DNA from: a virus
Direction: 5' to 3' (one strand)
Length of the DNA stretch: 64,000 bases
IMG/VR virus record: IMGVR_UViG_3300023296_001674
Shown: positions 1 through 64,000 of the stretch, one piece after another
Layout: each line of letters opens with the position of its first letter
How positions within the stretch are numbered: position 1 is the stretch's first letter
Position numbers and translations under genes: made by a program
The notes under the pieces: model-generated
Database searches by the model: none
What the model saw: only the letters and a program-made list of their open reading frames with translations
Told to the model about the DNA's origin: nothing

Positions 1-239
1 ATATTGGATAAGATAATAAATTCATTCAATGTTCTTGTTTGTGTGATATTGCAACACTTATTGCATCCAATGCTACGTATATGATCGGCTGCACGTTGTT
101 CAAATATACCATGATCGTCGCATATTATTTTTATTTTAGAATGTGAATGACTATATTCAACTAATGAATAATCATATACATCACCGTGAACGGCGATAGC
201 TTCTTGTATGAATTTAGTGGTGGTTTTTCTTCTTGACAT
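1..239 (-). CDS. Homing endonuclease, N-terminal fragment (gene continues beyond window start); Zn-ribbon-repeat / Vsr-like family
   Basis: Reverse translation from ATG at 239-237 reads MSRRKTTTKFIQEAIAVHGDVYDYSLVEYSHSHSKIKIICDDHGIFEQ... and stays open to position 1. N-terminus and leader are near-identical to the 11698-12435 gene. Confidence 0.8.
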   Translation of the reverse strand, partial: MSRRKTTTKFIQEAIAVHGDVYDYSLVEYSHSHSKIKIICDDHGIFEQRAADHIRSIGCNKCCNITQTRTLNEFIILSN

Positions 240-305
240 GTGTTATCCTTCCGGGTTATAAATACGTGTGGCGGTTGGATTACCTTCCGGTGTCCAATGT
301 GATGA
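240..305 (-). promoter_or_regulatory. Conserved homing-endonuclease 5' leader (copy 1)
   Basis: Minus-strand cacattggacaccggaaggtaatccaaccgccacacgtatttataacccggaaggataacacATG. About 90 percent identical to 12436-12500. Contains two CCGGAAGG boxes and is preceded by a hairpin. Confidence 0.5.
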
Positions 306-408
306 ATGTTCGTAGCAAACATCACGCCGTCATTTTTATTTATCATTATTTCCTTGACATATAATATCAAACTGGTATTATAATAAAAACCACATAGGAG
401 ATTTAACA

Positions 409-618
409 ATGAAAAAGTTCTGGATTATTTTTAGCACTACGTCTGACCCAAGACGATGTTCGAAACCAACACGAGAGGCGAAAAAGCATTATGATAAAGA
501 AAAAGCCTTGACTGAGTTGAACAGACTTGCTAAACAAGAACGAGGCAGAGAATTTATTTTGTTGGAATCTATTTGTTCTGCTGTTGTAACAGATGTTGCA
601 ATCACGCCGCATACCTGA
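409..618 (+). CDS. Hypothetical small protein (tandem paralog 1 of 2)
   Basis: ORF track. Promoter TTGACA 354-359 / TATTAT 376-381, RBS GGAG. Shares FWIIF...KALxELxRL pattern with the next ORF. Confidence 0.7.
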   Translation: MKKFWIIFSTTSDPRRCSKPTREAKKHYDKEKALTELNRLAKQERGREFILLESICSAVVTDVAITPHT

Positions 619-824
619 TGCAAATATTTTGGATCATATTTAACTTATCAGGCAATCCAGAACGGGAATCAAAACCCGCCTATAAGTTAAAGCAATACAC
701 CGATGAACAAAAAGCATTGGCAGAATTGGAACGCTTATCAAAGTTTTATACTGGACAAAAATATGTCCTAATGGAAACCGTTGGTTATGCCGACAAAGAT
801 GGAGTTAAAAATGCCAAAATCTAA
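618..824 (+). CDS. Hypothetical small protein (tandem paralog 2 of 2)
   Basis: ATG at 618 overlaps the TGA of the previous ORF (TGATG). MQIFWIIFNLSG... aligns with MKKFWIIFSTTS... The track ORF from 573 was trimmed. Confidence 0.7.
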   Translation: MQIFWIIFNLSGNPERESKPAYKLKQYTDEQKALAELERLSKFYTGQKYVLMETVGYADKDGVKNAKI

Positions 825-1344
825 AGGAATGATTCTACCTAACCCAAATCGTAAGGCTGGCGACTTGGTTGTATATGGCTTGATCCCCACCGATCTACCG
901 TCGTTGCGTGAACCTAATGGCGTTGGCTCTAAGGGTGGAAAATGCGCAGCGCATGGGCATCACGGGGGCGTTCAAATGCTTAAGTATGCCAATCATCCAG
1001 ACGTCCAAGCATACATCGAAGACGGTAATGCACATGGCGCGGATTACTTTAATACGTGTATCACACTTGATGCACATAGCAAACAGATTGATTCAATCAT
1101 CGAAACCGCACAGTTGTTGGGTTATGTTGCTGATAAAGTAACTGACCCAGAATATCCGTGGTTCGTTGATCGTGAGACTGCTAAGTGGATGGACACTGAT
1201 AACGTTCAGATCATTTGGGACGTCCAGAAAGGTAACACGGTTCTTGCTCTTCGTAAAGCAACGACGTTTGGTTGGTTGCTAGGCGACAAAGGTAATGATC
1301 CAATTTTTCGTGGGCTGGTTGGCGCACTTACATTAGCTGAATAG
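811..1344 (+). CDS. Hypothetical protein
   Basis: ORF track frame. Start moved to ATG 811, preceded by GGAG at 800-803. Confidence 0.65.
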   Translation: MPKSKGMILPNPNRKAGDLVVYGLIPTDLPSLREPNGVGSKGGKCAAHGHHGGVQMLKYANHPDVQAYIEDGNAHGADYFNTCITLDAHSKQIDSIIETAQLLGYVADKVTDPEYPWFVDRETAKWMDTDNVQIIWDVQKGNTVLALRKATTFGWLLGDKGNDPIFRGLVGALTLAE

Positions 1345-1356
1345 AAAGGGCACATT

Positions 1357-1569
1357 ATGACACTTAATGAATGGTCAACCATCTGCACAATCAAACAAGA
1401 GCCTTCATACCGATTCGTCGGCAATGAAGGCGTTGTTGCTCTACGCATGGAACGTAAGTGTTGGCTGCGTGTCAAAGGCGACAAGACATATACCGTAACC
1501 CCATTGGGTGAAGGAATTTACACTGAAAACAAAGACACGTGGAACGACGAAAGTCGTTTCAAACTTTGA
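1357..1569 (+). CDS. Hypothetical protein
   Basis: ORF track; 12 nt after the previous stop. Confidence 0.6.
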   Translation: MTLNEWSTICTIKQEPSYRFVGNEGVVALRMERKCWLRVKGDKTYTVTPLGEGIYTENKDTWNDESRFKL

Positions 1570-1594
1570 ATACGCATACCAGAAGGAACGAGTA

Positions 1595-1795
1595 ATGAAT
1601 AAACAATATGAAGACGTCGACTTTGATACACTTAATAACGAATTTGCGAACGAACGAATAAGTGATTTTCCAGATGGATTAATCAAAGATACGACAATAG
1701 TCGTCGATCAGTATGGATTTAAAATAAAAAACCCAACATTAGAAATCGAAGAGGATGGATTCATAACTGTATTCCCACCAATCATAAAAGAATAA
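1595..1795 (+). CDS. Hypothetical protein
   Basis: Track ORF 1508-1795 trimmed to ATG 1595, preceded by AAGGAA. Confidence 0.6.
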   Translation: MNKQYEDVDFDTLNNEFANERISDFPDGLIKDTTIVVDQYGFKIKNPTLEIEEDGFITVFPPIIKE

Positions 1796-1800
1796 AAGAA

Positions 1801-1841
1801 AACCCATAGGTCTAATTCAATAGCACCTATGGGTTTTTCTA
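1801..1841. terminator. Bidirectional rho-independent terminator
   Basis: aacccatagg (1801-1810) pairs with cctatgggtt (1827-1836), followed by a T-run and preceded by an A-run. Lies between convergent genes. Confidence 0.75.
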
Positions 1842-1852
1842 TATGGGTTCTA

Positions 1853-2503
1853 TTAGAATGTCATGCAATTTTCTATGACTCGAAGTTGAACATTTCCTAA
1901 ACTGCGATGTCTGGTTTGTTTTAGGTTGAGTTTGAATTTAATATCATCACTTTCTTCTAAGACTTTAGCAAACAGTTCGGGTTGCATTGTTAATCCAATA
2001 TACAATAACCGCATAGTGCTTAATATCTTTCTTATTGGTTTGTCGAGTACAACTATTTCCTTGCCGGTAATAAGTGCGATAAACTTATCAAGGTTCATAC
2101 AACCACGCACTGAGTTGCATTCGGAACAAGCCATAGCAAAGTTATGCTTGAAATTAGAACCACCTTTTGTCCTTGCAACAACATGTTCAACCGTGGCGCG
2201 GTTAGTGTCGTGGTGTGGAATCGCATCACCGTCGTCCAGTTTTGGATACCACATTGGGTCACCACAATAGCAGCATCTATGATTTTGTGCTTCTAATAAT
2301 TTGATATTGCGGCGGCGGAGAAATCGAGTATTTCTACCGCGTTTATTTTTACGCGTATTTTCTTTAGTTTTTTCTACGTTGCCACCATTAGCCGCATCAT
2401 TCTCGAGACGTAGCGCACGCACTTCTTCGAGAGACATGCCTTTTTCTCGCTCACGTTTGTGTTTTCGTTTTTCGGTTCGTCTGAGTTTTCCTAATGGTGT
2501 CAT
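1853..2503 (-). CDS. HNH endonuclease (probable free-standing homing endonuclease)
   Basis: CCYCGDPMW...TVEHVVARTKGG...NFAMACSECNSVRG is an HNH/Zn-finger motif. Basic N-terminus. Confidence 0.85.
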   Translation of the reverse strand: MTPLGKLRRTEKRKHKREREKGMSLEEVRALRLENDAANGGNVEKTKENTRKNKRGRNTRFLRRRNIKLLEAQNHRCCYCGDPMWYPKLDDGDAIPHHDTNRATVEHVVARTKGGSNFKHNFAMACSECNSVRGCMNLDKFIALITGKEIVVLDKPIRKILSTMRLLYIGLTMQPELFAKVLEESDDIKFKLNLKQTRHRSLGNVQLRVIENCMTF

Positions 2504-2515
2504 TACAAATCCTTT

Positions 2516-2553
2516 CAGTGGGGATAGTATAGAACCATCCCCACTGATGTCAA
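2516..2553 (-). promoter_or_regulatory. Sigma70-type promoter embedded in a palindrome (stem-loop promoter) for the HNH gene
   Basis: Minus strand: TTGACA (2553-2548), 16-nt spacer, TATACT (2531-2526). Arms cagtgggga (2516-2524) and tccccactg (2538-2546) flank the -10. Confidence 0.6.
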
Positions 2554-2556
2554 GGG

Positions 2557-3096
2557 TTATCGCATTTGTTTATGAATCAGTGAACCACCGTTTGGCTTAC
2601 GCTTACACTTAGGGTGATATCGATTTTCTGCGTTTGCAAGTTTACGCTGTCTTGGTATCACTGTGCCACAATCTTTGCATGTATATGTATGCTTTGCGAC
2701 TTTCTTGCGTATTTCGTTAAGAATGGTAGATGAACCACATCGTTTAACGTTCGTTATTCCAAGATCAAACATTATTACACGCCATTCTCTACCATGTGCA
2801 GCAATCTTTCTGCCATTGATATAAGAACCAAATCGTTCTTTGACGAGTATGTGTGCTGTTTCATGTAGCAGTGTGTTAATAAAATCATCCATTTCTTCTG
2901 GTTTCACTGCACCATGCAAATAATATTCGCTGGTTACTTCGACCAGTTTCTTGGAATACTTACAGCAACCAAAGCGATTCTTTGCACGCCAATTGATTGC
3001 GAATTTCCATTGTTCTAATGCATCAAAATCATCACCAGCCGCGTTTCTAACACGATCTAATAAATCGAATTTTTCAAGATATGTAAGAAGTTTCAT
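2557..3096 (-). CDS. SprT-like zinc metalloprotease-domain protein
   Basis: HETAH (HExxH) in LLHETAHILVKERFG, plus C-terminal CxxC...CKRK zinc-ribbon-like tail. Confidence 0.75.
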   Translation of the reverse strand: MKLLTYLEKFDLLDRVRNAAGDDFDALEQWKFAINWRAKNRFGCCKYSKKLVEVTSEYYLHGAVKPEEMDDFINTLLHETAHILVKERFGSYINGRKIAAHGREWRVIMFDLGITNVKRCGSSTILNEIRKKVAKHTYTCKDCGTVIPRQRKLANAENRYHPKCKRKPNGGSLIHKQMR

Positions 3097-3222
3097 GGTA
3101 GTTCCTTCCGTTTCAATAAGTGCATTAGATACTATAGTGTATATGATGTCAACACTTTATTTTCACTTGACACCATTGTGCAATCGTGTATAGTGATAAT
3201 CCAAACAACGAAAGGAACCGTT

Positions 3223-3414
3223 ATGTTATCAGAAGAAGAAAAACGTTTTATTGCATTTTGTGCCGAACTTGGCAAACTTTCCGTGAAACATGGCGTTACC
3301 ATTTATTCATGTGGTGGTGTTACTATTCACGACGTGCCATTATTAGAAGTGCTTTACATCGACGATGTATCAAGTGGTGATTTGGATTCAGTTATTGTAG
3401 AAAAGGAAATATAA
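3223..3414 (+). CDS. Hypothetical protein
   Basis: Track ORF trimmed to ATG 3223 after AAAGGAA. Promoter TTGACA 3165-3170 / TATAGT. Confidence 0.65.
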   Translation: MLSEEEKRFIAFCAELGKLSVKHGVTIYSCGGVTIHDVPLLEVLYIDDVSSGDLDSVIVEKEI

Positions 3415-3800
3415 TGCCAACACTAAACATATGGGAATTACCGGACAACACTGAAGTTGTTTATATCGACGTTGAAGGAAATCGTGTAACTGGTCGATTG
3501 GTAGAGAATTATGGTTCATATTTTGAATTCGTGCCAAAAGACGAAGATGCAAGTATGATGATTATGCATGACGTGGTTGATACCGTTGTTAAAGTCAGCG
3601 CAATAAAAACGGTTTCATTTGATTTTATCATGGATTCGTTTGTGTCTATACAGGCACCCGAAGGCACTGATCCTGATACATTGATTGAAAAAGCGATGAT
3701 TGCGTTTCATGATTTATTGGCTGCGAATCAAGCCGATGTCATATTTGATTCAACCATTCCAACATCTGAAAACACCGACCCATATGGAAACAAGTTATGA
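3414..3800 (+). CDS. Hypothetical protein
   Basis: ORF track; start overlaps the previous stop (TAATG). Confidence 0.7.
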   Translation: MPTLNIWELPDNTEVVYIDVEGNRVTGRLVENYGSYFEFVPKDEDASMMIMHDVVDTVVKVSAIKTVSFDFIMDSFVSIQAPEGTDPDTLIEKAMIAFHDLLAANQADVIFDSTIPTSENTDPYGNKL

Positions 3801-4150
3801 AAATATTTGAACCCATCGAACAATTATTTGATGAAATGGAAGAGACCGGCATTAATATTGCACGCGCCGCAATAAGTGTCGAACTGAAAGCATTGAATGA
3901 AATGTTTCCGCGTCATACGTTCATGTATGAAGGACGACAATGTTTGGATTATGTCAAGGTTTCGCCGCCGTTGCTTGGTGAAGAAAAACTTGTACCTTGG
4001 ACATTTTCTGGTCCTAATTATTGGGATGGCAGGGCGAGTCAATTCCCCGCAATACAAAACATGGTGGAACACTTACAGCGGATTAATGATATCCATACCG
4101 AGTTGACTGTAATTACCCGCCGCAATACTGGTGTAGAAGAAGTTTTCTAA
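3797..4150 (+). CDS. Hypothetical protein
   Basis: ORF track; ATGA overlap with the previous gene. Confidence 0.7.
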   Translation: MKIFEPIEQLFDEMEETGINIARAAISVELKALNEMFPRHTFMYEGRQCLDYVKVSPPLLGEEKLVPWTFSGPNYWDGRASQFPAIQNMVEHLQRINDIHTELTVITRRNTGVEEVF

Positions 4151-4159
4151 ACAAAGGGG

Positions 4160-4206
4160 TTGACATAGCCCCTTGACTTCCCTACTATACTGGTAGGGAG
4201 GGATGA
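4160..4206 (+). promoter_or_regulatory. AGGGAGGGATGA-class promoter, copy A
   Basis: -35 TTGACA 4160-4165, 17-nt spacer, -10 TACTAT 4183-4188, 6 nt, 12-mer AGGGAGGGATGA 4195-4206. Confidence 0.6.
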
Positions 4207-4325
4207 GGTTTATTTGGCTGCGAAAAATAACTGCACCAAAATGAAATAAAGTATTGACACCTTCTATCCAACCTGTATAATACCCACAGATTGAACGAAA
4301 CGACTTACCCCGAAGGAACGAACAA

Positions 4326-4664
4326 ATGGCTGATTCAAATTTTGTAGCGAAGCGAGTAGATGCCGGTGTCCCAATATGGACAATATTTGCTTACGGTAGG
4401 GACATTGGTTCTGCTACGGTTTTCGATTGGGAAGACGAAGGCCCAATGGCAACTGTTCGTTATGGGTATGATGATTTACCAGTTACGTTTTCGGGTTCTT
4501 CTATACGCGATGTATTGGCTAAGGTTGGCGCATTTTTGCGCACCATTGATTCTGATATGGAAGGCGAAGCCGCCGCCGAGTATTATAGCGAAGTTACAGG
4601 ACCAATGGAAGCGGCGGAGCGTTTAGCAGAACGCGGGTATCGGGATGATGACCCTATTTGGTAA
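4326..4664 (+). CDS. Hypothetical protein
   Basis: ORF track. Promoter TTGACA 4254-4259 / TATAAT 4276-4281, RBS GAAGGAA. Confidence 0.7.
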   Translation: MADSNFVAKRVDAGVPIWTIFAYGRDIGSATVFDWEDEGPMATVRYGYDDLPVTFSGSSIRDVLAKVGAFLRTIDSDMEGEAAAEYYSEVTGPMEAAERLAERGYRDDDPIW

Positions 4665-4727
4665 TAGGGGTTGACATTAGGAATTGGGTGGTCTATAACG
4701 CCCTGAACTTAACAAAGGAACAAACAA

Positions 4728-4952
4728 ATGTATAGCGTATATGATAGTTCGAGAGACCCGCGCATGGTAATACCCGAAGTTATGGCACGGACTGTATTCG
4801 ATAGTATTATCGGCGAGTGGAAAATTGCCAAGTTAAAGGGTGGCGAAACTGAACGACGGTTTAAAGTTAAAGAATCGGCGCAATTCGTATTCGATAAACT
4901 TGGCGGTTTTACTATTTGTTTTATTGAAGGCGACTTAATAATTAAGGGTTGA
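4728..4952 (+). CDS. Hypothetical protein
   Basis: ORF track. Promoter TTGACA 4671-4676 / TATAAC 4694-4699, RBS AAAGGAA. Confidence 0.7.
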   Translation: MYSVYDSSRDPRMVIPEVMARTVFDSIIGEWKIAKLKGGETERRFKVKESAQFVFDKLGGFTICFIEGDLIIKG

Positions 4953-5002
4953 CTCGCCCAATCCAATAGGCTATACAATAGGTCAACCAACGGAGAGAGA
5001 TT

Positions 5003-6511
5003 ATGCAAATACCAGAAATCACACTTTCAACGCAGCAAGTTAATATTCTTGATTGGGTTAAATCAGGAAAAGGTAATGTCATTATCGAAGCTGTAGCTGG
5101 CAGTGGTAAGACCTTCACATTGGTTGAAGCCGTTAAGTTGATGGTAGGCACTGTATTCCTTGGTGCTTATAACTCTGCTATGGGTTATGAGTTGAAGGAA
5201 AAAACCAAGGGCATGAAAAATGTTCGGGCTGGCACGTTCCATAGTGCAGGCTTTGGCGCACTTCAATATCGTTACGGAAAAATGCAAGTTGATGCTAACA
5301 AAGTGCGAGATATCGTTAATGGTATGGCGGAGGGCGACGACTTGTTTGCTGTATACGGCAACTTCATTAACAAGATGGTAGCACTTGCCAAGGATTCCGG
5401 CATTGGGTTCTTTAATAAAATTAACGACCCTATCATGTGGAATGAACTTGTTGATAAGCACGACCTTATGGATCAACTCGACGAACACTTAACAGTTGAT
5501 GTTGGTATTCAGTTATCAATGGACGTCTTAAAGGCATCTAACTCTAATCTTAAAGTTATTGATTTTAGTGATATGATTTATCTTGTATTGTTAAACAACC
5601 TCCGCCTTTTCCAACAAGATTGGGTTTTGGTTGACGAAGCCCAAGATACCAATAGCACGCGACGCGCACTGGCAAAGAAAATGTTAAAACCCGGTGGGCG
5701 TTTGATCGCGGTTGGTGATCCTCGCCAAGCAATCTTTGGCTTCACTGGTGCTGATTCCGATGCGCTGGACTTGATCTCCAAGGACTTCGGTACAACGACG
5801 CTTCCTTTGACTAGCACGTTCCGTTGCCCTAAATCGGTTGTTAAACACGCCCAACAATGGGTATCACACATTGAAGCGTATGATACTAATATCGAAGGCG
5901 AAGTTATCAACGCTAAATTCGACGACGTGTTCGGTGAAAAATCCGAATATAAGTTTACCGGTTCCGATGCAATCATTTGCCGCCTTAACGCGCCTATCGT
6001 TGAACTTGCATTCAAGTTGATTCGTAAGGGTGTTCCTTGCCGCATTGAAGGTAGAGATATCGGCACACAACTTGCAGCACTTGCAAACAAGTGGAAAGTA
6101 GTCCGCCTTGACGCCTTACGCAATCGCCTTGAGAAGTATAAGGAACGTGAAGTATCTAAGGCTATGGCAAAAGGGCAAGAACAGAAAGCCGGTAGCATTA
6201 CTGACCGCGTGGGCTGCCTTAATGTTCTTATCGAACGCGCCGAAGAAAAGAAACTTGACGTTGCTGGTTTGATTGTAATGATCAAGGGCATGTTTTCAGA
6301 CGCCCAAGATAAAACCACAAATAAGAACATTTTGGTTTTATCATCCGTTCATAAATCAAAAGGTAAAGAATGGCCTAGAGTGTTCTTGTTAGGACGCCAA
6401 GAAAATATGCCAAGTCCTTTTGCTAGACAGACATGGCAACTTTTACAAGAGGATAACCTTATCTACGTTGCTGTAACGAGGGCGATGGAAACGTTAATCG
6501 AAGTGGATTAA
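5003..6511 (+). CDS. UvrD/Rep-type superfamily 1 DNA helicase
   Basis: Walker A AVAGSGKT, VLVDEAQD, VGDPRQAIFGFTGA, SVHKSKGKEW, IYVAVTRA. Promoter TTGACT 4949-4954 / TATACA. Confidence 0.9.
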   Translation: MQIPEITLSTQQVNILDWVKSGKGNVIIEAVAGSGKTFTLVEAVKLMVGTVFLGAYNSAMGYELKEKTKGMKNVRAGTFHSAGFGALQYRYGKMQVDANKVRDIVNGMAEGDDLFAVYGNFINKMVALAKDSGIGFFNKINDPIMWNELVDKHDLMDQLDEHLTVDVGIQLSMDVLKASNSNLKVIDFSDMIYLVLLNNLRLFQQDWVLVDEAQDTNSTRRALAKKMLKPGGRLIAVGDPRQAIFGFTGADSDALDLISKDFGTTTLPLTSTFRCPKSVVKHAQQWVSHIEAYDTNIEGEVINAKFDDVFGEKSEYKFTGSDAIICRLNAPIVELAFKLIRKGVPCRIEGRDIGTQLAALANKWKVVRLDALRNRLEKYKEREVSKAMAKGQEQKAGSITDRVGCLNVLIERAEEKKLDVAGLIVMIKGMFSDAQDKTTNKNILVLSSVHKSKGKEWPRVFLLGRQENMPSPFARQTWQLLQEDNLIYVAVTRAMETLIEVD

Positions 6512-6536
6512 CTATGGTTTTTTGATAAATACTTAT

Positions 6537-7271
6537 ATGGTAAAACGCAAAACAACAGAACAGTTTATACAAGAATCGACTGCAATTCATGGTGATGTAT
6601 ATGATTATTCATTGACCAATTATATCAATAGACGTACCAAAGTAAAAATAATATGCACCGTTCATGGTATATATGAACAAACTGCGGGAAATCATTTATA
6701 TCAAAAACAAGGTTGCTCAAAATGTGCCGGTGATAAACAGGCATCGAGACAGCGAAAATCACTATCACAGTTTATTCAAGAGGCAACAATAGTTCACGAT
6801 TCTTTATATGATTATTCGTTGGTGGATTACAATCATACTGATATAAAAGTAAAAATAATATGCCCAACGCATGATATATTTAAGCAAACGCCGCATGATC
6901 ATTTACATGGAAAAGGTTGCCCTAAATGCGTTCATACTATATCAAAAGGTGAAACTAACTGGCTTAATCGCATTGGTTTACCAGACGATACACAACATAG
7001 ACAAGTGCGCTTGCCTATGAATAATAATAAAAATCGAAGGGTTGATGGTTATGATCCATTAACCAATACTGTTTATGAATTTCATGGTGATTACTGGCAT
7101 GGCAACCCCGCACGTTTTAATCTCGATGATATAAACCCAACCATTAAAAAACCATACAGACAACTCTATGAAGCCACCTTAACCAAGGAAGTGCTTATCA
7201 AAGATTCCGGTTATAATCTTGTAGTTATGTGGGAGCATGATTGGAAAGCTCATCCCTCCCTAACAGTATAA
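6537..7271 (+). CDS. Homing endonuclease, two Zn-ribbon repeats plus Vsr/PD-(D/E)XK-like nuclease domain
   Basis: MVKRKTTEQFIQESTAIHGDVYDYSL...KVKIICTVHG...CSKC repeated twice, then DGYDPLTNTVYEFHGDYWHGNP. Paralog of 11698-12435. Starts 26 nt after the helicase stop with no promoter of its own. Confidence 0.8.
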   Translation: MVKRKTTEQFIQESTAIHGDVYDYSLTNYINRRTKVKIICTVHGIYEQTAGNHLYQKQGCSKCAGDKQASRQRKSLSQFIQEATIVHDSLYDYSLVDYNHTDIKVKIICPTHDIFKQTPHDHLHGKGCPKCVHTISKGETNWLNRIGLPDDTQHRQVRLPMNNNKNRRVDGYDPLTNTVYEFHGDYWHGNPARFNLDDINPTIKKPYRQLYEATLTKEVLIKDSGYNLVVMWEHDWKAHPSLTV

Positions 7272-7296
7272 TATTAAATTACTCGTAAAAAAGCAA
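7250..7296 (-). promoter_or_regulatory. AGGGAGGGATGA-class promoter, copy B (overlaps the 3' end of the homing endonuclease ORF)
   Basis: Minus strand: TTGCTT (7296-7291), 17 nt, TATTAT (7273-7268), 6 nt, 12-mer at 7261-7250. Confidence 0.45.
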
Positions 7297-7404
7297 TGAT
7301 TATTTTTATAATATGACGTAAATTACTTGTTGACATTGGTTCAGTTAGTTTGTAATATCTTTTTATCAGAACATCATACATTCACAAATGAAAGATTGAA
7401 AATA

Positions 7405-7824
7405 ATGCCAACATATCGAAAAAGAATACTCATATCAGAATTCGCTGAACCAGAAATATTTTTTGAATATAAAGGTGTGAAAATATATCATACTTATACA
7501 GACAATGCTGAAACACTTTCATCATTGAATTTTGACCGTGATTGTAAAAGCAAGCGGTTGTTTACCACGAACAAAAAATGCGGCATGGTTCCCATGTTTG
7601 ATGTTTATTTTGAAAACGATCTTCGTGTATGGGACAAACAATCAAAAAATGAAACCCGTGGGGTGTTTAACATTCAAAACATTCCAAATCCTAAAGGGCA
7701 TCATATTACGACTCATGCTGGTATTTCAAGAGTTCTTATGGAAGCAATTGACACCGGTTGGATTAAAACTAATAAAACACCAGAGTGTATTCACGATTGT
7801 CATATACTCGCACATCCAAAATAA
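7405..7824 (+). CDS. Hypothetical protein
   Basis: Track ORF trimmed to ATG 7405, downstream of promoter TTGACA 7330-7335 / TAATAT 7353-7358. Confidence 0.65.
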   Translation: MPTYRKRILISEFAEPEIFFEYKGVKIYHTYTDNAETLSSLNFDRDCKSKRLFTTNKKCGMVPMFDVYFENDLRVWDKQSKNETRGVFNIQNIPNPKGHHITTHAGISRVLMEAIDTGWIKTNKTPECIHDCHILAHPK

Positions 7825-7913
7825 TCACATCAAGGGGAGAAGTAAAACCTTTTCCCCTTGACTAACTTTAATAAGTGTGCTATGAATATATCATAATTGA
7901 AAAGGATACGAAA

Positions 7914-8138
7914 ATGCATAACGCAGATGTTCTACATAATGCCTTACTTACCGCAACGATGATGATGCGTAAAGGTCGTGCGTTTAAGATTGTTAGATAT
8001 TCACCCAAACAAGAAACGGTTTATTATAGACCATTTTTCGCCAACGACCTGACTGACATACGCACTGACGAGTTGGATCACTTGTGCGACGATGATTCGA
8101 TTCAGTTATTCACCACAACGCAACTCGAAACACAATAA
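7914..8138 (+). CDS. Hypothetical protein
   Basis: Track ORF trimmed to ATG 7914 after AAAGGA. Promoter TTGACT 7857-7862. Confidence 0.65.
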   Translation: MHNADVLHNALLTATMMMRKGRAFKIVRYSPKQETVYYRPFFANDLTDIRTDELDHLCDDDSIQLFTTTQLETQ

Positions 8139-8147
8139 GGAAAACCG

Positions 8148-8345
8148 ATGCAAACTTATACCACCCCACGCTTAACGAACATAAGTGATACATTTCGCGC
8201 CGACGTTGCTGCGGGTGAATTAACTACATGGTGTGAAGAAAACAGTGTAGGTGCTTGGTTCATCCACGCCGTTGATCATGTGGAGTTTGAATTCCCCACA
8301 GATGCCAAACAATTTATGATGAAGTTTTGGGAGCTAGACTCCTAA
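8148..8345 (+). CDS. Hypothetical protein
   Basis: ORF track; RBS AAGGAAAA; followed by a terminator. Confidence 0.7.
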   Translation: MQTYTTPRLTNISDTFRADVAAGELTTWCEENSVGAWFIHAVDHVEFEFPTDAKQFMMKFWELDS

Positions 8346-8439
8346 AAATCCCCCCGCATGTTCCTACGCAAGTAATGAAGACACTCCATGCGGGGGTTCT
8401 TTTTGTTTTGGCGCACCCAAAAAAAGCTCATCCCTCCCT
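8344..8439 (-). ncRNA. Predicted ~96-nt RNA from copy C, ending at the shared terminator. Carries micro-ORF MSFFWVRQNKKNPRMECLHYLRRNMRGDF.
   Basis: Predicted +1 at A 8439. Hairpin 8396-8350 followed by a U-run on the minus strand. Confidence 0.35.
8350..8405. terminator. Bidirectional rho-independent terminator
   Basis: ccccccgcatg (8350-8360) pairs with catgcggggg (8388-8396). T-run after, A-run before. Confidence 0.75.
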
Positions 8440-8473
8440 ATCAGCATAATAGCAGGGTCAATAGATAAGTCAA
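8428..8473 (-). promoter_or_regulatory. AGGGAGGGATGA-class promoter, copy C
   Basis: Minus strand: TTGACT (8473-8468), 16 nt, TATTAT (8451-8446), 6 nt, 12-mer 8439-8428. Confidence 0.6.
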
Positions 8474-8550
8474 CCATTATTATTAAAAATAAACCATTGA
8501 CAACGGCTTTTGTATTTTATATAATATATAGATTGAAAAGGAGAATTGAA

Positions 8551-8958
8551 ATGTCGCGCACTTATCGTAAGCTTCCTTATTGGTCAAATGATCCAAAATT
8601 AACACGTGAGCGAGGCTCCAAATGGACTGGCATGCGTGTTTTTGTTGCTCCTAATGGAAATGTATTCGGTTGGGATGATGAAGCCCTACGTAAAAAATCA
8701 TCTAAACGTCGCACCAATCGCATTCGCCGTTTGATGGGCAAGAAAGAAATTGTTCTTGCCGTTGCTGCTATGGCAGAAGACGCAATGGAAGACCTCAACG
8801 AAATGATGGATTGGGAAGCCGAAGAGTATTGCGATACATATTACGACGAGTATGAATTGTCTGAATGGGCTGATTGGAAACAGCGTGAAATTGATGATCA
8901 AGCAATTGAAGAATATTATTTAAATGAAGACCCATATTATTACGATTTTGATTATTAA
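8551..8958 (+). CDS. Hypothetical protein with basic N-terminus and acidic C-terminus
   Basis: Track ORF trimmed to ATG 8551 after AAAGGAG. Promoter TTGACA ~8499 / TATAAT. Confidence 0.65.
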   Translation: MSRTYRKLPYWSNDPKLTRERGSKWTGMRVFVAPNGNVFGWDDEALRKKSSKRRTNRIRRLMGKKEIVLAVAAMAEDAMEDLNEMMDWEAEEYCDTYYDEYELSEWADWKQREIDDQAIEEYYLNEDPYYYDFDY

Positions 8959-9000
8959 GGGTTGACATCACTATTTGATTTCGTTATGATTCATCCAAGC

Positions 9001-9034
9001 TAACAACACAACATAAATCTTGAAAGGATTTAAC
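9001..9034 (+). repeat. 34-bp identical 5'-UTR repeat, copy 1
   Basis: taacaacacaacataaatcttgaaaggatttaac, identical to 9308-9341. Immediately precedes the ATG of 9036. Confidence 0.85.
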
Positions 9035-9035
9035 T

Positions 9036-9293
9036 ATGGCTAATAAATTCACAATCACACGCACTTATGATCGCGATGAAATTATTGACACAGTTAATAA
9101 ATCCATTGAACAAAACGGAACATATCATCAAATCAAATCGTTGCTTGATACTTTATATACTGGATGGTTTTTTGATATAGAAACGGCTTGCGAAGTTGAA
9201 TTGATTTTACGCGAAAAGGGCGATTTTATTCGCGAGTTTTATCAAGAACGGCTAGACGAAATGAATGCTGCCAAGAAATTTGACTTGGTATAA
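9036..9293 (+). CDS. Hypothetical protein
   Basis: ORF track. Promoter TTGACA 8962-8967 / TATGAT 8985-8990. Confidence 0.7.
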   Translation: MANKFTITRTYDRDEIIDTVNKSIEQNGTYHQIKSLLDTLYTGWFFDIETACEVELILREKGDFIREFYQERLDEMNAAKKFDLV

Positions 9294-9307
9294 CTATTCA
9301 CTTAAGA

Positions 9308-9341
9308 TAACAACACAACATAAATCTTGAAAGGATTTAAC
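9308..9341 (+). repeat. 34-bp identical 5'-UTR repeat, copy 2
   Basis: Identical to 9001-9034. Promoter TTGACT 9279-9284 / TAAGAT 9302-9307 lies inside the end of the previous gene. Confidence 0.85.
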
Positions 9342-9342
9342 A

Positions 9343-9672
9343 ATGTCTAAAACAATTTCCCGCGTAGACTTCATTGAACTTATGGCAGATGCTGCAATGC
9401 GACTTCCAGTAACACGCAAGCGCAAGCCAGAGGATGACCCATCTGAATTCATCGACTTGTTTGATTATGATGCAATGTCAAACGAATGGTCGAAAGGTGT
9501 TCAGTGGCTTCGTGGCGTTGGTGATAGTGGCACTTATAAAGTTCCGACACCCGATGGAACATTCAAGCGCGTTCCAATGCGAACTATTGCTGAAATGCCA
9601 GCGTTCATTCAAGAGATTGTTACCGAGGCACAAACTCATTTGAATATCGATTCGATTGTCGAGATCGCTTAA
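9343..9672 (+). CDS. Hypothetical protein
   Basis: ORF track. Confidence 0.7.
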   Translation: MSKTISRVDFIELMADAAMRLPVTRKRKPEDDPSEFIDLFDYDAMSNEWSKGVQWLRGVGDSGTYKVPTPDGTFKRVPMRTIAEMPAFIQEIVTEAQTHLNIDSIVEIA

Positions 9673-9723
9673 CTAATCTTTAATCATTCGGTGCGATACT
9701 TCTTTATGAAAGGAGTATCGCAC

Positions 9724-9879
9724 ATGATTGATTTTTTATTATACTATTCACTTGGTGGGGTTGTTTGGTGTGTATGGACTGAAGTTCTACACCGGAAAGG
9801 ATTCTTAGCCAGACTAGGGTTGATTGTATTCATCCCTTTTGTTGCAATCACTTTAATGTTGGAATCAATACGAAATTAG
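9724..9879 (+). CDS. Small membrane protein (two predicted TM segments)
   Basis: Track ORF trimmed to ATG 9724. AAAGGAG lies in the loop of hairpin gtgcgatact/agtatcgcac (9691-9723). Confidence 0.55.
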   Translation: MIDFLLYYSLGGVVWCVWTEVLHRKGFLARLGLIVFIPFVAITLMLESIRN

Positions 9880-9951
9880 TTATTGACTCTTTTATTAAAA
9901 AATGGTACACTTAGTTATACACTTATTATTAACATTTGAAAAGGAATTGTA

Positions 9952-10452
9952 ATGAGACGTTCATTAAAATTAGTATTAGCCTCGATGTTGATCGTGGCGC
10001 TATCCGGTTGTGTTACACAAGGGAGTGGCGGCGGCGTTGGCACTAAAGGTTTGCTTGGCGGTCTTCTAGGGGCTGGCGTTGGCGGATATGCCGGTTCAAA
10101 TATCGGCGGTGGTAAAGGCAAACTTGCTGCTACTGCAATCGGCGTTCTTGCTGGTGCATGGCTTGGAAATAACGTTGGAAACACGCTTGACGACGTTGAT
10201 CGGTTGAAATCGCAAAAGGTAACACAACGCGCACTTGAACGAAATCCGCAAGGTTCTCCAGCGGTTTGGTCGAACCCCACCAATCGAACCTCGGGAACCA
10301 CGACACCGACTCGAACGTATAAGTCACGAAATAATGAAGATTGTCGAACATATAAACAATCAATAGTTATCAATGATAAAATTGAAACAAAACATGGAAC
10401 TGCATGTAGAATAAATGGGCTTTGGGTAGAACAACAACCGCCCGGCTCATAA
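9952..10452 (+). CDS. Outer-membrane lipoprotein, glycine-zipper / 17-kDa surface-antigen-like
   Basis: Lipobox LSGC after the signal peptide MRRSLKLVLASMLIVA. GxxxG-rich zipper. C-terminal CRTYKQ...GTACRINGLW module. Confidence 0.8.
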   Translation: MRRSLKLVLASMLIVALSGCVTQGSGGGVGTKGLLGGLLGAGVGGYAGSNIGGGKGKLAATAIGVLAGAWLGNNVGNTLDDVDRLKSQKVTQRALERNPQGSPAVWSNPTNRTSGTTTPTRTYKSRNNEDCRTYKQSIVINDKIETKHGTACRINGLWVEQQPPGS

Positions 10453-10577
10453 TATTAAAGATAAAACCAATCTTTTTTTCTATCATCTTTTAAATATTTA
10501 ATAGTTGACAAACTGAAATAATTTGGTATAGTTAAATCATCAACAAACACAAACAACGAAAGAAGAGGCTTAAGACG

Positions 10578-10775
10578 ATGGGTAAAACATTTTCGCGTGA
10601 TCCAGATAGTGACAATTATGCAGGTGGACATATGAAGGCAAATCGCCAAGAAACAAAATTCCGCCGACAAAAATCGGTTCGGAAAGATGCATTGCTAGAC
10701 GAAAGCATGCAACCTGATGAACCAACTTATGGCAAACACACGGATGATTTTAGCCCACGGAAAGACGGCTGGTAA
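10578..10775 (+). CDS. Hypothetical protein
   Basis: ORF track. Promoter TTGACA 10505-10510 / TATAGT 10527-10532. Terminator follows. Confidence 0.65.
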   Translation: MGKTFSRDPDSDNYAGGHMKANRQETKFRRQKSVRKDALLDESMQPDEPTYGKHTDDFSPRKDGW

Positions 10776-10786
10776 TCAATTAAAAA

Positions 10787-10813
10787 GGGAAGCAGAAATG
10801 CTTCCCTTTTTTT
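10787..10813 (+). terminator. Rho-independent terminator
   Basis: gggaagc (10787-10793) pairs with gcttccc (10800-10806), then T7. Confidence 0.8.
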
Positions 10814-10941
10814 ATGCTTGACACTGGTTTAGTTAATTGCTATGTTAAATCGTCGTTGCCCAAGAAAGCGGGTTGATAAAGACTTGACTGACACTACGAA
10901 GTGTTCTATTGATTAATCATAACAACAAAAAGGAACCGAGT

Positions 10942-11301
10942 ATGACTACAGCAGAAGTAATCCCTTTCGCCGTTCTTAAAGCCAAGATCGATGACCGTGA
11001 CATTACACCAGAAGCAATTGAAGAAGCATCGTTTTCACCCGAGGTTGAAGCTGATGTTTTGACAAATTTGCTGGTATCCGGTTTATACAAAGGCATGACG
11101 AATTCTGGCATTGACACCCTTTCGGATGTAAATCAAGAATTACTTGGTGTTATATATGAAATGGTTGGCGCGGTTGTTGATCGCAAATATAAATTGTTTA
11201 ATGAATTCAATGCAATACGTGATATTCAAGCCGAAAAGGGCGATGTTCAACTTGAAACAAATGTTTTTCTAAAACCAAAACAGGAGACAACTGATGCCTA
11301 A
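10942..11301 (+). CDS. Hypothetical protein
   Basis: Track ORF trimmed to ATG 10942 after AAAGGAA. Tandem promoters at 10818 and 10884. Confidence 0.65.
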   Translation: MTTAEVIPFAVLKAKIDDRDITPEAIEEASFSPEVEADVLTNLLVSGLYKGMTNSGIDTLSDVNQELLGVIYEMVGAVVDRKYKLFNEFNAIRDIQAEKGDVQLETNVFLKPKQETTDA

Positions 11302-11704
11302 AGCCGTAACGCAATATGAAACATTCGACGGAAAAGTATTCTCCGACGAAAATGCCGCTGAACAATGGGAACGCAATACAAATAAAGCAAACGCAATCAT
11401 ATCGATGTTTCCGAACAACGGTCATCTTTCATCTGGCGATTTCTATCAGTTATCAAGAGATTTGATTAGCACCGCGAGAATTAAACTTGCCGATGCTTTA
11501 ACTCGTGGCGGCTTCGATGACGAAATGATTAAAGCATTTCGTGATAATACCAGCGATGTAATCGGACGCTATCTCGACGACGGCGGTTCAACATATTATA
11601 AAGCATGGTGGTTATTTTCTTGTATTGACAATCAAGGGCGGATGTTCAATCAACCGTTCTTTGCCAATAATCCAAGAGAAATAAGAGATGAAGTTTCCTA
11701 TTGA
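11294..11704 (+). CDS. Hypothetical protein
   Basis: ORF track; 8-nt overlap with the previous gene. Confidence 0.7.
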   Translation: MPKAVTQYETFDGKVFSDENAAEQWERNTNKANAIISMFPNNGHLSSGDFYQLSRDLISTARIKLADALTRGGFDDEMIKAFRDNTSDVIGRYLDDGGSTYYKAWWLFSCIDNQGRMFNQPFFANNPREIRDEVSY

Positions 11705-12435
11705 TTCTTCCAATCATTTTCCCATATCGTGACAAGATTATAGCCGTGAGATTTAATAAGAGTCTCACGGTTCATAGTCTTTTGATATAACTCGCCGAAT
11801 GATTTTTTATTATTGGTGTTGATATGTTCGGGATTGTGTGTATTAGGATTCCCATGCCAATAATCACCATAGAACTCATATATGGTATTTGTGTCAGGGT
11901 CATAACCGTCTGGATATATCCATTGATTATTTAATATTAAAGTTCGTCGCCTATAATCATTTGTATCAGGTAATCCAATATGATCAAGCCACGATTTTTC
12001 CATATATGATTTATTCTGTATAGTTAATGGTCGCAACATAATGGCGCACTTATTACATCCATGATTTAAATGTGCTGATGGTTCTTGTTGAAATATTCCA
12101 TGTTCAGGGCAAATGATATTCACCTTTGTATGCGTGTTATGATAATCAACTAATGAATAATTATATTTATCGCCATGTTTTATCAACGATTTTTGTATAA
12201 ATTTTAATGTAGTTCCCCGTATTTTATCTGAATTATTTTTTATTGCACATTTAATACAGCCTTTTCCACTACTAGTGTGCGAACAAGGCGTCTGTTCAAA
12301 TATTCCATGAGTTGTGCATATTATTTTAACTTTGGTATGGGCGGCAATATATATAGACAATGAATAGTCATATCTATCACCATGAATGGCGATAGCATCT
12401 TGAATGAATTTTGAGGTAGTTTTTCTTCTTGACAT
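11698..12435 (-). CDS. Homing endonuclease, two Zn-ribbon repeats plus Vsr/PD-(D/E)XK-like nuclease domain
   Basis: MSRRKTTSKFIQDAIAIHGDRYDYSL...KVKIICTTHG...CIKC repeated twice, then DGYDPDTNTIYEFYGDYWHGNP. Lone minus-strand gene within a + strand gene array. Confidence 0.85.
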   Translation of the reverse strand: MSRRKTTSKFIQDAIAIHGDRYDYSLSIYIAAHTKVKIICTTHGIFEQTPCSHTSSGKGCIKCAIKNNSDKIRGTTLKFIQKSLIKHGDKYNYSLVDYHNTHTKVNIICPEHGIFQQEPSAHLNHGCNKCAIMLRPLTIQNKSYMEKSWLDHIGLPDTNDYRRRTLILNNQWIYPDGYDPDTNTIYEFYGDYWHGNPNTHNPEHINTNNKKSFGELYQKTMNRETLIKSHGYNLVTIWENDWKNQ

Positions 12436-12500
12436 GTGATATCCTTCCGGTTATAAATACATTGGCGGTAGGACTTACCTTCCGGTGTCCATGTGATACA
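12436..12500 (-). promoter_or_regulatory. Conserved homing-endonuclease 5' leader (copy 2)
   Basis: Minus-strand cacatggacaccggaaggtaagtcctaccgccaatgtatttataaccggaaggatatcacATG. Preceded by the 10-bp hairpin gtgatacata/tatgtatcac. Confidence 0.5.
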
Positions 12501-12616
12501 TACTTGAAATATGTATCACACCGCTCCTATCTATTTATCTTTTTTATTATTAAAACCCTTGACAATGATGGATGTTTGCTTTATATCTAAATCAACTTTA
12601 ATGAAAAGGAATTATT

Positions 12617-13462
12617 ATGAAACTCATAGCGATTAATGCAGATATCACCACGTTGGAAGTTGATTGTATCGTAAATGCATCTAATCCAGCACTAATGCAT
12701 GGCGGTGGGGTATGCGGTGCAATATTTGAAGCCAGTGGCGCAAATGAACTTGCGGGATTTATTGCGCAGAACTATGGGCTAGGATGCTTAACAGGGCAAG
12801 TAGTTGTGACTCCGGGGTTCAACCTACCGGCGAAGTTCATCTTGCACACTGTCGGGCCTGATATGCGCCTATATGCACAAGAAGCGGGTGATACATTGTT
12901 GCAGTTATGTTATATCAACTGTATTGAGGCGGCATTCGATGAAGGGTTGACTTCTATTGCCTTCCCTGCTATCAGTACTGGAATCTTTGGATTTGATAAA
13001 AAACGTGCTGCTACGATTGCAGTTACTACATTGATGGACTACAGTGGTAGCGAAGATATCGAAATTACCTTTGCTTGCTTTGGCGATGAAGATACCGCAA
13101 TAGTTCAAGCCGCGATTGATGATGAAGATGCATCACGGCATTATCTATCATGGTCAATGTATAATGAACAATACGATATTGATTCGGCGGCTGGAAAGTG
13201 TGACATTGAAGGCGATTGGGAAGTGTTATACGCTGACTTATCTACGGATGTTCCTACTGGCATTTACATGGTATCAACAACCTATGATGGCAACCTCGGT
13301 GTAGCGAAAGGCGTTGTTATCAATGATGGTGTATTCGATATCGACCAAACCCTACGCGCTTGTGCGGTTGCCCGTAACAATGCAGGATATTGGGGAACTT
13401 TTCTTGAAGGATTGGATTGGAATAGCGAAACCGAAGAATTTACAGCACACTTCGGTTCTTAA
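12617..13462 (+). CDS. Macrodomain protein (ADP-ribose binding/hydrolase fold) with ~115-aa C-terminal extension
   Basis: ADITTLEVDCIVNASNPALMHGGGVCGAIFEASG and AFPAISTGIFGF are macro motifs. Promoter TTGACA 12559-12564. Confidence 0.85.
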   Translation: MKLIAINADITTLEVDCIVNASNPALMHGGGVCGAIFEASGANELAGFIAQNYGLGCLTGQVVVTPGFNLPAKFILHTVGPDMRLYAQEAGDTLLQLCYINCIEAAFDEGLTSIAFPAISTGIFGFDKKRAATIAVTTLMDYSGSEDIEITFACFGDEDTAIVQAAIDDEDASRHYLSWSMYNEQYDIDSAAGKCDIEGDWEVLYADLSTDVPTGIYMVSTTYDGNLGVAKGVVINDGVFDIDQTLRACAVARNNAGYWGTFLEGLDWNSETEEFTAHFGS

Positions 13463-13520
13463 CACTTGACATCATCGATTAAGTGTTCTATGGTTCACTT
13501 AACAACGAAAGGATAATACA

Positions 13521-13763
13521 ATGTCGGAAATTCGCCACAAAGTAACATTCATGCATGAGGTAGATGGAAAAGACGAACCCTTGACCGTGATGTATGTTTA
13601 TCGTATTCCACAACTCAACGAAATTGTAGTTATGTTGGATTCGAAAATTCGATATCGGGTTCTTGAGGTTCTTAATATTATTGATGATCGAAACATCGAT
13701 TTTAAAAAAGATTATATAACGATGTGTGAAATCGAATATTTCATCAAAGTGTCTTGGAAATAA
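13521..13763 (+). CDS. Hypothetical protein
   Basis: ORF track. Promoter TTGACA 13466-13471 / TATGGT 13489-13494. Confidence 0.7.
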   Translation: MSEIRHKVTFMHEVDGKDEPLTVMYVYRIPQLNEIVVMLDSKIRYRVLEVLNIIDDRNIDFKKDYITMCEIEYFIKVSWK

Positions 13764-13808
13764 TATACAAAGCCTTGACTCTATTATCTAATAGTGTTAA
13801 ATAACATC

Positions 13809-14096
13809 ATGGAACTAAACGACCTCCCATCGGTTGCAGCAATGCACCAACACAAGAACCCCGATCAGAAACGGAATGAACGTCGTATGCAGGAATTTAT
13901 AACTGACGATATGATACACCCCGACGAGCCAGCACCACAACATAGGTCGCCTTCGTTGTTGAATGACACCGCCTCGACAGTTGTGTTCGAGGCTGGCATT
14001 GATACACCGCAAATGAGCCGCGATTGTATCATTGCTATATATGAAAAAATATTGGGTGGCAATCCAGAAACTGAACTTAAAAATCTTTTTGCTTGA
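13809..14096 (+). CDS. Hypothetical protein (possibly leaderless mRNA)
   Basis: Track ORF trimmed to ATG 13809. TTGACT-16-TTAAAT ends 6 nt before the ATG and there is no RBS. Confidence 0.55.
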   Translation: MELNDLPSVAAMHQHKNPDQKRNERRMQEFITDDMIHPDEPAPQHRSPSLLNDTASTVVFEAGIDTPQMSRDCIIAIYEKILGGNPETELKNLFA

Positions 14097-14147
14097 CATT
14101 GGTTCAGTTAGTTGCTATAAAGTAGGTAACTTAACCCGAAAGGAAAC

Positions 14148-14456
14148 ATGATGAGTGATCAAGTAGAAAGCCTGTTAAATGACGTCGTGAAAGATTTTCG
14201 CGAAAAAACTCTCGCCAAAGCAATTGGTGATCATGTCGGAAAAGTCACAGTTCAACATGCAATCACCCTTTTCAAACTGACGACAATTATTTCTGCATTC
14301 ATGGCAATGTTTAAGTTTGCCGCGTTGGGTGGATTCGTAACGATGAGTTGGGGTTGGGTTGCATTTGTATTCTTGTTGCCACTTCCAATTGCGTTTTTTG
14401 ATGCAATCGCTCTTTCATATGTTGCACATCGTATATATGATAAGGACGAGTCATGA
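14148..14456 (+). CDS. Membrane protein
   Basis: ORF track. Promoter TTGACA 14093-14098 / TATAAA 14116-14121. Hydrophobic C-terminal half. Confidence 0.7.
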   Translation: MMSDQVESLLNDVVKDFREKTLAKAIGDHVGKVTVQHAITLFKLTTIISAFMAMFKFAALGGFVTMSWGWVAFVFLLPLPIAFFDAIALSYVAHRIYDKDES

Positions 14457-14716
14457 AAATTGATACCTCACGACTTGCAAATATTATGCGCATCGCGTAT
14501 AACAATCATCACATGAACATGGGTAGCCGTTATTTCTGCAATCGCACCGATGAGATATTATATAACACAATGCGTCGGGCAAACTTAACTGGTTTAGATT
14601 TTTTGGATTGCAGCACGATGTCAAAGAACATATCAACAGTTATGCATGGGTTGTTGCCGTGGAGCAATGATTTATATGAAGAACTTCGTGCATTGTTATT
14701 TGTAGAAACCGCTTGA
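14453..14716 (+). CDS. Hypothetical protein
   Basis: ORF track; ATGA overlap. Confidence 0.7.
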   Translation: MKIDTSRLANIMRIAYNNHHMNMGSRYFCNRTDEILYNTMRRANLTGLDFLDCSTMSKNISTVMHGLLPWSNDLYEELRALLFVETA

Positions 14717-14770
14717 CTCTGGTTCAGTTAGTTGCTATAAAGTAGGTAACTTAACCCGAAAGGAAACACA

Positions 14771-15610
14771 ATGTTCACTTATACCGCAAAAGAAATCAAA
14801 AGCCATATATACAATCATTATAAAATTGATGATGATACTGGCAGGGTCGACGAAGTGTTCGGATGGACTAACTACGGCGTTGATGATTTTCGTGAAGCAT
14901 TGTCGCACGGTATCGAAGTGGCGTTACATAATCACATCGAAAAATCAAAGAAATTATCTACGCGTTTGCGTATTTTGGCTGGTAAGTGGTTGAAATCTAA
15001 AACCATTATCGACGCCATATTTAAATTGGAAGGCAATGTTGTCGACCTGCATGATACCATCACATTGCTCATCGCGTTAAAGCATCGTATCAGAAACGCA
15101 ACCGATCTATCCGACGCAGATCGCCCATCTTATACATATCGTGCCAAAGTGTCCGATTCGTTGCGCGACGAATGTAGCAAATATATTAAAATTACAACAT
15201 TGCGCGACGATGAATTGTTTGTATTGGATTCTCCTCTTTTGGTATGGAGGAACAACGACGACAACAAGTTTTATTCGGTTGCCCACGACTTCGAAATCCG
15301 CGAACATCGCGTAGGTGTAGCGGGTTATGAACATGATCTTGCCAAAGGGGCTGTATCGGTTTCATACTTGATGCATAACTTTAAAACTGATTACACACAA
15401 TATGGTGTATCATATGATGCAGAAACCGGAAACTATTTGCATTGTTCAGTGAATTGTAATGGACCCGAACGCATCGAAAGTTATGAAATTTTCTATGCCA
15501 ATATCGAAGACGCGATTATGGAATCTAAAAAAGGAATTGCGGCATTGAAGAAGAAAAATCGTGCTGTAACAAAAGCCGCAACTGAACACCTTGATAGATT
15601 AGCCGCATGA
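14771..15610 (+). CDS. Hypothetical protein
   Basis: ORF track. Promoter TTGACT 14713-14718 with a UTR identical to that of 14148. Confidence 0.75.
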   Translation: MFTYTAKEIKSHIYNHYKIDDDTGRVDEVFGWTNYGVDDFREALSHGIEVALHNHIEKSKKLSTRLRILAGKWLKSKTIIDAIFKLEGNVVDLHDTITLLIALKHRIRNATDLSDADRPSYTYRAKVSDSLRDECSKYIKITTLRDDELFVLDSPLLVWRNNDDNKFYSVAHDFEIREHRVGVAGYEHDLAKGAVSVSYLMHNFKTDYTQYGVSYDAETGNYLHCSVNCNGPERIESYEIFYANIEDAIMESKKGIAALKKKNRAVTKAATEHLDRLAA

Positions 15611-15738
15611 TCGGATATTTTATCGCTATCGTTTTTGCCTTGACACTTGTGTTGTTTGGTTCTATAACTGTAACCAACGACGCCGAGACGTGTGTCAAGG
15701 CGGAACGCGAGATTTACATGACCTGCACTGAAAGGTAA
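15607..15738 (+). CDS. Small membrane protein (43 aa)
   Basis: Not in the ORF track. ATGA overlap with 14771-15610. MIGYFIAIVFALTLVLFGSITV... Confidence 0.45.
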   Translation: MIGYFIAIVFALTLVLFGSITVTNDAETCVKAEREIYMTCTER

Positions 15739-15742
15739 TACA

Positions 15743-15922
15743 ATGGATTTTACTGGAATATTTTACTTACTTGTCGTGATGTATAATTTGTTTATGCTTT
15801 GGAATATATCTGCTTACAGTTTTTCCGCGTTCGTGATATACAAAGTGCCGACATTTTTAATCGCGGGTGGTATGCTTTGGCTTGCGTTGACCCATTTCGG
15901 TTTTCTTATACAGGTGGGATAA
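15743..15922 (+). CDS. Small membrane protein (59 aa)
   Basis: Not in the ORF track. MDFTGIFYLLVVMYNLFMLW... Its stop overlaps the next ATG (TAATG). Confidence 0.45.
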   Translation: MDFTGIFYLLVVMYNLFMLWNISAYSFSAFVIYKVPTFLIAGGMLWLALTHFGFLIQVG

Positions 15923-16278
15923 TGTATTTTCTTGGCGGCATAGTTGCGCTATTGCCTTGGTTGGGGGGTGTCTACCATGTAATCGTAGCACCCAAACCTG
16001 AAAAAAAGAAACGAGAGAAAAACGAACATCTTTCGATGTGTTATCCAAACCCATCTACAACTATAATTCGTGCTTCAAGATATACATCGTTCATGATAGT
16101 TCGTGAACACGATGAAACATACACTGTTTATGAATGCAGGCACCTTACCAAACTTCGAGCAAACATGAATAGTAAATTGAGGTGCGGCAACAAATTAACC
16201 GCCGAAGGTGCTAGAGCACTTGTAACTGCATTAAGCATTGAAAGCGAATGGGTCGATACACCAATAGTATTCGATTAG
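15922..16278 (+). CDS. Hypothetical protein with N-terminal TM segment
   Basis: Track ORF 15799-16278 trimmed to ATG 15922, coupled to the upstream ORF. Confidence 0.6.
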   Translation: MYFLGGIVALLPWLGGVYHVIVAPKPEKKKREKNEHLSMCYPNPSTTIIRASRYTSFMIVREHDETYTVYECRHLTKLRANMNSKLRCGNKLTAEGARALVTALSIESEWVDTPIVFD

Positions 16279-16335
16279 TGCTTGACAGTGGTTCAGTTAG
16301 TTGCTATAACAAGGCAACAGATAAAGGACAATCAA

Positions 16336-16944
16336 ATGAAAACGCTTCGTAAAAAACTTCTTGAACTTGAACAGATAAATGTTGATCTGCACAAACTCAA
16401 AGCACCCATCGATAAGAAACTTAAAAAGAATTGGGAAGCGATCAAAGTCGTCAGAAAATCTATTGATGAAGAAGACATTGCGACAATGCTCAAGTTAGGC
16501 GTTGATTGGAAATTTCTTTTGAAACCGGCTAATGATTTTGGCAGTACCGAGATGTATAATTATTTCGACACCCAAGTGCATGAATTGGGAATGCATTCCG
16601 GCGGACGCTGGAGAGACACGCGACAGCCAGTGGTGTCAATCATGCTAACACATGGCGACGAGAAAAGCCTTATGAATAACATCGCAGGAGTTAAACTTCT
16701 TTCACCGTTTTATGAACAGGTTGACGGTGCGGTTCCGTTTGCAATATTTGATCATGGTTTGTCAGAATATGCAGTATATTCAATGACTTATAACCCAACA
16801 ACCAATGAAGTTATTCTAAAGACATTGCGTCATGGCAGAACCGAAGAGAATTTCCTTGGGGCGTTGCCGGATGCTATGAAGCACATACAAGATCATCATT
16901 GGTATGATGGGAAAGAAGAAGATCATGACGACGATGATTATTAA
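16336..16944 (+). CDS. Hypothetical protein
   Basis: Track ORF trimmed to ATG 16336. Promoter TTGACA 16282-16287 / TATAAC 16305-16310. Confidence 0.7.
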   Translation: MKTLRKKLLELEQINVDLHKLKAPIDKKLKKNWEAIKVVRKSIDEEDIATMLKLGVDWKFLLKPANDFGSTEMYNYFDTQVHELGMHSGGRWRDTRQPVVSIMLTHGDEKSLMNNIAGVKLLSPFYEQVDGAVPFAIFDHGLSEYAVYSMTYNPTTNEVILKTLRHGRTEENFLGALPDAMKHIQDHHWYDGKEEDHDDDDY

Positions 16945-17009
16945 TTAGTGCTTGACAGCGATTTGGATAACTGCTATACAATGATCATCTTAAACAAAAG
17001 GTGGACAAC

Positions 17010-17216
17010 ATGACCGACAAACCAAAATTCTTATTCGAATATACAGTTGTGTATTCAAAAGGTGCAACGTCAGCACGGTCTGATCTTAAAGACCGAGTCG
17101 AAGAACTTCTTAATGATGGATGGGAGTTGGCTGGCGGTGTTGCTATGAATGAAACCGATAAATTGTTCAGTATATGTCAGGCATTAACCAAAAAGGTGGA
17201 ACTTCACTATGATTAA
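17010..17216 (+). CDS. Hypothetical protein
   Basis: Trimmed to ATG 17010 after AAAGGTGG. Promoter TTGACA 16952-16957 / TATACA. Confidence 0.65.
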   Translation: MTDKPKFLFEYTVVYSKGATSARSDLKDRVEELLNDGWELAGGVAMNETDKLFSICQALTKKVELHYD

Positions 17217-17451
17217 TACATTTGCAAAAGGCGACAGCGTTCGCGTGCATCATCAGTATACGCATTTCACCACCATTGGTGTTGATATGACTGTCACCGA
17301 CGTTGTCATTGAAGACGTTGACGGCGAACTGGTAACGTTTTATGAAACCAATAAGCCATGTTCAGTTAATGGCCCATATTACAACGACTTTGAGTTGGTC
17401 AAACTGGACGATACATCGAAACCATTTATCTTTAAGATGGCAATCGCATAG
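17209..17451 (+). CDS. Hypothetical protein
   Basis: ORF track; 8-nt overlap. Confidence 0.7.
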   Translation: MINTFAKGDSVRVHHQYTHFTTIGVDMTVTDVVIEDVDGELVTFYETNKPCSVNGPYYNDFELVKLDDTSKPFIFKMAIA

Positions 17452-17468
17452 CTTCCATAGCAAAATAG

Positions 17469-17512
17469 CCATAGCACCTATAGGAAATAACCTATAGAAG
17501 CTATGGTTTTTT
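17469..17512 (+). terminator. Rho-independent terminator
   Basis: ccatagcacctatagg pairs with cctatagaagctatgg (internal mismatches), then T6. Confidence 0.7.
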
Positions 17513-17569
17513 CACTCGACAATGGTATAGTTAATTGGTATAACTGTATCAACTTGAAAAGGAACCGTT

Positions 17570-17854
17570 ATGAAATTCACATACAGAACACGCCACATTC
17601 CTTCTGGATCAATATCAGATACCGATGTTGAATGCTATACCGAAGTTGATTTTTTACGGTACTTGAACAAATGGAATGTTGAAGGTAGGGGTTGGTATAT
17701 ATACACCGCTGTTAGCATAACGAATCATTTCCCAATGGCAGGCGCTGCACACGCCCTGAGTAATACAGTTATCGTCCGTAAACCATTGCGCGATATGGAT
17801 GGAGTCAACGCGGACGGTGGATACTGGCAGTCAATTACCGAAACAACCCATTAA
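17570..17854 (+). CDS. Hypothetical protein
   Basis: ORF track. Promoter TCGACA 17516-17521 / TATAAC 17539-17544. Confidence 0.7.
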   Translation: MKFTYRTRHIPSGSISDTDVECYTEVDFLRYLNKWNVEGRGWYIYTAVSITNHFPMAGAAHALSNTVIVRKPLRDMDGVNADGGYWQSITETTH

Positions 17855-17875
17855 CATTAACAAAAGGGAACGATC

Positions 17876-18091
17876 ATGACCGACAATAAACGAAAGACTG
17901 AACTCGATGCCGCTGACATAGCCAAGATCATCGGAACTATTTGTGGTCTTATTGCAATCGCTTTTGCAATGTGGCATCTTGGCAGTTGGATTCATTGGGA
18001 ATACTTAACCAAGCCGCATGTTCTCGATGCGATGTGTGAAGTTATCGACCCGGCGACGTTCAATGACCCGACAATTTGTCATCGGGAATAA
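17876..18091 (+). CDS. Small membrane protein
   Basis: ORF track; RBS AAAGGGAA; TM segment IIGTICGLIAIAFAMW. Confidence 0.7.
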   Translation: MTDNKRKTELDAADIAKIIGTICGLIAIAFAMWHLGSWIHWEYLTKPHVLDAMCEVIDPATFNDPTICHRE

Positions 18092-18200
18092 GTGTGTCAT
18101 AAATGACACAGGTGTGATATAATTATCACACATTGAAAACTGCCTCGATTGGTGGTGTATTCATACCGATAAAAAAAGATAAGTCAACCTAAAATAATGG

Positions 18201-18246
18201 TTGACTTATCTATTGACTCTGTTATTATACTGGTAGGGAGGGATGA
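18201..18246 (+). promoter_or_regulatory. AGGGAGGGATGA-class promoter, copy D
   Basis: TTGACT 18201-18206, 16 nt, TATTAT 18223-18228, 6 nt, 12-mer 18235-18246. The -35 lies in the right arm of the 13-bp hairpin agataagtcaacc/ggttgacttatct (18177-18211). Confidence 0.6.
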
Positions 18247-18338
18247 CCTTTTTATAAATAAAATGATTAAAATAAGGTGTTGACTATGATTCACTTATCC
18301 TTTATAACTGAACCAACGCTTTAACAAGGAGATTTTTT

Positions 18339-18569
18339 ATGAGTGTATTCAAAGACGTTCCAAAGATTGTTTGGACTAATTTTTATTTGGTCGTTGATAC
18401 GGCGGAGTTGGAATATGTCGATAATGGACGCGCTTATCGTGTTAAAGATGATTTTTTGAAAGAAGAATATCTTACCGCCAAGTCAGAAGGATGTTGTGGA
18501 TTTTTCGACACTGTTATCTTTGACGATATTGGTGACGAATGGATGGTTGGTTGCAATCACGGGCATTGA
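18339..18569 (+). CDS. Hypothetical protein
   Basis: ORF track. Promoter TTGACT ~18281 / TATAAC. RBS AAGGAG. Confidence 0.7.
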   Translation: MSVFKDVPKIVWTNFYLVVDTAELEYVDNGRAYRVKDDFLKEEYLTAKSEGCCGFFDTVIFDDIGDEWMVGCNHGH

Positions 18570-18582
18570 AAGGAATTAAATC

Positions 18583-18789
18583 ATGATACATTGTAGATTC
18601 AGGGATATTCGAGGTATGGGCATTGAAGTCGTTAGAGTCGATCAAGTGCCACCCGTTGATGATATAATTACAATCAATTATGTTATGTATGAAATATTTT
18701 CACGCGAATGGTCGGTGATCGATGCTGAAAAAGATACGCGAATGCTTGCTTGTGATGTATGGTTAACGGAATATAAAAAATCAAGATAA
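18583..18789 (+). CDS. Hypothetical protein
   Basis: ORF track; RBS AAAGGAA. Confidence 0.7.
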   Translation: MIHCRFRDIRGMGIEVVRVDQVPPVDDIITINYVMYEIFSREWSVIDAEKDTRMLACDVWLTEYKKSR

Positions 18790-18793
18790 TGTG

Positions 18794-18836
18794 TTGACTC
18801 TGGTTTGATTGTTCTTTATAACTTAATAATCAAACC
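18794..18836 (+). promoter_or_regulatory. Stem-loop promoter
   Basis: TTGACT 18794-18799, 17 nt, TATAAC 18817-18822. Arms ggtttgatt 18802-18810 and aatcaaacc 18828-18836. Confidence 0.65.
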
Positions 18837-18849
18837 AAGGAGAGATACA

Positions 18850-19050
18850 ATGTTAGTTCAATTATCCGGTAAAACAAACCACGGCAAAAACCGTATTCGT
18901 GAACATGGTTCGAGTTGGATGGTTCAAGACCTTCCGACTGGTGTAATATCAGCAAACCCAATGCCTACCCGCAAAACCCTAGTGTCTGTTTTAACAGGCG
19001 CGGAACGTTGGGTGAGTATGACAAACGATAAAGATTTTATTATCGCTTGA
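18850..19050 (+). CDS. Hypothetical protein
   Basis: Track ORF trimmed to ATG 18850 after AAGGAGAG. Confidence 0.65.
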   Translation: MLVQLSGKTNHGKNRIREHGSSWMVQDLPTGVISANPMPTRKTLVSVLTGAERWVSMTNDKDFIIA

Positions 19051-19109
19051 CTCTGATTCGATTGTTCTTTATAACTGAATAATCAAAACAACCCCGAAGG
19101 ATTAAGCAA

Positions 19110-19448
19110 ATGACAGGCATGAATTTTTCAGTATATCGTAACGGACGCGGCGACACTACTAACGGCGGCGTTTCCAGTTATCACGAGTCGCTGAACGTAT
19201 GCGCCGAAGGCATTGCGGAAATCTTTGACGCGACGTATGACACTCCAGCGGTTGCGCTTGTTATTCGTAATGTTTGCAACACCGCTTTTCCGATCATCGT
19301 TCCCATTGACAGCACTGAGGCAGGTGGGACAGAGCGTTACATGTTCGGCGGTAACTTTGCATGGACTTCCGATTCCCGTGTTTCGGAATGGTTGGAAGAA
19401 CGCGGATTTACAAACGCCCCAATCAAAATATTTGACCGACAGGAGTAG
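19110..19448 (+). CDS. Hypothetical protein
   Basis: ORF track. Promoter TTGACT 19047-19052 / TATAAC 19070-19075. Confidence 0.7.
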   Translation: MTGMNFSVYRNGRGDTTNGGVSSYHESLNVCAEGIAEIFDATYDTPAVALVIRNVCNTAFPIIVPIDSTEAGGTERYMFGGNFAWTSDSRVSEWLEERGFTNAPIKIFDRQE

Positions 19449-19451
19449 GCA

Positions 19452-19556
19452 ATGAGAAACGAAGGCACACTCGAAGAACGATATGAAATTTATAAAACCA
19501 ACGCGGAACTTTTGGGTTGGTACATTAAAACTTTTGATGAATGGATGAACAGCTAA
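19452..19556 (+). CDS. Small hypothetical protein (34 aa)
   Basis: Not in the ORF track. GGAG RBS at 19441-19445. MRNEGTLEERYEIYKTNAELLGWYIKTFDEWMNS. Terminator follows. Confidence 0.5.
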   Translation: MRNEGTLEERYEIYKTNAELLGWYIKTFDEWMNS

Positions 19557-19621
19557 AAAGGAGACGGGGTTCGCCCCGTTTTCTTTTAGGTATATATTCC
19601 AGAAAAAACTCATCCCTCCCT
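19555..19621 (-). ncRNA. Predicted ~67-nt RNA from copy E (micro-ORF MSFFWNIYLKENG...)
   Basis: Predicted +1 at 19621. Ends at hairpin 19579-19564 plus a U5 run. Confidence 0.35.
19564..19587. terminator. Bidirectional terminator
   Basis: acggggttcgccccgt hairpin, T-rich after and A5 before. Confidence 0.75.
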
Positions 19622-19655
19622 ACCGTAATAATACCACAATCAACCAAAGAGTCAA
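19610..19655 (-). promoter_or_regulatory. AGGGAGGGATGA-class promoter, copy E
   Basis: Minus strand: TTGACT (19655-19650), 16 nt, TATTAT (19633-19628), 6 nt, 12-mer 19621-19610. Confidence 0.6.
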
Positions 19656-19666
19656 GCGTTAAAGAC

Positions 19667-19788
19667 AAAAAAAGACCCGCCAATTATTAGCGAGTCTTTT
19701 TTCTTTCTCAGGGTACGCCCTCCGATAGCCGAAGGGCAAAATGAATTCGCTACTTAACCGATCCCTCAATTATTTTCGCTGCATCAGA
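19667..19788 (-). ncRNA. Candidate ~120-nt small RNA
   Basis: Minus promoter TTGACT (19823-19818), 17 nt, TATATT (19800-19795). Internal hairpin CCCUUCGGCUAUCGGAGGG. Terminator AGACUCGC/GCGGGUCU plus U7, which pairs fully (one G-U) only on the minus strand. No plausible ORF. Confidence 0.45.
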
Positions 19789-19899
19789 AGTTATAATATA
19801 CCACCTACATTAAAAAGAGTCAACATCTATTATTCGCTTGACTATGGTTCAGTTATGTTCTATGTTTAATCATCAATAACAAATAGAAAGGTTTCAACC

Positions 19900-20445
19900 A
19901 TGAAAATCAAACACGCAAAATTCGGACTGGCAGCAAAGAACATCAAGGTATCTGATACGGATGATGGATATATGTGGAGTGCATCTTTTTATCTTGATGG
20001 TGCAAAAATTGGAACTGCACACGATCAAGGGCATGGCGGCGAAATGAATACACGCGGCATAGATAAAACGGCAATGGCGAAAATCGAAACATATGCGGCA
20101 AGTTTGCCACATGATACCACTTACGGACTCGATATGGCACAAAGTGCCGAAATTGTTCTTGAAGAAAACGCAATGAGTACCGATTCATTCAACAGCGTTC
20201 TAAAGAAAACAAAAGCCGCATTGCGAAAGAAAGTTATGGCAAAAGGTAATAAAGAAGGAATTTTTCGCACTTGGAAAATTCCCACTGGTATGACTGCTGA
20301 AACGAAAATGACTAAACTCCGCGAACAAAAAATCGGTGAAACGTTTGAATTTTTGAACGAACTACCACCAGAAGATGCAATGGATTTTCTTTATGTGGTT
20401 GAACCAGAACCCGATTTTAGCAAGCCGTTTGAACTGGTAACATAA
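19900..20445 (+). CDS. Hypothetical protein
   Basis: ORF track. Promoter TTGACT 19838-19843 / TATGTT 19861-19866. Confidence 0.75.
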   Translation: MKIKHAKFGLAAKNIKVSDTDDGYMWSASFYLDGAKIGTAHDQGHGGEMNTRGIDKTAMAKIETYAASLPHDTTYGLDMAQSAEIVLEENAMSTDSFNSVLKKTKAALRKKVMAKGNKEGIFRTWKIPTGMTAETKMTKLREQKIGETFEFLNELPPEDAMDFLYVVEPEPDFSKPFELVT

Positions 20446-20455
20446 GTAAAACAAA

Positions 20456-20482
20456 GGGTGGGGATATTCCCCATCCTTTTTT
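20456..20482. terminator. Bidirectional terminator
   Basis: gggtgggga/tccccatcc hairpin, then T6. Confidence 0.7.
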
Positions 20483-20507
20483 ACATCCATTAACATCCAT
20501 AAAATGC

Positions 20508-20554
20508 TCATCCCTCCCTATCATCACAATACGACCTAACTGTATCAAAGTCAA
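20508..20554 (-). promoter_or_regulatory. AGGGAGGGATGA-class promoter, copy F
   Basis: Minus strand: TTGACT (20554-20549), 17 nt, TATTGT (20531-20526), 6 nt, 12-mer 20519-20508. Confidence 0.55.
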
Positions 20555-20618
20555 CACTTATTTTTCACTTGACATATAATATTTTAATGGTATTATACTT
20601 ACAGAAAGGACAAAAATT

Positions 20619-20924
20619 ATGAAACGATTATTAGTAATAGCCGCAGCATTATTAATTATTTCTTCTAATGTTGCAAAAGCAGAACCAGAAATCACTTATG
20701 AGAAATGCACTTCATCGTTGGTGAATGGATTTACATCTGGTATAACTGCATTCAAATGCAATGACAAATACTCCCTTCCGAGTGCATTCATGTATAAGTG
20801 TTCGTATATTGAAAAATATCCTAACAATAAAACACTTGTGGAAGAATGTGAAATATTTTTGAAATCATTGAAGGCTAAACGCCTCAGTCGATTAATGCGC
20901 CAAGGTAAAAAAATATCAATATAA
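20619..20924 (+). CDS. Secreted protein (signal peptide)
   Basis: MKRLLVIAAALLIISSNVAKA signal sequence. Promoter TTGACA ~20568 / TATTAT. Confidence 0.75.
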   Translation: MKRLLVIAAALLIISSNVAKAEPEITYEKCTSSLVNGFTSGITAFKCNDKYSLPSAFMYKCSYIEKYPNNKTLVEECEIFLKSLKAKRLSRLMRQGKKISI

Positions 20925-20934
20925 GGAGTCGACC

Positions 20935-21186
20935 ATGCGATCCAATGAAGTAATATTTTACAGAACCATAAATATATTTTTTGGTATATATCAATGGTTT
21001 ACCGAACATGATTTTCTACGTTGTTTCGCGATAGGATTGTCATCTTTATATCTTCTTATCGCGTTTATATCGTGGGACTTAATGTGGGTTTCGTTTGTTA
21101 CAACGGATGCCAGATTAGAATTCGTGTTTTATACGTTTATTTCCATCGTTATTTCTTGGGCAGTTTGGGGAATTAAATACAAATAA
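20935..21186 (+). CDS. Membrane protein
   Basis: ORF track; RBS AAGGAG; multiple hydrophobic segments. Confidence 0.7.
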   Translation: MRSNEVIFYRTINIFFGIYQWFTEHDFLRCFAIGLSSLYLLIAFISWDLMWVSFVTTDARLEFVFYTFISIVISWAVWGIKYK

Positions 21187-21250
21187 TCATTGACACCGCC
21201 TATCTTTCTTGCTAAGTTCTAATCATCAATCAAACAAAAGGAACTGAACC

Positions 21251-21511
21251 ATGAAATTCATATATAAAGATTTAACAGTTTGCGATTTCGATGCGATGTG
21301 TGATATGTTCGCGTCAAACTGCGAAGTGGTCGATTACGTTTATTATGACGGCGAATACGTTGTCGGTGATATCACCGGTATAACAAGTGACCGCCGTTTC
21401 GTGTTAAGTGTGGATGGCGTTGGAACTGAATTGTATTCTAATGCTGGCACGATGTTCGCCGTTGAAGATTATGGTTCTGAAATGCAGGTTCGTATTATTT
21501 CTATAAAATAA
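21251..21511 (+). CDS. Hypothetical protein
   Basis: ORF track. Promoter TTGACA ~21190 / TAAGTT. Confidence 0.7.
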   Translation: MKFIYKDLTVCDFDAMCDMFASNCEVVDYVYYDGEYVVGDITGITSDRRFVLSVDGVGTELYSNAGTMFAVEDYGSEMQVRIISIK

Positions 21512-21514
21512 CTG

Positions 21515-21554
21515 TTGACTCTGGTGTAGTTAGTTCGTATATTAACTACACCAG
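21515..21554 (+). promoter_or_regulatory. Stem-loop promoter (12-bp perfect palindrome arms)
   Basis: TTGACT 21515-21520, 17 nt, TATATT 21538-21543. Arms ctggtgtagtta 21521-21532 and taactacaccag 21543-21554. Identical copy at 29314-29353. Confidence 0.7.
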
Positions 21555-21570
21555 AACAAAGGAACTGAAT

Positions 21571-21786
21571 ATGCAAAACGCAATCGAACAAGCGACGCAC
21601 CTCGGAATTCAATCATTTAACTCGGGCGAGTCGCTTGTGCCATTCCGCAATAATTCATTGATGGATTTGCTGGAAACACAACGAAATCGCTCATGGGATT
21701 GCACCCCGATTTTAACTGCATATCAAAACGGATTCATAACCGCGCAACAATCTGCGCCCGTACCGGAGGAATTGTTAGTTGCGTAA
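21571..21786 (+). CDS. Hypothetical protein
   Basis: ORF track. Confidence 0.7.
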   Translation: MQNAIEQATHLGIQSFNSGESLVPFRNNSLMDLLETQRNRSWDCTPILTAYQNGFITAQQSAPVPEELLVA

Positions 21787-21852
21787 AAACCCCTTGACTC
21801 TGGTTCAGTTAGTTGCTATAACTGTATCAACTTAACCCGAAAGGAACACACA

Positions 21853-22278
21853 ATGTCTGATGAACTTCCAGTAACACAAACGAAAATCTTGCGCGAAGGT
21901 TTTGTCGCATGTTATGAACACAGAATATGGGGAACTGGATATTTGGACTCCAGCGGCGGAGGTAATTCATTTGTTCAAAAATTGCCCGATAACAAAATTC
22001 GTGACGATATTGAAAAGGCTAATAACGACGCCAAAAGCATCAAATCGATGACAAATTATTATGGCAAAGAACAGGTATCATTCGATACAGTTAAGGTCGT
22101 TTATTATATGGAACGTGCCACACACACAGACGTCACGAATGAAACCGTGTTGAAAAATTTCATCGCTGAACGCGCCTTGAAAAAACTATCCGAGGCCGAA
22201 GTCGAAGCACTTCAAGAATATTATCGATCAGCGGCGATCAGCGAAGATGATGGTCGCCACGGAATGCAAACCCGATAA
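21853..22278 (+). CDS. Hypothetical protein
   Basis: ORF track. Promoter TTGACT 21794-21799 / TATAAC 21817-21822. Confidence 0.75.
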   Translation: MSDELPVTQTKILREGFVACYEHRIWGTGYLDSSGGGNSFVQKLPDNKIRDDIEKANNDAKSIKSMTNYYGKEQVSFDTVKVVYYMERATHTDVTNETVLKNFIAERALKKLSEAEVEALQEYYRSAAISEDDGRHGMQTR

Positions 22279-22348
22279 TAACTGTTGACAATGGTGTAGT
22301 TATATCGTATAACTACATCAACGTTTAACCACTTAAAGGATTTCAATC

Positions 22349-22885
22349 ATGGGAACTTGGGCTGTACCATTTACCGAAAAACAAGCAAACGAACTTCGTG
22401 TTATCATGTCAAAGCATGTTGACGTAAAAGACGCCGCCGAGGTATTTTATAATTATGTTGGCGATGATGGGTTGTTTGATTTGTTCATTGATACCGAACG
22501 CAAAAATGGTTCCGAACAAGATTCTCGTGCGTATGTTATGGATCATTTACAAACTTGGTTTGGTGCAACTGGTGATAGCGAACAGGTTCGCAAAGATTGG
22601 AATTTTAGCCAAAAATTCGAACCGGGCGCACTTGATATCATTCGCCTAATGCTTACCGATTGGCATTTGGATACTACATTTCCAAAATGCACAGAACTAA
22701 GCGCGACAAGTATGTTAAACGGTCTTGCGCAAATGTTGGAGACCGATGGTTGGGATTCATTGAGAGAAACCGGCGTCGAAATTGAACAAATAAGTGTTGC
22801 GCTGAATGGCATCATGTATTTAACCCTTGGCGATGGTAGCGGAAATAGAAAGGCGTTTCGTGTTTCTGTTGTTGACGACGAATAA
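22349..22885 (+). CDS. Hypothetical protein
   Basis: ORF track. Promoter TTGACA 22285-22290 / TATAAC 22308-22313. Confidence 0.75.
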   Translation: MGTWAVPFTEKQANELRVIMSKHVDVKDAAEVFYNYVGDDGLFDLFIDTERKNGSEQDSRAYVMDHLQTWFGATGDSEQVRKDWNFSQKFEPGALDIIRLMLTDWHLDTTFPKCTELSATSMLNGLAQMLETDGWDSLRETGVEIEQISVALNGIMYLTLGDGSGNRKAFRVSVVDDE

Positions 22886-22951
22886 CCCTTGACACTGGTT
22901 CAGTTAATCGCTATAACTTAATCAACGAAACACCAACAGAAAGACAATCAA

Positions 22952-23248
22952 ATGTCAATCGGACAAACAATCATTAGCCAGATCAACGAAATCGATTTTT
23001 GGGCACGCGCCCGTTGGGGTGTAACCGGTGGAACTGGACGAAGACCCATCAAAATCGAGAACGGCGTTAAGTTCAAAACGTGCGGAATAGTTAAGTGGAA
23101 AGGTTGGGTTTCAATTACCCTGAACGGTATGGACACTTATGATATCTCATTCTTTCGTATTCGTGCCGGTGAAATTAGGGTTGACAAGGTGGTTAATAAT
23201 GTTTACAATGACCAACTTGTAACAATCATTGACGAACAGGTTGGTTAA
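22952..23248 (+). CDS. Hypothetical protein
   Basis: ORF track. Promoter TTGACA 22889-22894 / TATAAC 22912-22917. Confidence 0.7.
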   Translation: MSIGQTIISQINEIDFWARARWGVTGGTGRRPIKIENGVKFKTCGIVKWKGWVSITLNGMDTYDISFFRIRAGEIRVDKVVNNVYNDQLVTIIDEQVG

Positions 23249-23249
23249 A

Positions 23250-23420
23250 ATGGATATACTTTTAAGTTTTTTCTTCGGATACATATATTTAATATGTTTT
23301 ATGGTTAGAATATCATGGATTGATACATTTCCAATTAGGAATTGGAAAGATTTGATCTTGCTTCAAACTTCCACTTATCGCCATTACGACGGCACGGAAT
23401 CTAAATCTAGGAAATACTAA
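23250..23420 (+). CDS. Small membrane protein
   Basis: Track ORF trimmed to ATG 23250. TM segment ILLSFFFGYIYLICFMV. Its stop overlaps the next ATG. Confidence 0.5.
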   Translation: MDILLSFFFGYIYLICFMVRISWIDTFPIRNWKDLILLQTSTYRHYDGTESKSRKY

Positions 23421-23683
23421 TGACTGAATATCGCATTGTAACAACACATGATGAAACCAAAGTGACGATTGACGAGCAAACTGCGAGTCAGCTTGCATTG
23501 GCTTCAAATGGTGAATGGACACACGAAACCTTTACGAAGGCTGGTAAATGCAGAGTCCTTGTATTTACTGAAAACCATTCATTGGCTGAACGCGACTATT
23601 GGGGCAACGCCAAAATGGTTGTATATATCAATCCTAACGATAAAATGGTTGTTATCGAAAAAGACTTGACACTGTATCGCTAA
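23420..23683 (+). CDS. Hypothetical protein
   Basis: ORF track. Confidence 0.7.
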   Translation: MTEYRIVTTHDETKVTIDEQTASQLALASNGEWTHETFTKAGKCRVLVFTENHSLAERDYWGNAKMVVYINPNDKMVVIEKDLTLYR

Positions 23684-23728
23684 GACGCTAAGTTCTAATC
23701 ATCGAAACACAAACAGAAAGCAAAACCA

Positions 23729-24010
23729 ATGACCGACGAAACCGAAACCCCCGAATTGATTTCAGTTACAGAATTTTACAAACGGACGGTTAGTTTCCGT
23801 GAAAAATTCGGAACCAAACTCGAGCCGGAAATGTATGCAAATCTCAGCAAGATGTATACGATATCCTACTTTCGAATGGATAACAAAGACCCAATGTGGG
23901 ACGTCGCCGTTGAGATCTATCAATCAACTATCGATGAATTTCATCGCCGTATGGAAATGATGGGATACCCCGACATCACTGAATATGAAATGGTCGAAGA
24001 CAATGGCTGA
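23729..24010 (+). CDS. Hypothetical protein
   Basis: ORF track. Promoter TTGACA 23666-23671 / TAAGTT 23689-23694, inside the end of the previous gene. Confidence 0.7.
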   Translation: MTDETETPELISVTEFYKRTVSFREKFGTKLEPEMYANLSKMYTISYFRMDNKDPMWDVAVEIYQSTIDEFHRRMEMMGYPDITEYEMVEDNG

Positions 24011-24209
24011 TTCAGAACGCGACTGTTTGCTGGTGTTCGCTGGTGAAACTCATTATCCCCTTGGTGGTTACGAGGACTGTAAAGGTATGTTCACCAGCGA
24101 AGCGCAAGCAATGGAACACATCGCAAAAATACATTGTGAATGGTGGCAAGTGTGTCGCATGGATGAACTAATTGGTATGGTTCTTATTAATAGCGGCAAA
24201 CGAAAATAA
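24003..24209 (+). CDS. Hypothetical protein
   Basis: Track ORF trimmed to ATG 24003 (ATGGCTGA overlap). Confidence 0.65.
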   Translation: MADSERDCLLVFAGETHYPLGGYEDCKGMFTSEAQAMEHIAKIHCEWWQVCRMDELIGMVLINSGKRK

Positions 24210-24273
24210 GTGCTTGACAGTGGTTCAGTTAATTGCTATGTTAAATCATCGAAACGAACAAAGGATGACCCAG

Positions 24274-24519
24274 ATGAGAAAAACAATTTTTGCTAACGTT
24301 GATCGCAAGCCTCACCAAGCACCCGGCGGCGAGTTTGAAGTTTTCGACACCGCCACTTCGATGACTATGACGACGGGTATGGGTTGGAAGGCAGCATGGG
24401 AAGAATTCGATAAACTCCACGTTGACGGCGATAACTTAGACGTTCGCCCAAGCACCCCAATTCCTGTTGTTGGTTTCGTTGGTAATATCAATCCGTTATT
24501 GTTGACCGAATTTCGTTAA
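24274..24519 (+). CDS. Hypothetical protein
   Basis: Track ORF trimmed to ATG 24274, downstream of promoter TTGACA 24214-24219 / TATGTT 24237-24242. Confidence 0.65.
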   Translation: MRKTIFANVDRKPHQAPGGEFEVFDTATSMTMTTGMGWKAAWEEFDKLHVDGDNLDVRPSTPIPVVGFVGNINPLLLTEFR

Positions 24520-24551
24520 AAGTTTCATGGTAAACTAAGGGTTTTCCCCTA

Positions 24552-24591
24552 CCCGGTGAATTGAGCGCAAGTTCTTCATCGGGATTTTTTT
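24552..24591 (+). terminator. Rho-independent terminator
   Basis: cccggtgaa pairs with ttcatcggg (one G-U), then T7. Confidence 0.7.
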
Positions 24592-24629
24592 GTCTTGACA
24601 TTATTAAAACGTCGTGGTATAGTTAAATC

Positions 24630-24742
24630 TAAATAGGGTGAAAGTTCAGTTAGACCTAGTTCAAGTAGCCCGAACATTATAAAGATGAATAATTCTTAAA
24701 CAAACATAAAGGGAAACACCGGAATGATTCCGGTGTTTTTTT
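24630..24742 (+). ncRNA. Candidate ~113-nt small RNA with its own promoter and terminator
   Basis: TTGACA 24595-24600, 17 nt, TATAGT 24618-24623. Terminator acaccgg/ccggtgt (24716-24736) plus T7. Only a 4-codon ORF inside. Confidence 0.5.
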
Positions 24743-24753
24743 GTCTGGAACCC

Positions 24754-24807
24754 ATAGCATCAACAGGTTTTTTCCTATAGCATCAACAGGTTTTTTCCTA
24801 TAGCATC
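24754..24807 (+). repeat. 23-bp tandem repeat x2.3 (atagcatcaacaggttttttcct)
   Basis: Units at 24754-24776 and 24777-24799, partial unit 24800-24807. Immediately upstream of promoter TTGACT 24823-24828. Confidence 0.85.
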
Positions 24808-24880
24808 TATGGAATTTTCCCCTTGACTCCTATGGCTTTACTTGCTATGGTTCTATCAATTCAAACGAAAGGACAATATT

Positions 24881-25327
24881 ATGATTACCGGAAGTCGCGC
24901 ACGAATATTGGCAGAAACCACTTGGGGAACTGGTGGGACTCACTCTGCAAGAACCAATCGCAAAGGTGCATTCTATTATTCGTGTTCAGGACATGGTGGA
25001 TACATCGTCGACGGTAATGCCCTAACCGTTGCGGAGCGTGATCACATAGACCGATTTAAAAAACCTGAATATGTATGGGCAATTATCAACGATGAAACCA
25101 GTGCGGTTCGTAAAACATCGAACCCGTTTTCAACTAAACGTTTCTTTGCCCATATGCGCGTAGGTGAAAGACTGGACAAAAACTATCCGATTTATTATTT
25201 TGAAGAAGATTGCGACTGGTCAATCCTTGAAAAGTTCACTGACATTCGCGCAGGTGGTAAGGATACCGACGCAGATACAATTCTCAATATATTCTATCGC
25301 TGGTGCCATGATCGCGAGGCGGCATAA
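24881..25327 (+). CDS. Hypothetical protein
   Basis: Track ORF trimmed to ATG 24881 after AAAGGA. MITGSRARILAETTWGTGGTHSARTN... Confidence 0.7.
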   Translation: MITGSRARILAETTWGTGGTHSARTNRKGAFYYSCSGHGGYIVDGNALTVAERDHIDRFKKPEYVWAIINDETSAVRKTSNPFSTKRFFAHMRVGERLDKNYPIYYFEEDCDWSILEKFTDIRAGGKDTDADTILNIFYRWCHDREAA

Positions 25328-25381
25328 AGTGATCAAAGAGGTTACATTTATGTAACCTCTTTGACTAACTTAAAATAGTTC

Positions 25382-25427
25382 TTGCATTATCGATTGACTC
25401 GTGTATGATCATATCAGGGAGGGATCA
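25382..25427 (+). promoter_or_regulatory. AGGGAGGGATGA-class promoter, copy G (variant AGGGAGGGATCA)
   Basis: TTGCAT 25382-25387, 16 nt, TATGAT 25404-25409, 6 nt, 12-mer 25416-25427. Confidence 0.5.
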
Positions 25428-25577
25428 GCGTTTTTTATGGCGCAAGATTATTACAAAATTAAGTGAAACAAAGTAATAAAATAATGCATTATTCGGTTGA
25501 CCATGTTACAGTTATTTGCTATATTTAAATTGTTCCAAGGCACTAACGCCTAACACAGATTGAAAGGGAACCACAAA

Positions 25578-26054
25578 ATGTTAAACCGCAACCAAGTAAA
25601 TGAGATTTTAGCCCCGCTTAACGGAAACACGTTTATCGGCTTAACCGCCACAACGATTCCAAAATTAACTGGCGGCAAGAAAAACGATATGCAGGGTGAA
25701 ATCACCAAACGCACCGTTTCTGTTGTTCAGGTTTTCCAGAACAAATCCACGAACGGATATGAAAACAAGCGCTTGAAAGCGAATCCAGACTTCAAATTGG
25801 GTGATCGCCCTTGGGGAACACGCGTTAAAGGAACACCGTTCATTGAACATAAAGGCGCGGATTACATGGAAGTAATTTTCGTAAGCACCGATTCAGTTGA
25901 TTATTTTCGCAATGGCGAACCAATCGAAAAAGATCAAATCGTTGGTTTGCCTGCCAGCCGCCCCGCTGGTGATACGGATAATGTAATTATTCGAACATAT
26001 AAACTGGAAAGCATCGATTCACTTCGGGCGTTTGGGGCGGAATACACCGCCTAA
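25578..26054 (+). CDS. Hypothetical protein
   Basis: Track ORF trimmed to ATG 25578 after AAAGGGAA. Promoter TTGACC 25497-25502 / TATATT 25520-25525. Confidence 0.7.
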   Translation: MLNRNQVNEILAPLNGNTFIGLTATTIPKLTGGKKNDMQGEITKRTVSVVQVFQNKSTNGYENKRLKANPDFKLGDRPWGTRVKGTPFIEHKGADYMEVIFVSTDSVDYFRNGEPIEKDQIVGLPASRPAGDTDNVIIRTYKLESIDSLRAFGAEYTA

Positions 26055-26073
26055 CCGATTCATACAAGGAAAA

Positions 26074-26104
26074 GAAAGTCAAGAGAAATCTTGACTTTCT
26101 TTTC
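26074..26104. terminator. Bidirectional terminator carrying TTGACT in its arm
   Basis: gaaagtcaaga-gaaa-tcttgactttc, then T-run. The same core agtcaagagaaatcttgact recurs at 27839-27858. Confidence 0.75.
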
Positions 26105-26153
26105 GATTCATTTGTTCACGTTTTGTTCTTATAAGATGATACCCAAAAAAAAC

Positions 26154-26201
26154 TCATCCCTCCCTGATACAAAATTACCACGTTTACCCCATACGAGTCA
26201 A
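26154..26201 (-). promoter_or_regulatory. AGGGAGGGATGA-class promoter, copy H
   Basis: Minus strand: TTGACT (26201-26196), 18 nt, TAATTT (26177-26172), 6 nt, 12-mer 26165-26154. Confidence 0.55.
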
Positions 26202-26217
26202 CACTTAATTTATTTTT

Positions 26218-26277
26218 ATTTAGGGGGTTGACTCATCTGATGCCTACCTTTATAACTACAAATAGAAACCAACCACA
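26218..26277 (+). repeat. 60-bp direct repeat (promoter plus UTR cassette), copy 1
   Basis: atttagggggttgactcatctgatgcctacctttataactacaaatagaaaccaaccaca, identical to 26713-26772. Contains TTGACT 26228-26233 / TATAAC 26251-26256. Confidence 0.9.
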
Positions 26278-26292
26278 TAAGGAATTGCCCAC

Positions 26293-26595
26293 ATGAAAAA
26301 CACTTACATAAACGCAGTATTCTTTAATGTATCTAACGAAAACGGTTTGGATACGTTTGCCGATAAGGTCCAGAAAGCATTGGATTGCGAATTGTTTTAT
26401 TATGAAAATGGTAGGGAAATAGGCGTGGTTACGTGTGGCGGTTCCCCATCTGGCAAGGATTACCAGTTTGGCATGGGTGGTGGCAACTTTGATTTGGATC
26501 ATAACGTGGTGCTATATTCCGAACCCGCTACCGTGTTCGTTATGTTCGATGACGCTAGTGGTAGCAGGTGCGTTCAGCCAGTAAGCCACCGATAA
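26293..26595 (+). CDS. Hypothetical protein
   Basis: ORF track; RBS AAGGAA. Confidence 0.7.
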   Translation: MKNTYINAVFFNVSNENGLDTFADKVQKALDCELFYYENGREIGVVTCGGSPSGKDYQFGMGGGNFDLDHNVVLYSEPATVFVMFDDASGSRCVQPVSHR

Positions 26596-26627
26596 GAAAA
26601 GAAATCGGCGCGGGGGCAAATTAGCCC

Positions 26628-26674
26628 TTGCGCCTTTTTTTGTTTCGTGGTATAAAATCCGTAGGGGGGGATGA
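26628..26674 (+). promoter_or_regulatory. AGGGAGGGATGA-class promoter, copy I (variant AGGGGGGGATGA)
   Basis: TTGCGC 26628-26633 (in the terminator arm), 17 nt, TATAAA 26651-26656, 6 nt, 12-mer 26663-26674. Confidence 0.45.
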
Positions 26675-26712
26675 GCCGATTTTATCATCAAAATTTATTT
26701 TAATAATAGTGC

Positions 26713-26772
26713 ATTTAGGGGGTTGACTCATCTGATGCCTACCTTTATAACTACAAATAGAAACCAACCACA
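26713..26772 (+). repeat. 60-bp direct repeat (promoter plus UTR cassette), copy 2
   Basis: Identical to 26218-26277. TTGACT 26723-26728 / TATAAC 26746-26751. Confidence 0.9.
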
Positions 26773-26790
26773 ACCCCGAAGGAACTTATC

Positions 26791-27168
26791 ATGCAAAAAG
26801 TAATCGCCCACATCGAAGCAATCAACGCAGCAACCGGCAGCACTTGGGTTTTGAACGCGGATCATTGGGCTGGCTACGAAATAACCACACCCGAAGCGTT
26901 TGATCGTTATGTGCTTACCACAAGCATTTGGGATGCATACAAATATGGCTTGGGCTTTAAGCCACACGGCATGATGATGGAAGCAATGAGCATGGAACAG
27001 TTGGAACGCGAACTGGAAAGCGTTCGCGCTTCAATCGATGCGAACGCCGAACACGAAGCCGAACGGGAACGGGTGAACAATTTCACTTGGCAAGAACATC
27101 TTGCTTGCGCCAACATGCCAGCAATGGCAAACGACTCCCCCTTCGCAGTGTTGCAGGGGGTGCGATAA
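26791..27168 (+). CDS. Hypothetical protein
   Basis: ORF track; RBS GAAGGAA. Confidence 0.7.
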   Translation: MQKVIAHIEAINAATGSTWVLNADHWAGYEITTPEAFDRYVLTTSIWDAYKYGLGFKPHGMMMEAMSMEQLERELESVRASIDANAEHEAERERVNNFTWQEHLACANMPAMANDSPFAVLQGVR

Positions 27169-27182
27169 CCAACCGAAAGGGG

Positions 27183-27205
27183 CGGGGGATTTTCCCCCGT
27201 TTTTT
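27183..27205. terminator. Terminator hairpin
   Basis: cggggga-ttt-tcccccg, then T6. Confidence 0.7.
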
Positions 27206-27229
27206 CGCGCCAGCAATTCCAAAAAAAAG

Positions 27230-27277
27230 ACATCCCTCCCTATGGTGATATTAGCACTATTGCCCAAACAGAGTCAA
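27230..27277 (-). promoter_or_regulatory. AGGGAGGGATGA-class promoter, copy J (variant AGGGAGGGATGT)
   Basis: Minus strand: TTGACT (27277-27272), 18 nt, TAATAT (27253-27248), 6 nt, 12-mer 27241-27230. Confidence 0.55.
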
Positions 27278-27431
27278 CACTTATTTTCGCCCCCAAATTT
27301 CAGGCATCACCCAATCTTACCACGTTTTCGAATTACAAGTCAACCCCCTATTTTAATTCATTTAAGGGGTTGACTCTGTTTGGGTTGGGTAGTAATATCC
27401 CTTTATCAACTTAACAAAAGGAAACAAACAC

Positions 27432-27821
27432 ATGGATTCATTAAACGTTTTTGCGGATTCGAAAGTTGGCGATGGTGCAACGATCAATATGTATAGCGAT
27501 TCAAAGGCTTGCACGATTGTGGCGATTAGTGATAAGCGTATCACGGTTCAATATGACGATGTTAAATTGTTGAACGGTGCGAAATCTGGCGAACCCGATG
27601 CACTGGTTTTTGATGTAGGCGGATTTTCCGCACACTGTTCAGGTCGCCAGCGTTGGGAAACAACACCAAACCCCGAAGGCGGCAAGGTGACTTATTCCCT
27701 GCGCAAGTGGAACGACTACAAAAATGAACCAGTTATGCGGTGGGCACCAGTTGGCAGCAAACGCCACGAAGGTTCAGGCTTAACCGAAGGAAGGCATCAC
27801 CACTACGATTTCAATTTCTAG
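27432..27821 (+). CDS. Hypothetical protein
   Basis: ORF track. Promoter TTGACT 27370-27375 / TAATAT 27393-27398. Confidence 0.75.
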   Translation: MDSLNVFADSKVGDGATINMYSDSKACTIVAISDKRITVQYDDVKLLNGAKSGEPDALVFDVGGFSAHCSGRQRWETTPNPEGGKVTYSLRKWNDYKNEPVMRWAPVGSKRHEGSGLTEGRHHHYDFNF

Positions 27822-27836
27822 GCACAAGGAAAAAGG

Positions 27837-27870
27837 AGAGTCAAGAGAAATCTTGACTTTTCTTTTTTTA
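27837..27870. terminator. Bidirectional terminator carrying TTGACT in its arm
   Basis: agtcaaga-gaaa-tcttgact (27839-27858), then a T-rich run. Confidence 0.75.
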
Positions 27871-27893
27871 TTTTTTCCGCCGCCAAAAAAAGG

Positions 27894-27939
27894 TCATCCC
27901 TCCCTACCACCATAATACACTATTCGAACAACGAGTCAA
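27894..27939 (-). promoter_or_regulatory. AGGGAGGGATGA-class promoter, copy K
   Basis: Minus strand: TTGACT (27939-27934), 16 nt, TATTAT (27917-27912), 6 nt, 12-mer 27905-27894. Confidence 0.6.
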
Positions 27940-27947
27940 GACTATAA

Positions 27948-28074
27948 ACGGGGAACCACGAATGATTCCCCGTTTTCTTTTCTATAATGGCTTGGCTTGC
28001 CGTGTCGCCAGACGATTAGATCATGATGTCAAATCCTTCCGTTAATTTTTATCCGGTGTTTGAACTTACTCTCT
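27948..28074 (-). ncRNA. Candidate ~125-nt small RNA, with similarity to the homing-endonuclease leader
   Basis: Minus promoter AAGTGTTGACA (28107-28102), 16 nt, TATTAT (28085-28080). Terminator acggggaa/ttccccgt (27948-27973). Contains ACACCGGA...CGGAAGGAUUUGACAUCAUGAUCUAA, a two-codon ORF. Confidence 0.4.
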
Positions 28075-28180
28075 ACACCATAATACATTAAACAAAATAG
28101 ATGTCAACACTTATTTTAGGGGTTGACACTAACAATCGAAACCGCTATAACTGTATCAACTTAACCAAAAGGAACACCCA

Positions 28181-28390
28181 ATGTCAAACCAAGCATTTGT
28201 AGTTTATAACGGCAAAATCACAGTCAAGACTGAGATTTACGACGGCGGTTTATATTTCGCCGACACCGTGAAAGAAGTGACACAACGCTTGCGCGATTGC
28301 GAGACGTTGGTTGTTAAATCTGGCAGTGAACGCGACCTTAAGAAAATCGTCACCGTCGCCGACCTTTTCACAAACAATCCCCAAGGATAA
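28181..28390 (+). CDS. Hypothetical protein
   Basis: ORF track. Promoter TTGACA 28123-28128 / TATAAC 28146-28151. Confidence 0.7.
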   Translation: MSNQAFVVYNGKITVKTEIYDGGLYFADTVKEVTQRLRDCETLVVKSGSERDLKKIVTVADLFTNNPQG

Positions 28391-28394
28391 GACA

Positions 28395-28889
28395 ATGTCA
28401 AATCCCAAACACATAAACGATTTTTGCAAAGAACTTCGCGCACTTATGGAAAAGCACGGAATTGATTCATTAGGTGTCGAAATTGAGGGCGACACACACG
28501 GCATAAGTGAACAATTCGTTATCGATGATAATCAAAATAAAACACACGTGATCGACGGATTTTCAAGTTATTTGGATAAATCAGATTTGCGTGATTATAT
28601 CGAAGTAACCAGCGAATTATTGAAACGCGACGACGTTCAATTTGTTATCAACGATTTGCAAGATGATGGAGAAGAAAGTTCCGCTAAACTTTTTGAAGAC
28701 TATATCATCAAAGCGGAAAACAACGGCTTAAACATCGACCAAGCATTCCAAGGCACTATCGCACTAAGGGAAGCAATGAATATTATGGGAAGTTATTTCG
28801 ACGCCCTGAATACTAATAATCTTGTTTTTGTTAATCAAATCAATGCGATTGATTCAGCAATGCTACATTATAAAGATAGTTTAAAATAA
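28395..28889 (+). CDS. Hypothetical protein
   Basis: Track ORF 28311-28889 trimmed to ATG 28395 after AAGGA. Confidence 0.7.
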   Translation: MSNPKHINDFCKELRALMEKHGIDSLGVEIEGDTHGISEQFVIDDNQNKTHVIDGFSSYLDKSDLRDYIEVTSELLKRDDVQFVINDLQDDGEESSAKLFEDYIIKAENNGLNIDQAFQGTIALREAMNIMGSYFDALNTNNLVFVNQINAIDSAMLHYKDSLK

Positions 28890-28950
28890 CCGTTGACACT
28901 GGTACATGAAACCGATATAACTGTATCAACTTAACCAAAAGGATCATATC

Positions 28951-29310
28951 ATGGAAACAATATCGCGGTTTTATGCGCACGCTGGCAAAATTGCCATAAC
29001 GATTGGCGCGGGTGATACTACATATATCACCACAGACCAAGCCGAAATGATCGGCGCTAAATTATCTGAACTTGCCAGTCAAGTGAAAAACGGCAATCAT
29101 TCGACTACGGTTGAAGTTCCCGCAACTGAAGAACAAATGAAACGGATGCGTGAGGATGCGCCCGAAATTTATAAAATCATTCGTTGTTATCGCAATGGCA
29201 ATAGCCCCCGCACAATTGCACGTAGTGTAACGATTTTCGAAGCGCAAGAACATTGTAGCGATCCATCAACCTCAAACACCAAATATTTTGATGGATATGA
29301 GTTGAAATAG
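28951..29310 (+). CDS. Hypothetical protein
   Basis: ORF track. Promoter TTGACA 28893-28898 / TATAAC 28916-28921. Confidence 0.7.
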   Translation: METISRFYAHAGKIAITIGAGDTTYITTDQAEMIGAKLSELASQVKNGNHSTTVEVPATEEQMKRMREDAPEIYKIIRCYRNGNSPRTIARSVTIFEAQEHCSDPSTSNTKYFDGYELK

Positions 29311-29313
29311 GTC

Positions 29314-29353
29314 TTGACTCTGGTGTAGTTAGTTCGTATATTAACTACACCAG
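29314..29353 (+). promoter_or_regulatory. Stem-loop promoter (second copy of the 21515 cassette)
   Basis: TTGACT 29314-29319, TATATT 29337-29342. Arms 29320-29331 and 29342-29353. Confidence 0.7.
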
Positions 29354-29370
29354 AACAAAGGAACAAACAA

Positions 29371-29511
29371 ATGTCAAACGCTGAAATGTATCTCGATTGG
29401 GTTAACAATTTTTTAACTGTTGCACGGTTCGCCGAATATTACAATATCTCCGAGACCGAAGCTCTTGCCGTGATCGAAAAAGGTCGCATCGACCACCACG
29501 CAAATCTGTAA
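29371..29511 (+). CDS. Small hypothetical protein (46 aa)
   Basis: Not in the ORF track. AAAGGAA RBS. MSNAEMYLDWVNNFLTVARFAEYYNISETEALAVIEKGRIDHHANL. Confidence 0.6.
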   Translation: MSNAEMYLDWVNNFLTVARFAEYYNISETEALAVIEKGRIDHHANL

Positions 29512-29529
29512 ACAACGAAAGACAAACCC

Positions 29530-29829
29530 ATGCAAGTCACAACCGAACAACTCGAAACTTTCCTAACTAAAGCGCAAGCACATGTAAACGCTGATTACAG
29601 CACTAACTTTGAAGGCGATGCGCCAACACTTTCGATTGACCCAATGACCGAACGATCTAAGTACGCCAAAATCGTGAAAGATACCGGTCAACGTTCATTG
29701 TGGGGTTTCGTTGAACTATCAACCGGCAATCTGTTGACAGGCAGTTGGAAAGCACCACGCAAATCAAAATCAACATGCGGTCATATTGACGAGCCATTCT
29801 TACCACGGACTCGCTGGATGAGTGTATAA
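29530..29829 (+). CDS. Hypothetical protein
   Basis: ORF track. Confidence 0.7.
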   Translation: MQVTTEQLETFLTKAQAHVNADYSTNFEGDAPTLSIDPMTERSKYAKIVKDTGQRSLWGFVELSTGNLLTGSWKAPRKSKSTCGHIDEPFLPRTRWMSV

Positions 29830-29895
29830 TAAACCCTTGACTCTGATTCAGTTATTCTTTATAACTGAATAATCAGAACAACGAAAGAAAATCCA

Positions 29896-30072
29896 ATGGT
29901 AGGCAAACTTAATTTTCGTGTATTCCAAGATGGCAAACAACACATTGTTTCCGCACGTAGCATCGTGGTTCGTTTTGAACAAGGTGCATTCATATCAGCT
30001 AACATAAGACAAGATAGTGCCGAATATCTTGAAGCATGTGAAGCAATGGTTAAACATGATATGGGCGAATGA
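29896..30072 (+). CDS. Small hypothetical protein (58 aa)
   Basis: Not in the ORF track. Promoter TTGACT 29837-29842 / TATAAC 29860-29865. MVGKLNFRVFQDGKQHIV... Confidence 0.6.
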   Translation: MVGKLNFRVFQDGKQHIVSARSIVVRFEQGAFISANIRQDSAEYLEACEAMVKHDMGE

Positions 30073-30073
30073 T

Positions 30074-30253
30074 ATGACTGAAATTGCACAAGGCACTGAA
30101 GTCAAATTAAAATTCATTAACGGCGAAAATCGTTATGGCGCACTTATGGATAATCGAAAAAAACATTTGATTTATCGCCCCGTTGATGGTATCAATACCA
30201 TTGTTTTTCATAAAGACTTGAAAAGTGTTGCACCCGTATATATTCCATCTTAA
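30074..30253 (+). CDS. Small hypothetical protein (59 aa)
   Basis: Track ORF 30017-30253 trimmed to ATG 30074, directly after the previous stop. Confidence 0.6.
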   Translation: MTEIAQGTEVKLKFINGENRYGALMDNRKKHLIYRPVDGINTIVFHKDLKSVAPVYIPS

Positions 30254-30282
30254 TAAAAACAACAGCCGGAGTCACTTAGGTG

Positions 30283-30328
30283 TTGACTCCGGCATTTTTC
30301 CTGCTAATATACTATCAGGGAGGGATGA
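30283..30328 (+). promoter_or_regulatory. AGGGAGGGATGA-class promoter, copy L
   Basis: TTGACT 30283-30288 (inside the right arm of terminator hairpin ccggagtca/tgactccgg, 30266-30292), 16 nt, TAATAT 30305-30310, 6 nt, 12-mer 30317-30328. Confidence 0.6.
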
Positions 30329-30444
30329 GTAAAATTCGCCCCGAAAAAAACTTTCATTTTATTTCATTTAAGGGGTTGACTCTGATCGGGTTGGGTAGTA
30401 ATATCACTACATCAAAACAAACCAACAACCCAAGGAACAAAACC

Positions 30445-31029
30445 ATGGCAACCGATAAAAATGGCTTAACACTTTCAAACGCTTCTGATTCTGGTTATAA
30501 ATTTGTAACTACTTTGTTTGAAGGACCGCTGGCTGGAAAGTTCGTCGCCTTCGCGGATGTTAAAACCGCCGAATTGCAACGCCTGAACAAATCTCACGCG
30601 CACGGAATAAACGGTTTCTTTGGATTCAAAAACGTTGTTCCGTTGGGCGTTTTCGATGATGTGCGCGACGCCGCATACGTTGGACAAACATTCCACGCAG
30701 GGAACGCAGATGACCGCGACGACAACCTTGCCGAATTATACGCTGGCAATGAGTCAGTTATCCCTAAATCATTGACCGATTGGGATAATCCCGCCGATGT
30801 TACTTCAATGAAAAAAGCCGCAACCCGCGCAAAAACCCGACGCATGGGTAAAACATTCGATGCAAAAAAAGCCGAGACCGCAATCGATAAGTTTGCCAAC
30901 AATTTCAAATCATACAAAATCGGTAACATGGATGTCCGCGTAATCTTGGAACGCATGAAAGAACTGTTTGATAACGGAACAAGCTTAACCCTTTCCGCCG
31001 AAACCGTTTGCTCCGATTACCAGCGATAA
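30445..31029 (+). CDS. Hypothetical protein, possible AP2-like DNA-binding domain
   Basis: Track ORF trimmed to ATG 30445 after AAGGAA. SGYKFV...GKFVAF...LGVFDDVRDAAYV resembles the AP2/HNH-associated fold, recalled by eye only. Confidence 0.6.
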   Translation: MATDKNGLTLSNASDSGYKFVTTLFEGPLAGKFVAFADVKTAELQRLNKSHAHGINGFFGFKNVVPLGVFDDVRDAAYVGQTFHAGNADDRDDNLAELYAGNESVIPKSLTDWDNPADVTSMKKAATRAKTRRMGKTFDAKKAETAIDKFANNFKSYKIGNMDVRVILERMKELFDNGTSLTLSAETVCSDYQR

Positions 31030-31032
31030 CCC

Positions 31033-31073
31033 TTGACTCTGGTGTAATTGATAAGTATAATTGATTACACCAG
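31033..31073 (+). promoter_or_regulatory. Stem-loop promoter
   Basis: TTGACT 31033-31038, 17 nt, TATAAT 31056-31061. Arms ctggtgtaat 31039-31048 and attacaccag 31064-31073. Confidence 0.7.
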
Positions 31074-31090
31074 AACAAAAGGAATTTAAC

Positions 31091-31363
31091 ATGGATAAAC
31101 GCGATGTGATTGTAATTTGCGTTGGCAGTGCCGCCGATGATATACGCGCACTTAATCACGCAACAAACTCCGCAGTTCTAGTCGTTGAAGATAAACCCGC
31201 AATTCACGAAATGGCATTGATGGATGATATATTTTTAACCGATGAAGCAAAAGATATGTTTGTGCTTGAATTAATCGAAGACGCGTTGCCAAAGAATTTT
31301 CTAAGTGAACCAAAACCCCGAAAGGCTTGGAAAAACGAATTCGAAAATCTAGGTCGTAAATAA
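31091..31363 (+). CDS. Hypothetical protein
   Basis: Track ORF trimmed to ATG 31091 after AAAGGAA. Confidence 0.7.
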   Translation: MDKRDVIVICVGSAADDIRALNHATNSAVLVVEDKPAIHEMALMDDIFLTDEAKDMFVLELIEDALPKNFLSEPKPRKAWKNEFENLGRK

Positions 31364-31386
31364 ATCAAAACCAGAGTCACTTAGGT

Positions 31387-31432
31387 GTTGACTCTGGATT
31401 TCTTTCTGCTATTATACTGTCAGGGAGGGATG
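31387..31432 (+). promoter_or_regulatory. AGGGAGGGATGA-class promoter, copy M
   Basis: TTGACT 31387-31392 (in the right arm of hairpin ccagagtca/tgactctgg, 31371-31396), 16 nt, TATTAT 31409-31414, 6 nt, 12-mer 31421-31432. Confidence 0.6.
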
Positions 31433-31455
31433 ACTTTATTTTATTCCCGCACTTA

Positions 31456-31557
31456 TAATAAAAGCCAGACTCGCGTCTGACCTTTATCCTTTCTTTCTAT
31501 CCGGTTTATGTCCGCCACGTCGGGTCGGAACTATGTATCGCCGAACGCGTCGGCTAG
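31456..31557 (-). ncRNA. Candidate ~100-nt RNA convergent with the copy M transcript
   Basis: Minus promoter TTGACA (31591-31586), 16 nt, TATTAT (31569-31564). Terminator GGUCAGAC-GCGA-GUCUGGCU (31482-31463) plus a U-rich run. Confidence 0.35.
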
Positions 31558-31672
31558 ATTTATATAATACCACAACAACCAAACATGTCAACAAAAAAGA
31601 TTCAATAATAACACTTGACTCCGTTTGGGTTGGGTGTATACTATCCATAGATTGAAACAAAGGATTAATCAA

Positions 31673-32593
31673 ATGGCAAAAGCAACCCGCACCAAAATCG
31701 ATCATGAGCAACAAATCACTAACGCTATTGTCGCCCACGTTGAAGGGTATATCGCCGCCGAGGCTACAGGCGAAGAGATCGCACGTTGGGAAAGCCCCTT
31801 CGGAAAATTCTTCCGTGAAGGCCATTTTTGCGCCGCAACCGATAACCAGTATAAAGGCTGGACTAACAATTTTTTCCTTACACTTATGGCGCACGCAAGC
31901 GGATTCAATTCCGATGCATGGGGAACATTCAAGCAATGGAAAAGCATGGGAACGGATGAAACACCCGTATCTGTTAAGCATGGTCAAAAAGGTTCCGCTT
32001 GGATTGCTTTTCCATATATCAACAAAGATAAAGTAACCGGCGACGACACCGTAACCGGATTCGGATATCGCGCCGTATTCAATGCCGATCAAATCGAAGG
32101 ATATACGCCCGAGGTTGTTGAACTACCAGAGTCGCAGGTTGTGCAACATGCCAAAGCTGAAACATTCTTGAAAAATCTGGACGTAACATTCCAGCATATC
32201 GGAAACCGCGCTTTCTATAGCCCTGCTAGTGATGCAATCAGCATGCCCCCAGAAGGCGCGTTTAAGGCGACTGAATACAGTACCGCAACCGAAGGCTACT
32301 ATGGCACCAAGTTTCATGAATACGCCCACGCAACCCTGCACGCTAGCCGGTGCAATCGCGAACAAGGCGCGGATAAAGCTTCATACGCTTTCGAAGAGTT
32401 GGTCGCCGAATTGACCTCGACTATCCTATGTTCGCGCTTTGGTATATCCGCACAACCACGCGAAGACCACGCTAAGTATATACATTCATGGTTGAAAGCA
32501 CTGAAAAGCGACAAGACCATGATTATGAAGGCAATGAAGAAAGCAAGCCAAGCAATCGCTTGGATGGATAAAAAGCAACCAACATCAAAATAA
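31673..32593 (+). CDS. ardC: ArdC-like protein: N-terminal ssDNA-binding (DUF1738-like) domain plus C-terminal zincin metalloprotease
   Basis: Trimmed to ATG 31673. YKGWTNNFFL...WGTFKQW, HEYAHATLH (HExxH), YAFEELVAELTSTILCSRFGI, AKYIHSWLKALKSD. Promoter TTGACT 31615-31620 / TATACT 31637-31642. Confidence 0.8.
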   Translation: MAKATRTKIDHEQQITNAIVAHVEGYIAAEATGEEIARWESPFGKFFREGHFCAATDNQYKGWTNNFFLTLMAHASGFNSDAWGTFKQWKSMGTDETPVSVKHGQKGSAWIAFPYINKDKVTGDDTVTGFGYRAVFNADQIEGYTPEVVELPESQVVQHAKAETFLKNLDVTFQHIGNRAFYSPASDAISMPPEGAFKATEYSTATEGYYGTKFHEYAHATLHASRCNREQGADKASYAFEELVAELTSTILCSRFGISAQPREDHAKYIHSWLKALKSDKTMIMKAMKKASQAIAWMDKKQPTSK

Positions 32594-32597
32594 AAGG

Positions 32598-32636
32598 TTG
32601 ACAGTAAGGATATGATATCGTATTATATCCTTACTG
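32598..32636 (+). promoter_or_regulatory. Stem-loop promoter (12-bp perfect arms)
   Basis: TTGACA 32598-32603, 17 nt, TATTAT 32621-32626. Arms cagtaaggatat 32602-32613 and atatccttactg 32625-32636. Confidence 0.7.
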
Positions 32637-32654
32637 AAACGAAAGGAACACACA

Positions 32655-32756
32655 ATGACACACGGTAACGGCAAGATCAGGCGATTCGCAGGCAATCTAG
32701 GGGCGCTAATGCTGGCAGCGCTGGCAGGCTACGCGACGCTGGTGGTCCTAGCATAA
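32655..32756 (+). CDS. Small membrane peptide (33 aa)
   Basis: Not in the ORF track. AAAGGAA RBS. MTHGNGKIRRFAGNLGALMLAALAGYATLVVLA. Confidence 0.5.
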   Translation: MTHGNGKIRRFAGNLGALMLAALAGYATLVVLA

Positions 32757-32959
32757 CGCCAGAACCGAGTCAAGCACTTATTTCACGGTGTTGCACTTAT
32801 GACACAGTCAAGTCTTTTATTATAAAATAAAAATAAAAAAAGACTTGACATTCGAAAAAAAGAGTGCTCGTGCAGTGTTTTGAAGTTTTTTATTTAATGG
32901 ATACCTTACCCTTAGCTCGAAATACGCCAAAATTTTTCAGGCTAAATCGGAACTCTGGC

Positions 32960-33053
32960 TATCGTGACACTTATCGTGACAAAATGTCGCGATACCATTA
33001 TAATGGGTCATTTATTCATCCTATCGTGACATTTGACCCATTATAATGGGTCA
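32960..33053. repeat. Iteron/palindrome block in the 380-bp noncoding boundary region
   Basis: TATCGTGACA at 32960, 32972 and 33022. Inverted TATCGCGACA at 32985-32994. CCATTATAATGGGTCA at 32995-33010 and 33038-33053. 18-bp perfect palindrome gacccattataatgggtc at 33035-33052. Confidence 0.85.
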
Positions 33054-33164
33054 ATACACCCCCCACCCCCTTTTCTATGAAACACTTATTCATTCAATAT
33101 AAAAAAAATTCTGCGCCAAAATTTTAATAAATAATATTAGGTTTTTAACATAGGAACATTTAAC

Positions 33165-33320
33165 ATGAAAACATTATCCGATAAACAACATGCTACCATT
33201 AAAGAGAACATGCGTGCTATTCCAAAAGCATCATATACAGACATTGATCGCACCGCAGTTCTTAAAGAAGAATATGCTGAATTTATAAAAAATATCAACG
33301 AAAGCGACAAACCAGAATAA
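33165..33320 (+). CDS. Small hypothetical protein (51 aa)
   Basis: Not in the ORF track. TAATAAATA motif 40 nt upstream. MKTLSDKQHATIKENMRAIPKASYTDIDR... Preferred over the antisense track ORF 33137-33379. Confidence 0.55.
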   Translation: MKTLSDKQHATIKENMRAIPKASYTDIDRTAVLKEEYAEFIKNINESDKPE

Positions 33321-33323
33321 ACA

Positions 33324-33755
33324 ATGAGAGCATCCGACTTCATCGCTGAAACACTTATATCTGTTTCGCACGGAACCAATACCGATTTTGATCAATTAGA
33401 TGTGGCAAAAACATCCGATGGTGGAATTCACTTTGGTTCCAATCAACAAGCAGCGTTACGATCAACTGGAAAAAATTCGCGCATCATCGATACACAAATT
33501 GATGTTAGAAAACCAAAACGTTGCAAAGACGATGGATCAGGATGGAAAAACAAAATAAAATCCGCCAAACGTTCTGGATATGACAGTATTGTATATTTGA
33601 ACCGTTATGAAAATATGACCACTGAACGAGTAGAACAGTTATCACAATCCGGCAAACTAGATACTTTGGATTCATTATCCGATGCCGCATTCAAAAAATT
33701 AGTTCCTGAAGCACAAGACAGTTATATTGTGTTCGACAACGATCAAATAAAATAG
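33324..33755 (+). CDS. Hypothetical protein; weak resemblance to ADP-ribosyltransferase-like domains of polyvalent proteins (speculative)
   Basis: ORF track. SHGTNTDFD...GIHFGSNQQAALR...YLNRYEN gives an H / S-Y / E spacing. First 15 nt are identical to the next gene. Confidence 0.6.
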   Translation: MRASDFIAETLISVSHGTNTDFDQLDVAKTSDGGIHFGSNQQAALRSTGKNSRIIDTQIDVRKPKRCKDDGSGWKNKIKSAKRSGYDSIVYLNRYENMTTERVEQLSQSGKLDTLDSLSDAAFKKLVPEAQDSYIVFDNDQIK

Positions 33756-33765
33756 GACACTTATC

Positions 33766-34152
33766 ATGAGAGCATCCGAAATCACAGAAACAACAACGTC
33801 TTTAAAATGGGCAACCCGCAACCCATCACCAAAAGATTATGAAATAGTTATGATCGACATTAAAGCACTTATGGATAATACCAATCGCATACAAAAAATT
33901 TCATTATCTGCTGTAACCAAAGCAGACGATGAAAACATTATAGGTGATCGCGTTTCAAGAGCAAAACAATTTTGGCTAGATGGTGGCGAAATGCGACTAT
34001 CAATGGTTGGATACAGTGATTATTCCAAGATGGTAGACTTCACCGACGGTAGACACCGCCTAATAGCCGCGTATCAACTTGGTGAACGCCATGCACCCGT
34101 ATTGGCAGACAAGGACGGCATAGAAGAATTTAAAGCGCTGGTAGGGGCTTAA
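33766..34152 (+). CDS. ParB-like nuclease-domain protein
   Basis: FTDGRHRLIAAYQLGE (DGxHR ParB/Srx motif). Confidence 0.65.
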   Translation: MRASEITETTTSLKWATRNPSPKDYEIVMIDIKALMDNTNRIQKISLSAVTKADDENIIGDRVSRAKQFWLDGGEMRLSMVGYSDYSKMVDFTDGRHRLIAAYQLGERHAPVLADKDGIEEFKALVGA

Positions 34153-34227
34153 AACCCATCACCCCCAAACTATATTGACACCGTAAAACCACAATGATAT
34201 ACTTATTCTTTAATAAAAGGAAATAAT

Positions 34228-34338
34228 ATGATAAAAGGCAATGACGACAATTTCAGTAGCGATACAGGCAATACCATCGAATGGGGTTTGATCGTTATTT
34301 TACTATTAGGATTTCTTATAATTCCCCTGTTCGGGTAA
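34228..34338 (+). CDS. Small membrane peptide (36 aa)
   Basis: Not in the ORF track. Promoter TTGACA-17-TATACT, RBS AAAGGAA. ...EWGLIVILLLGFLIIPLFG. Confidence 0.5.
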   Translation: MIKGNDDNFSSDTGNTIEWGLIVILLLGFLIIPLFG

Positions 34339-34434
34339 TTAATCATTTGTTAGATTATACCAGTAACGACATATTTGGAATACTTATTGTTATTGTGTGT
34401 ATAGTCCTTATTATATTTGGCCCCATATATATTT

Positions 34435-34665
34435 TTATGTAGTACCCACAATATTTACATTATGCTGCGTGCTAGGAAAATTCAATAGATCATATTGTGT
34501 TATATTATGATTAGCAAATGACATATCATGTGGAAATTTTATTGTTGTATACATTATTGATCCATTAATATTTGCTGTTATATCATGATACCGTTCACGC
34601 GATGGTGATTTATCAATGTTTATTACTGTAAACATCAAAATATTGTTAGTATCGCAGCAGTGCAT
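34435..34665 (-). CDS. Hypothetical protein (tandem paralog family, 1 of 3)
   Basis: ORF track. C-terminal ITQYDLLNFPSTQHNVNIV resembles ITQQSLLMYYGTVNNVTI of the neighbouring gene. Confidence 0.55.
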   Translation of the reverse strand: MHCCDTNNILMFTVINIDKSPSRERYHDITANINGSIMYTTIKFPHDMSFANHNITQYDLLNFPSTQHNVNIVGTT

Positions 34666-34699
34666 ATTAACAATACGGCTAATATATCATCATTAAACC

Positions 34700-34924
34700 T
34701 CACGATATAGTTACATTATTAACTGTGCCATAATACATCAATAATGATTGTTGTGTTATGCTATTATCATTGATAAATTCATTTAACGGATAAGCCAACG
34801 CTACTCGCATAGCCCTCATTTTACCGTCAACAAATGCTTTTTCCACAAAGTCATATTTAATTTCATATTTATGATGTAGTTTAGGTTTAGTTTTTGTTTT
34901 CGTAATATCTATTATGTTTATCAT
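34700..34924 (-). CDS. Hypothetical protein (tandem paralog family, 2 of 3)
   Basis: ORF track. Confidence 0.6.
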   Translation of the reverse strand: MINIIDITKTKTKPKLHHKYEIKYDFVEKAFVDGKMRAMRVALAYPLNEFINDNSITQQSLLMYYGTVNNVTIS

Positions 34925-35109
34925 TTTAATTCACTTATTTCCACACGTTTTTTTGTACTGATTATTGACAGTAAATCACGTTGTGATAATGTCATATTAT
35001 GAACAATGGATACTACGCTATATTTCATAGTCACATCCATAATTATACCATCCTTCCAATATACAATATAATGCATACGATTGAAAACAATATCTGTTCC
35101 ATTTCTCAT
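34921..35109 (-). CDS. Hypothetical protein (tandem paralog family, 3 of 3)
   Basis: ORF track; ATGA overlap; LSQRDLLSIISTKKRVEI tail. Confidence 0.6.
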   Translation of the reverse strand: MRNGTDIVFNRMHYIVYWKDGIIMDVTMKYSVVSIVHNMTLSQRDLLSIISTKKRVEISELK

Positions 35110-35299
35110 TTATTGGTTGCCCCCAAACAGTATTGCATTATGGTTACATTATTTTTAGTATCGTATAACGGTAGGAGATCACATTCATAATATCATAATG
35201 CAAAAAGCAAAGAATACGTTGACTACCACCAATGATTCAGTATCCATTATACGACAGCCAATATTATAAAAATCATAAAAATCCAATCATCATCATCCA

Positions 35300-35479
35300 T
35301 TATTCAAATCCTTTTATTACGGTACAAGTCATTTTGTTACCTGGGTATCGTTCAGTATCCCACGATTCTTCTGGTTGGGAGAATGTATATTCACCGTGAT
35401 TAACGCAGTCATCATAAATGGATGACGTTGTCATTGTATAAGTGAGCGAAAATGTAAGTACTGCTACGCAAGCAAGCAA
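35300..35479 (-). CDS. Small membrane/secreted protein, third member of the Cys-x-G-x-F...C family (TTG start or frameshifted)
   Basis: Not in the ORF track. (M)LACVAVLTFSLTYTMTTSSIYDDCVNHGEYTFSQ...MTCTVIKGFE aligns with 35502-35708 and 35705-35899. The nearby ATGATG is out of frame. Confidence 0.35.
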   Translation of the reverse strand: MLACVAVLTFSLTYTMTTSSIYDDCVNHGEYTFSQPEESWDTERYPGNKMTCTVIKGFE

Positions 35480-35501
35480 ACATCATAGTAACTTTGTATC
35501 A

Positions 35502-35708
35502 TTATTCATTTTCAATTACCTTACATCTAATTGTTTTACCGAAATATTGGTGTGATGAGTATGCTGTATCAAATGTTGAGAATTTGTATGTCCCGTTGGT
35601 ATTGCAATGGTTATATATGGTACCAATTGTGCTATAATAAGTGATACTCACCGTGGTAAGTCCTAATATTAATATTATCACACTTATAGCAATTGTATTA
35701 AAGATCAT
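35502..35708 (-). CDS. Small membrane protein (paralog family)
   Basis: ORF track; TM segment then IYNHCNTNGTYKFS...IRCKV. Confidence 0.65.
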   Translation of the reverse strand: MIFNTIAISVIILILGLTTVSITYYSTIGTIYNHCNTNGTYKFSTFDTAYSSHQYFGKTIRCKVIENE

Positions 35709-35899
35709 TTATCGATACTCCTTATTTGGCAATCCATTATTCTATCATCGAAAGGACGTGTGTCAATAGCATTACGTGAAATGAATTCATGATTGCCATA
35801 TGTTGCACAATTTTCAAACACAGCGGTCAATGCGACTGAATAGGAAACATATGATGTAATCAAAATTGTAACGATTGCTGGTAGCACCATATCTCTCAT
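35705..35899 (-). CDS. Small membrane protein (paralog family)
   Basis: ORF track; TM segment then VFENCATYGNHEFIS...MDCQI. Confidence 0.65.
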   Translation of the reverse strand: MRDMVLPAIVTILITSYVSYSVALTAVFENCATYGNHEFISRNAIDTRPFDDRIMDCQIRSIDK

Positions 35900-36468
35900 T
35901 GTTTTTTCTCCTTTTCGAATTGTTTGACTTCATCAAGAAATTTTCTAATATCTTTATTTCCACCACCGAATATACCAAGCTCTATCATTTCTTGTCGTTT
36001 TCTAAGGTAATCAAAATCACAATTACCATCATATAATCCAGAACCGGTTTGCATAGACCAAAACCGATACATCATGGCTCTTGATGTGTAATGTGGTCCA
36101 TGGTGGTATGATTGTTTTTCAACATCCCAACTACAATCATCTATTAGTTTAAATGCTAACTGCACGTATGCGATAGCAGGGTCTGATAGCCAATCTCTTA
36201 CATTGGTATCGAAGTAACCGGGATCACGGTTCCATTCACGGTCAGCCATTTCGGTAGCCCTACGTATTTCTTTTAGGTAGTCGGGTGGTATGGCATATTT
36301 AAGTTGTGTTATCATATCGAGGTATGGTTTAGGGAGCGCTGTTTTACCATTTTGCAATTTGTCATTATTCGACCAAGCTAAGTGATATATGACTACATCA
36401 TCGGTTTTTTGGGCACCATCGATCAAAGTAGGAAAGACGAGATTAATATCTTTGGTATTAAACAGCAT
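35896..36468 (-). CDS. Hypothetical protein
   Basis: Track ORF 35896-36537. Start placed at the internal ATG 36468 to limit overlap with 36458-36643. ATGs at 36486 and 36537 are also possible. Confidence 0.55.
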   Translation of the reverse strand: MLFNTKDINLVFPTLIDGAQKTDDVVIYHLAWSNNDKLQNGKTALPKPYLDMITQLKYAIPPDYLKEIRRATEMADREWNRDPGYFDTNVRDWLSDPAIAYVQLAFKLIDDCSWDVEKQSYHHGPHYTSRAMMYRFWSMQTGSGLYDGNCDFDYLRKRQEMIELGIFGGGNKDIRKFLDEVKQFEKEKKQ

Positions 36469-36643
36469 CTTTGATATCGATATCATTTTCAAAATATTTA
36501 ACTGAGGACATAACGACAACTTGATTATATGATTCACGTTTCATTATTAATTCGTCGCGATTATGGCTGATATAAGTGCCACTTAGGTATGATCTGCTAT
36601 TTGTTTCTCTAAAGTACACTTTTATTTTATCACCGTTTTTCAT
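36458..36643 (-). CDS. Hypothetical protein
   Basis: ORF track. Confidence 0.6.
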   Translation of the reverse strand: MKNGDKIKVYFRETNSRSYLSGTYISHNRDELIMKRESYNQVVVMSSVKYFENDIDIKDAV

Positions 36644-36870
36644 TATATTTCCTCTATGAGTAATATTTTATCTAGTGGGATGAATGCTCGAAGGGGTTGA
36701 TCATTTACACCAACGATATTGTTTATATCACGATGTATGATAAGACTATCTTCAGAATATGAATAAAATTCACCTATTGTAGTTGATTTATCGGTACTGT
36801 AACGGACATCGATAAACACTTTTATTCTAGTGCCTACCATTAATTGTCTTAATGTATGAGTGTCGATCAT
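36643..36870 (-). CDS. Hypothetical protein
   Basis: ORF track; RBS AGGAGA. Confidence 0.65.
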   Translation of the reverse strand: MIDTHTLRQLMVGTRIKVFIDVRYSTDKSTTIGEFYSYSEDSLIIHRDINNIVGVNDQPLRAFIPLDKILLIEEI

Positions 36871-37327
36871 TTATATCTCCTATGTTTTTTATAGTATATA
36901 GGATAATTGATCATTGTCAAGGGAATAGTGGATTACGGTTTTGGGCGGACTGATTTTACATTGTGGGGAAATTATGGTTCACTTATCGGGTTTATAAGTG
37001 AAAAGGTTTCCACAGTAGAAGCATGCGGTTACGTTTCTTTTATGAAGGGGGATTGTATAGTATACGATGGGGTGATTATGCGGGGGATTTGGTCCTGCGC
37101 ACTTAACATTTGGTGTATTTGTGTAGATTATTTTGGGATTATGTGTCATAAGTGTATTTATTATGGGGTATTATGGGGTATAAGCGCTCAAAAAATTTGC
37201 TTAAAGCCTACGGCTTTTTATGATTTCGTTGTTTAATTGTTGAAGGGCGGCGGCGTAAAACACCGATTGTTACTGTTGATCTATTGTGTCATTACTAAAT
37301 AACATCGTATTTAACAGGAGAAGTAGT

Positions 37328-37543
37328 ATGAATAACAAATTAGGATTGATGGTATTTTATATACATGTTGGAACGTTACCAATGCATAGATCGATGTCAT
37401 ATATAGAGTCGATAAAAAAACAAATAATGGATGGTAAGAAAGAAACGCAGTTAACAAGGAATTATGATACCATGTTTATTCCGTCGTCTGATCCAGATAA
37501 TCGAGATACTGTAATAGAGATGTTTCCATACGAGAATGTATAA
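37328..37543 (+). CDS. Hypothetical protein
   Basis: Track ORF trimmed to ATG 37328 after AGGAGAAG. Confidence 0.6.
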   Translation: MNNKLGLMVFYIHVGTLPMHRSMSYIESIKKQIMDGKKETQLTRNYDTMFIPSSDPDNRDTVIEMFPYENV

Positions 37544-37595
37544 ATATATATATAATAATAAATAACATTAGACTTTACTTATCGGAGATATAACA

Positions 37596-38357
37596 ATGTC
37601 ACAGAATGCAACAAACATGCGAAAATTAATGGAAAGCGTTAATCCAGTGCAACATATGGAAATGAGCGATATTCCTGTTGATAACATGGGCGCAATTGAT
37701 AACAATGGCGACATGGACGCACAAGTAGGCGGCGACATGGCTCCTGATATGGGAATGGACGCTGCTCCTGAAGCACCAGCACCAGATATGGGCATGGAAA
37801 TGCCTGATATGGGAATGGATATGGCAGCACCTGAAGGCGCAAGCAGTGACATCATTGATGCACTTGACGGCGAATTCAAGCGTTTGACAACTGAATTCTT
37901 GCAAACCGGTGGTGAACTGGATGAAGCGGGACTTGGTGATGTTCGTGAAAAACTAGGTAAGCATATGACAAGTATTCTTGATGTATTGCATTCTGGTTGG
38001 ATGGATAACATGATGGATCAAGGCGCTAACGAAGAAGCACCATCTTTTGGTGGTGATTCTGACGGCGACGCACCTGATTTCAGTGGTGGCGATAGTGATG
38101 ATTCCGATGATTCTTCTTCAGATGACGACTCTGGTGATTCCGATGATAAAGCACCTAACTTTGGTGGTGATGATTCTGATGATTCCGGCGACGATGAAGA
38201 AAAAGATTCTGATGACTCTGATGATGATAAATCTGATGACGACGATGGTGACAAAGAAGATAAAGAAGTTGACGAAAGCGAAAATCCTCTTAAGAATGCA
38301 CACATCAATGAATCAACAAAAATGCGCAATTTACAAAATATCATACTAAACGGTTAA
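37596..38357 (+). CDS. Highly acidic low-complexity repeat protein
   Basis: PDMGMD/PDMGME repeats, then FGGDSDGDAPDFSGGDSDDSDD...KAPNFGGDDSDDSGDDEEKDSDDSDDDKSDDDDGDKEDKE. TAATAAATA motif 40 nt upstream. Confidence 0.75.
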   Translation: MSQNATNMRKLMESVNPVQHMEMSDIPVDNMGAIDNNGDMDAQVGGDMAPDMGMDAAPEAPAPDMGMEMPDMGMDMAAPEGASSDIIDALDGEFKRLTTEFLQTGGELDEAGLGDVREKLGKHMTSILDVLHSGWMDNMMDQGANEEAPSFGGDSDGDAPDFSGGDSDDSDDSSSDDDSGDSDDKAPNFGGDDSDDSGDDEEKDSDDSDDDKSDDDDGDKEDKEVDESENPLKNAHINESTKMRNLQNIILNG

Positions 38358-38382
38358 TACACTATGATTAAAGAATTATAGA

Positions 38383-38414
38383 AACCCTACCATTAATTTG
38401 GTGGGGTTTTTTTT
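38383..38414 (+). terminator. Rho-independent terminator
   Basis: aaccctacc pairs with ggtggggtt (one G-U), then T8. Confidence 0.75.
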
Positions 38415-38431
38415 AATTACTAAATAAATCC

Positions 38432-38740
38432 ATGCTTTCAAAGAATGATATCAAACATCACATAGCGTTAAATGAAATGGGAATGTATTCTACATTAGAA
38501 CATGTAGCTCCTGGAGCACTTAGTTTTATTGATTCTGTGATAATGATGATGAACTCACAGGGTTGGTATGACTTAGCGTGGTGTCTATCAGAAGATGTTA
38601 AGCGTGGGGTTTATCCACCGCGCAAAGATTCGATACATCGCACCCTAACTTATAAGTATCTCAAAATCAATAAACCTTTATCTAATATGGATAAAATGAT
38701 ATTGACTTTAAAGAATCTATATAATACAATATCACGATAA
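38432..38740 (+). CDS. Hypothetical protein
   Basis: ORF track. Confidence 0.6.
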   Translation: MLSKNDIKHHIALNEMGMYSTLEHVAPGALSFIDSVIMMMNSQGWYDLAWCLSEDVKRGVYPPRKDSIHRTLTYKYLKINKPLSNMDKMILTLKNLYNTISR

Positions 38741-38753
38741 TAAAGGAGTTAAT

Positions 38754-39134
38754 ATGTTTGAAGAAGATAAACCAACTGCATGTATAATTGGTAGATTTAG
38801 TCCATGGAATGATGGTCATACTAAACTTATCCAAACCACAATAAAATATTGTGATCCTACATATAAGAATAAAAAATCAGAAGCAGAACAATTGCTTGTT
38901 TTGGTTCGTGATACTGGACAGGATATAAGTGGCATAGAAAACAAAATATCCAGTTTAATTGATAATGATTTTAAAGTAGTTAAGATACCCAATATAACAG
39001 ATATGTTTTTTGGTAAACAATTAACTGTTGATATGCATAGAATAGACATTGGTGATGAAGAACCGGTGAATTTACAGAAAACGTCTGCTGAAGAGGGTGC
39101 CTTTCAAAAGGATTTTTTTAAAAACAGAGGTTAA
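38754..39134 (+). CDS. Small cytidylyltransferase-fold nucleotidyltransferase-like protein
   Basis: GRFSPWNDGH resembles the GRFxPxHxGH signature of NMNAT/cytidylyltransferase enzymes. Only 126 aa. RBS AAGGAG. Confidence 0.5.
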   Translation: MFEEDKPTACIIGRFSPWNDGHTKLIQTTIKYCDPTYKNKKSEAEQLLVLVRDTGQDISGIENKISSLIDNDFKVVKIPNITDMFFGKQLTVDMHRIDIGDEEPVNLQKTSAEEGAFQKDFFKNRG

Positions 39135-39152
39135 CAACAAAAGAGATATATT

Positions 39153-39536
39153 ATGAAAAAATTATTATTAGCGGCAACACTTATGGTATTGCCATTTACT
39201 GCGATGGCAGAAGAACAAACAGTTGGAATGTCTGCTACATTTATGTGTAGAGTGGCATCAACAGTAGACGCGCATTTAACTAGATTGGGTTATACCAAAG
39301 GTGTTGAACTTGATGGATTAAATATGGGAACCATTATTATATGGTACGGAACAGAAAACGGCATCAAATCTTGGATGCTTACTGCGAATACACCCAATGG
39401 TTTAACTTGCAAATTAGATAATGGTTATGTTGATCTCAAAAACCCAACCGAAACTACTCCTGAATCGTCAAAACCAAAACTGGATGAAGAATCATTAAAG
39501 AAAATGATGGACAACGCGAAAAAAGACTCACTTTAA
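39153..39536 (+). CDS. Secreted protein (signal peptide)
   Basis: MKKLLLAATLMVLPFTAMA signal sequence. Confidence 0.75.
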   Translation: MKKLLLAATLMVLPFTAMAEEQTVGMSATFMCRVASTVDAHLTRLGYTKGVELDGLNMGTIIIWYGTENGIKSWMLTANTPNGLTCKLDNGYVDLKNPTETTPESSKPKLDEESLKKMMDNAKKDSL

Positions 39537-40207
39537 CATTTGATTATATAAATATAATTTGGAAAATTGACCGACTTCAATCTCCTTCTTACAGTTTCTT
39601 CGCCGAGTTTTAATATTTTTGCCGACTCGATGACTGATGAATATATAACGTCGTCTATTTTAACAGATTTTTTGCGATGATTATTTTCTGGATGTTTTCC
39701 ATATAACGGATGTTTATCACCGATTTTTCCATACATGCCATTTTTTTCACCAGAATTTTTTTCACTTATTTTTTGTTTAGTTTCATCTGTTCTTGGCACA
39801 CCGAATAATGGATTATTTTTTCCAGTTCTGCCCCACATTGGATTATTTTTTCCTTTCATTTTCTCTGCAAATTTAGGTCTTTTAACACCTGTTCTGTTGG
39901 GTGGTCTTCTATCAACGCAAATATTAGTAAGTATGCCATTTTTGTCATAACCATTTCGACCAAGTTTTTTAATCCACGTTTTTTCTAAATCATATGCATC
40001 CTTTTCTGGCATATTTTTTTCTATGAATTTAACACCAGGTTCTAATCCTTCTTTTCGTATCGCATTTATTTTATTCCATTTTTGTATATTTTCTGTTGTG
40101 TGTATAGTTTCCGTCAGATGTCTCTTCCATCGGTCTTTTGATCCTTTTCCTATATAAAATTCTATATTATCATGTCTTGGGTCTAGCAATGCGTATACGT
40201 AATACAT
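39533..40207 (-). CDS. GIY-YIG homing endonuclease with NUMOD3-like repeats
   Basis: YYVYALLDP...FYIGKGSKDRW (GIY-YIG). Repeated GKNNPMWGRTGKNNPLFG, GEKNGMYG, DKHPLYGK. Confidence 0.85.
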   Translation of the reverse strand: MYYVYALLDPRHDNIEFYIGKGSKDRWKRHLTETIHTTENIQKWNKINAIRKEGLEPGVKFIEKNMPEKDAYDLEKTWIKKLGRNGYDKNGILTNICVDRRPPNRTGVKRPKFAEKMKGKNNPMWGRTGKNNPLFGVPRTDETKQKISEKNSGEKNGMYGKIGDKHPLYGKHPENNHRKKSVKIDDVIYSSVIESAKILKLGEETVRRRLKSVNFPNYIYIIKC

Positions 40208-40288
40208 GTATATCCTTATTCGTTATATGTTTTATCCCATCATATATTTATAATAAATATTAATAATGTATAAAATAAGGAATATATC

Positions 40289-40642
40289 ATGACTGAAAAA
40301 ATTATAAACGAGCATCCATTTAAAAAATATTGGCGTCCAGCAGCGGCTACGGTATATTTAATAATATGCATATTCGATTTTATAATAATGCCATCAATAA
40401 TAGAAATTTCTAACACTAAAATAACAAATCAGCAAGCAATAACGCTGGCGTTAAAATTTAATGATTCAGCATCACAAATGCAATCATTGAGTGTGTTTAT
40501 GGAAAAGCGAACATGGAACCCATTAACCCTTCTGGGTAGTGGGTTTTTTCACCTTAGTTTTGGTGCGTTGTTAACAGGTTCGGCTATCACACGTGGCTTA
40601 GAGAAGAAGCAGCACGCTAGCAATGGCAAAGTTATGAAATAA
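40289..40642 (+). CDS. Membrane protein
   Basis: ORF track; two hydrophobic segments; TAATAAATA motif 38 nt upstream. Confidence 0.7.
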   Translation: MTEKIINEHPFKKYWRPAAATVYLIICIFDFIIMPSIIEISNTKITNQQAITLALKFNDSASQMQSLSVFMEKRTWNPLTLLGSGFFHLSFGALLTGSAITRGLEKKQHASNGKVMK

Positions 40643-41120
40643 TAAGTTCTACGCTTACAAAACCTTCTGATTTTGTAGGTCGTTCGTATGTTTCTATCAT
40701 TTGGTTAACTATCTTGTCGCTAACACTTTTACCAGTTTCGTTCTGGCGCTTTTCAAGGCGGCGGAACAATTCGTCATAATCCAATTCGAATGCAACTGCC
40801 TTATGAACATACTTAGGGGTTTGCAACATCTTCTTACGACGAATTTTAATCGAAAGGTTAGTTTGATCCCAAATGATGTGTTTTTTTTTGTTGACAGCCT
40901 CGCGCAGAGCGATGTTGAACTTAGTCTTAGTTTTGAACGGCAACTTGTAGAATGCTTCAGAGTAGGTGATACCTTGCTCCGCAGCATACTTTTCAATGAA
41001 GACGTCGGTGCTAATAACGGTCCAATCGTTTGAATCGTTTTCCATGAACTGCTTAATCCAAGTTGATTTACCGGAACCTGGTGGTCCGATTAACATCATA
41101 ATTGTTGGTTTGTGTAACAT
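40632..41120 (-). CDS. P-loop kinase (AAA_33 / polynucleotide-kinase-like)
   Basis: Walker A IGPPGSGKST, DxT (VISTDVF). About 160 aa. Confidence 0.7.
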   Translation of the reverse strand: MLHKPTIMMLIGPPGSGKSTWIKQFMENDSNDWTVISTDVFIEKYAAEQGITYSEAFYKLPFKTKTKFNIALREAVNKKKHIIWDQTNLSIKIRRKKMLQTPKYVHKAVAFELDYDELFRRLEKRQNETGKSVSDKIVNQMIETYERPTKSEGFVSVELIIS

Positions 41121-41131
41121 AATATTATTCC

Positions 41132-41536
41132 TTAGTGTTTATTTCTTTTCTTTCCAAGATTAATAACGTCAATACCTTCGTTATGTAAATCATATTGTTC
41201 GTGTGCTGTTGCGGTTCCATGTATGCCGCGCTCTTCTTTGTCGCCATAATGGATAGCACGCACTTCGTCAGCAAATCTTTCTCCTACATCTTCGCAGTTT
41301 TTTTCAACCCACTCTAATGCTTGTTGTTCATTATCTGATGACTTAGCATAATCTGATTTAGGGCGCGAACCTTTTTTCGAAATATTAGGAGCCATCAATG
41401 CTTTGCTGGTGTGTGTATCACCGCATACAGGGCATTCAATCGCCTTGGTTCCAAGCAGTTCATCGCATTTTGCGGAACTTACGAACCAAGACTCGAACAC
41501 GTGTTCATTTTTGCACTTAATATTATATTTTATCAT
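41132..41536 (-). CDS. DUF1178-like zinc-ribbon protein
   Basis: MIKYNIKCKNEHVFESWFVSS...IECPVCGDTHTSKALMAPNI matches the remembered DUF1178 N-terminal pattern. Confidence 0.6.
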   Translation of the reverse strand: MIKYNIKCKNEHVFESWFVSSAKCDELLGTKAIECPVCGDTHTSKALMAPNISKKGSRPKSDYAKSSDNEQQALEWVEKNCEDVGERFADEVRAIHYGDKEERGIHGTATAHEQYDLHNEGIDVINLGKKRNKH

Positions 41537-41616
41537 GTTGTTATTATATATGGTTTGTGCAATATGTCAAGATGTTTATTATTGACTTATGGACGGTGTT
41601 TTTATATAATGATATT

Positions 41617-41844
41617 ATGAGATATTTACATGTAGAAGCACATAGTGGTCGTCCATATTGGATTGTGATTGAAGAAAAAAACAAAGATAATCATTGGGGT
41701 CAAATGTTGAATATAGGAATGAGTGTTTGGTTGTGTGAAAATATATCAACATCGGGCGATGATTGGTGTTTTTTAGACACTAACAATGCAGTTAGTTTTT
41801 TAAATCTTGATGATGCGATGGCATTCATTTTGCGATGGGCATAA
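41617..41844 (+). CDS. Hypothetical protein with C-terminal MAFxLRW motif (possibly leaderless mRNA)
   Basis: Track ORF trimmed to ATG 41617. TTGACT 41582-41587, 17 nt, TATAAT 41605-41610 ends 6 nt before the ATG. Confidence 0.55.
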   Translation: MRYLHVEAHSGRPYWIVIEEKNKDNHWGQMLNIGMSVWLCENISTSGDDWCFLDTNNAVSFLNLDDAMAFILRWA

Positions 41845-42098
41845 ATATAGATATGATAACTGTTAAATTATGCGATCACGGAATAAATGTTACCATGCAT
41901 CAAGATGCCGAATTTATTGAAACTGAAAAGGGTATATGGTTAGAGGATAATAACATCGATTATCGCATTTGTTCTATTGTTAATATCTTGGCTATGAATA
42001 TAGACGGTAAGACAATTGATGCGATATCTATTGAAAATATGTCATTTTTTAGCGAAGAAGACTTTATGGCATTTAAATTGCGATGGAGCAATCAATAA
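41835..42098 (+). CDS. Hypothetical protein with C-terminal MAFKLRW motif
   Basis: ORF track; 10-nt overlap with the previous gene. Confidence 0.65.
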   Translation: MGINIDMITVKLCDHGINVTMHQDAEFIETEKGIWLEDNNIDYRICSIVNILAMNIDGKTIDAISIENMSFFSEEDFMAFKLRWSNQ

Positions 42099-42580
42099 GA
42101 AGCAAGTTTGGGTGCAAGGAAATCCATATGTGACATAGGGGTATTAATGACAACTGAAAAAGGTAACATCGAAAAATCACCAGCCCAATCTGTACCATTA
42201 TATAACACTTGGTTTAAGAATCTATCATATTTCAATCTAATACTTGAGACTGTTATTACGCATTGTATGCCATCGTCGTTGATATAATATCGCAATCGAT
42301 TGTTATGCAAATCGACAAATCCACCATAATGCATAGTGCCATCTATTAAAATGGTCGCATTACGATAATCATAGCAGTCAGTTCCACCACGTCTTGCTTT
42401 ATACACTTTTTCTTGTTTCCAATTCAATGAATAAGTATTATCTTGATATGTATGTATGCCATCTATTTTTAAGGCGTTACCGTGGAGAACTTTTTGTTTA
42501 AATGAGTTTTCTGTTTGAACGGTTAATGCTTCACCATGAAGTAAATAGCATCCAGTTTCTGATTGTTTTATTGTATTCAT
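42092..42580 (-). CDS. Hypothetical protein
   Basis: ORF track. Confidence 0.65.
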   Translation of the reverse strand: MNTIKQSETGCYLLHGEALTVQTENSFKQKVLHGNALKIDGIHTYQDNTYSLNWKQEKVYKARRGGTDCYDYRNATILIDGTMHYGGFVDLHNNRLRYYINDDGIQCVITVSSIRLKYDRFLNQVLYNGTDWAGDFSMLPFSVVINTPMSHMDFLAPKLASY

Positions 42581-42655
42581 AAGTATTCCTATACTAAATA
42601 TTAAAACAGGATATAATAAATCACAGTAAAAGTCAATAAAACAGGAAAGTATATT

Positions 42656-43045
42656 ATGAGTTTTAATAAAATCATCGACGATATTAAGATTAAGTATTTA
42701 ACGATGGACCCAAGCGTTGATCCAAAGAATAAAGAATCGCGCCGGAACTGGATATTATTCATGGCGAACAAGACACAACGGTTTCCTGTACGTCAGGTAT
42801 ATGATAGATTGATACCGTCTGTAACAAAGATGACAGTCAATACAGATATGAAATACCTTGAAGATCAAGGACTTATCAGGCGCGAGAAAGAAAGTGATGG
42901 AACATCGCATATCGTTCCATTGTTTGATGATTCAGGTGAAGCACCTGAACCAAAGCACGTCATATATAAAAGATGGGCGAAAAATGTAATATTACCACTT
43001 ATTGCCTTGACATTACTTGTCGTATTTGTTATTATCAGTGGTTGA
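42656..43045 (+). CDS. Winged-helix-like protein with C-terminal membrane anchor
   Basis: DMKYLEDQGLIRREKESDG is wHTH-like. C-terminal ILPLIALTLLVVFVIISG. Confidence 0.55.
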   Translation: MSFNKIIDDIKIKYLTMDPSVDPKNKESRRNWILFMANKTQRFPVRQVYDRLIPSVTKMTVNTDMKYLEDQGLIRREKESDGTSHIVPLFDDSGEAPEPKHVIYKRWAKNVILPLIALTLLVVFVIISG

Positions 43046-43065
43046 TATTAACGAGGAAAAAGAAT

Positions 43066-43803
43066 ATGTTATACAGTATAGGCGACGTTCATGGAAGATA
43101 TGATTTACTTAGATATCTTCATGAAAAAATAATGGAACATTCTAAACAATTTGATGAAGTGCATACAATAGTTATGTTGGGCGATTATATTGATCGTGGT
43201 CCAGATAGTAAACAAGTCATTGATTTTTTGATAACTGAACCATTTACAGATTTTAAGCATGTATATTTAAAAGGCAATCATGAAGATATGATGATAAAGT
43301 CATTATATAGTGATGAAGAAACCGTTATATATGATGTATACAAACAAGATATGTATAATGCTAGGAATATATTCTTAGGCAATGGTGGAACAACGACGTT
43401 AGAATCATTCGGGGTTGAATATATCAGACTAATGAATGATAAAGAATCCTTGGATCATGTATTTTTGCCATATTTGCCATTTTTCATGGGTTTAGAATAT
43501 TATTATGATGTTAATGGATATTATTTTGTTCATGCTGGCATTGTTCCTGGTGTTCCATTGGATCAGCAAGACCCTAACGCTGTGCTTTGGATACGTGATA
43601 GGTTTTTAAATAATACTGATGATCATGGCAGATTGATAATACACGGACACACGCCCACGACAACGCGTGGTATGGGTGCTCATCCAGAAGTTAAACCCAA
43701 CCGTATTAATATAGATACGTGTGCATATCGTACTGGAATTTTAACAGCGGTATGTCTCGACGAAGCGCATCTCCGAGTGCCAGAGTTTATTAGCACAGAA
43801 TAA
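43066..43803 (+). CDS. PPP-family Ser/Thr protein phosphatase / ApaH-like metallophosphatase
   Basis: Trimmed to ATG 43066. GDVHGRYD, GDYIDRGPDS, GNHE, HAG, GHT. Confidence 0.85.
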   Translation: MLYSIGDVHGRYDLLRYLHEKIMEHSKQFDEVHTIVMLGDYIDRGPDSKQVIDFLITEPFTDFKHVYLKGNHEDMMIKSLYSDEETVIYDVYKQDMYNARNIFLGNGGTTTLESFGVEYIRLMNDKESLDHVFLPYLPFFMGLEYYYDVNGYYFVHAGIVPGVPLDQQDPNAVLWIRDRFLNNTDDHGRLIIHGHTPTTTRGMGAHPEVKPNRINIDTCAYRTGILTAVCLDEAHLRVPEFISTE

Positions 43804-43886
43804 ATTGTTTTTTATTTGACATATGTGATATATATATGTTACTATCATGTTATAAAATAACAATAATCTTTAATATGGAGTAACAA

Positions 43887-44288
43887 ATGAATAAAAATCT
43901 GCTTACAACTTTGATAAATATTAATATAGTAAAGCCCGGAACCGAAATAGCAATGTTGCGTATCGGAAACTCGATGGTTGGATCAGGAGCAACCTCTTTG
44001 AAAATGAGGGTGTTTAGCACAGAAGATAAGGACGGTAATCAACAACAAATAGAAGTGAATGCAAATCATCTCGTAGAAATATATAAGTGTGAAATAATCG
44101 ATGAAGAAATATCTATATATGCACATAGCGTTGTAGATGGCGAAAAATTCATATTAAATGACGAAGATATTGTATTGATTGACAGCATGTTACCAGAAAA
44201 ATTAGCTGCGGTTTACGGATACACACCAGACGGAATCAAAAAGATACAAGGCAAAAAGCGGGGGCGTAAACCAAAAATAAGAGAGTAA
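43887..44288 (+). CDS. Hypothetical protein with basic AT-hook-like tail
   Basis: ORF track; C-terminal GKKRGRKPKIRE. Confidence 0.65.
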   Translation: MNKNLLTTLININIVKPGTEIAMLRIGNSMVGSGATSLKMRVFSTEDKDGNQQQIEVNANHLVEIYKCEIIDEEISIYAHSVVDGEKFILNDEDIVLIDSMLPEKLAAVYGYTPDGIKKIQGKKRGRKPKIRE

Positions 44289-44296
44289 CATAACAT

Positions 44297-44590
44297 ATGG
44301 GCAAATTAATAAGTTTTCATGATAATCCAGTAACAAGTTTAAAAAAAGAATTGATCGAAACAGAAGAAAAATTAAAAATTGCCCAACATGAGTTATCGTT
44401 TTTTAAAAGTATATATTCTACAACGCATTCAATTGGTGATTTAATAAAATTGCAGTTGGCGGATTTATCACAAAATGTAATGACGCATCAAGGACATCTT
44501 AAAATGGTTCAAGAAAATATAAATGCAATCAGAGTTAAGTTGGAAAACCTTGAAGAAATGAAGAATAGAGTAAAAATGATTGATGAATAA
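44297..44590 (+). CDS. Coiled-coil protein
   Basis: ORF track; heptad-like EEKLKIAQHEL... Confidence 0.65.
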   Translation: MGKLISFHDNPVTSLKKELIETEEKLKIAQHELSFFKSIYSTTHSIGDLIKLQLADLSQNVMTHQGHLKMVQENINAIRVKLENLEEMKNRVKMIDE

Positions 44591-44596
44591 CAAAAA

Positions 44597-44622
44597 ATCC
44601 ACCCTGCGAGGGTGGATTTTTT
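44597..44622 (+). terminator. Rho-independent terminator
   Basis: tccaccct-gcga-gggtgga, then T6. Confidence 0.8.
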
Positions 44623-44669
44623 GTCTCTAATAATAAATAATAGTAGGTTTTTATTTAGAGGAATAAAAA

Positions 44670-44858
44670 ATGGCAAAATTAGCAACACAAACATTTACCA
44701 TAACATTATCTAGAGCCGTTCCATCCGATGCGTCGGGTGGTATCACTGCTTTAAATGAAGAAGCAATAGATCAATTAAAAGAAGCAATAGTTGCTTTAGC
44801 AAATGATGATAGCATAGTGGTTGATTTTGTAGAAGCATTATATGTAGGAGATGAATAA
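44670..44858 (+). CDS. Hypothetical protein
   Basis: ORF track; TAATAAATA motif 39 nt upstream. Confidence 0.65.
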   Translation: MAKLATQTFTITLSRAVPSDASGGITALNEEAIDQLKEAIVALANDDSIVVDFVEALYVGDE

Positions 44859-45330
44859 AATGAATGATATACAATTGAGTGGAAATTTTAAATTATCAGA
44901 GTTGGTTAAGTCAGATACGGCGGAAAGGTTAGATATTGATAACTGGCCCACAGACAATGATACTATTGAAGCGTTAAGGGTGACAGCAAACAGAATATTG
45001 CAGCCCGTCAGAATGAATTACGGTATTTCTTTTTCGCCTACTAGCGGGTTTCGTTGCTTAACCTTGAATAGAGCATTAAAATCGAAAGATACATCTGATC
45101 ATGTTTTAGGTAGAGCAGTAGATTTTGAAGTACCAGGAATACCAAATAAAGATTTGGCTGTGTGGATACGAGATAACCTATCTTTTGATCAGGTTATATT
45201 AGAATTTTGGGATGGGATAAATCCAAACTCTGGGTGGGTGCATTGTTCTTTTAGATCAGAAACTGAAAATAGAAATCAGTGTTTAACTATTAATAAAAAT
45301 GGCGTATTTAATGGATTTAGAGCAAATTAA
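44851..45330 (+). CDS. Peptidase M15-family cell-wall endopeptidase (probable endolysin)
   Basis: FKLSELVKSDTA...SGFRCLTLNRALKSKDTSDHVLGRAVDFEV (SxHxxGxAxD zinc site). Confidence 0.8.
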   Translation: MNKMNDIQLSGNFKLSELVKSDTAERLDIDNWPTDNDTIEALRVTANRILQPVRMNYGISFSPTSGFRCLTLNRALKSKDTSDHVLGRAVDFEVPGIPNKDLAVWIRDNLSFDQVILEFWDGINPNSGWVHCSFRSETENRNQCLTINKNGVFNGFRAN

Positions 45331-46024
45331 ACAAGAAATTTATTATTTATATGAAATTGAAAATATTATCAATGGAAAGAAATATATCGGATATACTAAT
45401 AATCCAAGACTTCGCCAAAAAGCACATTTTGTTTGGAAAAATAGTGGGTCTATATTGGTTGAACATGCTATTAAAAAATATGGATTAGATTCATTGCGGT
45501 TTAAAATACTTGTTAAATCAGACAATGAAGTATATATTAAAGATTTAGAAATTGCAGCCATTAGCTCTCTTAATACCAAAGCACCACAAGGGTATAATTT
45601 AACTGATGGCGGCGAAGGAACTCGTGGTTTGACATTATCTGATAATCAAAAAGCAGATAGAAGTAAAAACATGAAAGGTAAAATGATTGGTGAGAAAAAT
45701 CCCTTTTATGGAAAGAAACATGATCCAGAAACTCTAAAAAGAATGGTAGAAACTAGAAGAAAAAATGGATCATATGTTGCGTGGAATAAAGGCGGCGGAC
45801 ATAAATTAAGTGCTAAAAGTCGCAAAAGTCTCCGTGAAAACAGACCTGTTGGCGGGACAAAAAATCCAAACGCCAAGTTGACGGAAGAAAAAGTACGAGA
45901 AATATATAATCTAAAAGGACAAATGACTGGTGAAAAGGTCGTCATGTTCTTAGGTTTGAATGTATCTGGTGAGACCGTTAGACGTATATGGAATAGAACT
46001 ACATGGTCGAGTTTAGTATATTAA
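45299..46024 (+). CDS. GIY-YIG homing endonuclease with NUMOD3-like repeat
   Basis: IYYLYEIENIINGKKYIGYTNNPRLRQKAH (GIY-YIG), GEKNPFYGKKH. Overlaps the endolysin 3' end by 32 nt. Confidence 0.85.
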   Translation: MAYLMDLEQIKQEIYYLYEIENIINGKKYIGYTNNPRLRQKAHFVWKNSGSILVEHAIKKYGLDSLRFKILVKSDNEVYIKDLEIAAISSLNTKAPQGYNLTDGGEGTRGLTLSDNQKADRSKNMKGKMIGEKNPFYGKKHDPETLKRMVETRRKNGSYVAWNKGGGHKLSAKSRKSLRENRPVGGTKNPNAKLTEEKVREIYNLKGQMTGEKVVMFLGLNVSGETVRRIWNRTTWSSLVY

Positions 46025-46069
46025 TATACTATAATAAATAATACTATATTAACGTGAAGGATCAATACT

Positions 46070-46486
46070 ATGAGTAAACAAAGCATCGTAATGTTAGACG
46101 ACACCGGCATTATTCAAAGTGTCTCTGGTGAGGCAATCCGTGCTGATGCATGGTTTGGACTTAAAGATGGATTACATACCGTTACATTTCATATGGAAGA
46201 CTTTACTGGTAGAATATACATTGAAGCCTCATTAGAAACTGAACCAGCGGAAATCGATTGGTTTCCGGTTCACTTGAATGGTGGAAATGCGTATATGCAA
46301 TATCCATTAGACCCGTTGGTTCCTACTGGCACAGCCGGTGATACATTTGTTGATGCGTTTACGTTTCAAGGTAATTTTCTTTATCTTAGAGCAAGAATTG
46401 ATCGCAGTTATTATGTCCCTGTTCCAACTACAGATGACGAAAAATCACTACTTGGGTCAGTAAAGAAGATATTATTAAATCATTAA
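46070..46486 (+). CDS. Hypothetical protein
   Basis: ORF track; TAATAAATA motif 38 nt upstream. Confidence 0.7.
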   Translation: MSKQSIVMLDDTGIIQSVSGEAIRADAWFGLKDGLHTVTFHMEDFTGRIYIEASLETEPAEIDWFPVHLNGGNAYMQYPLDPLVPTGTAGDTFVDAFTFQGNFLYLRARIDRSYYVPVPTTDDEKSLLGSVKKILLNH

Positions 46487-46489
46487 TAC

Positions 46490-46518
46490 TTGACAGTGGC
46501 GGATTGTTTTGTTATAAT
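46490..46518 (+). promoter_or_regulatory. Consensus sigma70 promoter for the methyltransferase operon
   Basis: TTGACA 46490-46495, 17 nt, TATAAT 46513-46518. Confidence 0.7.
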
Positions 46519-46551
46519 TCATAATATAAAACAAGTAAAAAGAGTTCATAT

Positions 46552-47391
46552 ATGAAATCACCATTACGATATCCGGGTGGCAAAACGCGTGCAACCAAAA
46601 CATTATACTCGTTAATACAATACCATATACAACAAAATAATATAACTGATATATGTTCGCCATTTTTGGGTGGAGGATCATTTGAATTATTTTTATGTAC
46701 AACTGGCATTAATGTTACCGGATATGACATTTTTGATCCGTTGGTAGATTTTTGGCAGTGCATGTTAACTGATCCAGATAAATTAGTTGCGGTTATAGAA
46801 ACTTATAAAAAATCATATGACAGTGGAATACCAACAGCAAAAGAACAATTTTATATATTACAAAAAACACAACACGAATATTCCGACGTATGGCACAGGG
46901 CGGCAATATTTTTCACATTGAATAGATCGTCTTTTTCTGGATCGACGATGTCTGGTGGATGGTCGCCCGATTATCCACGTTTTAATGATTCTTCTATCGA
47001 AAGAGTTAAATCATTTAACGAACCATTGCTGCAAGTTAATAAATTATCGTTTGATCAATCTATAACAAAACATAAAAACAGTTTTCTATATCTCGATCCG
47101 CCATACATGATTGAACACAATCTTTATGGAAAAAAAGGAAACACCCATAAAGATTTTGATCATTTAGGATTATATGACATATTAACAACTAGAGATAATT
47201 GGATTATGTCATACAACGATGATGCTGATATTCGAAATTTATATCAGAATTATAAAATAGAAACGGTAAATTGGGCATATGGCATGACTTCTAATCGCAA
47301 ATCAAATGAAATCGTTATATTCAGTGATGATATAATATCCGACCCTTACTCTATAGATGCTATATCAAAAGGCGCGAATATAATTTGGTAG
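46552..47391 (+). CDS. dam: DNA N6-adenine methyltransferase, Dam/D12 class
   Basis: RYPGGK, SPFLGGGS (FxGxG), LNRSSFSG, DPPY (LYLDPPYM). Confidence 0.85.
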   Translation: MKSPLRYPGGKTRATKTLYSLIQYHIQQNNITDICSPFLGGGSFELFLCTTGINVTGYDIFDPLVDFWQCMLTDPDKLVAVIETYKKSYDSGIPTAKEQFYILQKTQHEYSDVWHRAAIFFTLNRSSFSGSTMSGGWSPDYPRFNDSSIERVKSFNEPLLQVNKLSFDQSITKHKNSFLYLDPPYMIEHNLYGKKGNTHKDFDHLGLYDILTTRDNWIMSYNDDADIRNLYQNYKIETVNWAYGMTSNRKSNEIVIFSDDIISDPYSIDAISKGANIIW

Positions 47392-47401
47392 AAATAATGC
47401 A

Positions 47402-48535
47402 ATGTCAAGTTTGAAATATAGGAAAATACGAAAACATATGCTTGAAAATGTTATTAATTGGGGCAATTTTAAATATGTCCCAACGAAAAAAATAAAGAAA
47501 AAAACGAATATCGTTGACCGCGATGCATATAAAAATGCGTTCGGGATAGATTTAGTTTTATCCAATAATAAATCTAACAAATCCGGCGACGTTCTAGAAT
47601 GCGCAACTGCTATTGTCTTATCCAAAAAATTACATGGATCGACTATATATAAAAACAACAGAAAATCTGATAGGGTACATAATGCATTTAATGAATTATC
47701 AGAAATTGAACAATTAAAATGGTTGACGTTAGTAGAAAAAAGCGTAGATGAAATTATAGCAGCAGAAAAATTAGACGAATACACTGATATAATAATATAC
47801 TTTTGCGATCAATCACTCGAAGATGATCAACGTGATATTGTAGTAAAGTCTAATAATGATGACATTTGTGGTATATCTTGCAAGAGAAACAACACCTCTA
47901 ATAAATCTATATCGTGGTATGCCCTGACGACATTTGATAATTTTATAGTTAAGTATACCAATGGATCGATAATCGCCGATGTCATAGATCAAAATATTAT
48001 TGCGGGTTTTTACCACAGGGGTATAAAATTTATTAATCACACCACCAATATCATCGATAATATCAGAAGATGGCCTTCAACAAAAAAAGGTTATTTGCAA
48101 ACACCGCGTGAAAAAGTTATATTAAGAAATAGAATAAACATGTTACAATTAATGACTGATTATATACATAAAATGTTTGTTAGATATATAGAAATGTCAT
48201 CAAATGAAGAATATGATATACGATTATTATATAACATATTGAATGGCATAGGAAAATATGATTATTATAAAGTATCGACGACTAACGATAAACCTAACGA
48301 CGTCGAATCCATCAATACTCATAACACATTGAATAATTATACAGCAATTAAAACCCCCCTTATAATACCAAAATCATTAAATATTACGATGGGTTATGAT
48401 AAACAAAATCGTGTTATAATTATATATGATTTTGGTGGTACCAATATAATGCACATGAGATTACACACCAAGTCTGGTCGTATGTTAAATTCACATATGG
48501 GCATAGAATGCGTGAACGAAACTGCTAAAAAATGA
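47402..48535 (+). CDS. Candidate type II restriction endonuclease partnered with the Dam-class methyltransferase (function unproven)
   Basis: Starts 10 nt after the methyltransferase stop. Very AT-rich. ...EDDQRDIVVKSNNDDICGISCKRNN... could be a PD-(D/E)xK-type block (by eye). Confidence 0.6.
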   Translation: MSSLKYRKIRKHMLENVINWGNFKYVPTKKIKKKTNIVDRDAYKNAFGIDLVLSNNKSNKSGDVLECATAIVLSKKLHGSTIYKNNRKSDRVHNAFNELSEIEQLKWLTLVEKSVDEIIAAEKLDEYTDIIIYFCDQSLEDDQRDIVVKSNNDDICGISCKRNNTSNKSISWYALTTFDNFIVKYTNGSIIADVIDQNIIAGFYHRGIKFINHTTNIIDNIRRWPSTKKGYLQTPREKVILRNRINMLQLMTDYIHKMFVRYIEMSSNEEYDIRLLYNILNGIGKYDYYKVSTTNDKPNDVESINTHNTLNNYTAIKTPLIIPKSLNITMGYDKQNRVIIIYDFGGTNIMHMRLHTKSGRMLNSHMGIECVNETAKK

Positions 48536-48578
48536 CATACACAACCCCCTAATTCTATTATATAACAAACCTAAGCCA

Positions 48579-48593
48579 TTCTAATAAATATAA
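48579..48593 (+). promoter_or_regulatory. Candidate late promoter motif (TTCTAATAAATATAA)
   Basis: The 15-mer is identical to 50986-51000. Core TAATAAATA (48582-48590) lies 43 nt before ATG 48625. Resembles the T4 late -10 TATAAATA. Confidence 0.5.
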
Positions 48594-48624
48594 AGAGAAC
48601 ATATTTAATAGGACTATTGTATCT

Positions 48625-50991
48625 ATGGCTATACATGCACAAAAAACAACATTCAGATCGTCTGCACAATTTCCTGATTTTCTTGTAACGGGTCCGTTAA
48701 CCAATGGTCATATATTAGTTTATAGTGATGAAGTCAATGCATTTATTAATACCACAGGAACTATTGGCGGTGGCGGTGATGGCACATTAGATGGCGCAGT
48801 CAATATTGGAACTGGTTCAGAAATATTTAAAGCCATTAATGTTACAGACGAATTAGAATTAAGAACGCTACTTGGCGGTCAAGGTATATCATTACTTGAA
48901 GGCGCTAATGAAATAGAAATATCCAATGATATTATAACTGATTCTGCTATTAGTGTTGCAGATTCTTTTGTTGTAACGATAGATAATGATAACACCACAA
49001 CAGACACTGCGGTATTTGGTGTTAGCACTAATAGTTCTCCTGCAACGATAGTTGTTGCACCAGTTGCCACATATGTTGCCCCAAATTTAGATATATCGGT
49101 TGTGTTACCGAGTTCATTTGTCACTGCATCTGGTGATTTCGTAGCGGACGGTTTTGTTACCGGTATGTGCTTGAAATCAACCGGAACCACTGAACAAGAT
49201 GGTATTTGGATAATAGATACGGTAACAACCAATACAATAACAATAACTGTTCCATTTACAAATCAAACCGACGCGGGTGATCAACCAGACACAACATTGG
49301 AAGGAATGTTTGTTGTATTTACTGCTACAACTTTAACGATGACAGGGCGTGATTTCTACGAAGATGGATTTAGAGTAGGATATACAGTTGACGTAACTGG
49401 AACTACTGATAATGATGGAACATATACAATTGCAGTAATATCTGGCGCAGATATGCTTATCAATGAAACATTTCCGGTAGCGGGATGTGATGTAGGAACT
49501 ATAACTGTAGCGGTTCCTGTTCAGGATCATTCAACTGGATGGTCTGTTAATGAACTTGGTGTCACAATTTCTAACGGTGGAACATTTAACGGTGATATAA
49601 CTGTCACATCTGCCAATAATATAAACATAGACCAAGGAACATTGTTAATCGATAGTGTAGATATTATTGATACTATAAACGCTGCGATATTTACAGTTCC
49701 AACTAATGGTCTTATAACACAAACAACATCGGGCAATTTCACATCCAGAGTGGTTGCAGTTAGTGGTGGATTATCCATCGTTGACGGAGATGGAATAGCA
49801 GGCGATCCTACTATAAGCGTTGATGCATTTGACATTACGTTAGATGGAGATATAACAGGAACGGCAACTGTCACGGATTTAGGTAATACAACCATAACTA
49901 CTACATTAGGAGACAATGGCGTAGTTAATGGGACATTTAACCATGTAACCGTTGATAGCACAGGACGAGTAACAAATGGAACAAATGATGCAATCGTAGG
50001 GGCGAATGGAATAACTGTTACCAATGGTGATGGTGTTGCAGGAACTCCAACTATTACGGCGGCGGATTTTGACATAACAATAGCAGGTGATGTTATTGGA
50101 ACGGCAACAGTTACTGGATTAGCTGATGTCGTTATAACTGTAGCACTAGATGCTATAGCTGCACCAGGAACTTATAACTCAGTTACGATTGATGCAACTG
50201 GTCGAGTTACTTCTGGTTCAGTGATACCGGGCGGCAGTTATCAAGCTGCTGATCCAGAGTTAGATGATTTATCTGGCGGTTTAACCGATCCCGGTTTTAC
50301 AGTATGGGATGGCACGCAATACATCGATAGAACTATAAATGGTTCTACTAATGAGATTGTGGTAACGAATGGAGACGGTGTTGCAAGCGACGCAGTAATT
50401 GGATTGGCTGATGACCCAATCATTCCGGGAACTGGTTCTATGACAATACCAAGAGGCCCAGCGGTTGATAGACCAGGGTCGGGTGTTGAAGGTATGATTA
50501 GATATCACGCTGATGCACAAGATTTCTTTGAAGGATACACCGATACAGGGTGGCTACCATTTATGATGGATGAGGGTGTTTCATTCTTACCATTGGCTGG
50601 TGGCACAATGACTGGTGATATCACTATGGATAGCAACGATATCATCGATATTGGATTAGTTGATGGTCGTGACGTTGCAGTAGATGGTGCAATATTAGAT
50701 GATTTGAATACTGGAACCGGTATCAAAGCACAAGTAGCGGCTGGCGACTTTGAAAGTAGAACAATCGTTGGTACCGCACCAATCGTAGTCACTGATGGTG
50801 ATGGCGTAGCAGGCAATCCTACGGCATCAATGGATATTACAACTGTTACTGCCCTTGAAGTTGGGCAAGTGGTTGATGAAATAAATGATGAATTAATTAT
50901 TTACGATGATTCACAATCAGCAATGAGACGTATATCGCCAAGACAATTAAATAATAGATTTGCCCGTAGATATTTTATGGCGCAATTCTAA
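48625..50991 (+). CDS. Tail-fibre-like structural protein with internal repeats
   Basis: 788 aa, rich in Thr/Gly/Val/Ile. Repeats SIVDGDGIAGDPTISVDAFDITLDGDITGTATVTDLGN, ITVTNGDGVAGTPTITAADFDITIAGDVIGTATVTGL, VVTNGDGVASD, VVTDGDGVAGNPT. Confidence 0.8.
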   Translation: MAIHAQKTTFRSSAQFPDFLVTGPLTNGHILVYSDEVNAFINTTGTIGGGGDGTLDGAVNIGTGSEIFKAINVTDELELRTLLGGQGISLLEGANEIEISNDIITDSAISVADSFVVTIDNDNTTTDTAVFGVSTNSSPATIVVAPVATYVAPNLDISVVLPSSFVTASGDFVADGFVTGMCLKSTGTTEQDGIWIIDTVTTNTITITVPFTNQTDAGDQPDTTLEGMFVVFTATTLTMTGRDFYEDGFRVGYTVDVTGTTDNDGTYTIAVISGADMLINETFPVAGCDVGTITVAVPVQDHSTGWSVNELGVTISNGGTFNGDITVTSANNINIDQGTLLIDSVDIIDTINAAIFTVPTNGLITQTTSGNFTSRVVAVSGGLSIVDGDGIAGDPTISVDAFDITLDGDITGTATVTDLGNTTITTTLGDNGVVNGTFNHVTVDSTGRVTNGTNDAIVGANGITVTNGDGVAGTPTITAADFDITIAGDVIGTATVTGLADVVITVALDAIAAPGTYNSVTIDATGRVTSGSVIPGGSYQAADPELDDLSGGLTDPGFTVWDGTQYIDRTINGSTNEIVVTNGDGVASDAVIGLADDPIIPGTGSMTIPRGPAVDRPGSGVEGMIRYHADAQDFFEGYTDTGWLPFMMDEGVSFLPLAGGTMTGDITMDSNDIIDIGLVDGRDVAVDGAILDDLNTGTGIKAQVAAGDFESRTIVGTAPIVVTDGDGVAGNPTASMDITTVTALEVGQVVDEINDELIIYDDSQSAMRRISPRQLNNRFARRYFMAQF

Positions 50992-51000
50992 TAAATATAA
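50986..51000 (+). promoter_or_regulatory. Candidate late promoter motif (TTCTAATAAATATAA)
   Basis: Identical 15-mer. Core lies 32 nt before ATG 51021 and overlaps the stop of the fibre gene. Confidence 0.45.
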
Positions 51001-51020
51001 GATAAAAAGGGAAATTAAAA

Positions 51021-51359
51021 ATGGCAGCAAGAAGATTCGGCGCATTAGACTTAGCAGCAACTACTGATACAGTATTGATGAGTGGCGCTTCTGGTTTTGA
51101 TTCAACCGTTAATGTTAGATTTACAAATAGAAACAGTTCAGCCGTTACGGTTAGAATGGCGCTTGTTGATGATGTATCAGGTAGCGCATTGGGAAGTTTA
51201 TCTGATGAAGATTATTTAGAATACGATACAACAATAGAAGCAAATGATGTATTAGAAAATACTGGATTAGTGATACCCGAAGATCATACAATAGTGGTTA
51301 GGTCGGACACAACATTGGTTACGGTTTTATCTTACGGTTTTGAGGAGCAAATAGTTTAA
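51021..51359 (+). CDS. Hypothetical protein between fibre genes (structural or assembly factor?)
   Basis: ORF track; RBS AAAGGGAA. Confidence 0.7.
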   Translation: MAARRFGALDLAATTDTVLMSGASGFDSTVNVRFTNRNSSAVTVRMALVDDVSGSALGSLSDEDYLEYDTTIEANDVLENTGLVIPEDHTIVVRSDTTLVTVLSYGFEEQIV

Positions 51360-53152
51360 TGGCGAGATATTCAACAAATAATCCGGTAGCGGTATTACCC
51401 GATTCTGGCGTGACTGCTGGTTCATATACAAATGTTGACCTTACAGTCAATAGTAAAGGTATAGTAACAGTAGCGGCTAACGGTGCTTCAGTTGCATCGG
51501 TGCTTAATGATTTAACCGATGTTACACTAACTGGACCAATAACCGATCAAGTGTTACAATATGATGGTGCAGATTGGCTTAATACAACATTAACTGTTGC
51601 ATCATTGAGTGATATTAATTTATCTGGAGTAACATCTGGGGACTTTTTAACTTTTGATGGCGCAGATTGGATTAACAGCACAATAGATGTGGTGGTAACA
51701 GGCGATATAGGCACCACAGTTCAAGCGTGGGATGCCGAACTTGACGCAATGGCAGGATTAAGTGGGACAGGATATGTCATCCACACAGGCGCAGGTACAG
51801 CCGTAGAACGCACAATCACAGGCAGTGATGGAATAATTGTAACAGACGGCGACGGAGTTGCTGGAAATACTGAAATAACTGTTACCATAGACACATTGCC
51901 ATTCACAGGACCAATAGACCCAGTTAACGATTTATTGATATTTTATAATTTAGATACTACACAAAATGAGCAAGTATCAGTTGAAGACGCAGTATTATCA
52001 GCGACACCTATTACCGATGCAATCAGCGTTGGTGGCGGATTTGAGGTGTTTAAGCAAATTAATAGCAAAGTATTAGAATTTAGAGACATATCTAGCGGCA
52101 GTGCTAGCATAGTTGTTGACATACTTTCAGATAATATTAGAATTAGTGGAACTGCCGCGTTGGATAATTTGTCTGGATTGACACCAACCGATAATAATTT
52201 TATTGTTGGTAATGGTGGATCGTGGGCGGTTGAAGATGCAACTGCATCAAGAACTTCGTTAGGATTAGGAACGATGGCGGTAGAAACCGCAGCCGATTAT
52301 TTGGCATTGGCTGGTGGAGCGATGACTGGCGATATTGATATGGCAACTAATACAATATCCGATTTGAGTGATCCGGTATTAGCACAAGATGCAGCAACAA
52401 TGAATTTCGTCGAGTTGAATTTAGCCGTTGCTGGTGATGGTATGGTTAAAATCGGCAACGAAATTGATGTTGTTGGTGGCGATGGTATTACAGCAAACGC
52501 AGATGATATTGAACTTGATTTAGTATTTCTTGATGCTCACACAGATGCATTATATTATACACAAACACAATTGGCAGACACAACCGATTCAACAGAGGGT
52601 GCATCATTAATAGGTACAGAAACCAAAGTTGGATTAAGTAATGCGACAACAGTTGAAGCCGCATTGGATTATATTGATACCACATTACCTTTTGTGTTAA
52701 CTAAATTTAGTCAAGGATTGAGTTGGAATATTAATATAACTGCTCCTTCGCCAGTGTATGTCATTGTTGATACTATCCAAGTAACACAATTTGCTGAAAA
52801 CGAAGACGGATCGGCGTATAGTGATTTCTTATTACCGATAGATTTTGATACTACCAAAGAAATGACAGTATATTTATCGATGGCAAAATCTTCCGTTGTT
52901 GCTGGCAATGTTAGTGTTGCATTAGCATGGCAACATCAACGCGTACCTGGTTTCACCTCCAATTCGTTAATTGTATTTGCCCCAGGTACAACCACCGTTC
53001 CAGATGCTAGTACATTAATATGGACTATCCCTGCTTCTACTTTTTTACCTCTTGATGTAGTAACATTGCGCGTTCAACGATTGGGTACTGATAATGGAAA
53101 TGATACATACACGGACACTGTAAATTTATTTGCGGGACATATAACACAATAA
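51359..53152 (+). CDS. Tail-fibre-like structural protein
   Basis: 597 aa. Shares IIVTDGDGVAGNTEITVT, LALAGGAMTGDIDM and the N-terminal SGVTAGSYTNVDLTVNSKGIVT-type modules with 48625-50991. Confidence 0.8.
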   Translation: MARYSTNNPVAVLPDSGVTAGSYTNVDLTVNSKGIVTVAANGASVASVLNDLTDVTLTGPITDQVLQYDGADWLNTTLTVASLSDINLSGVTSGDFLTFDGADWINSTIDVVVTGDIGTTVQAWDAELDAMAGLSGTGYVIHTGAGTAVERTITGSDGIIVTDGDGVAGNTEITVTIDTLPFTGPIDPVNDLLIFYNLDTTQNEQVSVEDAVLSATPITDAISVGGGFEVFKQINSKVLEFRDISSGSASIVVDILSDNIRISGTAALDNLSGLTPTDNNFIVGNGGSWAVEDATASRTSLGLGTMAVETAADYLALAGGAMTGDIDMATNTISDLSDPVLAQDAATMNFVELNLAVAGDGMVKIGNEIDVVGGDGITANADDIELDLVFLDAHTDALYYTQTQLADTTDSTEGASLIGTETKVGLSNATTVEAALDYIDTTLPFVLTKFSQGLSWNINITAPSPVYVIVDTIQVTQFAENEDGSAYSDFLLPIDFDTTKEMTVYLSMAKSSVVAGNVSVALAWQHQRVPGFTSNSLIVFAPGTTTVPDASTLIWTIPASTFLPLDVVTLRVQRLGTDNGNDTYTDTVNLFAGHITQ

Positions 53153-53168
53153 TAAGGCAGAATTACAC

Positions 53169-54890
53169 ATGGCTAATGAATTTATAGTACAAAACGGATT
53201 GATAGTTGGACGGGCGAGTGGGGCGAATATAACAGTCGTGCCAGACGTGGATGGCAGTGGGTCAGTTATATTCGATGATCGTTCTGGTGGTGTAATAGGC
53301 GATGTTAATTATAATCATACAACAGACATTTTAAGTTTGGATGTTAATGGAATATCACAAATAGCCATTTCTGCAACTGGTGTTACAGTTAGTGGTGATT
53401 TAAGTGTTACAGGAACAACCACAACAACCGACGTATTAAATTTGGTCGTAACTGATAATATCATCACCATAAATGATGGCGAAGTTGGTGCTGGTGTTGC
53501 TAACGGTGTTGGTTATGCAGGGATAGATGTTGATCGCGGAACATTAGATAATTCAGGTTGGTATTATAGCGAACCGAATAATTGGTGGGGGCCAGCGGGG
53601 CCAGAAGGAACATATGGCGCTGGTATAGGAGCAACACAAACCCTTGGTAATATAGCAGCAATCGATGCAACCGATTCAACTGATCAAATTCTAACAATCG
53701 TTTCAAATGCGGCGGTTATTCTCCCTCTTGGTAGTACCGCACAGCGACCTACTGGTGCGGAGGGTATGTTACGACAAAATTCAGATACAAACACACCAGA
53801 AATATATGATGGAACTAATTGGTCGCAAATGATAGCAACTACATCGGGAACAGCAATAGCTATAACCGGTGATATAGACATGATTAATACGCATAGCTTA
53901 TTAAATCCTATTGATCCAACAACTGATTCTGAAGTTGGTGATCGCGGTTATACCGATGGAAGATATTTGCAAATAGATAATAATTTAAGTGATTTAACTA
54001 ATGTAACACGAGCAAGACTTAATTTAGGTCTTACCGCTAGTGTATTAGATGCTGTTGGACGTGATGGTGATACTATGTATGGGTCGTTAACGGTGGGTGA
54101 TACCAGCGACGTAGAAGTAGTAGCCACAACTATAGCAGTTGCAGGAACTGGTTATGTATCAGAAGAATTAGTTACAATCGTAGGCGGAACATTTTCGAAT
54201 GCATTAGTAGTAAAAGTGTTAACGGTTGGCGGTAGTGGTGAAATATTAACATATTCACGATTTTTGAAAGGTATATATACCGTAGGGCCGGGTTCTCCAG
54301 CAGCAACAACCTCGAGTGGTTCTGGTGTAAATGCTACATTTAACCTTACTGTAACAGCATCCGATGTAAGTATATTACCAGACGAAGATTATGCAACTGC
54401 GGTTGAGCCACGTGATATAGGTAAAACTAACGGCGAAGATGGATATGCTGGCGCTAATTTAAGATTTAGAACAGTTAATGCAGAAACATTTAGAGGTGTT
54501 GCAACATCAGCGTTGTATGCCGATTTGGCTGAAAGATATGAAGCTGATGATTTATATGACGAAGGAACGGTAGTTGTATTTGGCGGTGACAAAGAAATAA
54601 CAGTAACAGGATTGAGATTTGATACCAGAGTGGCAGGTGTTATATCTATCAAGCCTGCATATAGAATGAATGAAGGTGCAGGCACAGACGAAACACACCC
54701 ATTCGTTGCACTTAAAGGAAAAGTGCCATGTAAAATTATTGGTGTGGTTAAAAAAGGTGATTTATTGACAACATCACATAAACAAGGGTATGCTATAAGT
54801 AACTCCAATGCTTTACCCTATACTGCATTCGCAAGGGCGCTGGAAGATTCAGATGGTTCAAACGATATAATCTACGTAAGTATAATATAA
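53169..54890 (+). CDS. Tail-fibre-like structural protein
   Basis: 573 aa. N-terminal MANEFIVQNGLIV... Central GAEGMLRQNSDTNTPEIYDGTNW module, also seen in 48625 (GVEGMIRYHADAQDFFEGYTDTGW). C-terminal ALYADLAERYEAD...GTVVVFGG domain. Confidence 0.75.
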   Translation: MANEFIVQNGLIVGRASGANITVVPDVDGSGSVIFDDRSGGVIGDVNYNHTTDILSLDVNGISQIAISATGVTVSGDLSVTGTTTTTDVLNLVVTDNIITINDGEVGAGVANGVGYAGIDVDRGTLDNSGWYYSEPNNWWGPAGPEGTYGAGIGATQTLGNIAAIDATDSTDQILTIVSNAAVILPLGSTAQRPTGAEGMLRQNSDTNTPEIYDGTNWSQMIATTSGTAIAITGDIDMINTHSLLNPIDPTTDSEVGDRGYTDGRYLQIDNNLSDLTNVTRARLNLGLTASVLDAVGRDGDTMYGSLTVGDTSDVEVVATTIAVAGTGYVSEELVTIVGGTFSNALVVKVLTVGGSGEILTYSRFLKGIYTVGPGSPAATTSSGSGVNATFNLTVTASDVSILPDEDYATAVEPRDIGKTNGEDGYAGANLRFRTVNAETFRGVATSALYADLAERYEADDLYDEGTVVVFGGDKEITVTGLRFDTRVAGVISIKPAYRMNEGAGTDETHPFVALKGKVPCKIIGVVKKGDLLTTSHKQGYAISNSNALPYTAFARALEDSDGSNDIIYVSII

Positions 54891-54902
54891 GGAAATAATG
54901 TA

Positions 54903-55565
54903 ATGAGTTTTAATAATAGACCAGATAGACCTATAGAATCATCCATTTACCTACGATTGGTAACTGAAGGCGAAATGAGAAAAAACACAATAAAATCATT
55001 TTACTCTACTGTTAAAGAAAACGCACCGGAAAATGTATTAAGTCATTACGATGTTCAAGACCCTGATGGAAATCCTGCTACAACGTTGTTATTACATCGC
55101 GTTAATGAAGACAATAAGCATGAATACGAAATACCATTGGTTAGAAACCTTACACCAGATGAAATATACGAAGTAGCATTAAATCTTAACACTAAATTAA
55201 ATGAAGGTGATTTTTTATTAGAATCGAGTTCATTTGACGATGATTGCTGCCTTACGGAAGATGATGATCCATCTGAATATATGGAAGCAGACGTTTTTGA
55301 ACGATTTGCAGAGAAATTATCTGAGCGCATGCATAATGTATGGTATAAAGAACGCGAAGATGCTGGCTGGAGATTTGGTACACAGCGCCTCGAAGAAGAA
55401 AAAACACACCCATTAATGAAACCATGGAATCAATTAACCGAAGAAGATAAACAAATAGACTATTCATTGCCTGAATTTTTTATTGATTTGTTAGAAGAAT
55501 TTGGGTATGCAGTTGTAAGTCATGATGAATTAGATGGATTTTCAGAAGAAATATCTAAAAAATAA
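54903..55565 (+). CDS. RyR (ryanodine-receptor-type) domain protein
   Basis: FAEKLSERMHNVWYKEREDAGWRFGTQRLEEEKTHPLMKPWNQLTEEDKQIDYS matches the RyR domain pattern. Confidence 0.7.
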   Translation: MSFNNRPDRPIESSIYLRLVTEGEMRKNTIKSFYSTVKENAPENVLSHYDVQDPDGNPATTLLLHRVNEDNKHEYEIPLVRNLTPDEIYEVALNLNTKLNEGDFLLESSSFDDDCCLTEDDDPSEYMEADVFERFAEKLSERMHNVWYKEREDAGWRFGTQRLEEEKTHPLMKPWNQLTEEDKQIDYSLPEFFIDLLEEFGYAVVSHDELDGFSEEISKK

Positions 55566-55567
55566 CT

Positions 55568-55596
55568 TTGCATTAAATGTAATATCATGTTATAAT
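55568..55596 (+). promoter_or_regulatory. Sigma70 promoter for the 55.6-61.1 kb operon
   Basis: TTGCAT 55568-55573, 17 nt, TATAAT 55591-55596. Confidence 0.65.
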
Positions 55597-55627
55597 GTTT
55601 GCTTAATAATATTATAAGGATTCCATT

Positions 55628-55882
55628 ATGGTAACTGAAAACTATCCCACTGTCCCATTAGCAAAGTTTGATGGTCGACCAATTGGGAAGGCTGGATATA
55701 AAGAACCGGTATTCAAAAGAAATATATTTCAAAATAGATTTATTGATGTGATTGTCACAGTCTATTCAGGCGAGATACAGCACCCAACATCGGGTCATGT
55801 ATTGGTTCCAGTTATGTTTGGCGAAATGAATGTCATACGATATTTAGATAAAACACAACTGGATTATACTATTGCTAATTGA
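55628..55882 (+). CDS. Hypothetical protein
   Basis: ORF track; RBS AAGGA. Confidence 0.7.
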   Translation: MVTENYPTVPLAKFDGRPIGKAGYKEPVFKRNIFQNRFIDVIVTVYSGEIQHPTSGHVLVPVMFGEMNVIRYLDKTQLDYTIAN

Positions 55883-56657
55883 TCCACTTACCAAATATTC
55901 CAACGACGAACAAGATAAAATAATTGAGGTGGCAAAACGGCATCACGCTCATACGTATCATCGTGGAACTAACTTTGATTTATATAAAGAATATGATGCA
56001 CCATATTGGGGTGACGGCGAATGTGAACACGGGAGTTGTAAACATTGTAAATATAATACCATTGATGAAATACGTTCTAAAATGGTGTATGAAAATCATT
56101 ATGACGACAACGAAGAACGATGTTATGAATATTCAGATGGAGCATTTTATGAATGGTTTAACTCTATTATAACCAATGATGAAAAAATATGGATTGAAAA
56201 TATAGATAAACCATTTGAAAAAGCAATTGTTTTTTATGACAATGAGGAATATTGGGAGAAGATTTACGACGATTATGTCGATTTAACATTGCTGAAATGG
56301 TTAAATGATAAAAATATAACGTATCATATCATAAAAGGATTGCTTGACTTTTCTGTAAATCTGTATTATAAAAAAGAATCCATTTGGGATGATCATATAA
56401 GAGAATATAGACTTAGATTTGGTGACGCGACAACTATCGACTATATGTACGCAATATCACATTTAGGTTGGTATAGAATATCAATATATGATATGGCAAT
56501 AAATGATGATGATATCAATGATGCTATAGAATGGATAGATGAAAATCACACCGGTATTGTTCTTAAATATTCCAACGTTGATGGTTATAGTAGCAATGAT
56601 TATTTGTTTGAAAATGATGAAGATATAATGGGTTTAAAATTAAGATGGATGGAGTAA
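55872..56657 (+). CDS. Hypothetical protein with C-terminal MGLKLRW motif (start uncertain)
   Basis: Track ORF begins at TTG 55872, overlapping the previous gene by 11 nt. The first in-frame ATG is far downstream. Confidence 0.55.
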   Translation: MLIDPLTKYSNDEQDKIIEVAKRHHAHTYHRGTNFDLYKEYDAPYWGDGECEHGSCKHCKYNTIDEIRSKMVYENHYDDNEERCYEYSDGAFYEWFNSIITNDEKIWIENIDKPFEKAIVFYDNEEYWEKIYDDYVDLTLLKWLNDKNITYHIIKGLLDFSVNLYYKKESIWDDHIREYRLRFGDATTIDYMYAISHLGWYRISIYDMAINDDDINDAIEWIDENHTGIVLKYSNVDGYSSNDYLFENDEDIMGLKLRWME

Positions 56658-56661
56658 TAAA

Positions 56662-57513
56662 ATGTATAACACAAGAATAGCGCCATCACCAACGGGTGAT
56701 ATGCACCTTGGTACTGCTAGAACCGCTTATCATAATTTTTTGATGGCAAGGGCGTCCGGTGGAAAATTTATATTGCGCATCGACGATACTGATGCTGCAC
56801 GCAGTAAACAGTCGCACGTCGACGTCATCCTTGAAACTATGGATTGGTTGGGTTTAGACTACGACGAAATCGTTTATCAAAGTGATAGAAATGATCGTTA
56901 TATGGAAGTAATCAAACAGATGGATGCAGATGATCTTGTTTGCGAGTTAGACAATGGTGCATTTGGCACATTCATCGAAAGGGTTCCTGATGAATGGACA
57001 GATGAAATTGCTGGTGATATTATAGTGTCAGAGACCGATAGTGATATTAGTTCTAGTCTTATATTAATGAAAAGTGATGGAACTCCTACTTATCATTTTG
57101 CATCAGTAATAGATGATATGGATTTCAATATTAATTATATTATCAGAGGACACGATCATATATCTAATACACCAAAGCAACTCAATATTATGAACAACCT
57201 TGGTATGGTCATACCTAAGTTCGCACACGTGGGTCTTATTCACAAAGACGGTAAGAAATTATCTAAACGTGACGGCGCAGCAAGTATGTTGCACTATCGC
57301 GATCAAGGATATGACCCTGATGCAATGCTCAATTTTTTATTGAATCTTGGGTGGGCACCAACAAATCAAGGCAAGCAACATAAAATAATAGATCGTGATT
57401 TTGCTCTAGAGATTTTTATCAATGGTGGAAAATTGCGCAATCAATCAGCAAATATGGATTTAGCATTACTAGATTCATACAATAAAAAGTATAAGTATAT
57501 CAAGAGGAAATAA
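56662..57513 (+). CDS. Truncated glutamyl-tRNA-synthetase-like enzyme (catalytic core only; GluQRS-type architecture)
   Basis: RIAPSPTGDMHLGTARTA (HIGH-type), FILRIDDTD, DGTPTYHFASVIDD, IIRGHDHISNTPKQ, KLSKR (KMSKS-type). 283 aa, so no anticodon-binding domain. Confidence 0.85.
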   Translation: MYNTRIAPSPTGDMHLGTARTAYHNFLMARASGGKFILRIDDTDAARSKQSHVDVILETMDWLGLDYDEIVYQSDRNDRYMEVIKQMDADDLVCELDNGAFGTFIERVPDEWTDEIAGDIIVSETDSDISSSLILMKSDGTPTYHFASVIDDMDFNINYIIRGHDHISNTPKQLNIMNNLGMVIPKFAHVGLIHKDGKKLSKRDGAASMLHYRDQGYDPDAMLNFLLNLGWAPTNQGKQHKIIDRDFALEIFINGGKLRNQSANMDLALLDSYNKKYKYIKRK

Positions 57514-57514
57514 A

Positions 57515-58351
57515 ATGAAGTACGATTTAGGTTCAGATTTACACGTAGATATTAATGCGGGTCGCATTGGTATGGTTAGATTTAAAGAAATGAAAAACGC
57601 AGGTAGTGATACTATAGTATTGGCAGGTGATATATCAAATGATCCAGAACTCACTGTTAAAGTATTAGCGATGGCGGCATCGGCATATGAAAATGTAATA
57701 TTTGTGGATGGAAATCACGAACATTATAGTAACGGAAAATATGGGTTAGACGTTTCTGGTGCTATGGGATTCTTCAAAGAAGCAATAGATTTAATACCAA
57801 ATGTCACATATTTATCTGGCGACAATAACGTTATTATTGACGACACGATGTTCGTTGGGGCTAATGCTTGGTATGATTTTAGAATGGCACCACCACAATA
57901 CACGCCTGAAAAATGCAAAGAAGCATGGGAAACAAGCCTAAATGATTTTAGATTATCTAATTTTGACGTAGAGCCAGAAGTATTGGCGGGTATTCAGTCT
58001 GCATTGATTGCGGATCAAGTATCCAAAGCGCAAGATAATGACGATGTTAAAAAAATAGTAGTTGTTACCCACACCGTGCCGAACACTAAAGGATTATTAG
58101 TTAAAAATAATCCATCGTGGGATATATTAAATGGCTGTTTTGGAAATTCAACGATGTCAAACGTATGGCAAGTTGATACAAATCGCAAAATTATTCACGC
58201 AGTTTGTGGACATACACATTATCCAAATGATTTTGTCGACAACGATGGTATAAGATTTGTAATAAATCCAAGAGGTTATCATGGTGCTGAAAACGAACTT
58301 GGTGATAGATGGTTTTTAGTTCAAATGGATACATCAGACGAACGTATATAA
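57515..58351 (+). CDS. Calcineurin-like metallophosphoesterase
   Basis: SDLHVD, LAGDISND, VDGNHEHY, VVTHTVP, CGHTHY. Starts 1 nt after the previous stop. Confidence 0.8.
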   Translation: MKYDLGSDLHVDINAGRIGMVRFKEMKNAGSDTIVLAGDISNDPELTVKVLAMAASAYENVIFVDGNHEHYSNGKYGLDVSGAMGFFKEAIDLIPNVTYLSGDNNVIIDDTMFVGANAWYDFRMAPPQYTPEKCKEAWETSLNDFRLSNFDVEPEVLAGIQSALIADQVSKAQDNDDVKKIVVVTHTVPNTKGLLVKNNPSWDILNGCFGNSTMSNVWQVDTNRKIIHAVCGHTHYPNDFVDNDGIRFVINPRGYHGAENELGDRWFLVQMDTSDERI

Positions 58352-58360
58352 AATAAAATA

Positions 58361-58395
58361 AACCGGTTGGATACAGTTCTAACCGGTTTTATTTT
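58361..58395 (+). terminator. Terminator-like hairpin inside the operon
   Basis: aaccggtt (58361-58368) pairs with aaccggtt (58381-58388), then TTATTTT. Confidence 0.55.
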
Positions 58396-58426
58396 GATAA
58401 ATACCTTTACATAAAGAGGTTTCATA

Positions 58427-60076
58427 ATGACAAAATATTACATGGGTGTATCCGCTTATCATCACGATAGTGCTGCCGCGCTAATAGATGAACACGGAAA
58501 CATTATTTGCGTTAGCCAAGAAGAACGTAGAACACTTATAAAGAATGACAAATCGTGGCCTGAAGAAAGTATTAATTTTTGTTTACGTCATGCAAAATCG
58601 CAACAGTTAGATACATCCGATATCACTTATGGATTTTATGAAAAACCATGGATTAAATTTACACGTAGATTTTGTCAAAATCCTAAAGACACCGTTCGAT
58701 ATTTCAAAGAAGCATATAATACTACGAAAAAAATAAAAGGTTATAAAACCATAATGCATCACGATGCTCATGCATTGGCTGGATGTGCAACATCGCCATT
58801 TGATAATTGTGTATATTTAATAGTTGATGCAGTGGGTGAATGGGAGACGACAACTTGGGGAACATTTAATAAAATCGATGGTATAAAAAAAGAAGGGTCT
58901 ATTAGATATCCGCACAGTATAGGATTAATGTATTCATCATTTACGAGATGGTTGGGATTAAAACCAAACGAAGATGAATATATTGTAATGGGTGCGGCGG
59001 CTTTCGGTAAACCACGATTTGCTAATAAAATAAGAAAAGATTTTTTATCAGAAGTAACAGCATCGCCACATGGAATAGAATTTAAAAAAGGAGTTCATAA
59101 CGGTATAGAGCAATACTACGGCGACGAAGTTCCCGTAAAAGATTGGTATGATTGGTGTGCGAGCATCCAGTATGTATGCGAACAAATGATGATAGATTTG
59201 GTTAGAATGTTAGAGCAACAATACGGCAAAGGTCATAATTTGGTATTAGGCGGCGGTGTAGCACTTAATTGTGTGGCAAATTCTAAAATAATGAAATCAA
59301 CGCATGTGAAAGAATTATGGATATTACCAAGCCCCGGTGATAGTGGAAACGCGCTAGGGGCTGCTGCGCACGCCGCTGGCATCAATGATTTAGTTTGGGA
59401 TAGTCCTTACCTTGGAATGGACATGGATAACGACAGTAACCCAACACAGGAACTAATACGCAACGTTGTAGCAAGATTGGATAATGGTGAAATTATAGGT
59501 TGGATACAAGGCAAAGAAGAATTTGGTCCGCGCTCTTTGGGTCATCGTTCATTGCTTGCCGATCCAAGATCATCGAAAATTAAAAATAAAATAAATTTAA
59601 TAAAAAATCGACAAACATTTAGACCTTTCGCACCGTCTGTGTTAGAAGAAGAAACATATATGTATTTTGACTTACCAAATGGCACAACAAGTAGATACAT
59701 GCAATTTACAGCAAGAGTAAAAAATCCAAATATGTTACCTGCAATATGTCATATTGATGGAACCACCAGAGTTCAAACCGTACCTAAATCAACCGATCCA
59801 TTTAGACGATTGCTTGAGCATTGGAAAGAAACCACTGGTTGTGCAGCATTGTTGAACACCAGTCTTAATATCAAAGGTCAACCATTAATGAGTAATCGAA
59901 AAGATGCTATTCAAATGTTATTAGATACACCAATGGATGCATTGGTTATAGGCAATAGATTGTACTATAAAATAACAAAAGATGGATTAAGCGATGAACC
60001 CGGCGAAACGGTTCAAATAGCAGAATGTATAGATTACAGCCAAGGCGTTGATGACATGATTAAAGGTCGTTTCTAA
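58427..60076 (+). CDS. NodU/CmcH-family carbamoyltransferase
   Basis: YMGVSAYHHDSAAALIDEHGNIICVSQEERRT (Kae1-like N-terminal domain), LGGGVALNCVAN, EFGPRSLGHRSLLADPR, RPFAPSVLEE, DGTTRVQTV. Confidence 0.85.
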   Translation: MTKYYMGVSAYHHDSAAALIDEHGNIICVSQEERRTLIKNDKSWPEESINFCLRHAKSQQLDTSDITYGFYEKPWIKFTRRFCQNPKDTVRYFKEAYNTTKKIKGYKTIMHHDAHALAGCATSPFDNCVYLIVDAVGEWETTTWGTFNKIDGIKKEGSIRYPHSIGLMYSSFTRWLGLKPNEDEYIVMGAAAFGKPRFANKIRKDFLSEVTASPHGIEFKKGVHNGIEQYYGDEVPVKDWYDWCASIQYVCEQMMIDLVRMLEQQYGKGHNLVLGGGVALNCVANSKIMKSTHVKELWILPSPGDSGNALGAAAHAAGINDLVWDSPYLGMDMDNDSNPTQELIRNVVARLDNGEIIGWIQGKEEFGPRSLGHRSLLADPRSSKIKNKINLIKNRQTFRPFAPSVLEEETYMYFDLPNGTTSRYMQFTARVKNPNMLPAICHIDGTTRVQTVPKSTDPFRRLLEHWKETTGCAALLNTSLNIKGQPLMSNRKDAIQMLLDTPMDALVIGNRLYYKITKDGLSDEPGETVQIAECIDYSQGVDDMIKGRF

Positions 60077-61098
60077 TGCACCCATATATGTTTGTTTTAA
60101 AACTTGCGACACTTAAAAAAATGGCTGATAAAAAAACGGTGTTGCGCGGTGCAGCGGTAGATGGATGCATCAATTTATTTGAAGGTTTTCAATTAGCGTT
60201 TGATAAAAAACGAGTATTTCATGTTAAAAGTGTGCCATTGATTGAAATAGATGAAACAATGTCACAAGATGAAATAACCGAAAATGGAACATACACTTGG
60301 GATATGTTTAAGGCGTTGGTTGGTTTATTAGAAAAAAATGATATTGATGAAGAAACGAAAAAAACGCTATTATATGAAGCGTGTGAACAATCGGGAATAT
60401 TAGAATGGAATGGATTCTATCGTCCCATACTCATGAAAAATATTAAATGTGGGGTAATGCCAAAAACAATAAACGCGATATTGGATGAATTCGGCGGAAC
60501 GGCATTGAAATATAAAATACCAATATGGAAAATACAACGAATACATCAAAATGGATTACATGTAGGTGAAAAATATGTAGAACCATTATTAGATGGCAAA
60601 CGAGCAATCACGATTGTAAATAAAGAATTAAAAATTGCTCAAATGTTTTCTGAAACTGGTGTATTAATAAAAACCCACAAAATAGATTTGGAACCATTGG
60701 CAGAATTGTCATATCAATTTCCAGCAAGTATGGTATTCGATGGTAATATAATCGATAGAAGTTATGGTGAACTTATGGATAAATCTGGAACCGATTCATA
60801 TTATGCGATATATGACATTATTCCGTTATCTGATTTTGAAAAAAGTTATTGCCCAATGGCGCTAACAGATCGAAAAAATACATTAAATGACCTTAACCTC
60901 ATTCTACGCGAAGAAACGAATGGGCAGATATATGTCCTACCGTCTTTACTGATGGATTTTTCTGCTGAAAATAAAGAAAAGAAACTAAAAGAAATTTCCG
61001 ATGAAATAAAAAATGCCGGATTTAAAGCATCAGTTGTCAAAGATAGCAAATCATTCTACACTTGTGCACGCGATTTATCATGGTTCAAAACACAATAA
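60076..61098 (+). CDS. ATP-dependent DNA-ligase-like nucleotidyltransferase-domain protein with non-canonical active-site residues
   Basis: By-eye alignment to T7-type ligase. YVEPLLDGKRA versus motif I KxDGxR (Leu at the Lys position), MVFDGNII versus DGE, YAIYDIIPL, GFKASVVKD versus EGLIVK, SWFKTQ versus WxKxK. No OB domain. ATGA-type overlap with the carbamoyltransferase gene. Confidence 0.5.
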   Translation: MHPYMFVLKLATLKKMADKKTVLRGAAVDGCINLFEGFQLAFDKKRVFHVKSVPLIEIDETMSQDEITENGTYTWDMFKALVGLLEKNDIDEETKKTLLYEACEQSGILEWNGFYRPILMKNIKCGVMPKTINAILDEFGGTALKYKIPIWKIQRIHQNGLHVGEKYVEPLLDGKRAITIVNKELKIAQMFSETGVLIKTHKIDLEPLAELSYQFPASMVFDGNIIDRSYGELMDKSGTDSYYAIYDIIPLSDFEKSYCPMALTDRKNTLNDLNLILREETNGQIYVLPSLLMDFSAENKEKKLKEISDEIKNAGFKASVVKDSKSFYTCARDLSWFKTQ

Positions 61099-61128
61099 TA
61101 AAAAATCTATACTTGGTTATTATTTAAG

Positions 61129-61157
61129 TTGACTTATAGTTGGCGATTCATTATTAT
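61129..61157 (+). promoter_or_regulatory. Sigma70 promoter
   Basis: TTGACT 61129-61134, 17 nt, TATTAT 61152-61157. Confidence 0.65.
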
Positions 61158-61191
61158 GTATCTACATTAATTAACTAGGAGATACAAAATA

Positions 61192-61461
61192 ATGGCTTTA
61201 GATTCATTAACACCAGATAACACAACCGCAATTAAACAAACTATTGAAGCAGGCGTTCAAGTATTGCGCGAAGTGGATACACTAAAAGAAGATATGAAAG
61301 TCTATGTAACAAATCTTTCCGAAGAATTGGACATCAAACCGGCAACCGTATCAAAGGCAATTCGTCTAGCGCATAAAAACGAGAAAGATGATGCCATCAA
61401 ACAAGCACAAGAAGAAATGACTGATGTAGAATTGATTCTACACGCTGCTGGAAAAATATAA
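61192..61461 (+). CDS. Hypothetical protein
   Basis: ORF track; RBS AGGAGA. Confidence 0.7.
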   Translation: MALDSLTPDNTTAIKQTIEAGVQVLREVDTLKEDMKVYVTNLSEELDIKPATVSKAIRLAHKNEKDDAIKQAQEEMTDVELILHAAGKI

Positions 61462-61538
61462 TAATCAGTGTTGGTTAGACACTTTAACTGTAACCAAAAC
61501 TTTAAAGTCACTCGGGACATAAACCGAGAAGGATAAGA

Positions 61539-64000
61539 ATGACATACGTAGACGCAATAAAAGTTAAAGATACCATTTATATCGCAGAACGCGATGCTAA
61601 TGGAAAAAGGATAACACAACAATATCCAGCAACATATACACTATATAAGAAACAGCCACATGGCGAACATACTTCTATCTATGGTGATTCGTTAACGAAA
61701 TACACATTCGGAACATATCAAGACCATAGAAATGCGGTGAATGGTGCGCAACCTAGCACATTATTCGAACATGATATTAATCCAGTTTTCAGTTTTCTTG
61801 AAGAACACTATTCTAATGCTCCATTGCCTATGTTGCATGTTGCATTTTTTGATATTGAGGTCGACTTTGATCCTAATATTGGTTTCTCAAGTCCTGAAGA
61901 CCCATATTGTGCTGTGAATGCTATATCGGTGCATCAATCTTGGACGGGGCAAAACCATACGGTTGTTTTGAAACCAAAAACCATAAGAAAAACACTTATG
62001 ATTAATGGCAAAGAAGTGACTAAACTAGTTCCGTTAACAGAAGAAGAAGCAGTAGAAATATGCAATAAATTCGAAAATACCATATTATGTAGAGATGAAA
62101 TCGAATTATATAATAAATTTTTCGAATTGATATATGATGCGGATATTTTAAGTGGATGGAACAGCACCGGATTTGATATACCATATTTGGTTAGACGATT
62201 AGAAAAAATCAAACATACCGAAAAAAATAAGAAGTTTTGTTTATGGGATCAAAAACCCAGAAAAAGAAATTTTGAAAAATTCGGTAAAGAGCAATTCACA
62301 TATGATTTGTTTGGTCGTGTTCATTTGGACTATCTTGATTTGTATCAAAAACATACGTATCACGAAATGCACAGTTATAGTCTAGATGCTGTTGGCGAGT
62401 ATGAAGTTAAAGAACGCAAAGTAGCATATGCTGGAAGTTTGGATATGCTATATAAGGCGGATTTTGAAAAATTTATCGAATATAACCGTCAAGACGTTAT
62501 GGTGTTAGTTAAAATCGATAAGAAAAACAAATTCATCGAGTTATCCAATAACCTTGCGCACGAAATGACTGTAACATTGCAGACTACACTTGGTTCTGTT
62601 GCGTTGATAGAATCAGCCATATGTAAGGAAATACATTCTCAGGGGCTGATAGCACCAAGTAAGAAAAAACCTTCTGGTGAGTCAACGTCGGTGGCTGGTG
62701 CCTATGTTGCTACCCCTATTAAGGGTTTGCATAATTGGGTTGGTAGCGTAGATATCAATTCGTTATATCCTTCGGTTATTCGAGCACTCAATATAAGCCC
62801 TGAAACAATAGTTGGTCAGATCAGATTAACAGAGACAATGACACACATTTCAGATTATTTGAATGAAAAATCAACCAATACGTTAGCAGAAGCGTGGGGG
62901 GATTTCTTTGGTGTTCATGAATACAATAAATTGATGAGAAAATCTCCTGATGAGAAAATCATTGTAGATTTAGAAGATGGGTCGGCATTAGAACAATCTG
63001 TCGAAGATTGGTTTAATTCTATACACGATGAAGATTCAAGTATGTGCGTAAGTAGTAATGGGACATTATTCAGAATAGACAAAAAAGGCATTATTCCAGG
63101 TTTGCTTGAACGTTGGTATAATGAACGCGTTATTATTCGCAAAGAAGCATCGGATATGTATAAGCAAGTAGAAAATATGGAAGATGGTCCCGAAAAGGAT
63201 GAACTTAATAAACAAATAGCATTCCGTGATCAACGACAATTGATTAAAAAGATTTTGCTTAACAGTTTGTATGGTGCGTTACTTAATCCATATTGTAGAT
63301 TTTTTGATCAACGTATGGGACAGTCAGTTACATTAACTGGGCGTTGTATTACCAAACACATGATGTCAAAAATGAATGAAATATTTACCGGTGAATATGA
63401 TCATGAAGGTGAATCGATAATTTATGGCGATACTGATTCTGCATATTTCTCCGCGTATCCAATTTTCAAAGATATAAAAGATTTTGACTGGTCTGCGGAT
63501 AATATAATTGAATTATATGATACCGTATCAAGTCAAATGAATGAATCGTTTCCGGGTTATATGGTAGATGCGTTTCATACATCATTAGAAAACGGAAAGA
63601 TAATTGAAGCAGGGCGCGAAGTTATTGCACAGAAAGGTGTATTCATTAAAAAGAAACGTTATGCTTTATTATGTAATGATATTGAAGGTAGACGTTTTGA
63701 TCAAGGTGATGAACCAGGAAAAATGAAAGCGATGGGCGTTGAACTTAAACGTTCTGATACACCCGCAAGCATTCAAGTGTTTCTAAAAGACACATTAATG
63801 ATGGCACTATCTGGTTCCAGCGAAGAAGAAATTAGATTATACATTAAAGATTTCCGTGAAGATTTTAGATCATGGGATGGATGGAATAAAGGCGCACCAA
63901 AACGCGTCAACAATCTTACAGAAAAAGTCGATAAAGAAAAAACGTTGGGAATGAGAACCAGCATGGCAGGACATCAACGTGCATCAATGGCATGGAATGA
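61539..64000 (+). CDS. Family B DNA polymerase (partial; continues beyond window end)
   Basis: Not in the ORF track (no stop within the window). ATG 61539 after GAAGGA. Exo I FFDIEV, motif A DINSLYPSVI, KKILLNSLYG, motif C YGDTDS (63424). Confidence 0.9.
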   Translation, partial: MTYVDAIKVKDTIYIAERDANGKRITQQYPATYTLYKKQPHGEHTSIYGDSLTKYTFGTYQDHRNAVNGAQPSTLFEHDINPVFSFLEEHYSNAPLPMLHVAFFDIEVDFDPNIGFSSPEDPYCAVNAISVHQSWTGQNHTVVLKPKTIRKTLMINGKEVTKLVPLTEEEAVEICNKFENTILCRDEIELYNKFFELIYDADILSGWNSTGFDIPYLVRRLEKIKHTEKNKKFCLWDQKPRKRNFEKFGKEQFTYDLFGRVHLDYLDLYQKHTYHEMHSYSLDAVGEYEVKERKVAYAGSLDMLYKADFEKFIEYNRQDVMVLVKIDKKNKFIELSNNLAHEMTVTLQTTLGSVALIESAICKEIHSQGLIAPSKKKPSGESTSVAGAYVATPIKGLHNWVGSVDINSLYPSVIRALNISPETIVGQIRLTETMTHISDYLNEKSTNTLAEAWGDFFGVHEYNKLMRKSPDEKIIVDLEDGSALEQSVEDWFNSIHDEDSSMCVSSNGTLFRIDKKGIIPGLLERWYNERVIIRKEASDMYKQVENMEDGPEKDELNKQIAFRDQRQLIKKILLNSLYGALLNPYCRFFDQRMGQSVTLTGRCITKHMMSKMNEIFTGEYDHEGESIIYGDTDSAYFSAYPIFKDIKDFDWSADNIIELYDTVSSQMNESFPGYMVDAFHTSLENGKIIEAGREVIAQKGVFIKKKRYALLCNDIEGRRFDQGDEPGKMKAMGVELKRSDTPASIQVFLKDTLMMALSGSSEEEIRLYIKDFREDFRSWDGWNKGAPKRVNNLTEKVDKEKTLGMRTSMAGHQRASMAWN

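Follow-up and report, generated by a model that had tools for sequence, protein, structure and literature searches.

In bacteriophage T4, a short N-terminal peptide, the capsid targeting sequence (MKTYQEFIAE), is cleaved once and suffices to package foreign proteins (PMC8442874). Targeting depends on its residues 4 and 7 and processing on its residues 8 and 10, and the prohead protease gp21 cuts after L/I-x-E. T4 Alt, an ADP-ribosyltransferase (ART), is also packaged and has a short propeptide (PMC9026906). The adjacent T4 genes ipII and ipIII have their first 32 nt in common, and ipI starts MKTFKEF. In the giant phages phiKZ and SPN3US, head proteins carry N-terminal propeptides that are cut after Glu by a gp21-related protease; the paralogues gp53 and gp54 have identical N-termini, which were compared by the authors with the T4 capsid targeting sequence, and most phiKZ-like propeptides exceed 100 residues and have A/S-x-E sites (PMC5694885). 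Polyvalent proteins have ArdC-N, MPTase, HYD-type ART and ParB-like domains among their hub modules, and solo versions of such domains have been described as the source of these proteins (Iyer et al. 2017, PMC5512222).

The locus reported here lies in a 64-kb window (the whole stretch of DNA that was analysed) of a 570,750-bp contig. Its ArdC-like, ART-like and ParB-like genes are all present as open reading frames (Table 1), and gene calls made independently on an identical 48.5-kb contig bear them out; a megablast search of cultured phages with positions 31000-35000 gave no match. Here, we suggest that the ART and the ParB-like enzyme are head-packaged effectors that are injected with the DNA, the ArdC-like gene being a leaderless neighbour. 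This is the explanation that we favour, at about even confidence.

Table 1. Features of the locus, numbered from the first letter of the window
Feature	Position	Strand	Details
Promoter-like site of ArdC-like gene	31615-31642		
ArdC-like gene	31673-32593	+	306 aa; ArdC-N ssDNA-binding domain and zincin MPTase
Inverted repeat	32602-32636		directly 3' of the ArdC-like stop codon
Repeats between ArdC-like and next genes	32960-33054		TATCGTGACA, three direct copies; 16-nt palindrome, two copies
51-aa ORF	33165-33320	+	from the ORF list; also called as a gene on the identical contig
Solo ART-PolyVal-type ADP-ribosyltransferase-like gene	33324-33755	+	143 aa
Leader of ART gene	33324-33350	+	MRASDFIAE, ends I-A-E; fits M-R-A-x-E-F-[IL]-x-E
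Invariant ART residues	33369-33371; 33429-33431; 33717-33722	+	H16; H36; D132-S133
Translation-initiation context GGACACTT	33755-33762	+	3 nt upstream of the ParB-like start codon; from an alignment of seven gene starts
Solo ParB/sulfiredoxin-fold, Osa-like gene	33766-34152	+	128 aa
Leader of ParB-like gene	33766-33789	+	MRASEITE, ends I-T-E
Invariant ParB-like residues	34045-34059 (DGRHR motif)	+	W15, R62, and G-R-H-R in DGRHR

Domains of the three gene products

The preliminary description of this DNA had read the three genes as ArdC-like (with an ssDNA-binding N-domain and an HEYAH zincin), ART-like and, from the motif DGRHR, ParB-like, and each of these identifications was borne out. The ArdC-like protein has both features of its family, an N-terminal ArdC-N domain (Pfam ArdcN, residues 13-122, E 1.6e-10, 41.7 bits against a cut-off of 22.6) and a C-terminal HExxH zincin metallopeptidase (Pfam MPTase-PolyVal, E 7e-39); HEYAH, as read from the sequence, is residues 215-219 (32315-32329), and the PHROG match is 'anti-restriction protein' (E 1e-61). 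The same architecture is found in ArdC of plasmid pSa and in phage ArdC-like proteins (phiCbK, HTVC011P), and cultured-phage homologues with 31-33% identity are annotated as anti-restriction proteins. Since its N-terminus is MAKATRTK, the window protein is without the leader that its neighbours carry. A promoter-like site of its own precedes it, and the gap to the next genes is about 570 bp; in a related contig (L015), some 2-4 kb lie between an ArdC gene and a cluster of leader genes downstream. The ArdC-like gene is a neighbour with its own transcription unit, outside the leader-gene set, and is probably an ordinary phage anti-restriction gene whose product is made inside the cell.

The ART-like assignment stood up to both profile-HMM and structure searches. 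Its product matches ART-PolyVal (PF18760, Tox-ART-HYD2 clade) over profile positions 7-131 of 140 with 33.6 bits, above the Pfam gathering threshold of 31.2, and its predicted model has an ADP-ribosyltransferase fold; several close homologues have the same precomputed ART-PolyVal match. In the ART-PolyVal active site, a His lies in strand 1, a Tyr in strand 2 and an Asp in strand 5 (PMC5512222). In the window protein, as placed by the secondary structure of the predicted model and by alignment rather than by residue-level superposition, the invariant H16 ends strand 1, the strand-2 position is an invariant His (H36, in GIHFG) in place of the Tyr of the family, and the last strand opens with the invariant D132-S133. 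The protein is a predicted HYD-type member of the polyvalent-protein ARTs, with His-His-Asp as its invariant residues. A tblastn search of cultured phages found a single weak match, in a Dolichospermum phage, and a PDB sequence search with the family gave nothing useful.

The ParB-like protein is, in its predicted model, a single N-domain of the ParB/sulfiredoxin (Srx) type with an alpha+beta fold, closest to Osa of the IncW plasmid pSa (PDB 4ovb), and its own activity is predicted. Osa is a plasmid fertility-inhibition factor with ATPase and DNase activity. Identity to Osa is only 18%, a relation that the sequence searches did not detect, and the window protein differs from Osa in being phage-borne and in having an N-terminal leader. 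The conserved active-site Arg motif of the superfamily is present as G95-R96-H97-R98, invariant in 25 ParB-like sequences, and DGRHR aligns with the dG.HR motif of SbnI, whose weak profile match (E 0.15) was the only result of a PDB sequence search with the family. The protein has no Pfam match at E values up to 1 and belongs by sequence to none of the curated families ParBc, PFIN and DdrB-ParB; PFIN is matched by one of 25 homologues (E 0.005). Among cultured phages, a tblastn search with the protein found no match, and its more distant family members match only a 1093-aa protein of Acinetobacter phage nACB2. When related loci were sought, the single protein retrieved nothing, while a narrow family alignment retrieved six loci.

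Some relatives of the ParB-like protein are fused to other domains (P0112, the 664-aa protein of L020, P0032 and P0062). In P0112 (241 aa, 72% identical), the partner is a domain without a Pfam match, for which a relation to ART was ruled out (hhalign probability 0.04). Elsewhere the ParB-like domain is N-terminal in proteins of 500-860 aa, or C-terminal in a 414-aa protein encoded between a portal gene and a presumed capsid gene, the latter assigned by gene order and size and without a Pfam match. The 414-aa protein speaks for packaging of this domain type elsewhere. In huge-phage contigs the gene lies among DNA-metabolism and accessory genes, not structural genes.

Do the three genes form one unit, as in the 'disaggregated polyvalent protein' of the preliminary description? 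The three domain types are indeed known polyvalent-protein modules (PMC5512222), and the idea is reasonable, though not new, because that work describes solo modules. The module types stand; the single unit does not, as the ArdC-like gene has no leader, a promoter-like site of its own and some 570 bp between it and the others. The 51-aa ORF, in turn, probably opens a unit of three genes with the ART and ParB-like genes, since its stop codon and the ART start are 3 nt apart; it has no significant family match in Pfam or PHROG and is missing upstream of ART homologues elsewhere. That the ART and ParB-like genes adjoin is not a conserved feature: of these two, one related contig (L001) has only the latter, another (L015) has other genes at this position, and in the contigs with close ART homologues no ParB-like gene adjoins the ART gene. 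Gene content around the ParB-like gene differs among three related contigs.

A leader common to unrelated proteins

The last two genes had been described as sharing an identical 15-nt start; the shared start is real, with a length of 14 nt (ATGAGAGCATCCGA), the 15th base being different. Within the window the string occurs only at 33324 and 33766, even when two mismatches are allowed. It encodes the beginning of a leader, MRAS[DE](F)I[AT]E, of 8-9 residues, the ParB-like copy being one residue shorter (F missing). In the AlphaFold models, residues 1-6 of the ART (whose strand 1 begins at residue 11) and residues 1-9 of the ParB-like protein have pLDDT values below 50, and neither predicted fold includes the leader. 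In the closest ART homologues (MRAHELMVHGT, MRIYEILIHDLVHGT) there is little room for a separable leader because the N-terminus continues directly into strand 1. A ParB-like homologue with 71% identity (P0025) starts MRASDFITES, and its 5' end is alike to the start of the window ART gene at 24 of 27 nt, with synonymous differences. Both window copies use the Ser codon TCC, where relatives have TCT, TCA or AGT. The upstream sequence was rejected as a leader-specific signal: GGACACTT is part of a general GG(G)AYACTT-ATG context in the phage group that also precedes non-leader genes.

To follow the leader in other phages, IMG/VR DNA was scanned for ORFs starting M-R-A-x-[ED]-[FL], with positions 7 and 9 left unconstrained. 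The scan gave 71 loci, and 52 matched ORFs were at least 90 aa long, a length at which chance matches are rare. Of 47 distinct ORFs, 32 have I, L or V as residue 7 and 29 have E as residue 9, and conservation ends after position 9, giving the nine-residue consensus M-R-A-x-E-F-[IL]-x-E. Leader genes are often grouped, with 2-4 at each of 14 loci (mostly adjacent) and seven in a row at another (L059), so that arrays comprise 2-7 adjacent genes with proteins of up to 1033 aa. In L015, four adjacent genes start MRAHEF, MRATEF, MRASDF and MRASEF, and encode a 145-aa protein with sigma-70 region 4 (the sole Pfam domain among the four), a 207-aa protein, a domain without a Pfam match fused to a ParB-like domain, and a 593-aa protein. 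The last of these spells its leader ATG CGT GCG AGT GAA TTT, as against the usual ATG AGA GCA TCN GAN TTC. Annotation of the cargo proteins in IMG/VR yielded only one weak GNAT, one DUF6321 and PHROGs of unknown function.

The leader also behaves as a detachable element within families. Most solo ParB-like family members have a similar leader ahead of the invariant Trp, and it is conserved across homologues of only 25-45% identity; some members are without it and start directly at the conserved Trp motif. A cyanophage S-PRM1 homologue of one leader-bearing cargo protein is without the leader, as are ART homologues whose surroundings are those of a plasmid or an integrative conjugative element (ICE). 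These observations show the leader family to be under selection as a peptide, and the leader to be a real, separable module on many unrelated proteins. Most of the 14-nt identity in the window is then best ascribed to peptide constraint together with codon preference. Duplication or recombination, which had been suggested for the identical start, is not its main origin, since unrelated genes elsewhere carry the leader, in one case in other codons.

Some leader-carrying contigs are of jumbo size (259-348 kb), and one PolB gene adjoining leader genes is closest to those of T4-superfamily jumbo phages (Atu_ph07 and Rak2-like phages). On a T4-like contig (L025), four ORFs have similar leaders; one of them, the ParB-like homologue P0111, starts MKTFKDFLLTES and adjoins the genes for T4 gp13 and gp14. 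The 27-kb region around PolB in Atu_ph07 contains no leader genes, no cultured phage with the leader was found, and a literature search for the leader strings returned no relevant paper.

Possible roles of the leader

What might the leader do? In the explanation that we favour, it would dock each protein on the prohead scaffolding core, and the prohead protease would cleave after Glu, which is E9 of the ART and E8 of the ParB-like protein. The mature enzymes, of about 15 and 13.5 kDa, would remain head proteins and reach the cell together with the DNA. Their substrates there would be a host target in the case of the ART and nucleic acid or nucleotides in that of the ParB-like enzyme, and both would serve host takeover or counter-defence as do T4 Alt and IPI*. 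The idea of virion packaging, raised in the preliminary description, is indirectly supported for the ART and the ParB-like protein, and not for the ArdC-like protein. The locus would be an analogue of a polyvalent protein, its modules joined by a common delivery tag and not by a peptide chain. More tentatively, and at somewhat under even confidence, we suggest that M-R-A-x-E-F-[IL]-x-E marks a large undescribed set of injected effectors in T4-superfamily and jumbo phages, including genomes of more than 500 kb. The arrays of large unrelated leader proteins look like ejection-protein batteries.

The leader might instead be a selected N-terminal tag with a role outside the capsid (in translation start, N-terminal stability, degradation or chaperone recognition, or direction to another compartment or partner), both enzymes acting in the producing cell. 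We judge this to be unlikely, though not negligible: conservation at the peptide level is seen and no result links the leader to the head, in huge-phage contigs the surrounding genes are non-structural, many starts in the phage group share one general context, and the mature proteins are not basic. Against such a tag, the match to T4 covers targeting-type positions and the terminal I/L-x-E, conservation stops exactly after the Glu, T4 neck genes have leaders of this style next to them, and large unrelated proteins with the leader form battery-like arrays. It is improbable, too, that the shared start is a functionless by-product of recent recombination or gene conversion between genes for cytoplasmic anti-defence proteins. 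The variability of the locus among three related contigs fits that view, and the TCC codon in both copies fits some local sequence exchange, but one relative uses different Arg, Ala and Ser codons for the same peptide, the leader is found on the 47 distinct ORFs with conservation at positions that the scan left unconstrained, and it is kept across distant ParB-like homologues.

Two further readings concern the enzymes themselves. The ART could be the toxin of a toxin-antitoxin or exclusion module, directed against competing phages or serving maintenance of the element, with the 51-aa ORF or the ParB-like gene as partner; the tight spacing of the 51-aa ORF and the occurrence of distant ART homologues amid many toxin-antitoxin genes in plasmid or ICE regions speak for it. 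We nevertheless consider this quite improbable, because no partner is conserved (close ART homologues differ in their neighbours on both sides), the ParB-like gene occurs without the ART gene, PARP and AcrF11 matches of the ART score at least as high as toxin matches, and the leader is left unexplained. Least credible of all, and very improbable indeed, is that the ParB-like protein and the upstream repeats serve partition or replication control in a plasmid-like lifestyle. The repeats (the three TATCGTGACA copies and the paired palindrome) and the ParB fold are suggestive, but the protein has only 128 aa and, in its model, a single N-domain with no DNA-binding domain beyond it, homologues are fused to unrelated domains, and the neighbouring gene calls gave no ParA-type or helix-turn-helix Pfam match.

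Because injected phage proteins are active ahead of all phage gene expression, they are prime candidates for counter-defence and host takeover. Their identification is difficult unless virion proteomics can be applied, which is impossible for uncultured phages. If the leader works as the T4 sequence does, it would provide a sequence-only marker of injected proteins for huge and environmental phages, from which the injected arsenal of an uncultured phage could be read directly. Dozens of unannotated cargo proteins would be indicated, in arrays of up to seven genes and with lengths of up to 1033 aa, and polyvalent-type modules would be deliverable as separately tagged small proteins, an alternative to fusion. 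The leader is perhaps also usable for loading foreign proteins into phages other than T4. If it works otherwise, the finding is one of three correctly identified, ordinary genes of anti-defence type.

Comparison with described systems

The likeness to polyvalent proteins (PMC5512222) is one of module types (ArdC-N with MPTase, ART-PolyVal and a ParB-superfamily domain) and of predicted role, namely delivery with the DNA and early action in a new host. In the window, by contrast, the modules are separate small genes, with one domain each in the ART and ParB-like products, and relatives show small fusions. No assignment to the DdrB-like ParB family is made because the Osa-like domain matches no Pfam model.

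In comparison with the propeptides of phiKZ and SPN3US, the window leader is in T4 style, having 8-9 residues and an I-x-E end. There is nothing in the 64-kb window that places the phage in the T4 superfamily: the nearest matches of its helicase are those of siphoviruses, and a scan of the larger window ORFs brought up no head genes. The phage is represented by a contig of about 570 kb without a T4 marker in the window, and packaging and cleavage of the T4 kind are proposed for it. L/I-x-E is itself a short motif. A looser pattern, M[KR]xx[DE][hydrophobic], also matches 2 of 21 genes other than internal-protein genes in a 15-kb T4 region.

Set against T4 itself, the window leader is one residue shorter than the capsid targeting sequence and begins with MRA, not MKT; the window ART is placed in the H-Y-D-type clade and T4 Alt in the R-S-E clade. 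The T4 internal proteins IPI-III are small and highly basic, whereas the predicted products after leader removal are not (the ART has a pI of 7.7, the ParB-like protein one of 6.1), a comparison that applies to IPI-III and leaves the enzyme cargo Alt outside it. In both systems, nevertheless, unrelated and often adjacent genes have in common a short N-terminal peptide, MRASDFIAE in the window, which lies outside the fold here and ends in L/I-x-E in T4 (MKTYQEFIAE) as in the window leaders (I-A-E9, I-T-E8). Neighbouring genes share their first nucleotides (32 in ipII and ipIII, 14 in the window), and the loci vary between related phages. T4 delivers an ART (Alt) and the counter-defence protein IPI*, and the proposed window cargo likewise has an ART.

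Domain identities and surroundings of the three genes

The ArdC-like, ART-like and ParB-like ORFs named in the preliminary description also emerge from gene calling on a 48.5-kb contig of identical sequence, and their domain assignments hold. The ArdC call, made on an ssDNA-binding N-domain and an HEYAH zincin (residues 215-219), agrees with Pfam ArdC-N (E 1.6e-10), the polyvalent-protein zincin MPTase (E 7e-39) and the PHROGs entry "anti-restriction protein" (E 1e-61). The gene is ordinary for a phage, since annotated ArdC-like genes at 31-33% identity occur in phiCbK-like phages, HTVC011P and others. It has a promoter-like site upstream and a 16-nt inverted repeat after its stop codon, and repeat-rich DNA of about 570 bp lies between it and the genes that follow. 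Both kinds of repeat in this DNA (Table) overlap a promoter-like GTGACA-17-TATAAT site; lying ahead of the small ORF and the ART and ParB-like genes, they look like candidate operators or iterons. The 33-codon ORF in the same interval reads as a small hydrophobic peptide, perhaps one that sits in the membrane or the product of a type I toxin-like gene.

The weak ADP-ribosyltransferase (ART) likeness first seen in the second gene is borne out by Pfam ART-PolyVal at 33.6 bits (gathering score 31.2). We found 22 homologues, whose alignment served to build an AlphaFold model (pLDDT 89.6); matches of the model include the RES, ParT and MbcT toxins and diphtheria toxin. The polyvalent-protein ART family is characterised by a His, a Tyr and an Asp in strands 1, 2 and 5, respectively (Iyer et al., PMC5512222); the active-site candidates here are H16 at the end of strand 1 and an invariant H36 (GIHFG) in the strand-2 place, and the last strand opens with an invariant D132-S133. 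In the model, with residues mapped by secondary structure and not by residue-level superposition, the protein appears to be a His-His-Asp variant.

The ParB-like protein matches no Pfam family; an exhaustive phmmer search returned 74 relatives, many of them solo proteins of about 135 aa and others domains within proteins of 500-1700 aa, a few of which also bear known domains such as Amidoligase_2 and DUF5661. Invariant in the family are W15, R62 and the G-R-H-R of the DGRHR motif. In the high-GC phage contig L022, the domain (ITDGRHRLVAF) forms the C-terminus of a 414-aa protein without a Pfam match, whose gene follows a putative terminase and portal and precedes a presumed scaffold and capsid, judged by size and order only. 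MuF-like head proteins are usual at this position.

The window comes from a very large phage-like contig: the ART and ParB-like proteins are recorded on a contig of 570,750 bp. Other genes of the window encode a helicase, tail-fibre-like proteins, a ligase, a Dam methylase and homing endonucleases, and no close relative was found among the cultured phages searched. At about 34 kb GC falls from about 0.41 to 0.33 and the coding strand flips. A related contig, L001, is syntenic for a fourth copy of the membrane-anchored Cys peptide genes and a neighbouring 213-aa gene.

Table. Features of the window and of related or IMG/VR contigs
Sequence	Coordinates	Strand	Feature
Window	31673-32593		ArdC-like gene
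Window	32598-32626		promoter-like TTGACA-17-TATTAT, ahead of the 33-codon ORF
Window	32656-32757	+	33-codon ORF, MTHGNGKIRRFAGNLGALMLAALAGYATLVVLA; between ArdC and repeat block, locally GC-rich
Window	32960-33054		TATCGTGACA three times; 16-nt palindrome-forming unit CCATTATAATGGGTCA twice
Window	33127		ATAAATA, 38 nt before small ORF
Window	33165-33320		small ORF, 51 aa
Window	33324-33755		ART-like gene
Window	33766-34152		ParB-like gene
Window	34200-36540	-	region of flipped coding strand
Window	35300-35479, 35502-35708, 35705-35899	-	three adjoining small genes; paralogous membrane-anchored peptides, common Cys pattern
Window	54903-55565		RyR-domain protein
Window	54903-58351		includes two calcineurin-like phosphoesterases
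Window	56662-57513		class I Glu/Gln tRNA-synthetase catalytic-domain protein, 283 aa
L015	6898-9354		two response-regulator receiver-domain proteins; leader-tagged protein, little more than sigma-70 region 4
L015			leader gene 1, MRAHEF; sigma-70 region-4 protein, 145 aa
L015	9367-9990		leader gene 2, MRATEF; 207 aa, no family match
L015			leader gene 3, MRASDF; 241 aa, unknown domain fused to ParB-like domain
L015			leader gene 4, MRASEF; 593 aa, no family match
L022	9095-10339		414-aa protein with C-terminal ParB-like domain
L059 (IMG/VR, 61.5 kb)	1038-11148	-	seven consecutive leader genes, 231-1033 aa

A modular leader peptide at the shared gene start

The common start of the last two genes, a side remark in the preliminary description, is the most informative feature of the locus. 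The identity is real, over 14 nt and not 15, and is found nowhere else in the window. It encodes the beginning of a leader peptide, MRASDFIAE in the ART protein and MRASEITE in the ParB-like protein. P0025, a ParB-like homologue (71% identity), begins MRASDFITES, which is the leader type of the ART gene and longer than that of the window's ParB-like protein; 24 of 27 nt equal the ART start, and only one of the three differences changes an amino acid. Its contig, L001, has no ART gene upstream of the ParB-like gene.

A second related contig, L015, also retains an upstream ArdC gene and has four adjacent leader genes, the fourth of which writes the leader as CGT GCG AGT, as against AGA GCA TCN. 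As the codons differ, selection acts on the leader peptide, and the common start is not mainly a mark of the duplication or recombination first proposed for it. The leader is disordered in both structure models (residues 1-6 in ART, 1-9 in ParB-like), some members of the ParB-like family lack it and begin right at the conserved Trp motif, and plasmid-type ART homologues also lack it. The GG(G)AYACTT directly upstream of the start codons, considered as a signal specific to leader genes, was rejected, being the general initiation context in these phages. The receiver-domain genes of L015 and its sigma-70 region-4 leader gene sit between the ArdC and ParB-like genes of that contig, and its 207-aa protein, without a Pfam match, contains IGRGSTSLVYEY, which gives the impression of a kinase glycine-rich loop.

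Scanning IMG/VR for ACTT, 0-3 bases and then ATGAGAGCANNNGANTT gave 71 loci, with 52 matched ORFs of at least 90 aa, a length that chance matches rarely reach (e.g. MRANEFITE, MRAREFLPE, MRASEFIKE, MRATEFIIE). In a set of 47 distinct ORFs, I/L/V occupies position 7 in 32 cases and Glu position 9 in 29, both positions having been left free by the pattern. Conservation ends at position 9, so the leader unit spans nine residues, M-R-A-x-E-F-[IL]-x-E. At fourteen loci the scan found 2-4 leader genes, adjacent in most, and all seven genes of L059 begin with MR[AFL]x[ED][FI]-type leaders, together exceeding 3400 aa, the two largest proteins having no family matches. Several leader-carrying contigs are jumbo-sized (259-348 kb), the cargo is almost wholly unannotated, and a literature search for the leader strings found no paper containing them. 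Within L030-L100, ATAAATAC stands ahead of the start codon in 31 of 77 leader-type ORFs, at a distance of no more than 20 nt; in the cases listed its end typically falls 3-7 nt short of the ATG. This element resembles the T4 late promoter TATAAATA and, if a promoter at such spacing, would yield leaderless or nearly leaderless mRNAs; the window's own genes have GGACACTT in its place.

These results support the suggestion of a "disaggregated polyvalent protein" in part. The module types were rightly recognised, but ArdC lies outside the tagged set and the ART-ParB adjacency is not conserved. Solo versions of such modules have already been described (PMC5512222), and fusions occur in relatives.

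Likeness to T4 capsid targeting and a possible role of the leader

What might the leader do? The T4 capsid targeting sequence MKTYQEFIAE, which is cleaved once, suffices to bring foreign proteins into the head (PMC8442874). Targeting depends on residues 4 and 7 and processing on residues 8 and 10, the prohead protease gp21 cleaves after L/I-x-E, and Alt, the T4 ADP-ribosyltransferase, is packaged too, with a short propeptide removed (PMC9026906; PMC5694885). The resemblance of the window leader to the T4 sequence extends to the cleavage motif. In the T4 genome, read as a control, the adjacent and unrelated internal-protein genes ipII and ipIII have their first 32 nt in common, the same observation as was first made in the window, and ipI begins MKTFKEF. 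P0111, another ParB-like homologue, begins MKTFKDFLLTES and adjoins genes for T4 gp13 and gp14 neck protein; three further ORFs on its contig begin MRNFKDF, MKSFIEY and MRTFKDF. One PolB gene that neighbours leader genes has its nearest counterparts in Atu_ph07, Phosso and Rak2-like jumbo phages (T4 superfamily).

We propose that by way of the leader both enzymes, ART and ParB-like, would enter the prohead, that the leader would be cut off after its Glu, and that the enzymes would then be injected together with the DNA. Our belief and our doubt in this proposal are about equal, because the window offers no link between this phage and the T4 superfamily, neither protein is basic, the ParB-like gene is surrounded by non-structural genes in huge-phage contigs, the N-terminus of the closest ART homologues merges into strand 1, false positives in T4 reach a rate near 10% once the motif is loosened, and the prohead protease is a presumed one, the analysis covering 64 kb of the contig. 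The main rival, which takes the leader for a conserved tag serving some other purpose, would share the peptide-level conservation and leave the T4-like cleavage motif aside; we judge it rather unlikely.

Other explanations fit less well. A functionless recombination scar would account for the identical nucleotides and not for the alternative codons, and is improbable. A toxin-antitoxin module, slightly less probable again, is suggested by the plasmid or ICE contexts of distant ART homologues, which have MobI, TraG, toxin-antitoxin pairs and a group II intron nearby. A partition system is very improbable: the ParB call was right at the level of fold, yet this is no partition ParB.

With head loading as the preferred role, we regard the locus as a variant of the T4 internal-protein/capsid-targeting system in which both the cargo and the leader consensus are new and the phages are much larger.

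Follow-up and report, generated by a model that had tools for sequence, protein, structure and literature searches.

What is the function of a gene-free stretch of about 400 bp that lies just where a very large phage-like genome changes its character? We examined this question in a window of 64,000 nucleotides, the whole stretch of DNA that was analysed, taken from a genome of at least 570 kb. To the left of the stretch lie small genes, mostly on the + strand and served by sigma-70-type promoters, a domain that looks like a collection of early, host-takeover and anti-defence genes. To its right the DNA is AT-richer, and sigma-70 promoters are joined by AATAAATA late-type ones, with fibre-like and other later-type genes. 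The change in base composition at the block that had been claimed in the initial annotation is real (GC 0.42-0.45 on the left vs 0.32-0.36 on the right), and the same step is repeated at the same block in a relative.

A single-copy non-coding block at the border of two domains

The block (Table 1) is free of genes, as originally claimed. Its sole open reading frame (32864-33046, GTG start, 60 aa) is broken in the relative L047, where the homologous sequence has a stop at codon 4, and its micro-ORFs lack a ribosome-binding site or are unconserved; coding potential was therefore rejected. The repeats, palindromes, hairpin and C-rich tract that had been listed are all present, displaced by at most 1-2 bases, far above chance level and unique in the window. 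A search for further copies of the 10-mer repeat and the palindrome, as the initial annotation had proposed, found both motifs confined to the block within 64 kb, which argues that they are specific sites and not a general promoter motif. The block is genuine, cis-acting and single-copy, and the border of two genome domains at which it lies is real too.

On its left the promoter of the last, tiny gene has a 16-nt inverted repeat embedded in it (32602-32617 / 32621-32636), and at the same place L047 has a promoter too, but the inverted repeat embedded there is a different one. On its right a structure prediction for the conserved 128-aa neighbour, third gene of the first operon, was too poor for use (pLDDT 49).

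Table 1. Coordinates of the block, its elements and its neighbours in the window
Feature	Position	Strand	Remarks
Sigma-70-type promoter of the tiny ORF, TTGACA-17-TATTAT	32598-32626	+	flanks the block
Last left-domain gene, 33-aa hydrophobic peptide	32656-32757	+	L047 counterpart 40 aa, 10991-11113
Non-coding block	32758-33164		no genes; about 400 bp, between two genome domains
Two GCACTTAT-containing 16-mers	32774-32808 (starts 32774, 32793)	+	one copy kept in L047 (11118)
Hairpin, cruciform-capable inverted repeat, GTCAAGTCTTTT...AAAAGACTTGAC	32807-32849		arms 32807-32823 and 32833-32849
Conserved non-coding element 1	32865-32942	+	TGCTCGTGYAGTG, then AATGGWTWCCTT, CTTAGYTC, ATACG, T-run
Direct repeat copy 1, TATCGTGACA	32960-32969	+	about -51 to -42 from inferred P1 start
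Direct repeat copy 2, TATCGTGACA	32972-32981	+	holds P1 -35 hexamer GTGACA
P1, sigma-70-type promoter, GTGACA-17-TATAAT	32976-33004	+	11/12 consensus matches
Inverted repeat copy, TATCGCGACA	32985-32994	-	in P1 spacer
Palindrome 1, CCATTATAATGG core plus GTCA	32995-33010		holds P1 -10
Direct repeat copy 3, TATCGTGACA	33022-33031	+	about +12 to +21
Palindrome 2, perfect 22-bp TTGACCCATTATAATGGGTCAA	33033-33054		about +23 to +44; 43 bp after palindrome 1
C6AC5T4 tract, homopyrimidine mirror repeat	33059-33074	+	directly 3' of a hairpin
A8 run plus TTCTGCGCCAAAATTTT	33101-33125	+	A7TTTCGCCGCCAAWTTTT in L047; A6 run in L023
AATAAATA, T4-late-like promoter motif	33126-33133	+	31 nt before ATG at 33165
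First right-domain operon	33165-34152	+	51-aa ORF, ART-PolyVal-like, 128-aa protein
ART-PolyVal ADP-ribosyltransferase-like protein	33324-33755	+	second gene of the operon
128-aa protein, conserved neighbour	33766-34152	+	third gene of the operon

Exact-protein look-ups returned an identical contig (L021/L022). Three homologues of the ART protein (69-73% identity) lie on short contigs, among which only L023 shares part of the block; the upstream regions of L024 and L025 are unrelated. L047 is a syntenic relative (ArdC 72% at the amino-acid level) whose homologous non-coding block occupies the same position, after the ArdC gene and a tiny ORF as in the window. The sequence of L048 is identical to that of L047 across the block, which leaves three related block sequences, and covariation statistics are therefore impossible. 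DNA and motif searches of public phage, plasmid and IMG/VR collections gave no close relatives, the proteins that flank the block have distant relatives or none, and remoter homologues of ART and ArdC have plasmid-like surroundings that lack the block.

The window and L047 share the hairpin, the TGCTCGTGYAGTG element, a CCATTAnAnTGG pair at 43 bp, C5-6AC5T4, and the A-run plus CGCC..AAWTTTT. Within the hairpin the GTCAAG/CTTGAC arms and the A/T core are kept (L047 11141-11183), and the CCCCACCCCCTTTT of the C-tract is identical in the window, L047 and L023. The initial annotation had made conservation in relatives a check on its reading, and the answer is divided: palindrome pair, hairpin and C-tract are kept, but the TATCGTGACA direct repeats are not, with L047 carrying TCTGGTCAT twice instead and L023 none. 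What follows the block differs among the three genomes, yet the non-coding elements are retained: the window has the 51-aa ORF, L047 a response-regulator-like gene, and L023 goes straight into the ART gene. L023 also carries a divergent gene inserted between element 1 and the C-tract leader, which argues against a compact machine of fixed geometry; such modularity is compatible with separable transcription signals.

It is conceivable that the block is a mosaic boundary or linker with ordinary promoters and terminators, whose islands persist as recombination joints for module exchange. The islands are indeed kept in the window, L047 and L023 although the genes on both sides vary, and the left domain is full of multi-copy promoter/terminator cassettes common to the genomes, generic units of which GTCAAGCACTTATTT, AAAGACTTGACA and TAATAAATAATA in the block are copies. 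A recurrent intergenic motif of that domain is GTCAA[CG]CACTTATTT, which provides the upstream region and the -35 of back-to-back promoters. However, the palindromes, C-tract, element 1 and CGCC element are single-copy in 64 kb, and the exact 43-bp spacing and the 14-nt identical C-tract, at about 30% nucleotide divergence, point to selection on the sequence itself. We therefore regard a mosaic boundary as distinctly unlikely.

Repeats and palindromes around promoter P1

The window contains about 23 near-consensus sigma-70 promoters, and most stand a short way upstream of an ORF. P1 lies 160 nt upstream of the first right-domain ORF, has its inferred start near 33011 and reads into the operon there. 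The three direct TATCGTGACA copies described originally were found again on the + strand, and the inverted copy, which has one mismatch, on the - strand, and together with the palindromes they wrap this promoter: the -35 lies in copy 2, the spacer is filled by the inverted copy and the -10 lies in palindrome 1, while copy 3 and palindrome 2 follow just downstream of the inferred start, at about +12 to +44. Copy 2 and the inverted copy form a 23-bp near-palindrome, which places one dyad-symmetric site on the -35 and spacer and another, palindrome 1, on the -10. At one mismatch or fewer TATCGTGACA has 8 matches on both strands of the 64-kb window vs 5.4 expected, and 4 of the 8 fall inside 72 bp. 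The 10-mers are spaced at 12, 13 and 37 bp (direct copies start-to-start 12 and 50 bp).

The two CCATTATAATGGGTCA copies, at 32995 and 33038, were also confirmed; every other stretch of the window differs from them by at least 3 mismatches. The second had been reported as a perfect palindrome of 18 bp; it is perfect, but really 22 bp long, and as RNA it forms a 9-bp hairpin. Palindrome 1 has its L047 counterpart in TACCATTACAATGGAA (11324-11339). In both genomes the CCATTAnAnTGG cores lie exactly 43 bp apart (L047 cores at 11326 and 11369), a distance of about four helical turns that puts them on the same side of the helix. The L047 copies are imperfect palindromes, and both keep a TAnnnT hexamer (TACAAT, TATAGT).

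Sites that overlap core promoter elements and the initially transcribed region are the standard geometry of a repressor and its operators. Operators for a dimeric regulator, one of the options originally raised, appear to be the best fit, since the repeats, with palindrome 1, overlie P1 from its -35 through the spacer to the -10. On this sequence architecture we tentatively propose that the block is, quite possibly, a control region made of a promoter and its operators, placed where early and late genes meet in a very large phage-like genome. P1, a strong host-type promoter, would drive the first right-domain operon. A putative dimeric DNA-binding protein would bind the two palindromes cooperatively, and a second, lineage-specific factor may bind the 10-mers (-35, spacer, and +12 to +21). 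Both factors together would occlude P1 and stop readthrough from the early domain, and the AATAAATA promoter at the block's right end would serve later expression.

The AATAAATA motif stands 23-34 nt upstream of 7/7 right-domain + strand starts and is absent from the left domain. The copy in the block is the first of these seven, L023 keeps ATAAATA at its position, and the restriction to the right domain is also seen in L047. T4 late promoters have TATAAATA at -10 and no -35 element. The right-domain (T)AATAAATA resembles them in lying at a fixed short distance before gene starts without a -35, with one copy forming the right end of the block; it differs in its first base, A instead of T, and belongs to the context of the repeat block and not to the block of repeats itself.

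The proposed control region has much in common with the operators of lambda (OR/OL), P22 and 434. In both, palindromes cover the -10 of a sigma-70 promoter and the start of its transcribed region; the spacing of two identical sites is a whole number of helical turns, suggestive of cooperative dimer binding; and the region occurs once in the genome, where one expression programme gives way to another. Unlike these operators, the block has neither a flanking repressor or Cro-like gene nor divergent promoters, its palindromes are interleaved with direct 10-mers, and its strong promoter is unconserved in the relative; its genome, moreover, is that of a very large, apparently virulent-type phage and not lambdoid. 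Pfam searches identified no DNA-binding domain (HTH, RHH or other) in the neighbouring or other ORFs of the window, most of which are unannotated. By manual inspection the L047 palindromes have no usable -35, and a canonical promoter sits downstream of the L047 block, so the role for which the palindromes are conserved may be something other than promoter control of the P1 kind. No sigma-54, sigma-32 or Bacteroidetes-type promoter was found by eye to fit in the block. The control-region model leaves the C5-6AC5T4 tract, the A/T-core hairpin and element 1 unexplained.

If the block is such a control region, it marks the switch from host-polymerase early genes to the phage's own late-type programme in an uncultivated lineage of very large phages, and the early genes before the switch include ArdC-, Macro- and ADP-ribosyltransferase-type anti-defence candidates. 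The two CCATTAnAnTGG cores at 43 bp, with the C5-6AC5T4 tract, would then offer a conserved DNA bait in the search for the regulator. As a regulated promoter only, the block would represent ordinary biology in a new lineage.

Possible transcription signals or a possible replication origin

The hairpin was correctly described as having an AT-only loop. It has 12 perfect outer base pairs and an A/T-only core run of 27 bp (32815-32841), and its single-stranded DNA has a folding energy of -12 kcal/mol (z = -6.6), matched by 0/200 shuffles. No U-run follows it, so that it is not a classical intrinsic terminator. The C-rich tract, also confirmed, reads C6AC5 at 33059-33070 and then TTTT at 33071-33074, and it opens about 80 nt in which C exceeds G and G is scarce. 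Pattern scans for this C-tract leader in metagenome and genome collections gave non-homologous matches only.

Nut sites, the antitermination sites of phage lambda, have boxA and boxB parts. In the block, element 1 and the hairpin might be comparable to these, and the hairpin with the C-rich, G-poor tract to a Rho-dependent (rut-like) terminator or roadblock; the block would then be an early-transcription stop with an antitermination site, insulating the late domain. A hairpin followed by C4-6AC5U4 is present in 3/3 genomes, although the hairpin sequence differs in L023. The 80-nt window from 33017 (C=26, G=7) has the third highest C-minus-G value in 64 kb, the same place is within the top five of L047, and there is no classical intrinsic terminator between the 32598 transcript and the right domain. 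However, the excess of C over G is just as large in other intergenic regions of the left domain, since G-rich elements lie there on the other strand; the likeness to boxA is limited to TGCTC, and no N- or Q-like antitermination protein was identified. That the palindromes are conserved in sequence, and not just in pairing, points to recognition at the DNA level. Termination with antitermination is therefore unlikely to be the function of the block, but it could coexist with promoter-operator control.

Element 1 is common to the window, L047 and L023 and contains no ORF. It shows no conserved RNA fold (the consensus folds only at about -2 kcal/mol), and an Rfam search of the block gave a best E no lower than 0.7. 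A small RNA or riboswitch was rejected on these two grounds.

The initial annotation took iterons plus an AT-rich tract as the signature of a replication origin. On such a reading the hairpin would be the unwinding element and the repeats and palindromes the initiator sites; P1 might then give transcriptional activation, as at T7 or T4 origins. The block has features that would suit this: it is conserved, non-coding and single-copy, its 27-bp A/T-only run lies inside an inverted repeat kept in L047, direct and inverted repeats are clustered, and AT-rich DNA comes after a strong promoter. Variable repeats beside conserved sites are the expected look of co-evolving initiator sites, and in both genomes a local minimum of cumulative GC skew lies 2-3 kb away, right of the block. 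The iteron origins of lambda (ori), P1 (oriR), pSC101 and RK2 (oriV) similarly combine an AT-rich segment with direct repeats and an inverted repeat overlapping a promoter within a few hundred bp. In the window the A/T-only run, a candidate unwinding element, lies about 120 bp from the repeats, and runs of like length occur elsewhere.

The origin reading did not hold up in its details, however. The repeats are 10-mers at irregular 12/13/37-bp spacing, lineage-specific, and not the helically phased 17-22-mers, about 21-23 bp apart, of an iteron array. None of the three blocks contains an exact TTWTNCACA (DnaA) or WATCAANNNNTTR (IHF), GATC is lacking as well, and one-mismatch DnaA-like matches occur at background rate. 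Neither an initiator (rep) gene, adjoining or elsewhere in the window, nor an adjacent primase or helicase-loader was found, and the only helicase is 27 kb away. Within the 64 kb of the window, part of a genome that measures at least 570 kb, GC skew stays negative to the left and to the right of the block, with no flip, and tracks gene class. The P1 transcript is C-rich, which makes R-loop priming unfavourable, and the L023 block is split by a gene. Taken together, we consider an origin improbable.

Possible roles in genome ends, DNA entry or telomere resolution

The T5 pre-early and SPO1 host-takeover regions lie in terminal repeats, and the left domain resembles both: it is mostly on the + strand, sigma-70-dense, and it carries anti-defence-type genes (ArdC, Macro, SprT-like, HNH). 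The block might therefore be a signal of the physical genome, such as the edge of a long terminal repeat, a site of concatemer processing or of the pac type (an option already raised in the initial annotation), or a T5-like injection stop that separates a first-entering early domain from the remaining genome. The conserved GC step fits such a signal, as does one low-coverage L048 contig that stops 42 bp past the block, although the break may reflect no more than differences between strains in the variable DNA right of the block. On the other hand, the contigs L021, L047 and L023 continue straight across the block, and neither A1/A2-like genes nor a terminase, whose small-subunit gene would adjoin or enclose a pac or cos site, were detected in the window. 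T5-like injection-stop (iss) regions measure 1.2-1.6 kb and all carry eight paired DnaA boxes, within conserved inverted repeats (Davison, bioRxiv 10.1101/866236), whereas the block has 0.4 kb and no DnaA boxes. A physical-genome signal of any of these kinds has, in our judgement, a small chance of being the answer.

More specifically, like the T5 iss in Repeat Region 3 of the left terminal repeat, the block ends a promoter-dense early domain of poorly conserved genes. By this analogy the block might be a cis-acting equivalent of an iss or terminal-repeat boundary in a phage of at least 570 kb, with the palindrome pair, the mirror C-tract and the A/T-core cruciform in place of DnaA boxes. It would bound an early domain that enters first or is terminally repeated, and genome entry or concatemer processing would be staged at it; we hold this reading to be very unlikely. 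We know of no staged-entry or terminal-redundancy signals in giant phages, and the block is an obvious site at which to test for them.

Another DNA-level function would be that of a protelomerase telomere-resolution site or other recombinase target, the palindrome unit being similar to one arm and core of N15 telRL. The window ACATTTGACCCATTATA aligns with the ACAATTG-CCCATTATA of telRL in a 16/17 local match, and CCATTATA/TATAATGG is also the half-site of N15 telO (the N15 sequence was confirmed at NC_001901 24775-24830). Only 8/2000 shuffles score equally well, and telRL likewise lies between two oppositely organised genome arms. But the comparison is post hoc, and the score in L047 is not significant (115/2000 shuffles). 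Unlike telRL, with its 56-bp dyad and central CGCGCG cleavage core, the window has a 22-bp dyad with a TTATAA centre, in two tandem copies and not as a single long dyad, and in L047 neither palindrome is perfect. Pfam detected no protelomerase or recombinase in the window (no Telomere_res or integrase-like match). A telomere or recombinase site is thus extremely unlikely.

Two further candidates were rejected. For a conjugative oriT or leading region, suggested by the adjoining ArdC and by genes pointing at the block, there is no relaxase or T4SS, and fibre-like and homing-endonuclease genes are present; for a centromere like F sopC, suggested by the coincidence with its 43-bp repeat, there are two copies only and no par genes. 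An IMG/VR scan for the palindrome pair returned only unrelated tandem repeats. In one of these tandem-repeat contigs the flanking ORFs match SAP and DnaJ, domains commoner in eukaryote-infecting viruses.

Two predicted expression domains flanking the block

The window looks like a piece of a very large phage. Its proteins are also found on a 570,750-bp contig, and its gene content includes a UvrD-type helicase, HNH and GIY-YIG homing endonucleases, Macro, SprT-like and Dam proteins, a truncated class-I aminoacyl-tRNA-synthetase-like protein, a carbamoyltransferase and fibre-like proteins; no near relatives were found in phage, plasmid and IMG/VR collections. Genes of the left domain are mostly small, lie on the + strand and have near-consensus sigma-70 promoters in front of them. 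To the right of the block genes occupy both strands, and GC content steps from 0.42-0.45 to 0.32-0.36.

In the AT-rich right domain, seven start codons on the + strand have the motif (T)AATAAATA 23-34 nt ahead of them, the block's own copy standing 31 nt from the ATG at 33165; the motif was not found on either strand of the 33-kb left domain. In L047, a contig of a relative, copies placed shortly before called gene starts are likewise confined to the right of the block (12465, 15712, 19776, 20204). With a single base separating it from the T4 late promoter, TATAAATA, the motif suggests a phage-specific late or middle transcription system. The two domains proposed in the initial annotation have a real boundary between them; because the right-only motif is so near the T4 late promoter, they are best read as predicted early-type and middle/late-type expression domains.

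Over the final 6-9 kb of the left domain the + strand GC skew is slightly negative although the genes lie on the + strand; in both genomes it becomes strongly positive 2-3 kb right of the block, with a local cumulative minimum near 36 kb in the window and about 13.5 kb in L047 (regions compared: window 27000-37000; L047 1-14000). Anti-defence-type genes lie in the early domain or flank the block (Table). ART homologues of 52-58% identity (loci L034-L040) sit on plasmid-like contigs with MobI, ParM-like and MqsRA genes, which points to exchange with plasmid leading regions.

Conservation of the block in relatives

All features that the initial annotation listed for the block were found in the sequence (Table), and the second palindrome, a perfect 22 bp enclosing the second CCATTATAATGGGTCA copy, exceeds the reported length. 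The gene-free stretch was likewise borne out, as 32758-33164 holds no credible ORF and its sole ORF is interrupted in a relative. Folded as single-stranded DNA, the A/T-core inverted repeat reaches -12 kcal/mol (z = -6.6). Elsewhere in the window the TATCGTGACA and CCATTATAATGGGTCA families have chance-level near-matches at most.

L047, which carries an ArdC homologue (72% identity), is collinear with the window to the left and right of the block; its own gene-free block (445 bp) occupies the corresponding position, behind ArdC and a 40-aa peptide, and shows the same GC step. A further contig, L048, is 99.7% identical to L047 overall and identical across the block. Using alignment and motif searches we found several islands conserved between the window and L047 (Table), with palindrome starts exactly 43 bp apart in both. 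The TATCGTGACA repeats are not conserved, the equivalent position in L047 holding two copies of TCTGGTCAT. The 1.3-kb contig L023 (ART homologue, 73% identity) retains element 1 (a conserved non-coding element), the CGCC element, ATAAATA and a short hairpin followed by CCCCACCCCCTTTT; its palindromes are absent, and a divergent 61-aa gene is inserted between the block halves.

The genes that follow the block are different in the window, L047 and L023; its conservation is therefore that of the non-coding sequence itself, and its parts are separable. That it is a mosaic joint is quite unlikely. The original observation is confirmed and strengthened: the block is a conserved, single-copy, composite non-coding unit at a conserved border between domains of expression and composition.

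Directly right of the L047 block, the variable region (11559-14006) has genes for two receiver-domain (Response_reg) proteins and for one protein with a Sigma70_r4 domain, candidate regulators with no counterpart in the window. The low-coverage contig L048, which comes from a second sample, stops 42 bp past the block (L047 coordinate 11600); strain variation in this region could account for that, as could a discontinuity, either physical or in coverage. Pattern scans of large collections gave chance matches only. The sole match to CCCCACCCCCTTTT-N(26-44)-GCCAAWWTTTT in 596 Gb of genomes (L051 7249-7312; Acetobacteraceae MAG, CBDAPZ010000001.1) falls between genes in a GC-rich part of an element that carries integrase and HTH genes; it shows no other homology and is probably due to chance (expectation about 0.1, roughly estimated under uniform base composition).

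Table. Features of the block and its surroundings (window coordinates unless marked; offsets from the P1 start)
Feature	Position	Offset	Remark
Inverted repeat GTCAAGTCTTTT...AAAAGACTTGAC	32807-32849		27-bp core, A/T only
Element 1	32865-32942		
Direct repeat TATCGTGACA, copy 1	32960	-51 to -42	
Direct repeat, copy 2	32972		holds P1 -35
Direct repeat, copy 3	33022	+12 to +21	
Inverted copy of TATCGTGACA	32985-32994		one mismatch; occupies P1 spacer
P1	32976-33004		
CCATTATAATGGGTCA, two copies	32995, 33038		
Palindrome 1			holds P1 -10
Palindrome 2	33033-33054	+23 to +44	
C6AC5T4 tract	33059-33074		
CGCC element	33101-33125		A-run + CGCC motif
GCACTTA			conserved island, window/L047
GTCAAG...CTTGAC arms flanking A/T core			conserved island, window/L047
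TGCTCGTGYAGTG, then AATGGWTWCCTT, CTTAGYTC, T-run			conserved island, window/L047
Palindrome pair, CCATTAnAnTGG core (CCATTACAATGG, CCATTATAGTGG)			conserved island, window/L047
CCCCACCCCCTTTT			conserved island, window/L047; immediately 3' of second palindrome
A-run, then TTTCGCCGCCAAWTTTT			conserved island, window/L047
(T)AATAAATA	33126, 37557, 40252, 44632, 46033, 48583, 50990		+ strand
ArdC-like (ArdcN plus MPTase-PolyVal)	31673-32593		anti-defence-type; penultimate gene left of block
33-aa hydrophobic peptide			last gene left of block
ART-PolyVal, Macro domain, SprT-like	33324-33755, 12617-13462, 2557-3096		anti-defence-type
Homing-endonuclease-like (n=3)	1853-2503, 39533-40207, 45299-46024		one HNH, two GIY-YIG plus NUMOD3
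RyR-domain protein	54903-55565		
tRNA-synt_1c	56662-57513		truncated class-I aminoacyl-tRNA-synthetase catalytic domain
Promoters with embedded inverted repeat	32598-32636, 31033-31075, 2553-2510 (- strand), 354-395, 43007-43050; L047 10932-10970		
Antisense cassette	20495-20560, 27225-27290, 27868-27945; L047 about 5494-5608		window positions read on - strand

Promoter P1 and its predicted operators

A promoter scan located the sigma-70-type promoter P1 (GTGACA-17-TATAAT, matching 11 of 12 consensus positions) within the repeats; near-consensus promoters number about 23 in the window and mostly lie just upstream of ORFs. Counted from a start taken near 33011, the repeats and palindromes are placed around P1 in an operator geometry, and the 43-bp spacing of the palindromes, about four helical turns, sets both of them on one helix face. 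Downstream there is a stretch rich in C and poor in G (26 C and 7 G per 80 nt, which ranks third in the window), together with the A-run/CGCC element and the AATAAATA motif. The L047 palindromes keep the TAnnnT hexamers but lack a -35 that could be used; the canonical promoter of that contig, with TTGACA, is located after its block.

We propose transcriptional control as the best-supported mechanism, tentatively and a little short of calling it probable: a host-type promoter would lie within two conserved palindromic putative operators and lineage-specific 10-mers, and the first late-type promoter would then follow. Three parts of the block, the hairpin with the A/T core, element 1 and the conserved C-tract, are not accounted for by this model, which leaves some probability to the rival readings.

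Rival readings and further promoter features

The initial annotation offered origin iterons as one reading of the repeats, which is not supported: they are too short and irregular, and there is no skew switch at the block, GC skew being negative on either side with a local minimum 2-3 kb rightward in both the window and L047, where late-type genes begin. No exact DnaA box, IHF consensus or GATC site occurs in the blocks of the window, L047 or L023, no initiator, primase or loader gene was found nearby or across the window, and the block halves are separable, as in L023. With the A/T-core inverted repeat as its sole conserved origin-like feature, a replication origin here is unlikely. A genome-end, pac or entry (injection-stop) signal is unlikely too; the block is alike in kind to the T5 iss region, which however has DnaA boxes that the block lacks.

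A hairpin stands directly before the C-tract in all three genomes, as a Rho-type boundary terminator or antiterminator would have it, and a Rho-dependent stop is possible; however, intergenic regions with C>G are common across the left domain, and we regard this reading as improbable. With the U-run 11-16 nt away from the stem, the hairpin does not qualify as an intrinsic terminator of the classical kind. A structured RNA was also rejected, with no Rfam match and no conserved fold of element 1 on either strand. A tel-like site, the target of a protelomerase, is very improbable. The palindrome unit has a likeness to N15 telRL, whose sequence was verified, and 8 of 2000 shuffles score as well as the window, against 115 of 2000 for L047; but this likeness spans little sequence and is a post hoc observation, the cleavage core is absent and no protelomerase was found in the window.

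Beyond P1, the promoter regions show two further patterns. In about five of the 23 strong sigma-70 promoters an inverted repeat of 9-13 bp extends from shortly after the -35 to about +10, each time with a different sequence; the promoter of the tiny ORF left of the block has one in the window and in L047, where its sequence is unrelated (AGGGGGATTGT/ACAATCCCCCT). Left-domain intergenic regions hold a repeated antisense cassette made of AAAATAAGTG, TTGACT, a 16-18 nt spacer, a -10 and AGGGAGGGATG, which starts a mini-ORF (MTFFWRRKK*, MSFFWNCW..., MSILWML...), and its predicted promoter is aimed back at the terminator of the + strand gene that lies upstream.

Follow-up and report, generated by a model that had tools for sequence, protein, structure and literature searches.

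Two adjacent genes of a giant phage, one for a D12-fold DNA methyltransferase and one for a very divergent homologue of HaeIII-family restriction endonucleases, on balance probably make up a Type IIP restriction-modification operon of the CbeI type that acts on GGCC, as far as can be judged from comparing their sequences with those of known systems. Systems of this type have been described before; it is the carrier, a giant phage with contigs of up to ~570 kb, that is unusual, and the roles that we discuss for the pair in this setting are predicted ones. All positions given below refer to the 64-kb stretch of phage DNA that was analysed, which we call the window.

Organization of the locus

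The two genes lie on the + strand behind a putative sigma-70-type promoter (46490..46518), recognized from its sequence and composed of TTGACA (46490-46495), a 17-nt spacer and TATAAT (46513-46518). This promoter had been reported as perfect in an earlier note on the same DNA, and it does agree with the consensus at 12 of 12 positions; in addition, its spacer ends in TGT, corresponding to an extended -10 element (TGn). Perfect TTGACA-17-TATAAT sequences occur twice in the window, compared to 0.05 expected, and when up to one mismatch is allowed, the number rises to 21, compared to 1.37 expected, with 20 of the 21 sites on the + strand. This excess of near-consensus sites indicates that the promoter of the cassette is a member of a real promoter family.

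The promoter is separated by 33 nt from the start codon of the methylase ORF (46552..47391, +), which encodes an alpha-class D12-fold DNA methyltransferase of 279 residues. Its stop codon is followed, after an intergenic spacer of 10 nt (47392..47401, +), by the start codon of the second gene, ORF377 (47402..48535, +; 377 residues), exactly in the arrangement that had been described. Because this spacer contains neither a promoter nor a terminator, the genes likely constitute an operon in which the methylase precedes the endonuclease homologue. Public gene calls place the start of ORF377 at Met13 (position 47438), yielding a protein of 365 residues. The ORF377 protein is present in identical form, with its frame intact, on five contigs. 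ORF377 lies between the gene of a 138-residue protein, whose PHROG match is a 'virion structural protein', and that of a tail-fibre-like protein of 788 residues.

ORF377 had also been singled out for its AT-richness, and in bulk composition it indeed has the lowest GC content (29.9%) of all 63 long + strand ORFs (mean 39.7%, s.d. 4.9). At third codon positions, however, the distinction disappears, its GC content of 27.2% being just the 18th lowest among the same 63 ORFs, from which it follows that the bias stems mainly from a protein rich in asparagine, lysine and isoleucine. We therefore rejected the low GC content as a sign of recent transfer, third-position GC being ordinary for the window. 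An open frame of 377 codons at 30% GC is unlikely to have persisted without selection.

Affinity of the methylase to M.CbeI

The motifs that the earlier note had listed for the methylase are all in place: RYPGGK (46567..46584, +; residues 6-11), the AdoMet-binding motif FxGxG in the form FLGGGS (46663..46680, +; residues 38-43) and the catalytic motif DPPY (47095..47106, +; residues 182-185). RYPGGK is common to M.CbeI and all D12-fold methylases linked to restriction endonucleases, whereas E. coli Dam has LKWAGGK at the corresponding position. A further resemblance is found in the loop LNRSSFSGSTMSGGWSPDYPRF, which starts with LNRSSFSG (46918..46941, +) and was located by alignment to M.CbeI and by the HMMER alignment to the structure 7M6B. 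It aligns with LNRITFSGTVDSGGYSQQSFENRF of M.CbeI, with which it has the motif LNRxxFSG..SGG in common, and is unlike the respective segment of E. coli Dam. In structures of Dam bound to DNA, the Dam loop at this segment has a role in GATC recognition. The segment of the window's methylase that aligns to it, NRSSFSGSTMSGGWSPDYPRF, is of the M.CbeI type, and a Dam-type loop is absent.

Profile and structure searches place the enzyme accordingly. It matches the Pfam model PF02086 (MethyltransfD12) with an E-value of 3e-23 and the PADLOC model PDLC03247 (MTase_II) with 6e-42, the latter being also the top PADLOC model for methylases that adjoin HaeIII-family endonucleases. Against the NCBIfam model TIGR00571 ('dam'), it reaches 75.6 bits, below the cut-off of 114.85, and against NF008152 25.3 bits, with a cut-off of 441; other D12 methylases linked to restriction endonucleases likewise remain under the NCBIfam Dam cut-offs. 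Among solved structures, its top relative is 7M6B (M.CbeI) with an E-value of 4e-25, compared to just 3e-4 for T4 Dam, while E. coli Dam went undetected in this search. Sequence identity amounts to 21% with E. coli Dam and to 28-30% with M.CbeI and the Nostocales enzymes. In a neighbour-joining tree, the methylase groups with L006, L028 and the Chitinophagaceae methylases in a clade that is sister to the characterised GGCC m4C enzymes; three members of this clade adjoin HaeIII-family genes, and the specificities within it are predicted only.

M.CbeI, too, has DPPY and bears the annotation of a D12 N6-adenine methylase, but the modification that it introduces into GGCC is m4C; its neighbour CbeI is an isoschizomer of HaeIII with cleavage at GG/CC (PMC3425538). 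DPPY is therefore no proof of adenine specificity. In a similar fashion, M.Ssp6803II (Synechocystis sll0729) falls into pfam02086 and produces GGm4CC; DmtB of Anabaena is described in the same paper as resembling it in function and structure (PMC6105098). In view of the sub-cut-off Dam score, the closer relationship to M.CbeI and the low identity to E. coli Dam, we rejected Dam/GATC as the leading reading of the window's methylase. The previous assignment to the Dam-class N6-adenine enzymes thus stands with regard to the fold, and probably not with regard to the chemistry: we predict M.CbeI-like specificity for GGCC, with modification probably at N4 of cytosine rather than the N6-adenine methylation of GATC by Dam.

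Homology of ORF377 to the HaeIII family

Standard searches give little indication of what ORF377 is. We found no match to it in Pfam (E up to 1), PHROGs or NCBIfam, and none to the curated HaeIII model PF09556 (RE_HaeIII); its sole PADLOC match, PDC-M24B with an E-value of 0.0014, is weak and concerns an unrelated model. Among 50,697 phage records, neither tblastn with the protein nor megablast with the region yielded a match, and a search of IMG/VR with ORF377 was equally negative. A word-indexed protein search returned the query alone and, when started from an alignment of three sequences, added only the proteins P0124 and P0125. When all 1.84 billion representatives were scanned by HMMER with ORF377, two relatives emerged: P0124, its closest full-length relative, and P0123, a related phage remnant. 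P0124 is recognized by Pfam RE_HaeIII at 2.6e-58, and P0125 matches this model as well. One further candidate, the FG-GAP repeat protein P0122 (E 1e-6), was rejected, its match to 'IYDFNGTN' being inflated by repeats. A scan of genome contigs with P0124 alone gave no confirmed relative, while a rerun based on the family motif [VI]G-x-x-D-[FY]-Y-K-[VI], which is specific enough for this purpose, retrieved 22 family loci.

The statement in the earlier note that ORF377 has no nameable family hence holds for the standard libraries, but not for deeper profiles. A first profile, built from nine HaeIII-family proteins (seven annotated ones plus P0124 and P0125), matched ORF377 with 48 bits (E 1e-13), aligning residues 56-364 to profile positions 3-285 of 305. 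A second profile, built independently from 23 endonucleases encoded by genomes, plasmids and viral contigs, gave 38.6 bits (E 8e-11). Both scores are bias-corrected, and the best of 2000 composition-matched shuffles reached 10.7 bits with the first profile and 8.4 bits with the second. Together, the profile matches cover residues 55-364. Comparison of ORF377 with the family by hhalign yielded a probability of 97.1% and an E-value of 5.5e-11 over 273 aligned columns, spanning nearly the whole family domain with the motifs in the correct order. By these comparisons, ORF377 is homologous to the restriction endonucleases of the HaeIII family but extremely divergent, with 22-30% identity to any member, and the earlier proposal that it is the putative restriction partner of the methylase gains in substance. 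ORF377 and P0124 fit the canonical, C5-linked HaeIII-type profile (34.4 bits) better than that of the Nostocales subgroup, whose endonucleases are paired with M.CbeI-like methylases; this is consistent with a swap of the methylase between systems of one specificity.

Five motifs of the family, GxxxE, DxRD, GxSxKxN, GxxDYYK and RxH, are kept in ORF377. At the N-terminus, GDVLEC (47585..47602, +; residues 62-67) aligns with the family motif G-x-x-x-E-[YF], which includes Glu66. The block EDDQRDIVVKSNNDDICGISCKRNN (47819..47893, +; residues 140-164), which the earlier note had flagged as a possible catalytic core, aligns with the most conserved motif of the HaeIII family, and its conservation marks it as the putative catalytic core; its residues Asp142, Asp145, Ser159, Lys161 and Asn163 fall on the family-invariant pattern D-V-R-D ... 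S-x-K-x-N. Further downstream, IGKYDYYKV (48248..48274, +; residues 283-291) corresponds to the motif used for the contig scan, and MRLHTKSG (48455..48478, +; residues 352-359) to R-[IL]-H-x-A-S, with Arg353 and His355. The residues of ORF377 in family-invariant columns are thus E66, D142, D145, S159, K161, N163, G284, Y289, K290, R353 and H355. Counting near-invariant columns as well, 12 of 29 are kept and 17 are lost, among the latter the KFD motif, Arg126 and Trp280 (S. agalactiae numbering), as well as Y178 and P180. ORF377 also has an N-terminal extension of ~55 residues and an insertion of ~20-30 residues after the S-x-K motif. Considering the lost columns and the insertion, its activity or specificity may have changed.

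Searches of solved structures with ORF377 by phmmer gave only chance matches to HIT proteins (E >1), and those with P0124 and the family profile found no relative, matches to ephrin at an E-value of 0.12 being noise. AlphaFold2 models of ORF377 were unusable, with pLDDT values of 31.5 for the single sequence and 37.3 for the alignment of three sequences. In a 2008 classification, the HaeIII family was placed under 'unknown superfamily' (PMC2441816). The E...D...SxK pattern of ORF377 is compatible with a PD-(D/E)xK fold, without proving it.

Linkage to methylases across the family

To the idea of a restriction partner, the earlier note had opposed the possibility that homologues of ORF377 are never linked to methyltransferases. 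Among 40 HaeIII-family loci outside the lineage of the window's phage, we found an adjacent methylase gene in 38, of the C5 type in 17 and with D12 fold in 21, which speaks against that possibility. The remaining two are a gene fragment for which no partner was found (L034) and a locus cut at the contig end (L008). D12-fold methylases are found paired with HaeIII-family genes in unrelated genomes as well: the P0124 gene overlaps tail-to-tail with that of a D12-fold methylase sharing 47% identity with the window's enzyme, and a Spirochaetia methylase abutting a HaeIII-family gene is 52% identical to it. Canonical pairs of C5 methylase and HaeIII-family genes are found on two viral contigs of IMG/VR (L041, L042). 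The closest relatives of the window's methylase are solitary enzymes in Chitinophagaceae genomes, beside which we found no endonuclease remnants. The huge phage LR756502 was also considered for its methylase, which is 35.5% identical in tblastn, but was set aside, as it has no HaeIII-like neighbour.

GGCC content and a sister phage

No other 4-base palindrome is as depleted in the window as GGCC, of which 14 sites were observed compared to 95.8 expected; GATC is mildly depleted, to 0.63 of expectation. The avoidance of GGCC, like the clade to which the methylase belongs, lends indirect support to GGCC as the predicted site. If the phage methylates GGCC, this 7-fold depletion needs a cause other than self-protection. 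The cassette contains one of the 14 sites (48072..48075), which, should the endonuclease cut GGCC, would have to be protected by methylation.

In a sister phage, a single deletion of ~1 kb has removed the C-terminal half of the methylase and the N-terminal half of the endonuclease, from which we conclude that the cassette is dispensable. An open C-terminal endonuclease remnant of 175 residues is kept. It is 31% identical to its counterpart in the window, compared to 71% for the methylase and 51-81% for the flanking genes.

Discussion

In the mechanism that we propose, host RNA polymerase would transcribe the operon from the consensus sigma-70-type promoter, first the methylase gene and, 10 nt on, the endonuclease gene. 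The methylase, a protein with the D12 'adenine methylase' fold from the branch of M.CbeI, M.Ssp6803II and DmtB, the last being a solitary GGCC m4C methylase, would methylate cytosine in GGCC at N4 and so shield the few GGCC sites of the phage from its own endonuclease as well as from GGCC restriction enzymes of the host. ORF377 is predicted to cleave unmethylated GGCC and would thereby attack unmodified DNA in the infected cell, be it chromosomal DNA of the host or DNA of competing phages and plasmids. If this is true, a restriction-modification operon under an early-type promoter would serve both as a shield against GGCC restriction and as a weapon against unmodified DNA, a dual role that bears on how giant phages hold their own in competition and acquire nucleotides.

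The CbeI/M.CbeI system of Caldicellulosiruptor bescii is likewise an adjacent two-gene Type II system, comprising a D12-fold methylase with FxGxG and DPPY motifs and a HaeIII-like endonuclease. It resides, however, on a bacterial chromosome and not in a giant phage, for which GGCC and m4C are predictions, and the window's methylase, ~28% identical to M.CbeI, belongs to the sister clade. With classical HaeIII-type systems (PF09556 plus C5), the window's pair shares an endonuclease homologue that spans the near-whole domain, including the five motifs, and an adjacent methylase gene; it differs in that the methylase has a D12 rather than a C5 fold, and in that ORF377, with 17 of the 29 near-invariant positions gone, is missed by the Pfam model. 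The fold and motif set of the methylase are also those of DmtB and M.Ssp6803II, which were mis-annotated as adenine methylases (PMC6105098). Its identity to this cyanobacterial branch is just ~30%, and unlike these solitary enzymes, it has an endonuclease homologue 10 nt downstream. Restriction-modification systems encoded by other viruses include those of chloroviruses, such as CviAII, and EcoP1I of phage P1. Jumbo phages with systems of their own are known too (Iyer et al. 2021, PMC7824862), and have in common with the proposed one a protective methylase and an endonuclease able to attack unmodified host or competitor DNA. The jumbo-phage, chlorovirus and P1 examples belong to other enzyme families than the HaeIII/CbeI type, and we found no report that a phage of ~570 kb carries a HaeIII-family/CbeI-type pair.

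Considering how many near-invariant positions ORF377 has lost, and that no curated model detects it, one can ask whether the methylase alone is functional, as a solitary anti-restriction enzyme against GGCC restriction by the host, with ORF377 decayed or repurposed, for example as a DNA-binding protein or a non-specific nuclease. We consider this unlikely, though by no means negligible, as the endonuclease evolves far faster than its neighbours and has had its catalytic half deleted in the sister phage, the nearest methylase relatives in Chitinophagaceae are solitary with no endonuclease remnant nearby, and solitary GGCC m4C methylases such as M.Ssp6803II exist (PMC6105098). The positions that ORF377 has kept, however, are exactly those of the putative active site (E66, D142, D145, S159, K161, N163), together with DYYK and RxH; its 377 codons have stayed open in AT-rich DNA and are identical on five contigs, and the tight 10-nt arrangement of methylase and endonuclease genes has been preserved. 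The divergence of ORF377 would also be large enough for a drift in specificity, in which case the genes might be a genuine restriction-modification pair for a site other than GGCC, possibly one containing adenine and subject to true N6-adenine methylation. Such a pair appears improbable to us. The DPPY motif and D12 fold of the methylase, the identity of just 28-34% between its clade and the characterised GGCC m4C enzymes, and the mild depletion of GATC would fit it, but GGCC is the site cut by both characterised family endonucleases that we found, HaeIII and CbeI, and also the site modified by all characterised methylases of the D12 branch (M.CbeI, DmtB and M.Ssp6803II). Moreover, the fit of ORF377 and P0124 to the C5-linked HaeIII-type profile is as in a methylase swap at constant specificity, and a Chitinophagaceae genome bin contains homologues of both an m4C GGCC methylase and a GGCC endonuclease (PMC6329791).

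It is extremely improbable, in our estimate, that ORF377 has no connection with the methylase and is a structural or accessory phage protein, its similarity to restriction enzymes being a compositional artefact. Bias-corrected scores of 38.6-48 bits, where none of 2000 composition-matched shuffles exceeded 10.7 bits, an alignment over nearly the full domain with the motifs in correct order, and the recurrence of D12-fold methylase and HaeIII-family pairs in unrelated genomes all argue against this explanation, even though the neighbouring genes, with a 'virion structural protein' PHROG match and a tail-fibre-like product, and the N/K/I-rich bias of ORF377 speak for it, as does the spurious match of the repeat protein P0122 at 1e-6. 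A more speculative variant, which we also deem improbable, is that ORF377 diverged through a new job. Since 17 of 29 invariant positions have changed, an insertion has been acquired and the protein evolves faster than the methylase, it might have become an offensive nuclease whose specificity is altered or relaxed and that, under the m4C cover of the phage's own DNA, shreds the DNA of hosts or rival phages for nucleotides or for exclusion. Chloroviruses use restriction-modification enzymes in this manner. If ORF377 had indeed taken on such a job, the 175 C-terminal residues that the sister phage has kept would represent a domain with a use of its own and not debris.

With the GGCC operon as the preferred reading, what had appeared as a 'Dam-class' methylase with DPPY motif next to a gene without family most likely represents a cytosine-N4 system for GGCC. 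Restriction enzymes can retain their core motifs and still drift past all curated models, so that phage-borne restriction-modification systems are probably under-counted. Other phage enzymes labelled 'DNA adenine methylase' may be misannotated likewise; a possible example is the methylase of Microcystis phage Mic1, which is 60% identical to M.CbeI.

Results

In ORF377 (47402-48535, + strand, 377 aa) the earlier note had seen a protein without a family, and the curated libraries are indeed blank: no match came from Pfam, PHROGs or NCBIfam, a single weak, unrelated one from PADLOC, and chance matches only from PDB sequences, with no solved relative. Deeper profiles, however, place the protein in the HaeIII family. 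When 1.84 billion cluster representatives were scanned exhaustively with HMMER, three weak matches emerged. P0122, an FG-GAP repeat protein, was discarded as a repeat artefact; P0123, a 175-aa phage protein, aligns with the last 150 residues of ORF377; and P0124 (424 aa), a clear Pfam RE_HaeIII protein (2.6e-58), aligns from the block flagged earlier as a possible PD-(D/E)xK core through to the C-terminus (pairwise E 2e-8). Profiles were built from annotated HaeIII-family members of plasmids, genomes and viral contigs, leaving out ORF377. The HMM search of 47402-48535 proposed in the earlier note yielded 48 bits (E 1e-13) with a 9-sequence profile, residues 56-364 aligning to positions 3-285 of 305, while the best of 2000 composition-matched shuffles reached 10.7 bits. 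An independent 23-sequence profile, lacking P0124 and the further RE_HaeIII protein P0125, gave 38.6 bits (E 8e-11; best shuffle 8.4 bits), and hhalign against a 13-sequence alignment gave 97.1% probability (E 5.5e-11, 273 columns). By these comparisons, ORF377 is an extremely divergent homologue of HaeIII-family endonucleases.

The family motifs occur in order: GxxxE (E66), DxRD (D142, D145), GxSxKxN (S159, K161, N163), GxxDYYK (G284, Y289, K290), the conserved proline P323 and RxH (R353, H355). The flagged block thus corresponds to the best-conserved core of the HaeIII family, while the PD-(D/E)xK fold, read from the E...D...SxK pattern, is still a plausible guess, given the low pLDDT of two AlphaFold runs (31.5 and 37.3), the missing solved relative and the listing of the family under 'unknown superfamily' by Orlowski and Bujnicki (PMC2441816). 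ORF377 is additionally extended by ~55 residues at its N-terminus and bears an insertion following the SxK motif; in public gene calls it begins at Met13. Its described AT-richness holds for bulk GC (29.9%, the lowest of 63 long ORFs, mean 39.7%), but third-position GC is unremarkable (18th lowest), so that the bias stems from a protein rich in N, K and I and not from foreign codon usage.

The methylase ORF (46552-47391, + strand, 279 aa) ends 10 nt before ORF377, as described earlier, and contains all the reported motifs, RYPGGK, FxGxG (as FLGGGS) and DPPY. Of its designation as a Dam-class N6-adenine enzyme, the D12 fold stands (PF02086, 3e-23), but probably not the Dam identity: the NCBIfam Dam score of 75.6 bits lies below the cut-off of 114.85, and among solved structures the best relative is 7M6B (4e-25), with T4 Dam reaching only 3e-4 and E. 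coli Dam going undetected. 7M6B is M.CbeI of Caldicellulosiruptor bescii (PMC8616854), which was annotated as a D12 N6-adenine methylase with FxGxG and DPPY, yet produces N4-methylcytosine in GGCC, and whose gene adjoins that of CbeI, a HaeIII isoschizomer cutting GG/CC (Chung et al., PMC3425538). M.Ssp6803II acts like M.CbeI, and DmtB was called similar in the same paper (PMC6105098). In a neighbour-joining tree computed from an alignment, E. coli Dam is a distant outgroup (~21% identity). One clade comprises M.CbeI and the methylases of Microcystis phage Mic1 and Nostocales plasmids; its sister clade unites the window methylase with the P0124-paired methylase (47-49% identical), a Spirochaetia methylase (52%) that has a HaeIII-family gene as its neighbour and, at 51-57%, solitary methylases of Chitinophagaceae. 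RYPGGK and a loop, LNRxxFSG..SGG, are common to both clades and absent from Dam. The window enzyme is therefore most likely, judging by its relatives, a GGCC cytosine-N4 methylase. The Mic1 protein (L045, 2492-3301; MN013189.1), annotated as 'DNA adenine methylase', is ~60% identical to M.CbeI and thus probably a mis-annotated GGCC N4-cytosine methylase.

We scanned all fetched loci with endonuclease, D12 and C5 profiles, covering 40 HaeIII-family loci that do not belong to this phage lineage. In 17 of them (from Firmicutes, Bacteroides, Helicobacter, Planctomycetota and two viral contigs) the immediate neighbour of the endonuclease gene is a C5 methylase gene, and in 21 it is a D12-fold methylase gene, namely in 18 Nostocales loci, in a metagenome pair present twice (L006, L007) and in a single Spirochaetia locus. 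Of the remaining two, L034 is a Rickettsia-endosymbiont gene fragment without adjoining methylase and L008 is truncated by the end of its contig. Homologues are thus regularly methylase-linked, and the proposed pairing withstands the objection that they might never be. The C5-linked canonical HaeIII-type profile matches ORF377 and P0124 (34.4 bits), whereas the Nostocales-subgroup profile does not, which suggests that methylases of two folds have been swapped among systems sharing one specificity. On Nostocales plasmids and contigs (L015-L018, L030-L033, L035, L037-L040), a 286-aa HaeIII-family endonuclease and a 280-aa D12-fold methylase ~53% identical to M.CbeI form a conserved operon with an 8-nt gene overlap, apparently a CbeI-type system disseminated by mobilisable plasmids. 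At the Spirochaetia locus (L028, 3001-3887; MAG OZ245332.1) the endonuclease gene beside the methylase lies in two reading frames and may therefore be frameshifted or inactivated.

The reported perfect promoter was borne out at 12/12 positions of the sigma-70 consensus (+ strand; TTGACA 46490-46495, 17-nt spacer ending TGT, TATAAT 46513-46518). The window holds two perfect TTGACA-17-TATAAT matches (0.05 expected) and 21 sites with at most one mismatch (1.37 expected), 20 of them on the + strand, which carries most long ORFs; the cassette promoter is thus a member of a real phage promoter family rather than a chance match. This sigma-70-like family, TTGACA-N17-TATAA[TC], extends over 3124-46518 (for example 14093-14121, 16282-16310 and 22889-22917), and the nearly identical spacer of several sites (TGGTTCAGTTAGTTGC) suggests an early or middle promoter class specific to the phage. 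As to the host, the promoters of the window resemble those of E. coli, whereas Chitinophagaceae supply the nearest methylases; promoters of Bacteroidota are unlike this consensus.

A protein identical to ORF377 is encoded on five assembled contigs, four of 0.2-1 Mb (longest 570,750 bp), and the cassette neighbours include an M15 endolysin, a GIY-YIG/NUMOD3 homing endonuclease, a virion-structural-PHROG match and a tail-fibre-like 788-aa protein. The carrier is a giant phage to which none of 50,697 deposited phage genomes is closely related. Contigs L009 (247,777 bp) and L010 of a sister giant phage share synteny with the window, and the flanking proteins are 51-81% identical. There (L009 5490-6493; also L010 and L011), a 156-aa N-terminal methylase fragment, 71% identical but without DPPY, is followed by P0123, a C-terminal endonuclease remnant only 31% identical, yet an open frame with the DYYK, P, RxH and S motifs. 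A single deletion that fused methylase codon ~149 with endonuclease codon ~205 fits the length difference of ~1.0 kb; it would remove both activities together, the safe route for R-M loss. The remnant shows that the cassette is older than the split of the two phages, and dispensable.

Discussion

The promoter consensus and family membership, the gene order and 10-nt spacing, the homology of both products and the family-wide endonuclease-methylase linkage are established. The R-M pair suspected earlier is supported in outline, with a HaeIII-family homologue in place of an orphan and most likely a GGCC cytosine-N4 methylase in place of 'Dam'. We consider it somewhat better than an even bet that the cassette is a GGCC R-M operon with an N4-methylating methylase and a cleaving ORF377. 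Host RNA polymerase would read methylase, then endonuclease, as one operon; the methylase would N4-methylate GGCC in phage DNA, ORF377 would cut unmethylated GGCC in host or rival DNA, and packaged methylated genomes would be immune to ORF377 and to host GGCC enzymes. The cassette represents a very divergent, phage-borne example of an already known system type. R-M systems of their own have been reported earlier for jumbo phages (PMC7824862), and a freshwater Chitinophagaceae genome bin encodes an M.FnuDI-like GGCC m4C methylase together with a BhaII-like GGCC endonuclease (PMC6329791).

The main rival, that the methylase alone still works while ORF377 has decayed or been repurposed, has to be read against both sides of the alignment: of 29 family columns that are invariant or almost so, ORF377 retains only 12, and the motifs from GxxxE to RxH persist in order. 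We regard this rival as unlikely, if the most serious one. A genuine R-M pair with another specificity would suit the divergence of ORF377, but two separate lines point to GGCC, the characterised enzymes of the endonuclease family (HaeIII and CbeI) cutting this site and those of the methylase branch (M.CbeI, DmtB and M.Ssp6803II) modifying it; we hold this rival to be less probable still. That the resemblance of ORF377 to restriction enzymes is due to chance is highly improbable, shuffled sequences having scored far lower.

Among the four-base palindromes of the window, GGCC is avoided most strongly (14 sites vs 95.8 expected, ratio 0.15), and it is likewise depleted in the sister phage (3 vs 30 expected); the ratios for AGCT, GTAC and GATC over 1-64000 are 0.32, 0.39 and 0.63. 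Many six-base palindromes are depleted and 18 absent, including GGATCC, CTGCAG and CGATCG. This avoidance of short palindromes looks like a restriction-avoidance signature. A 322-aa protein (31625-32593, + strand) combines an N-terminal ArdC domain with a PolyVal zincin metallopeptidase domain and is, by these domains, an ArdC-like anti-restriction factor, a second such device in the window. Together, depletion and ArdC-like protein argue that the phage is under strong restriction pressure.

The 64,000-nt window contains no tRNA genes. It encodes two GIY-YIG/NUMOD3 homing endonucleases (45299-46024, + strand; 39533-40207, - strand), of which the former lies just upstream of the cassette and is missing at the same position in the sister phage (L009), which fits a mobile insertion. 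Other genes encode a UvrD-type helicase (5003-6511), a Macro-domain protein (12617-13462), a RyR-domain protein (54903-55565), a protein related to class I aminoacyl-tRNA synthetases (tRNA-synt_1c; 56662-57513) and a carbamoyltransferase (58427-60076).
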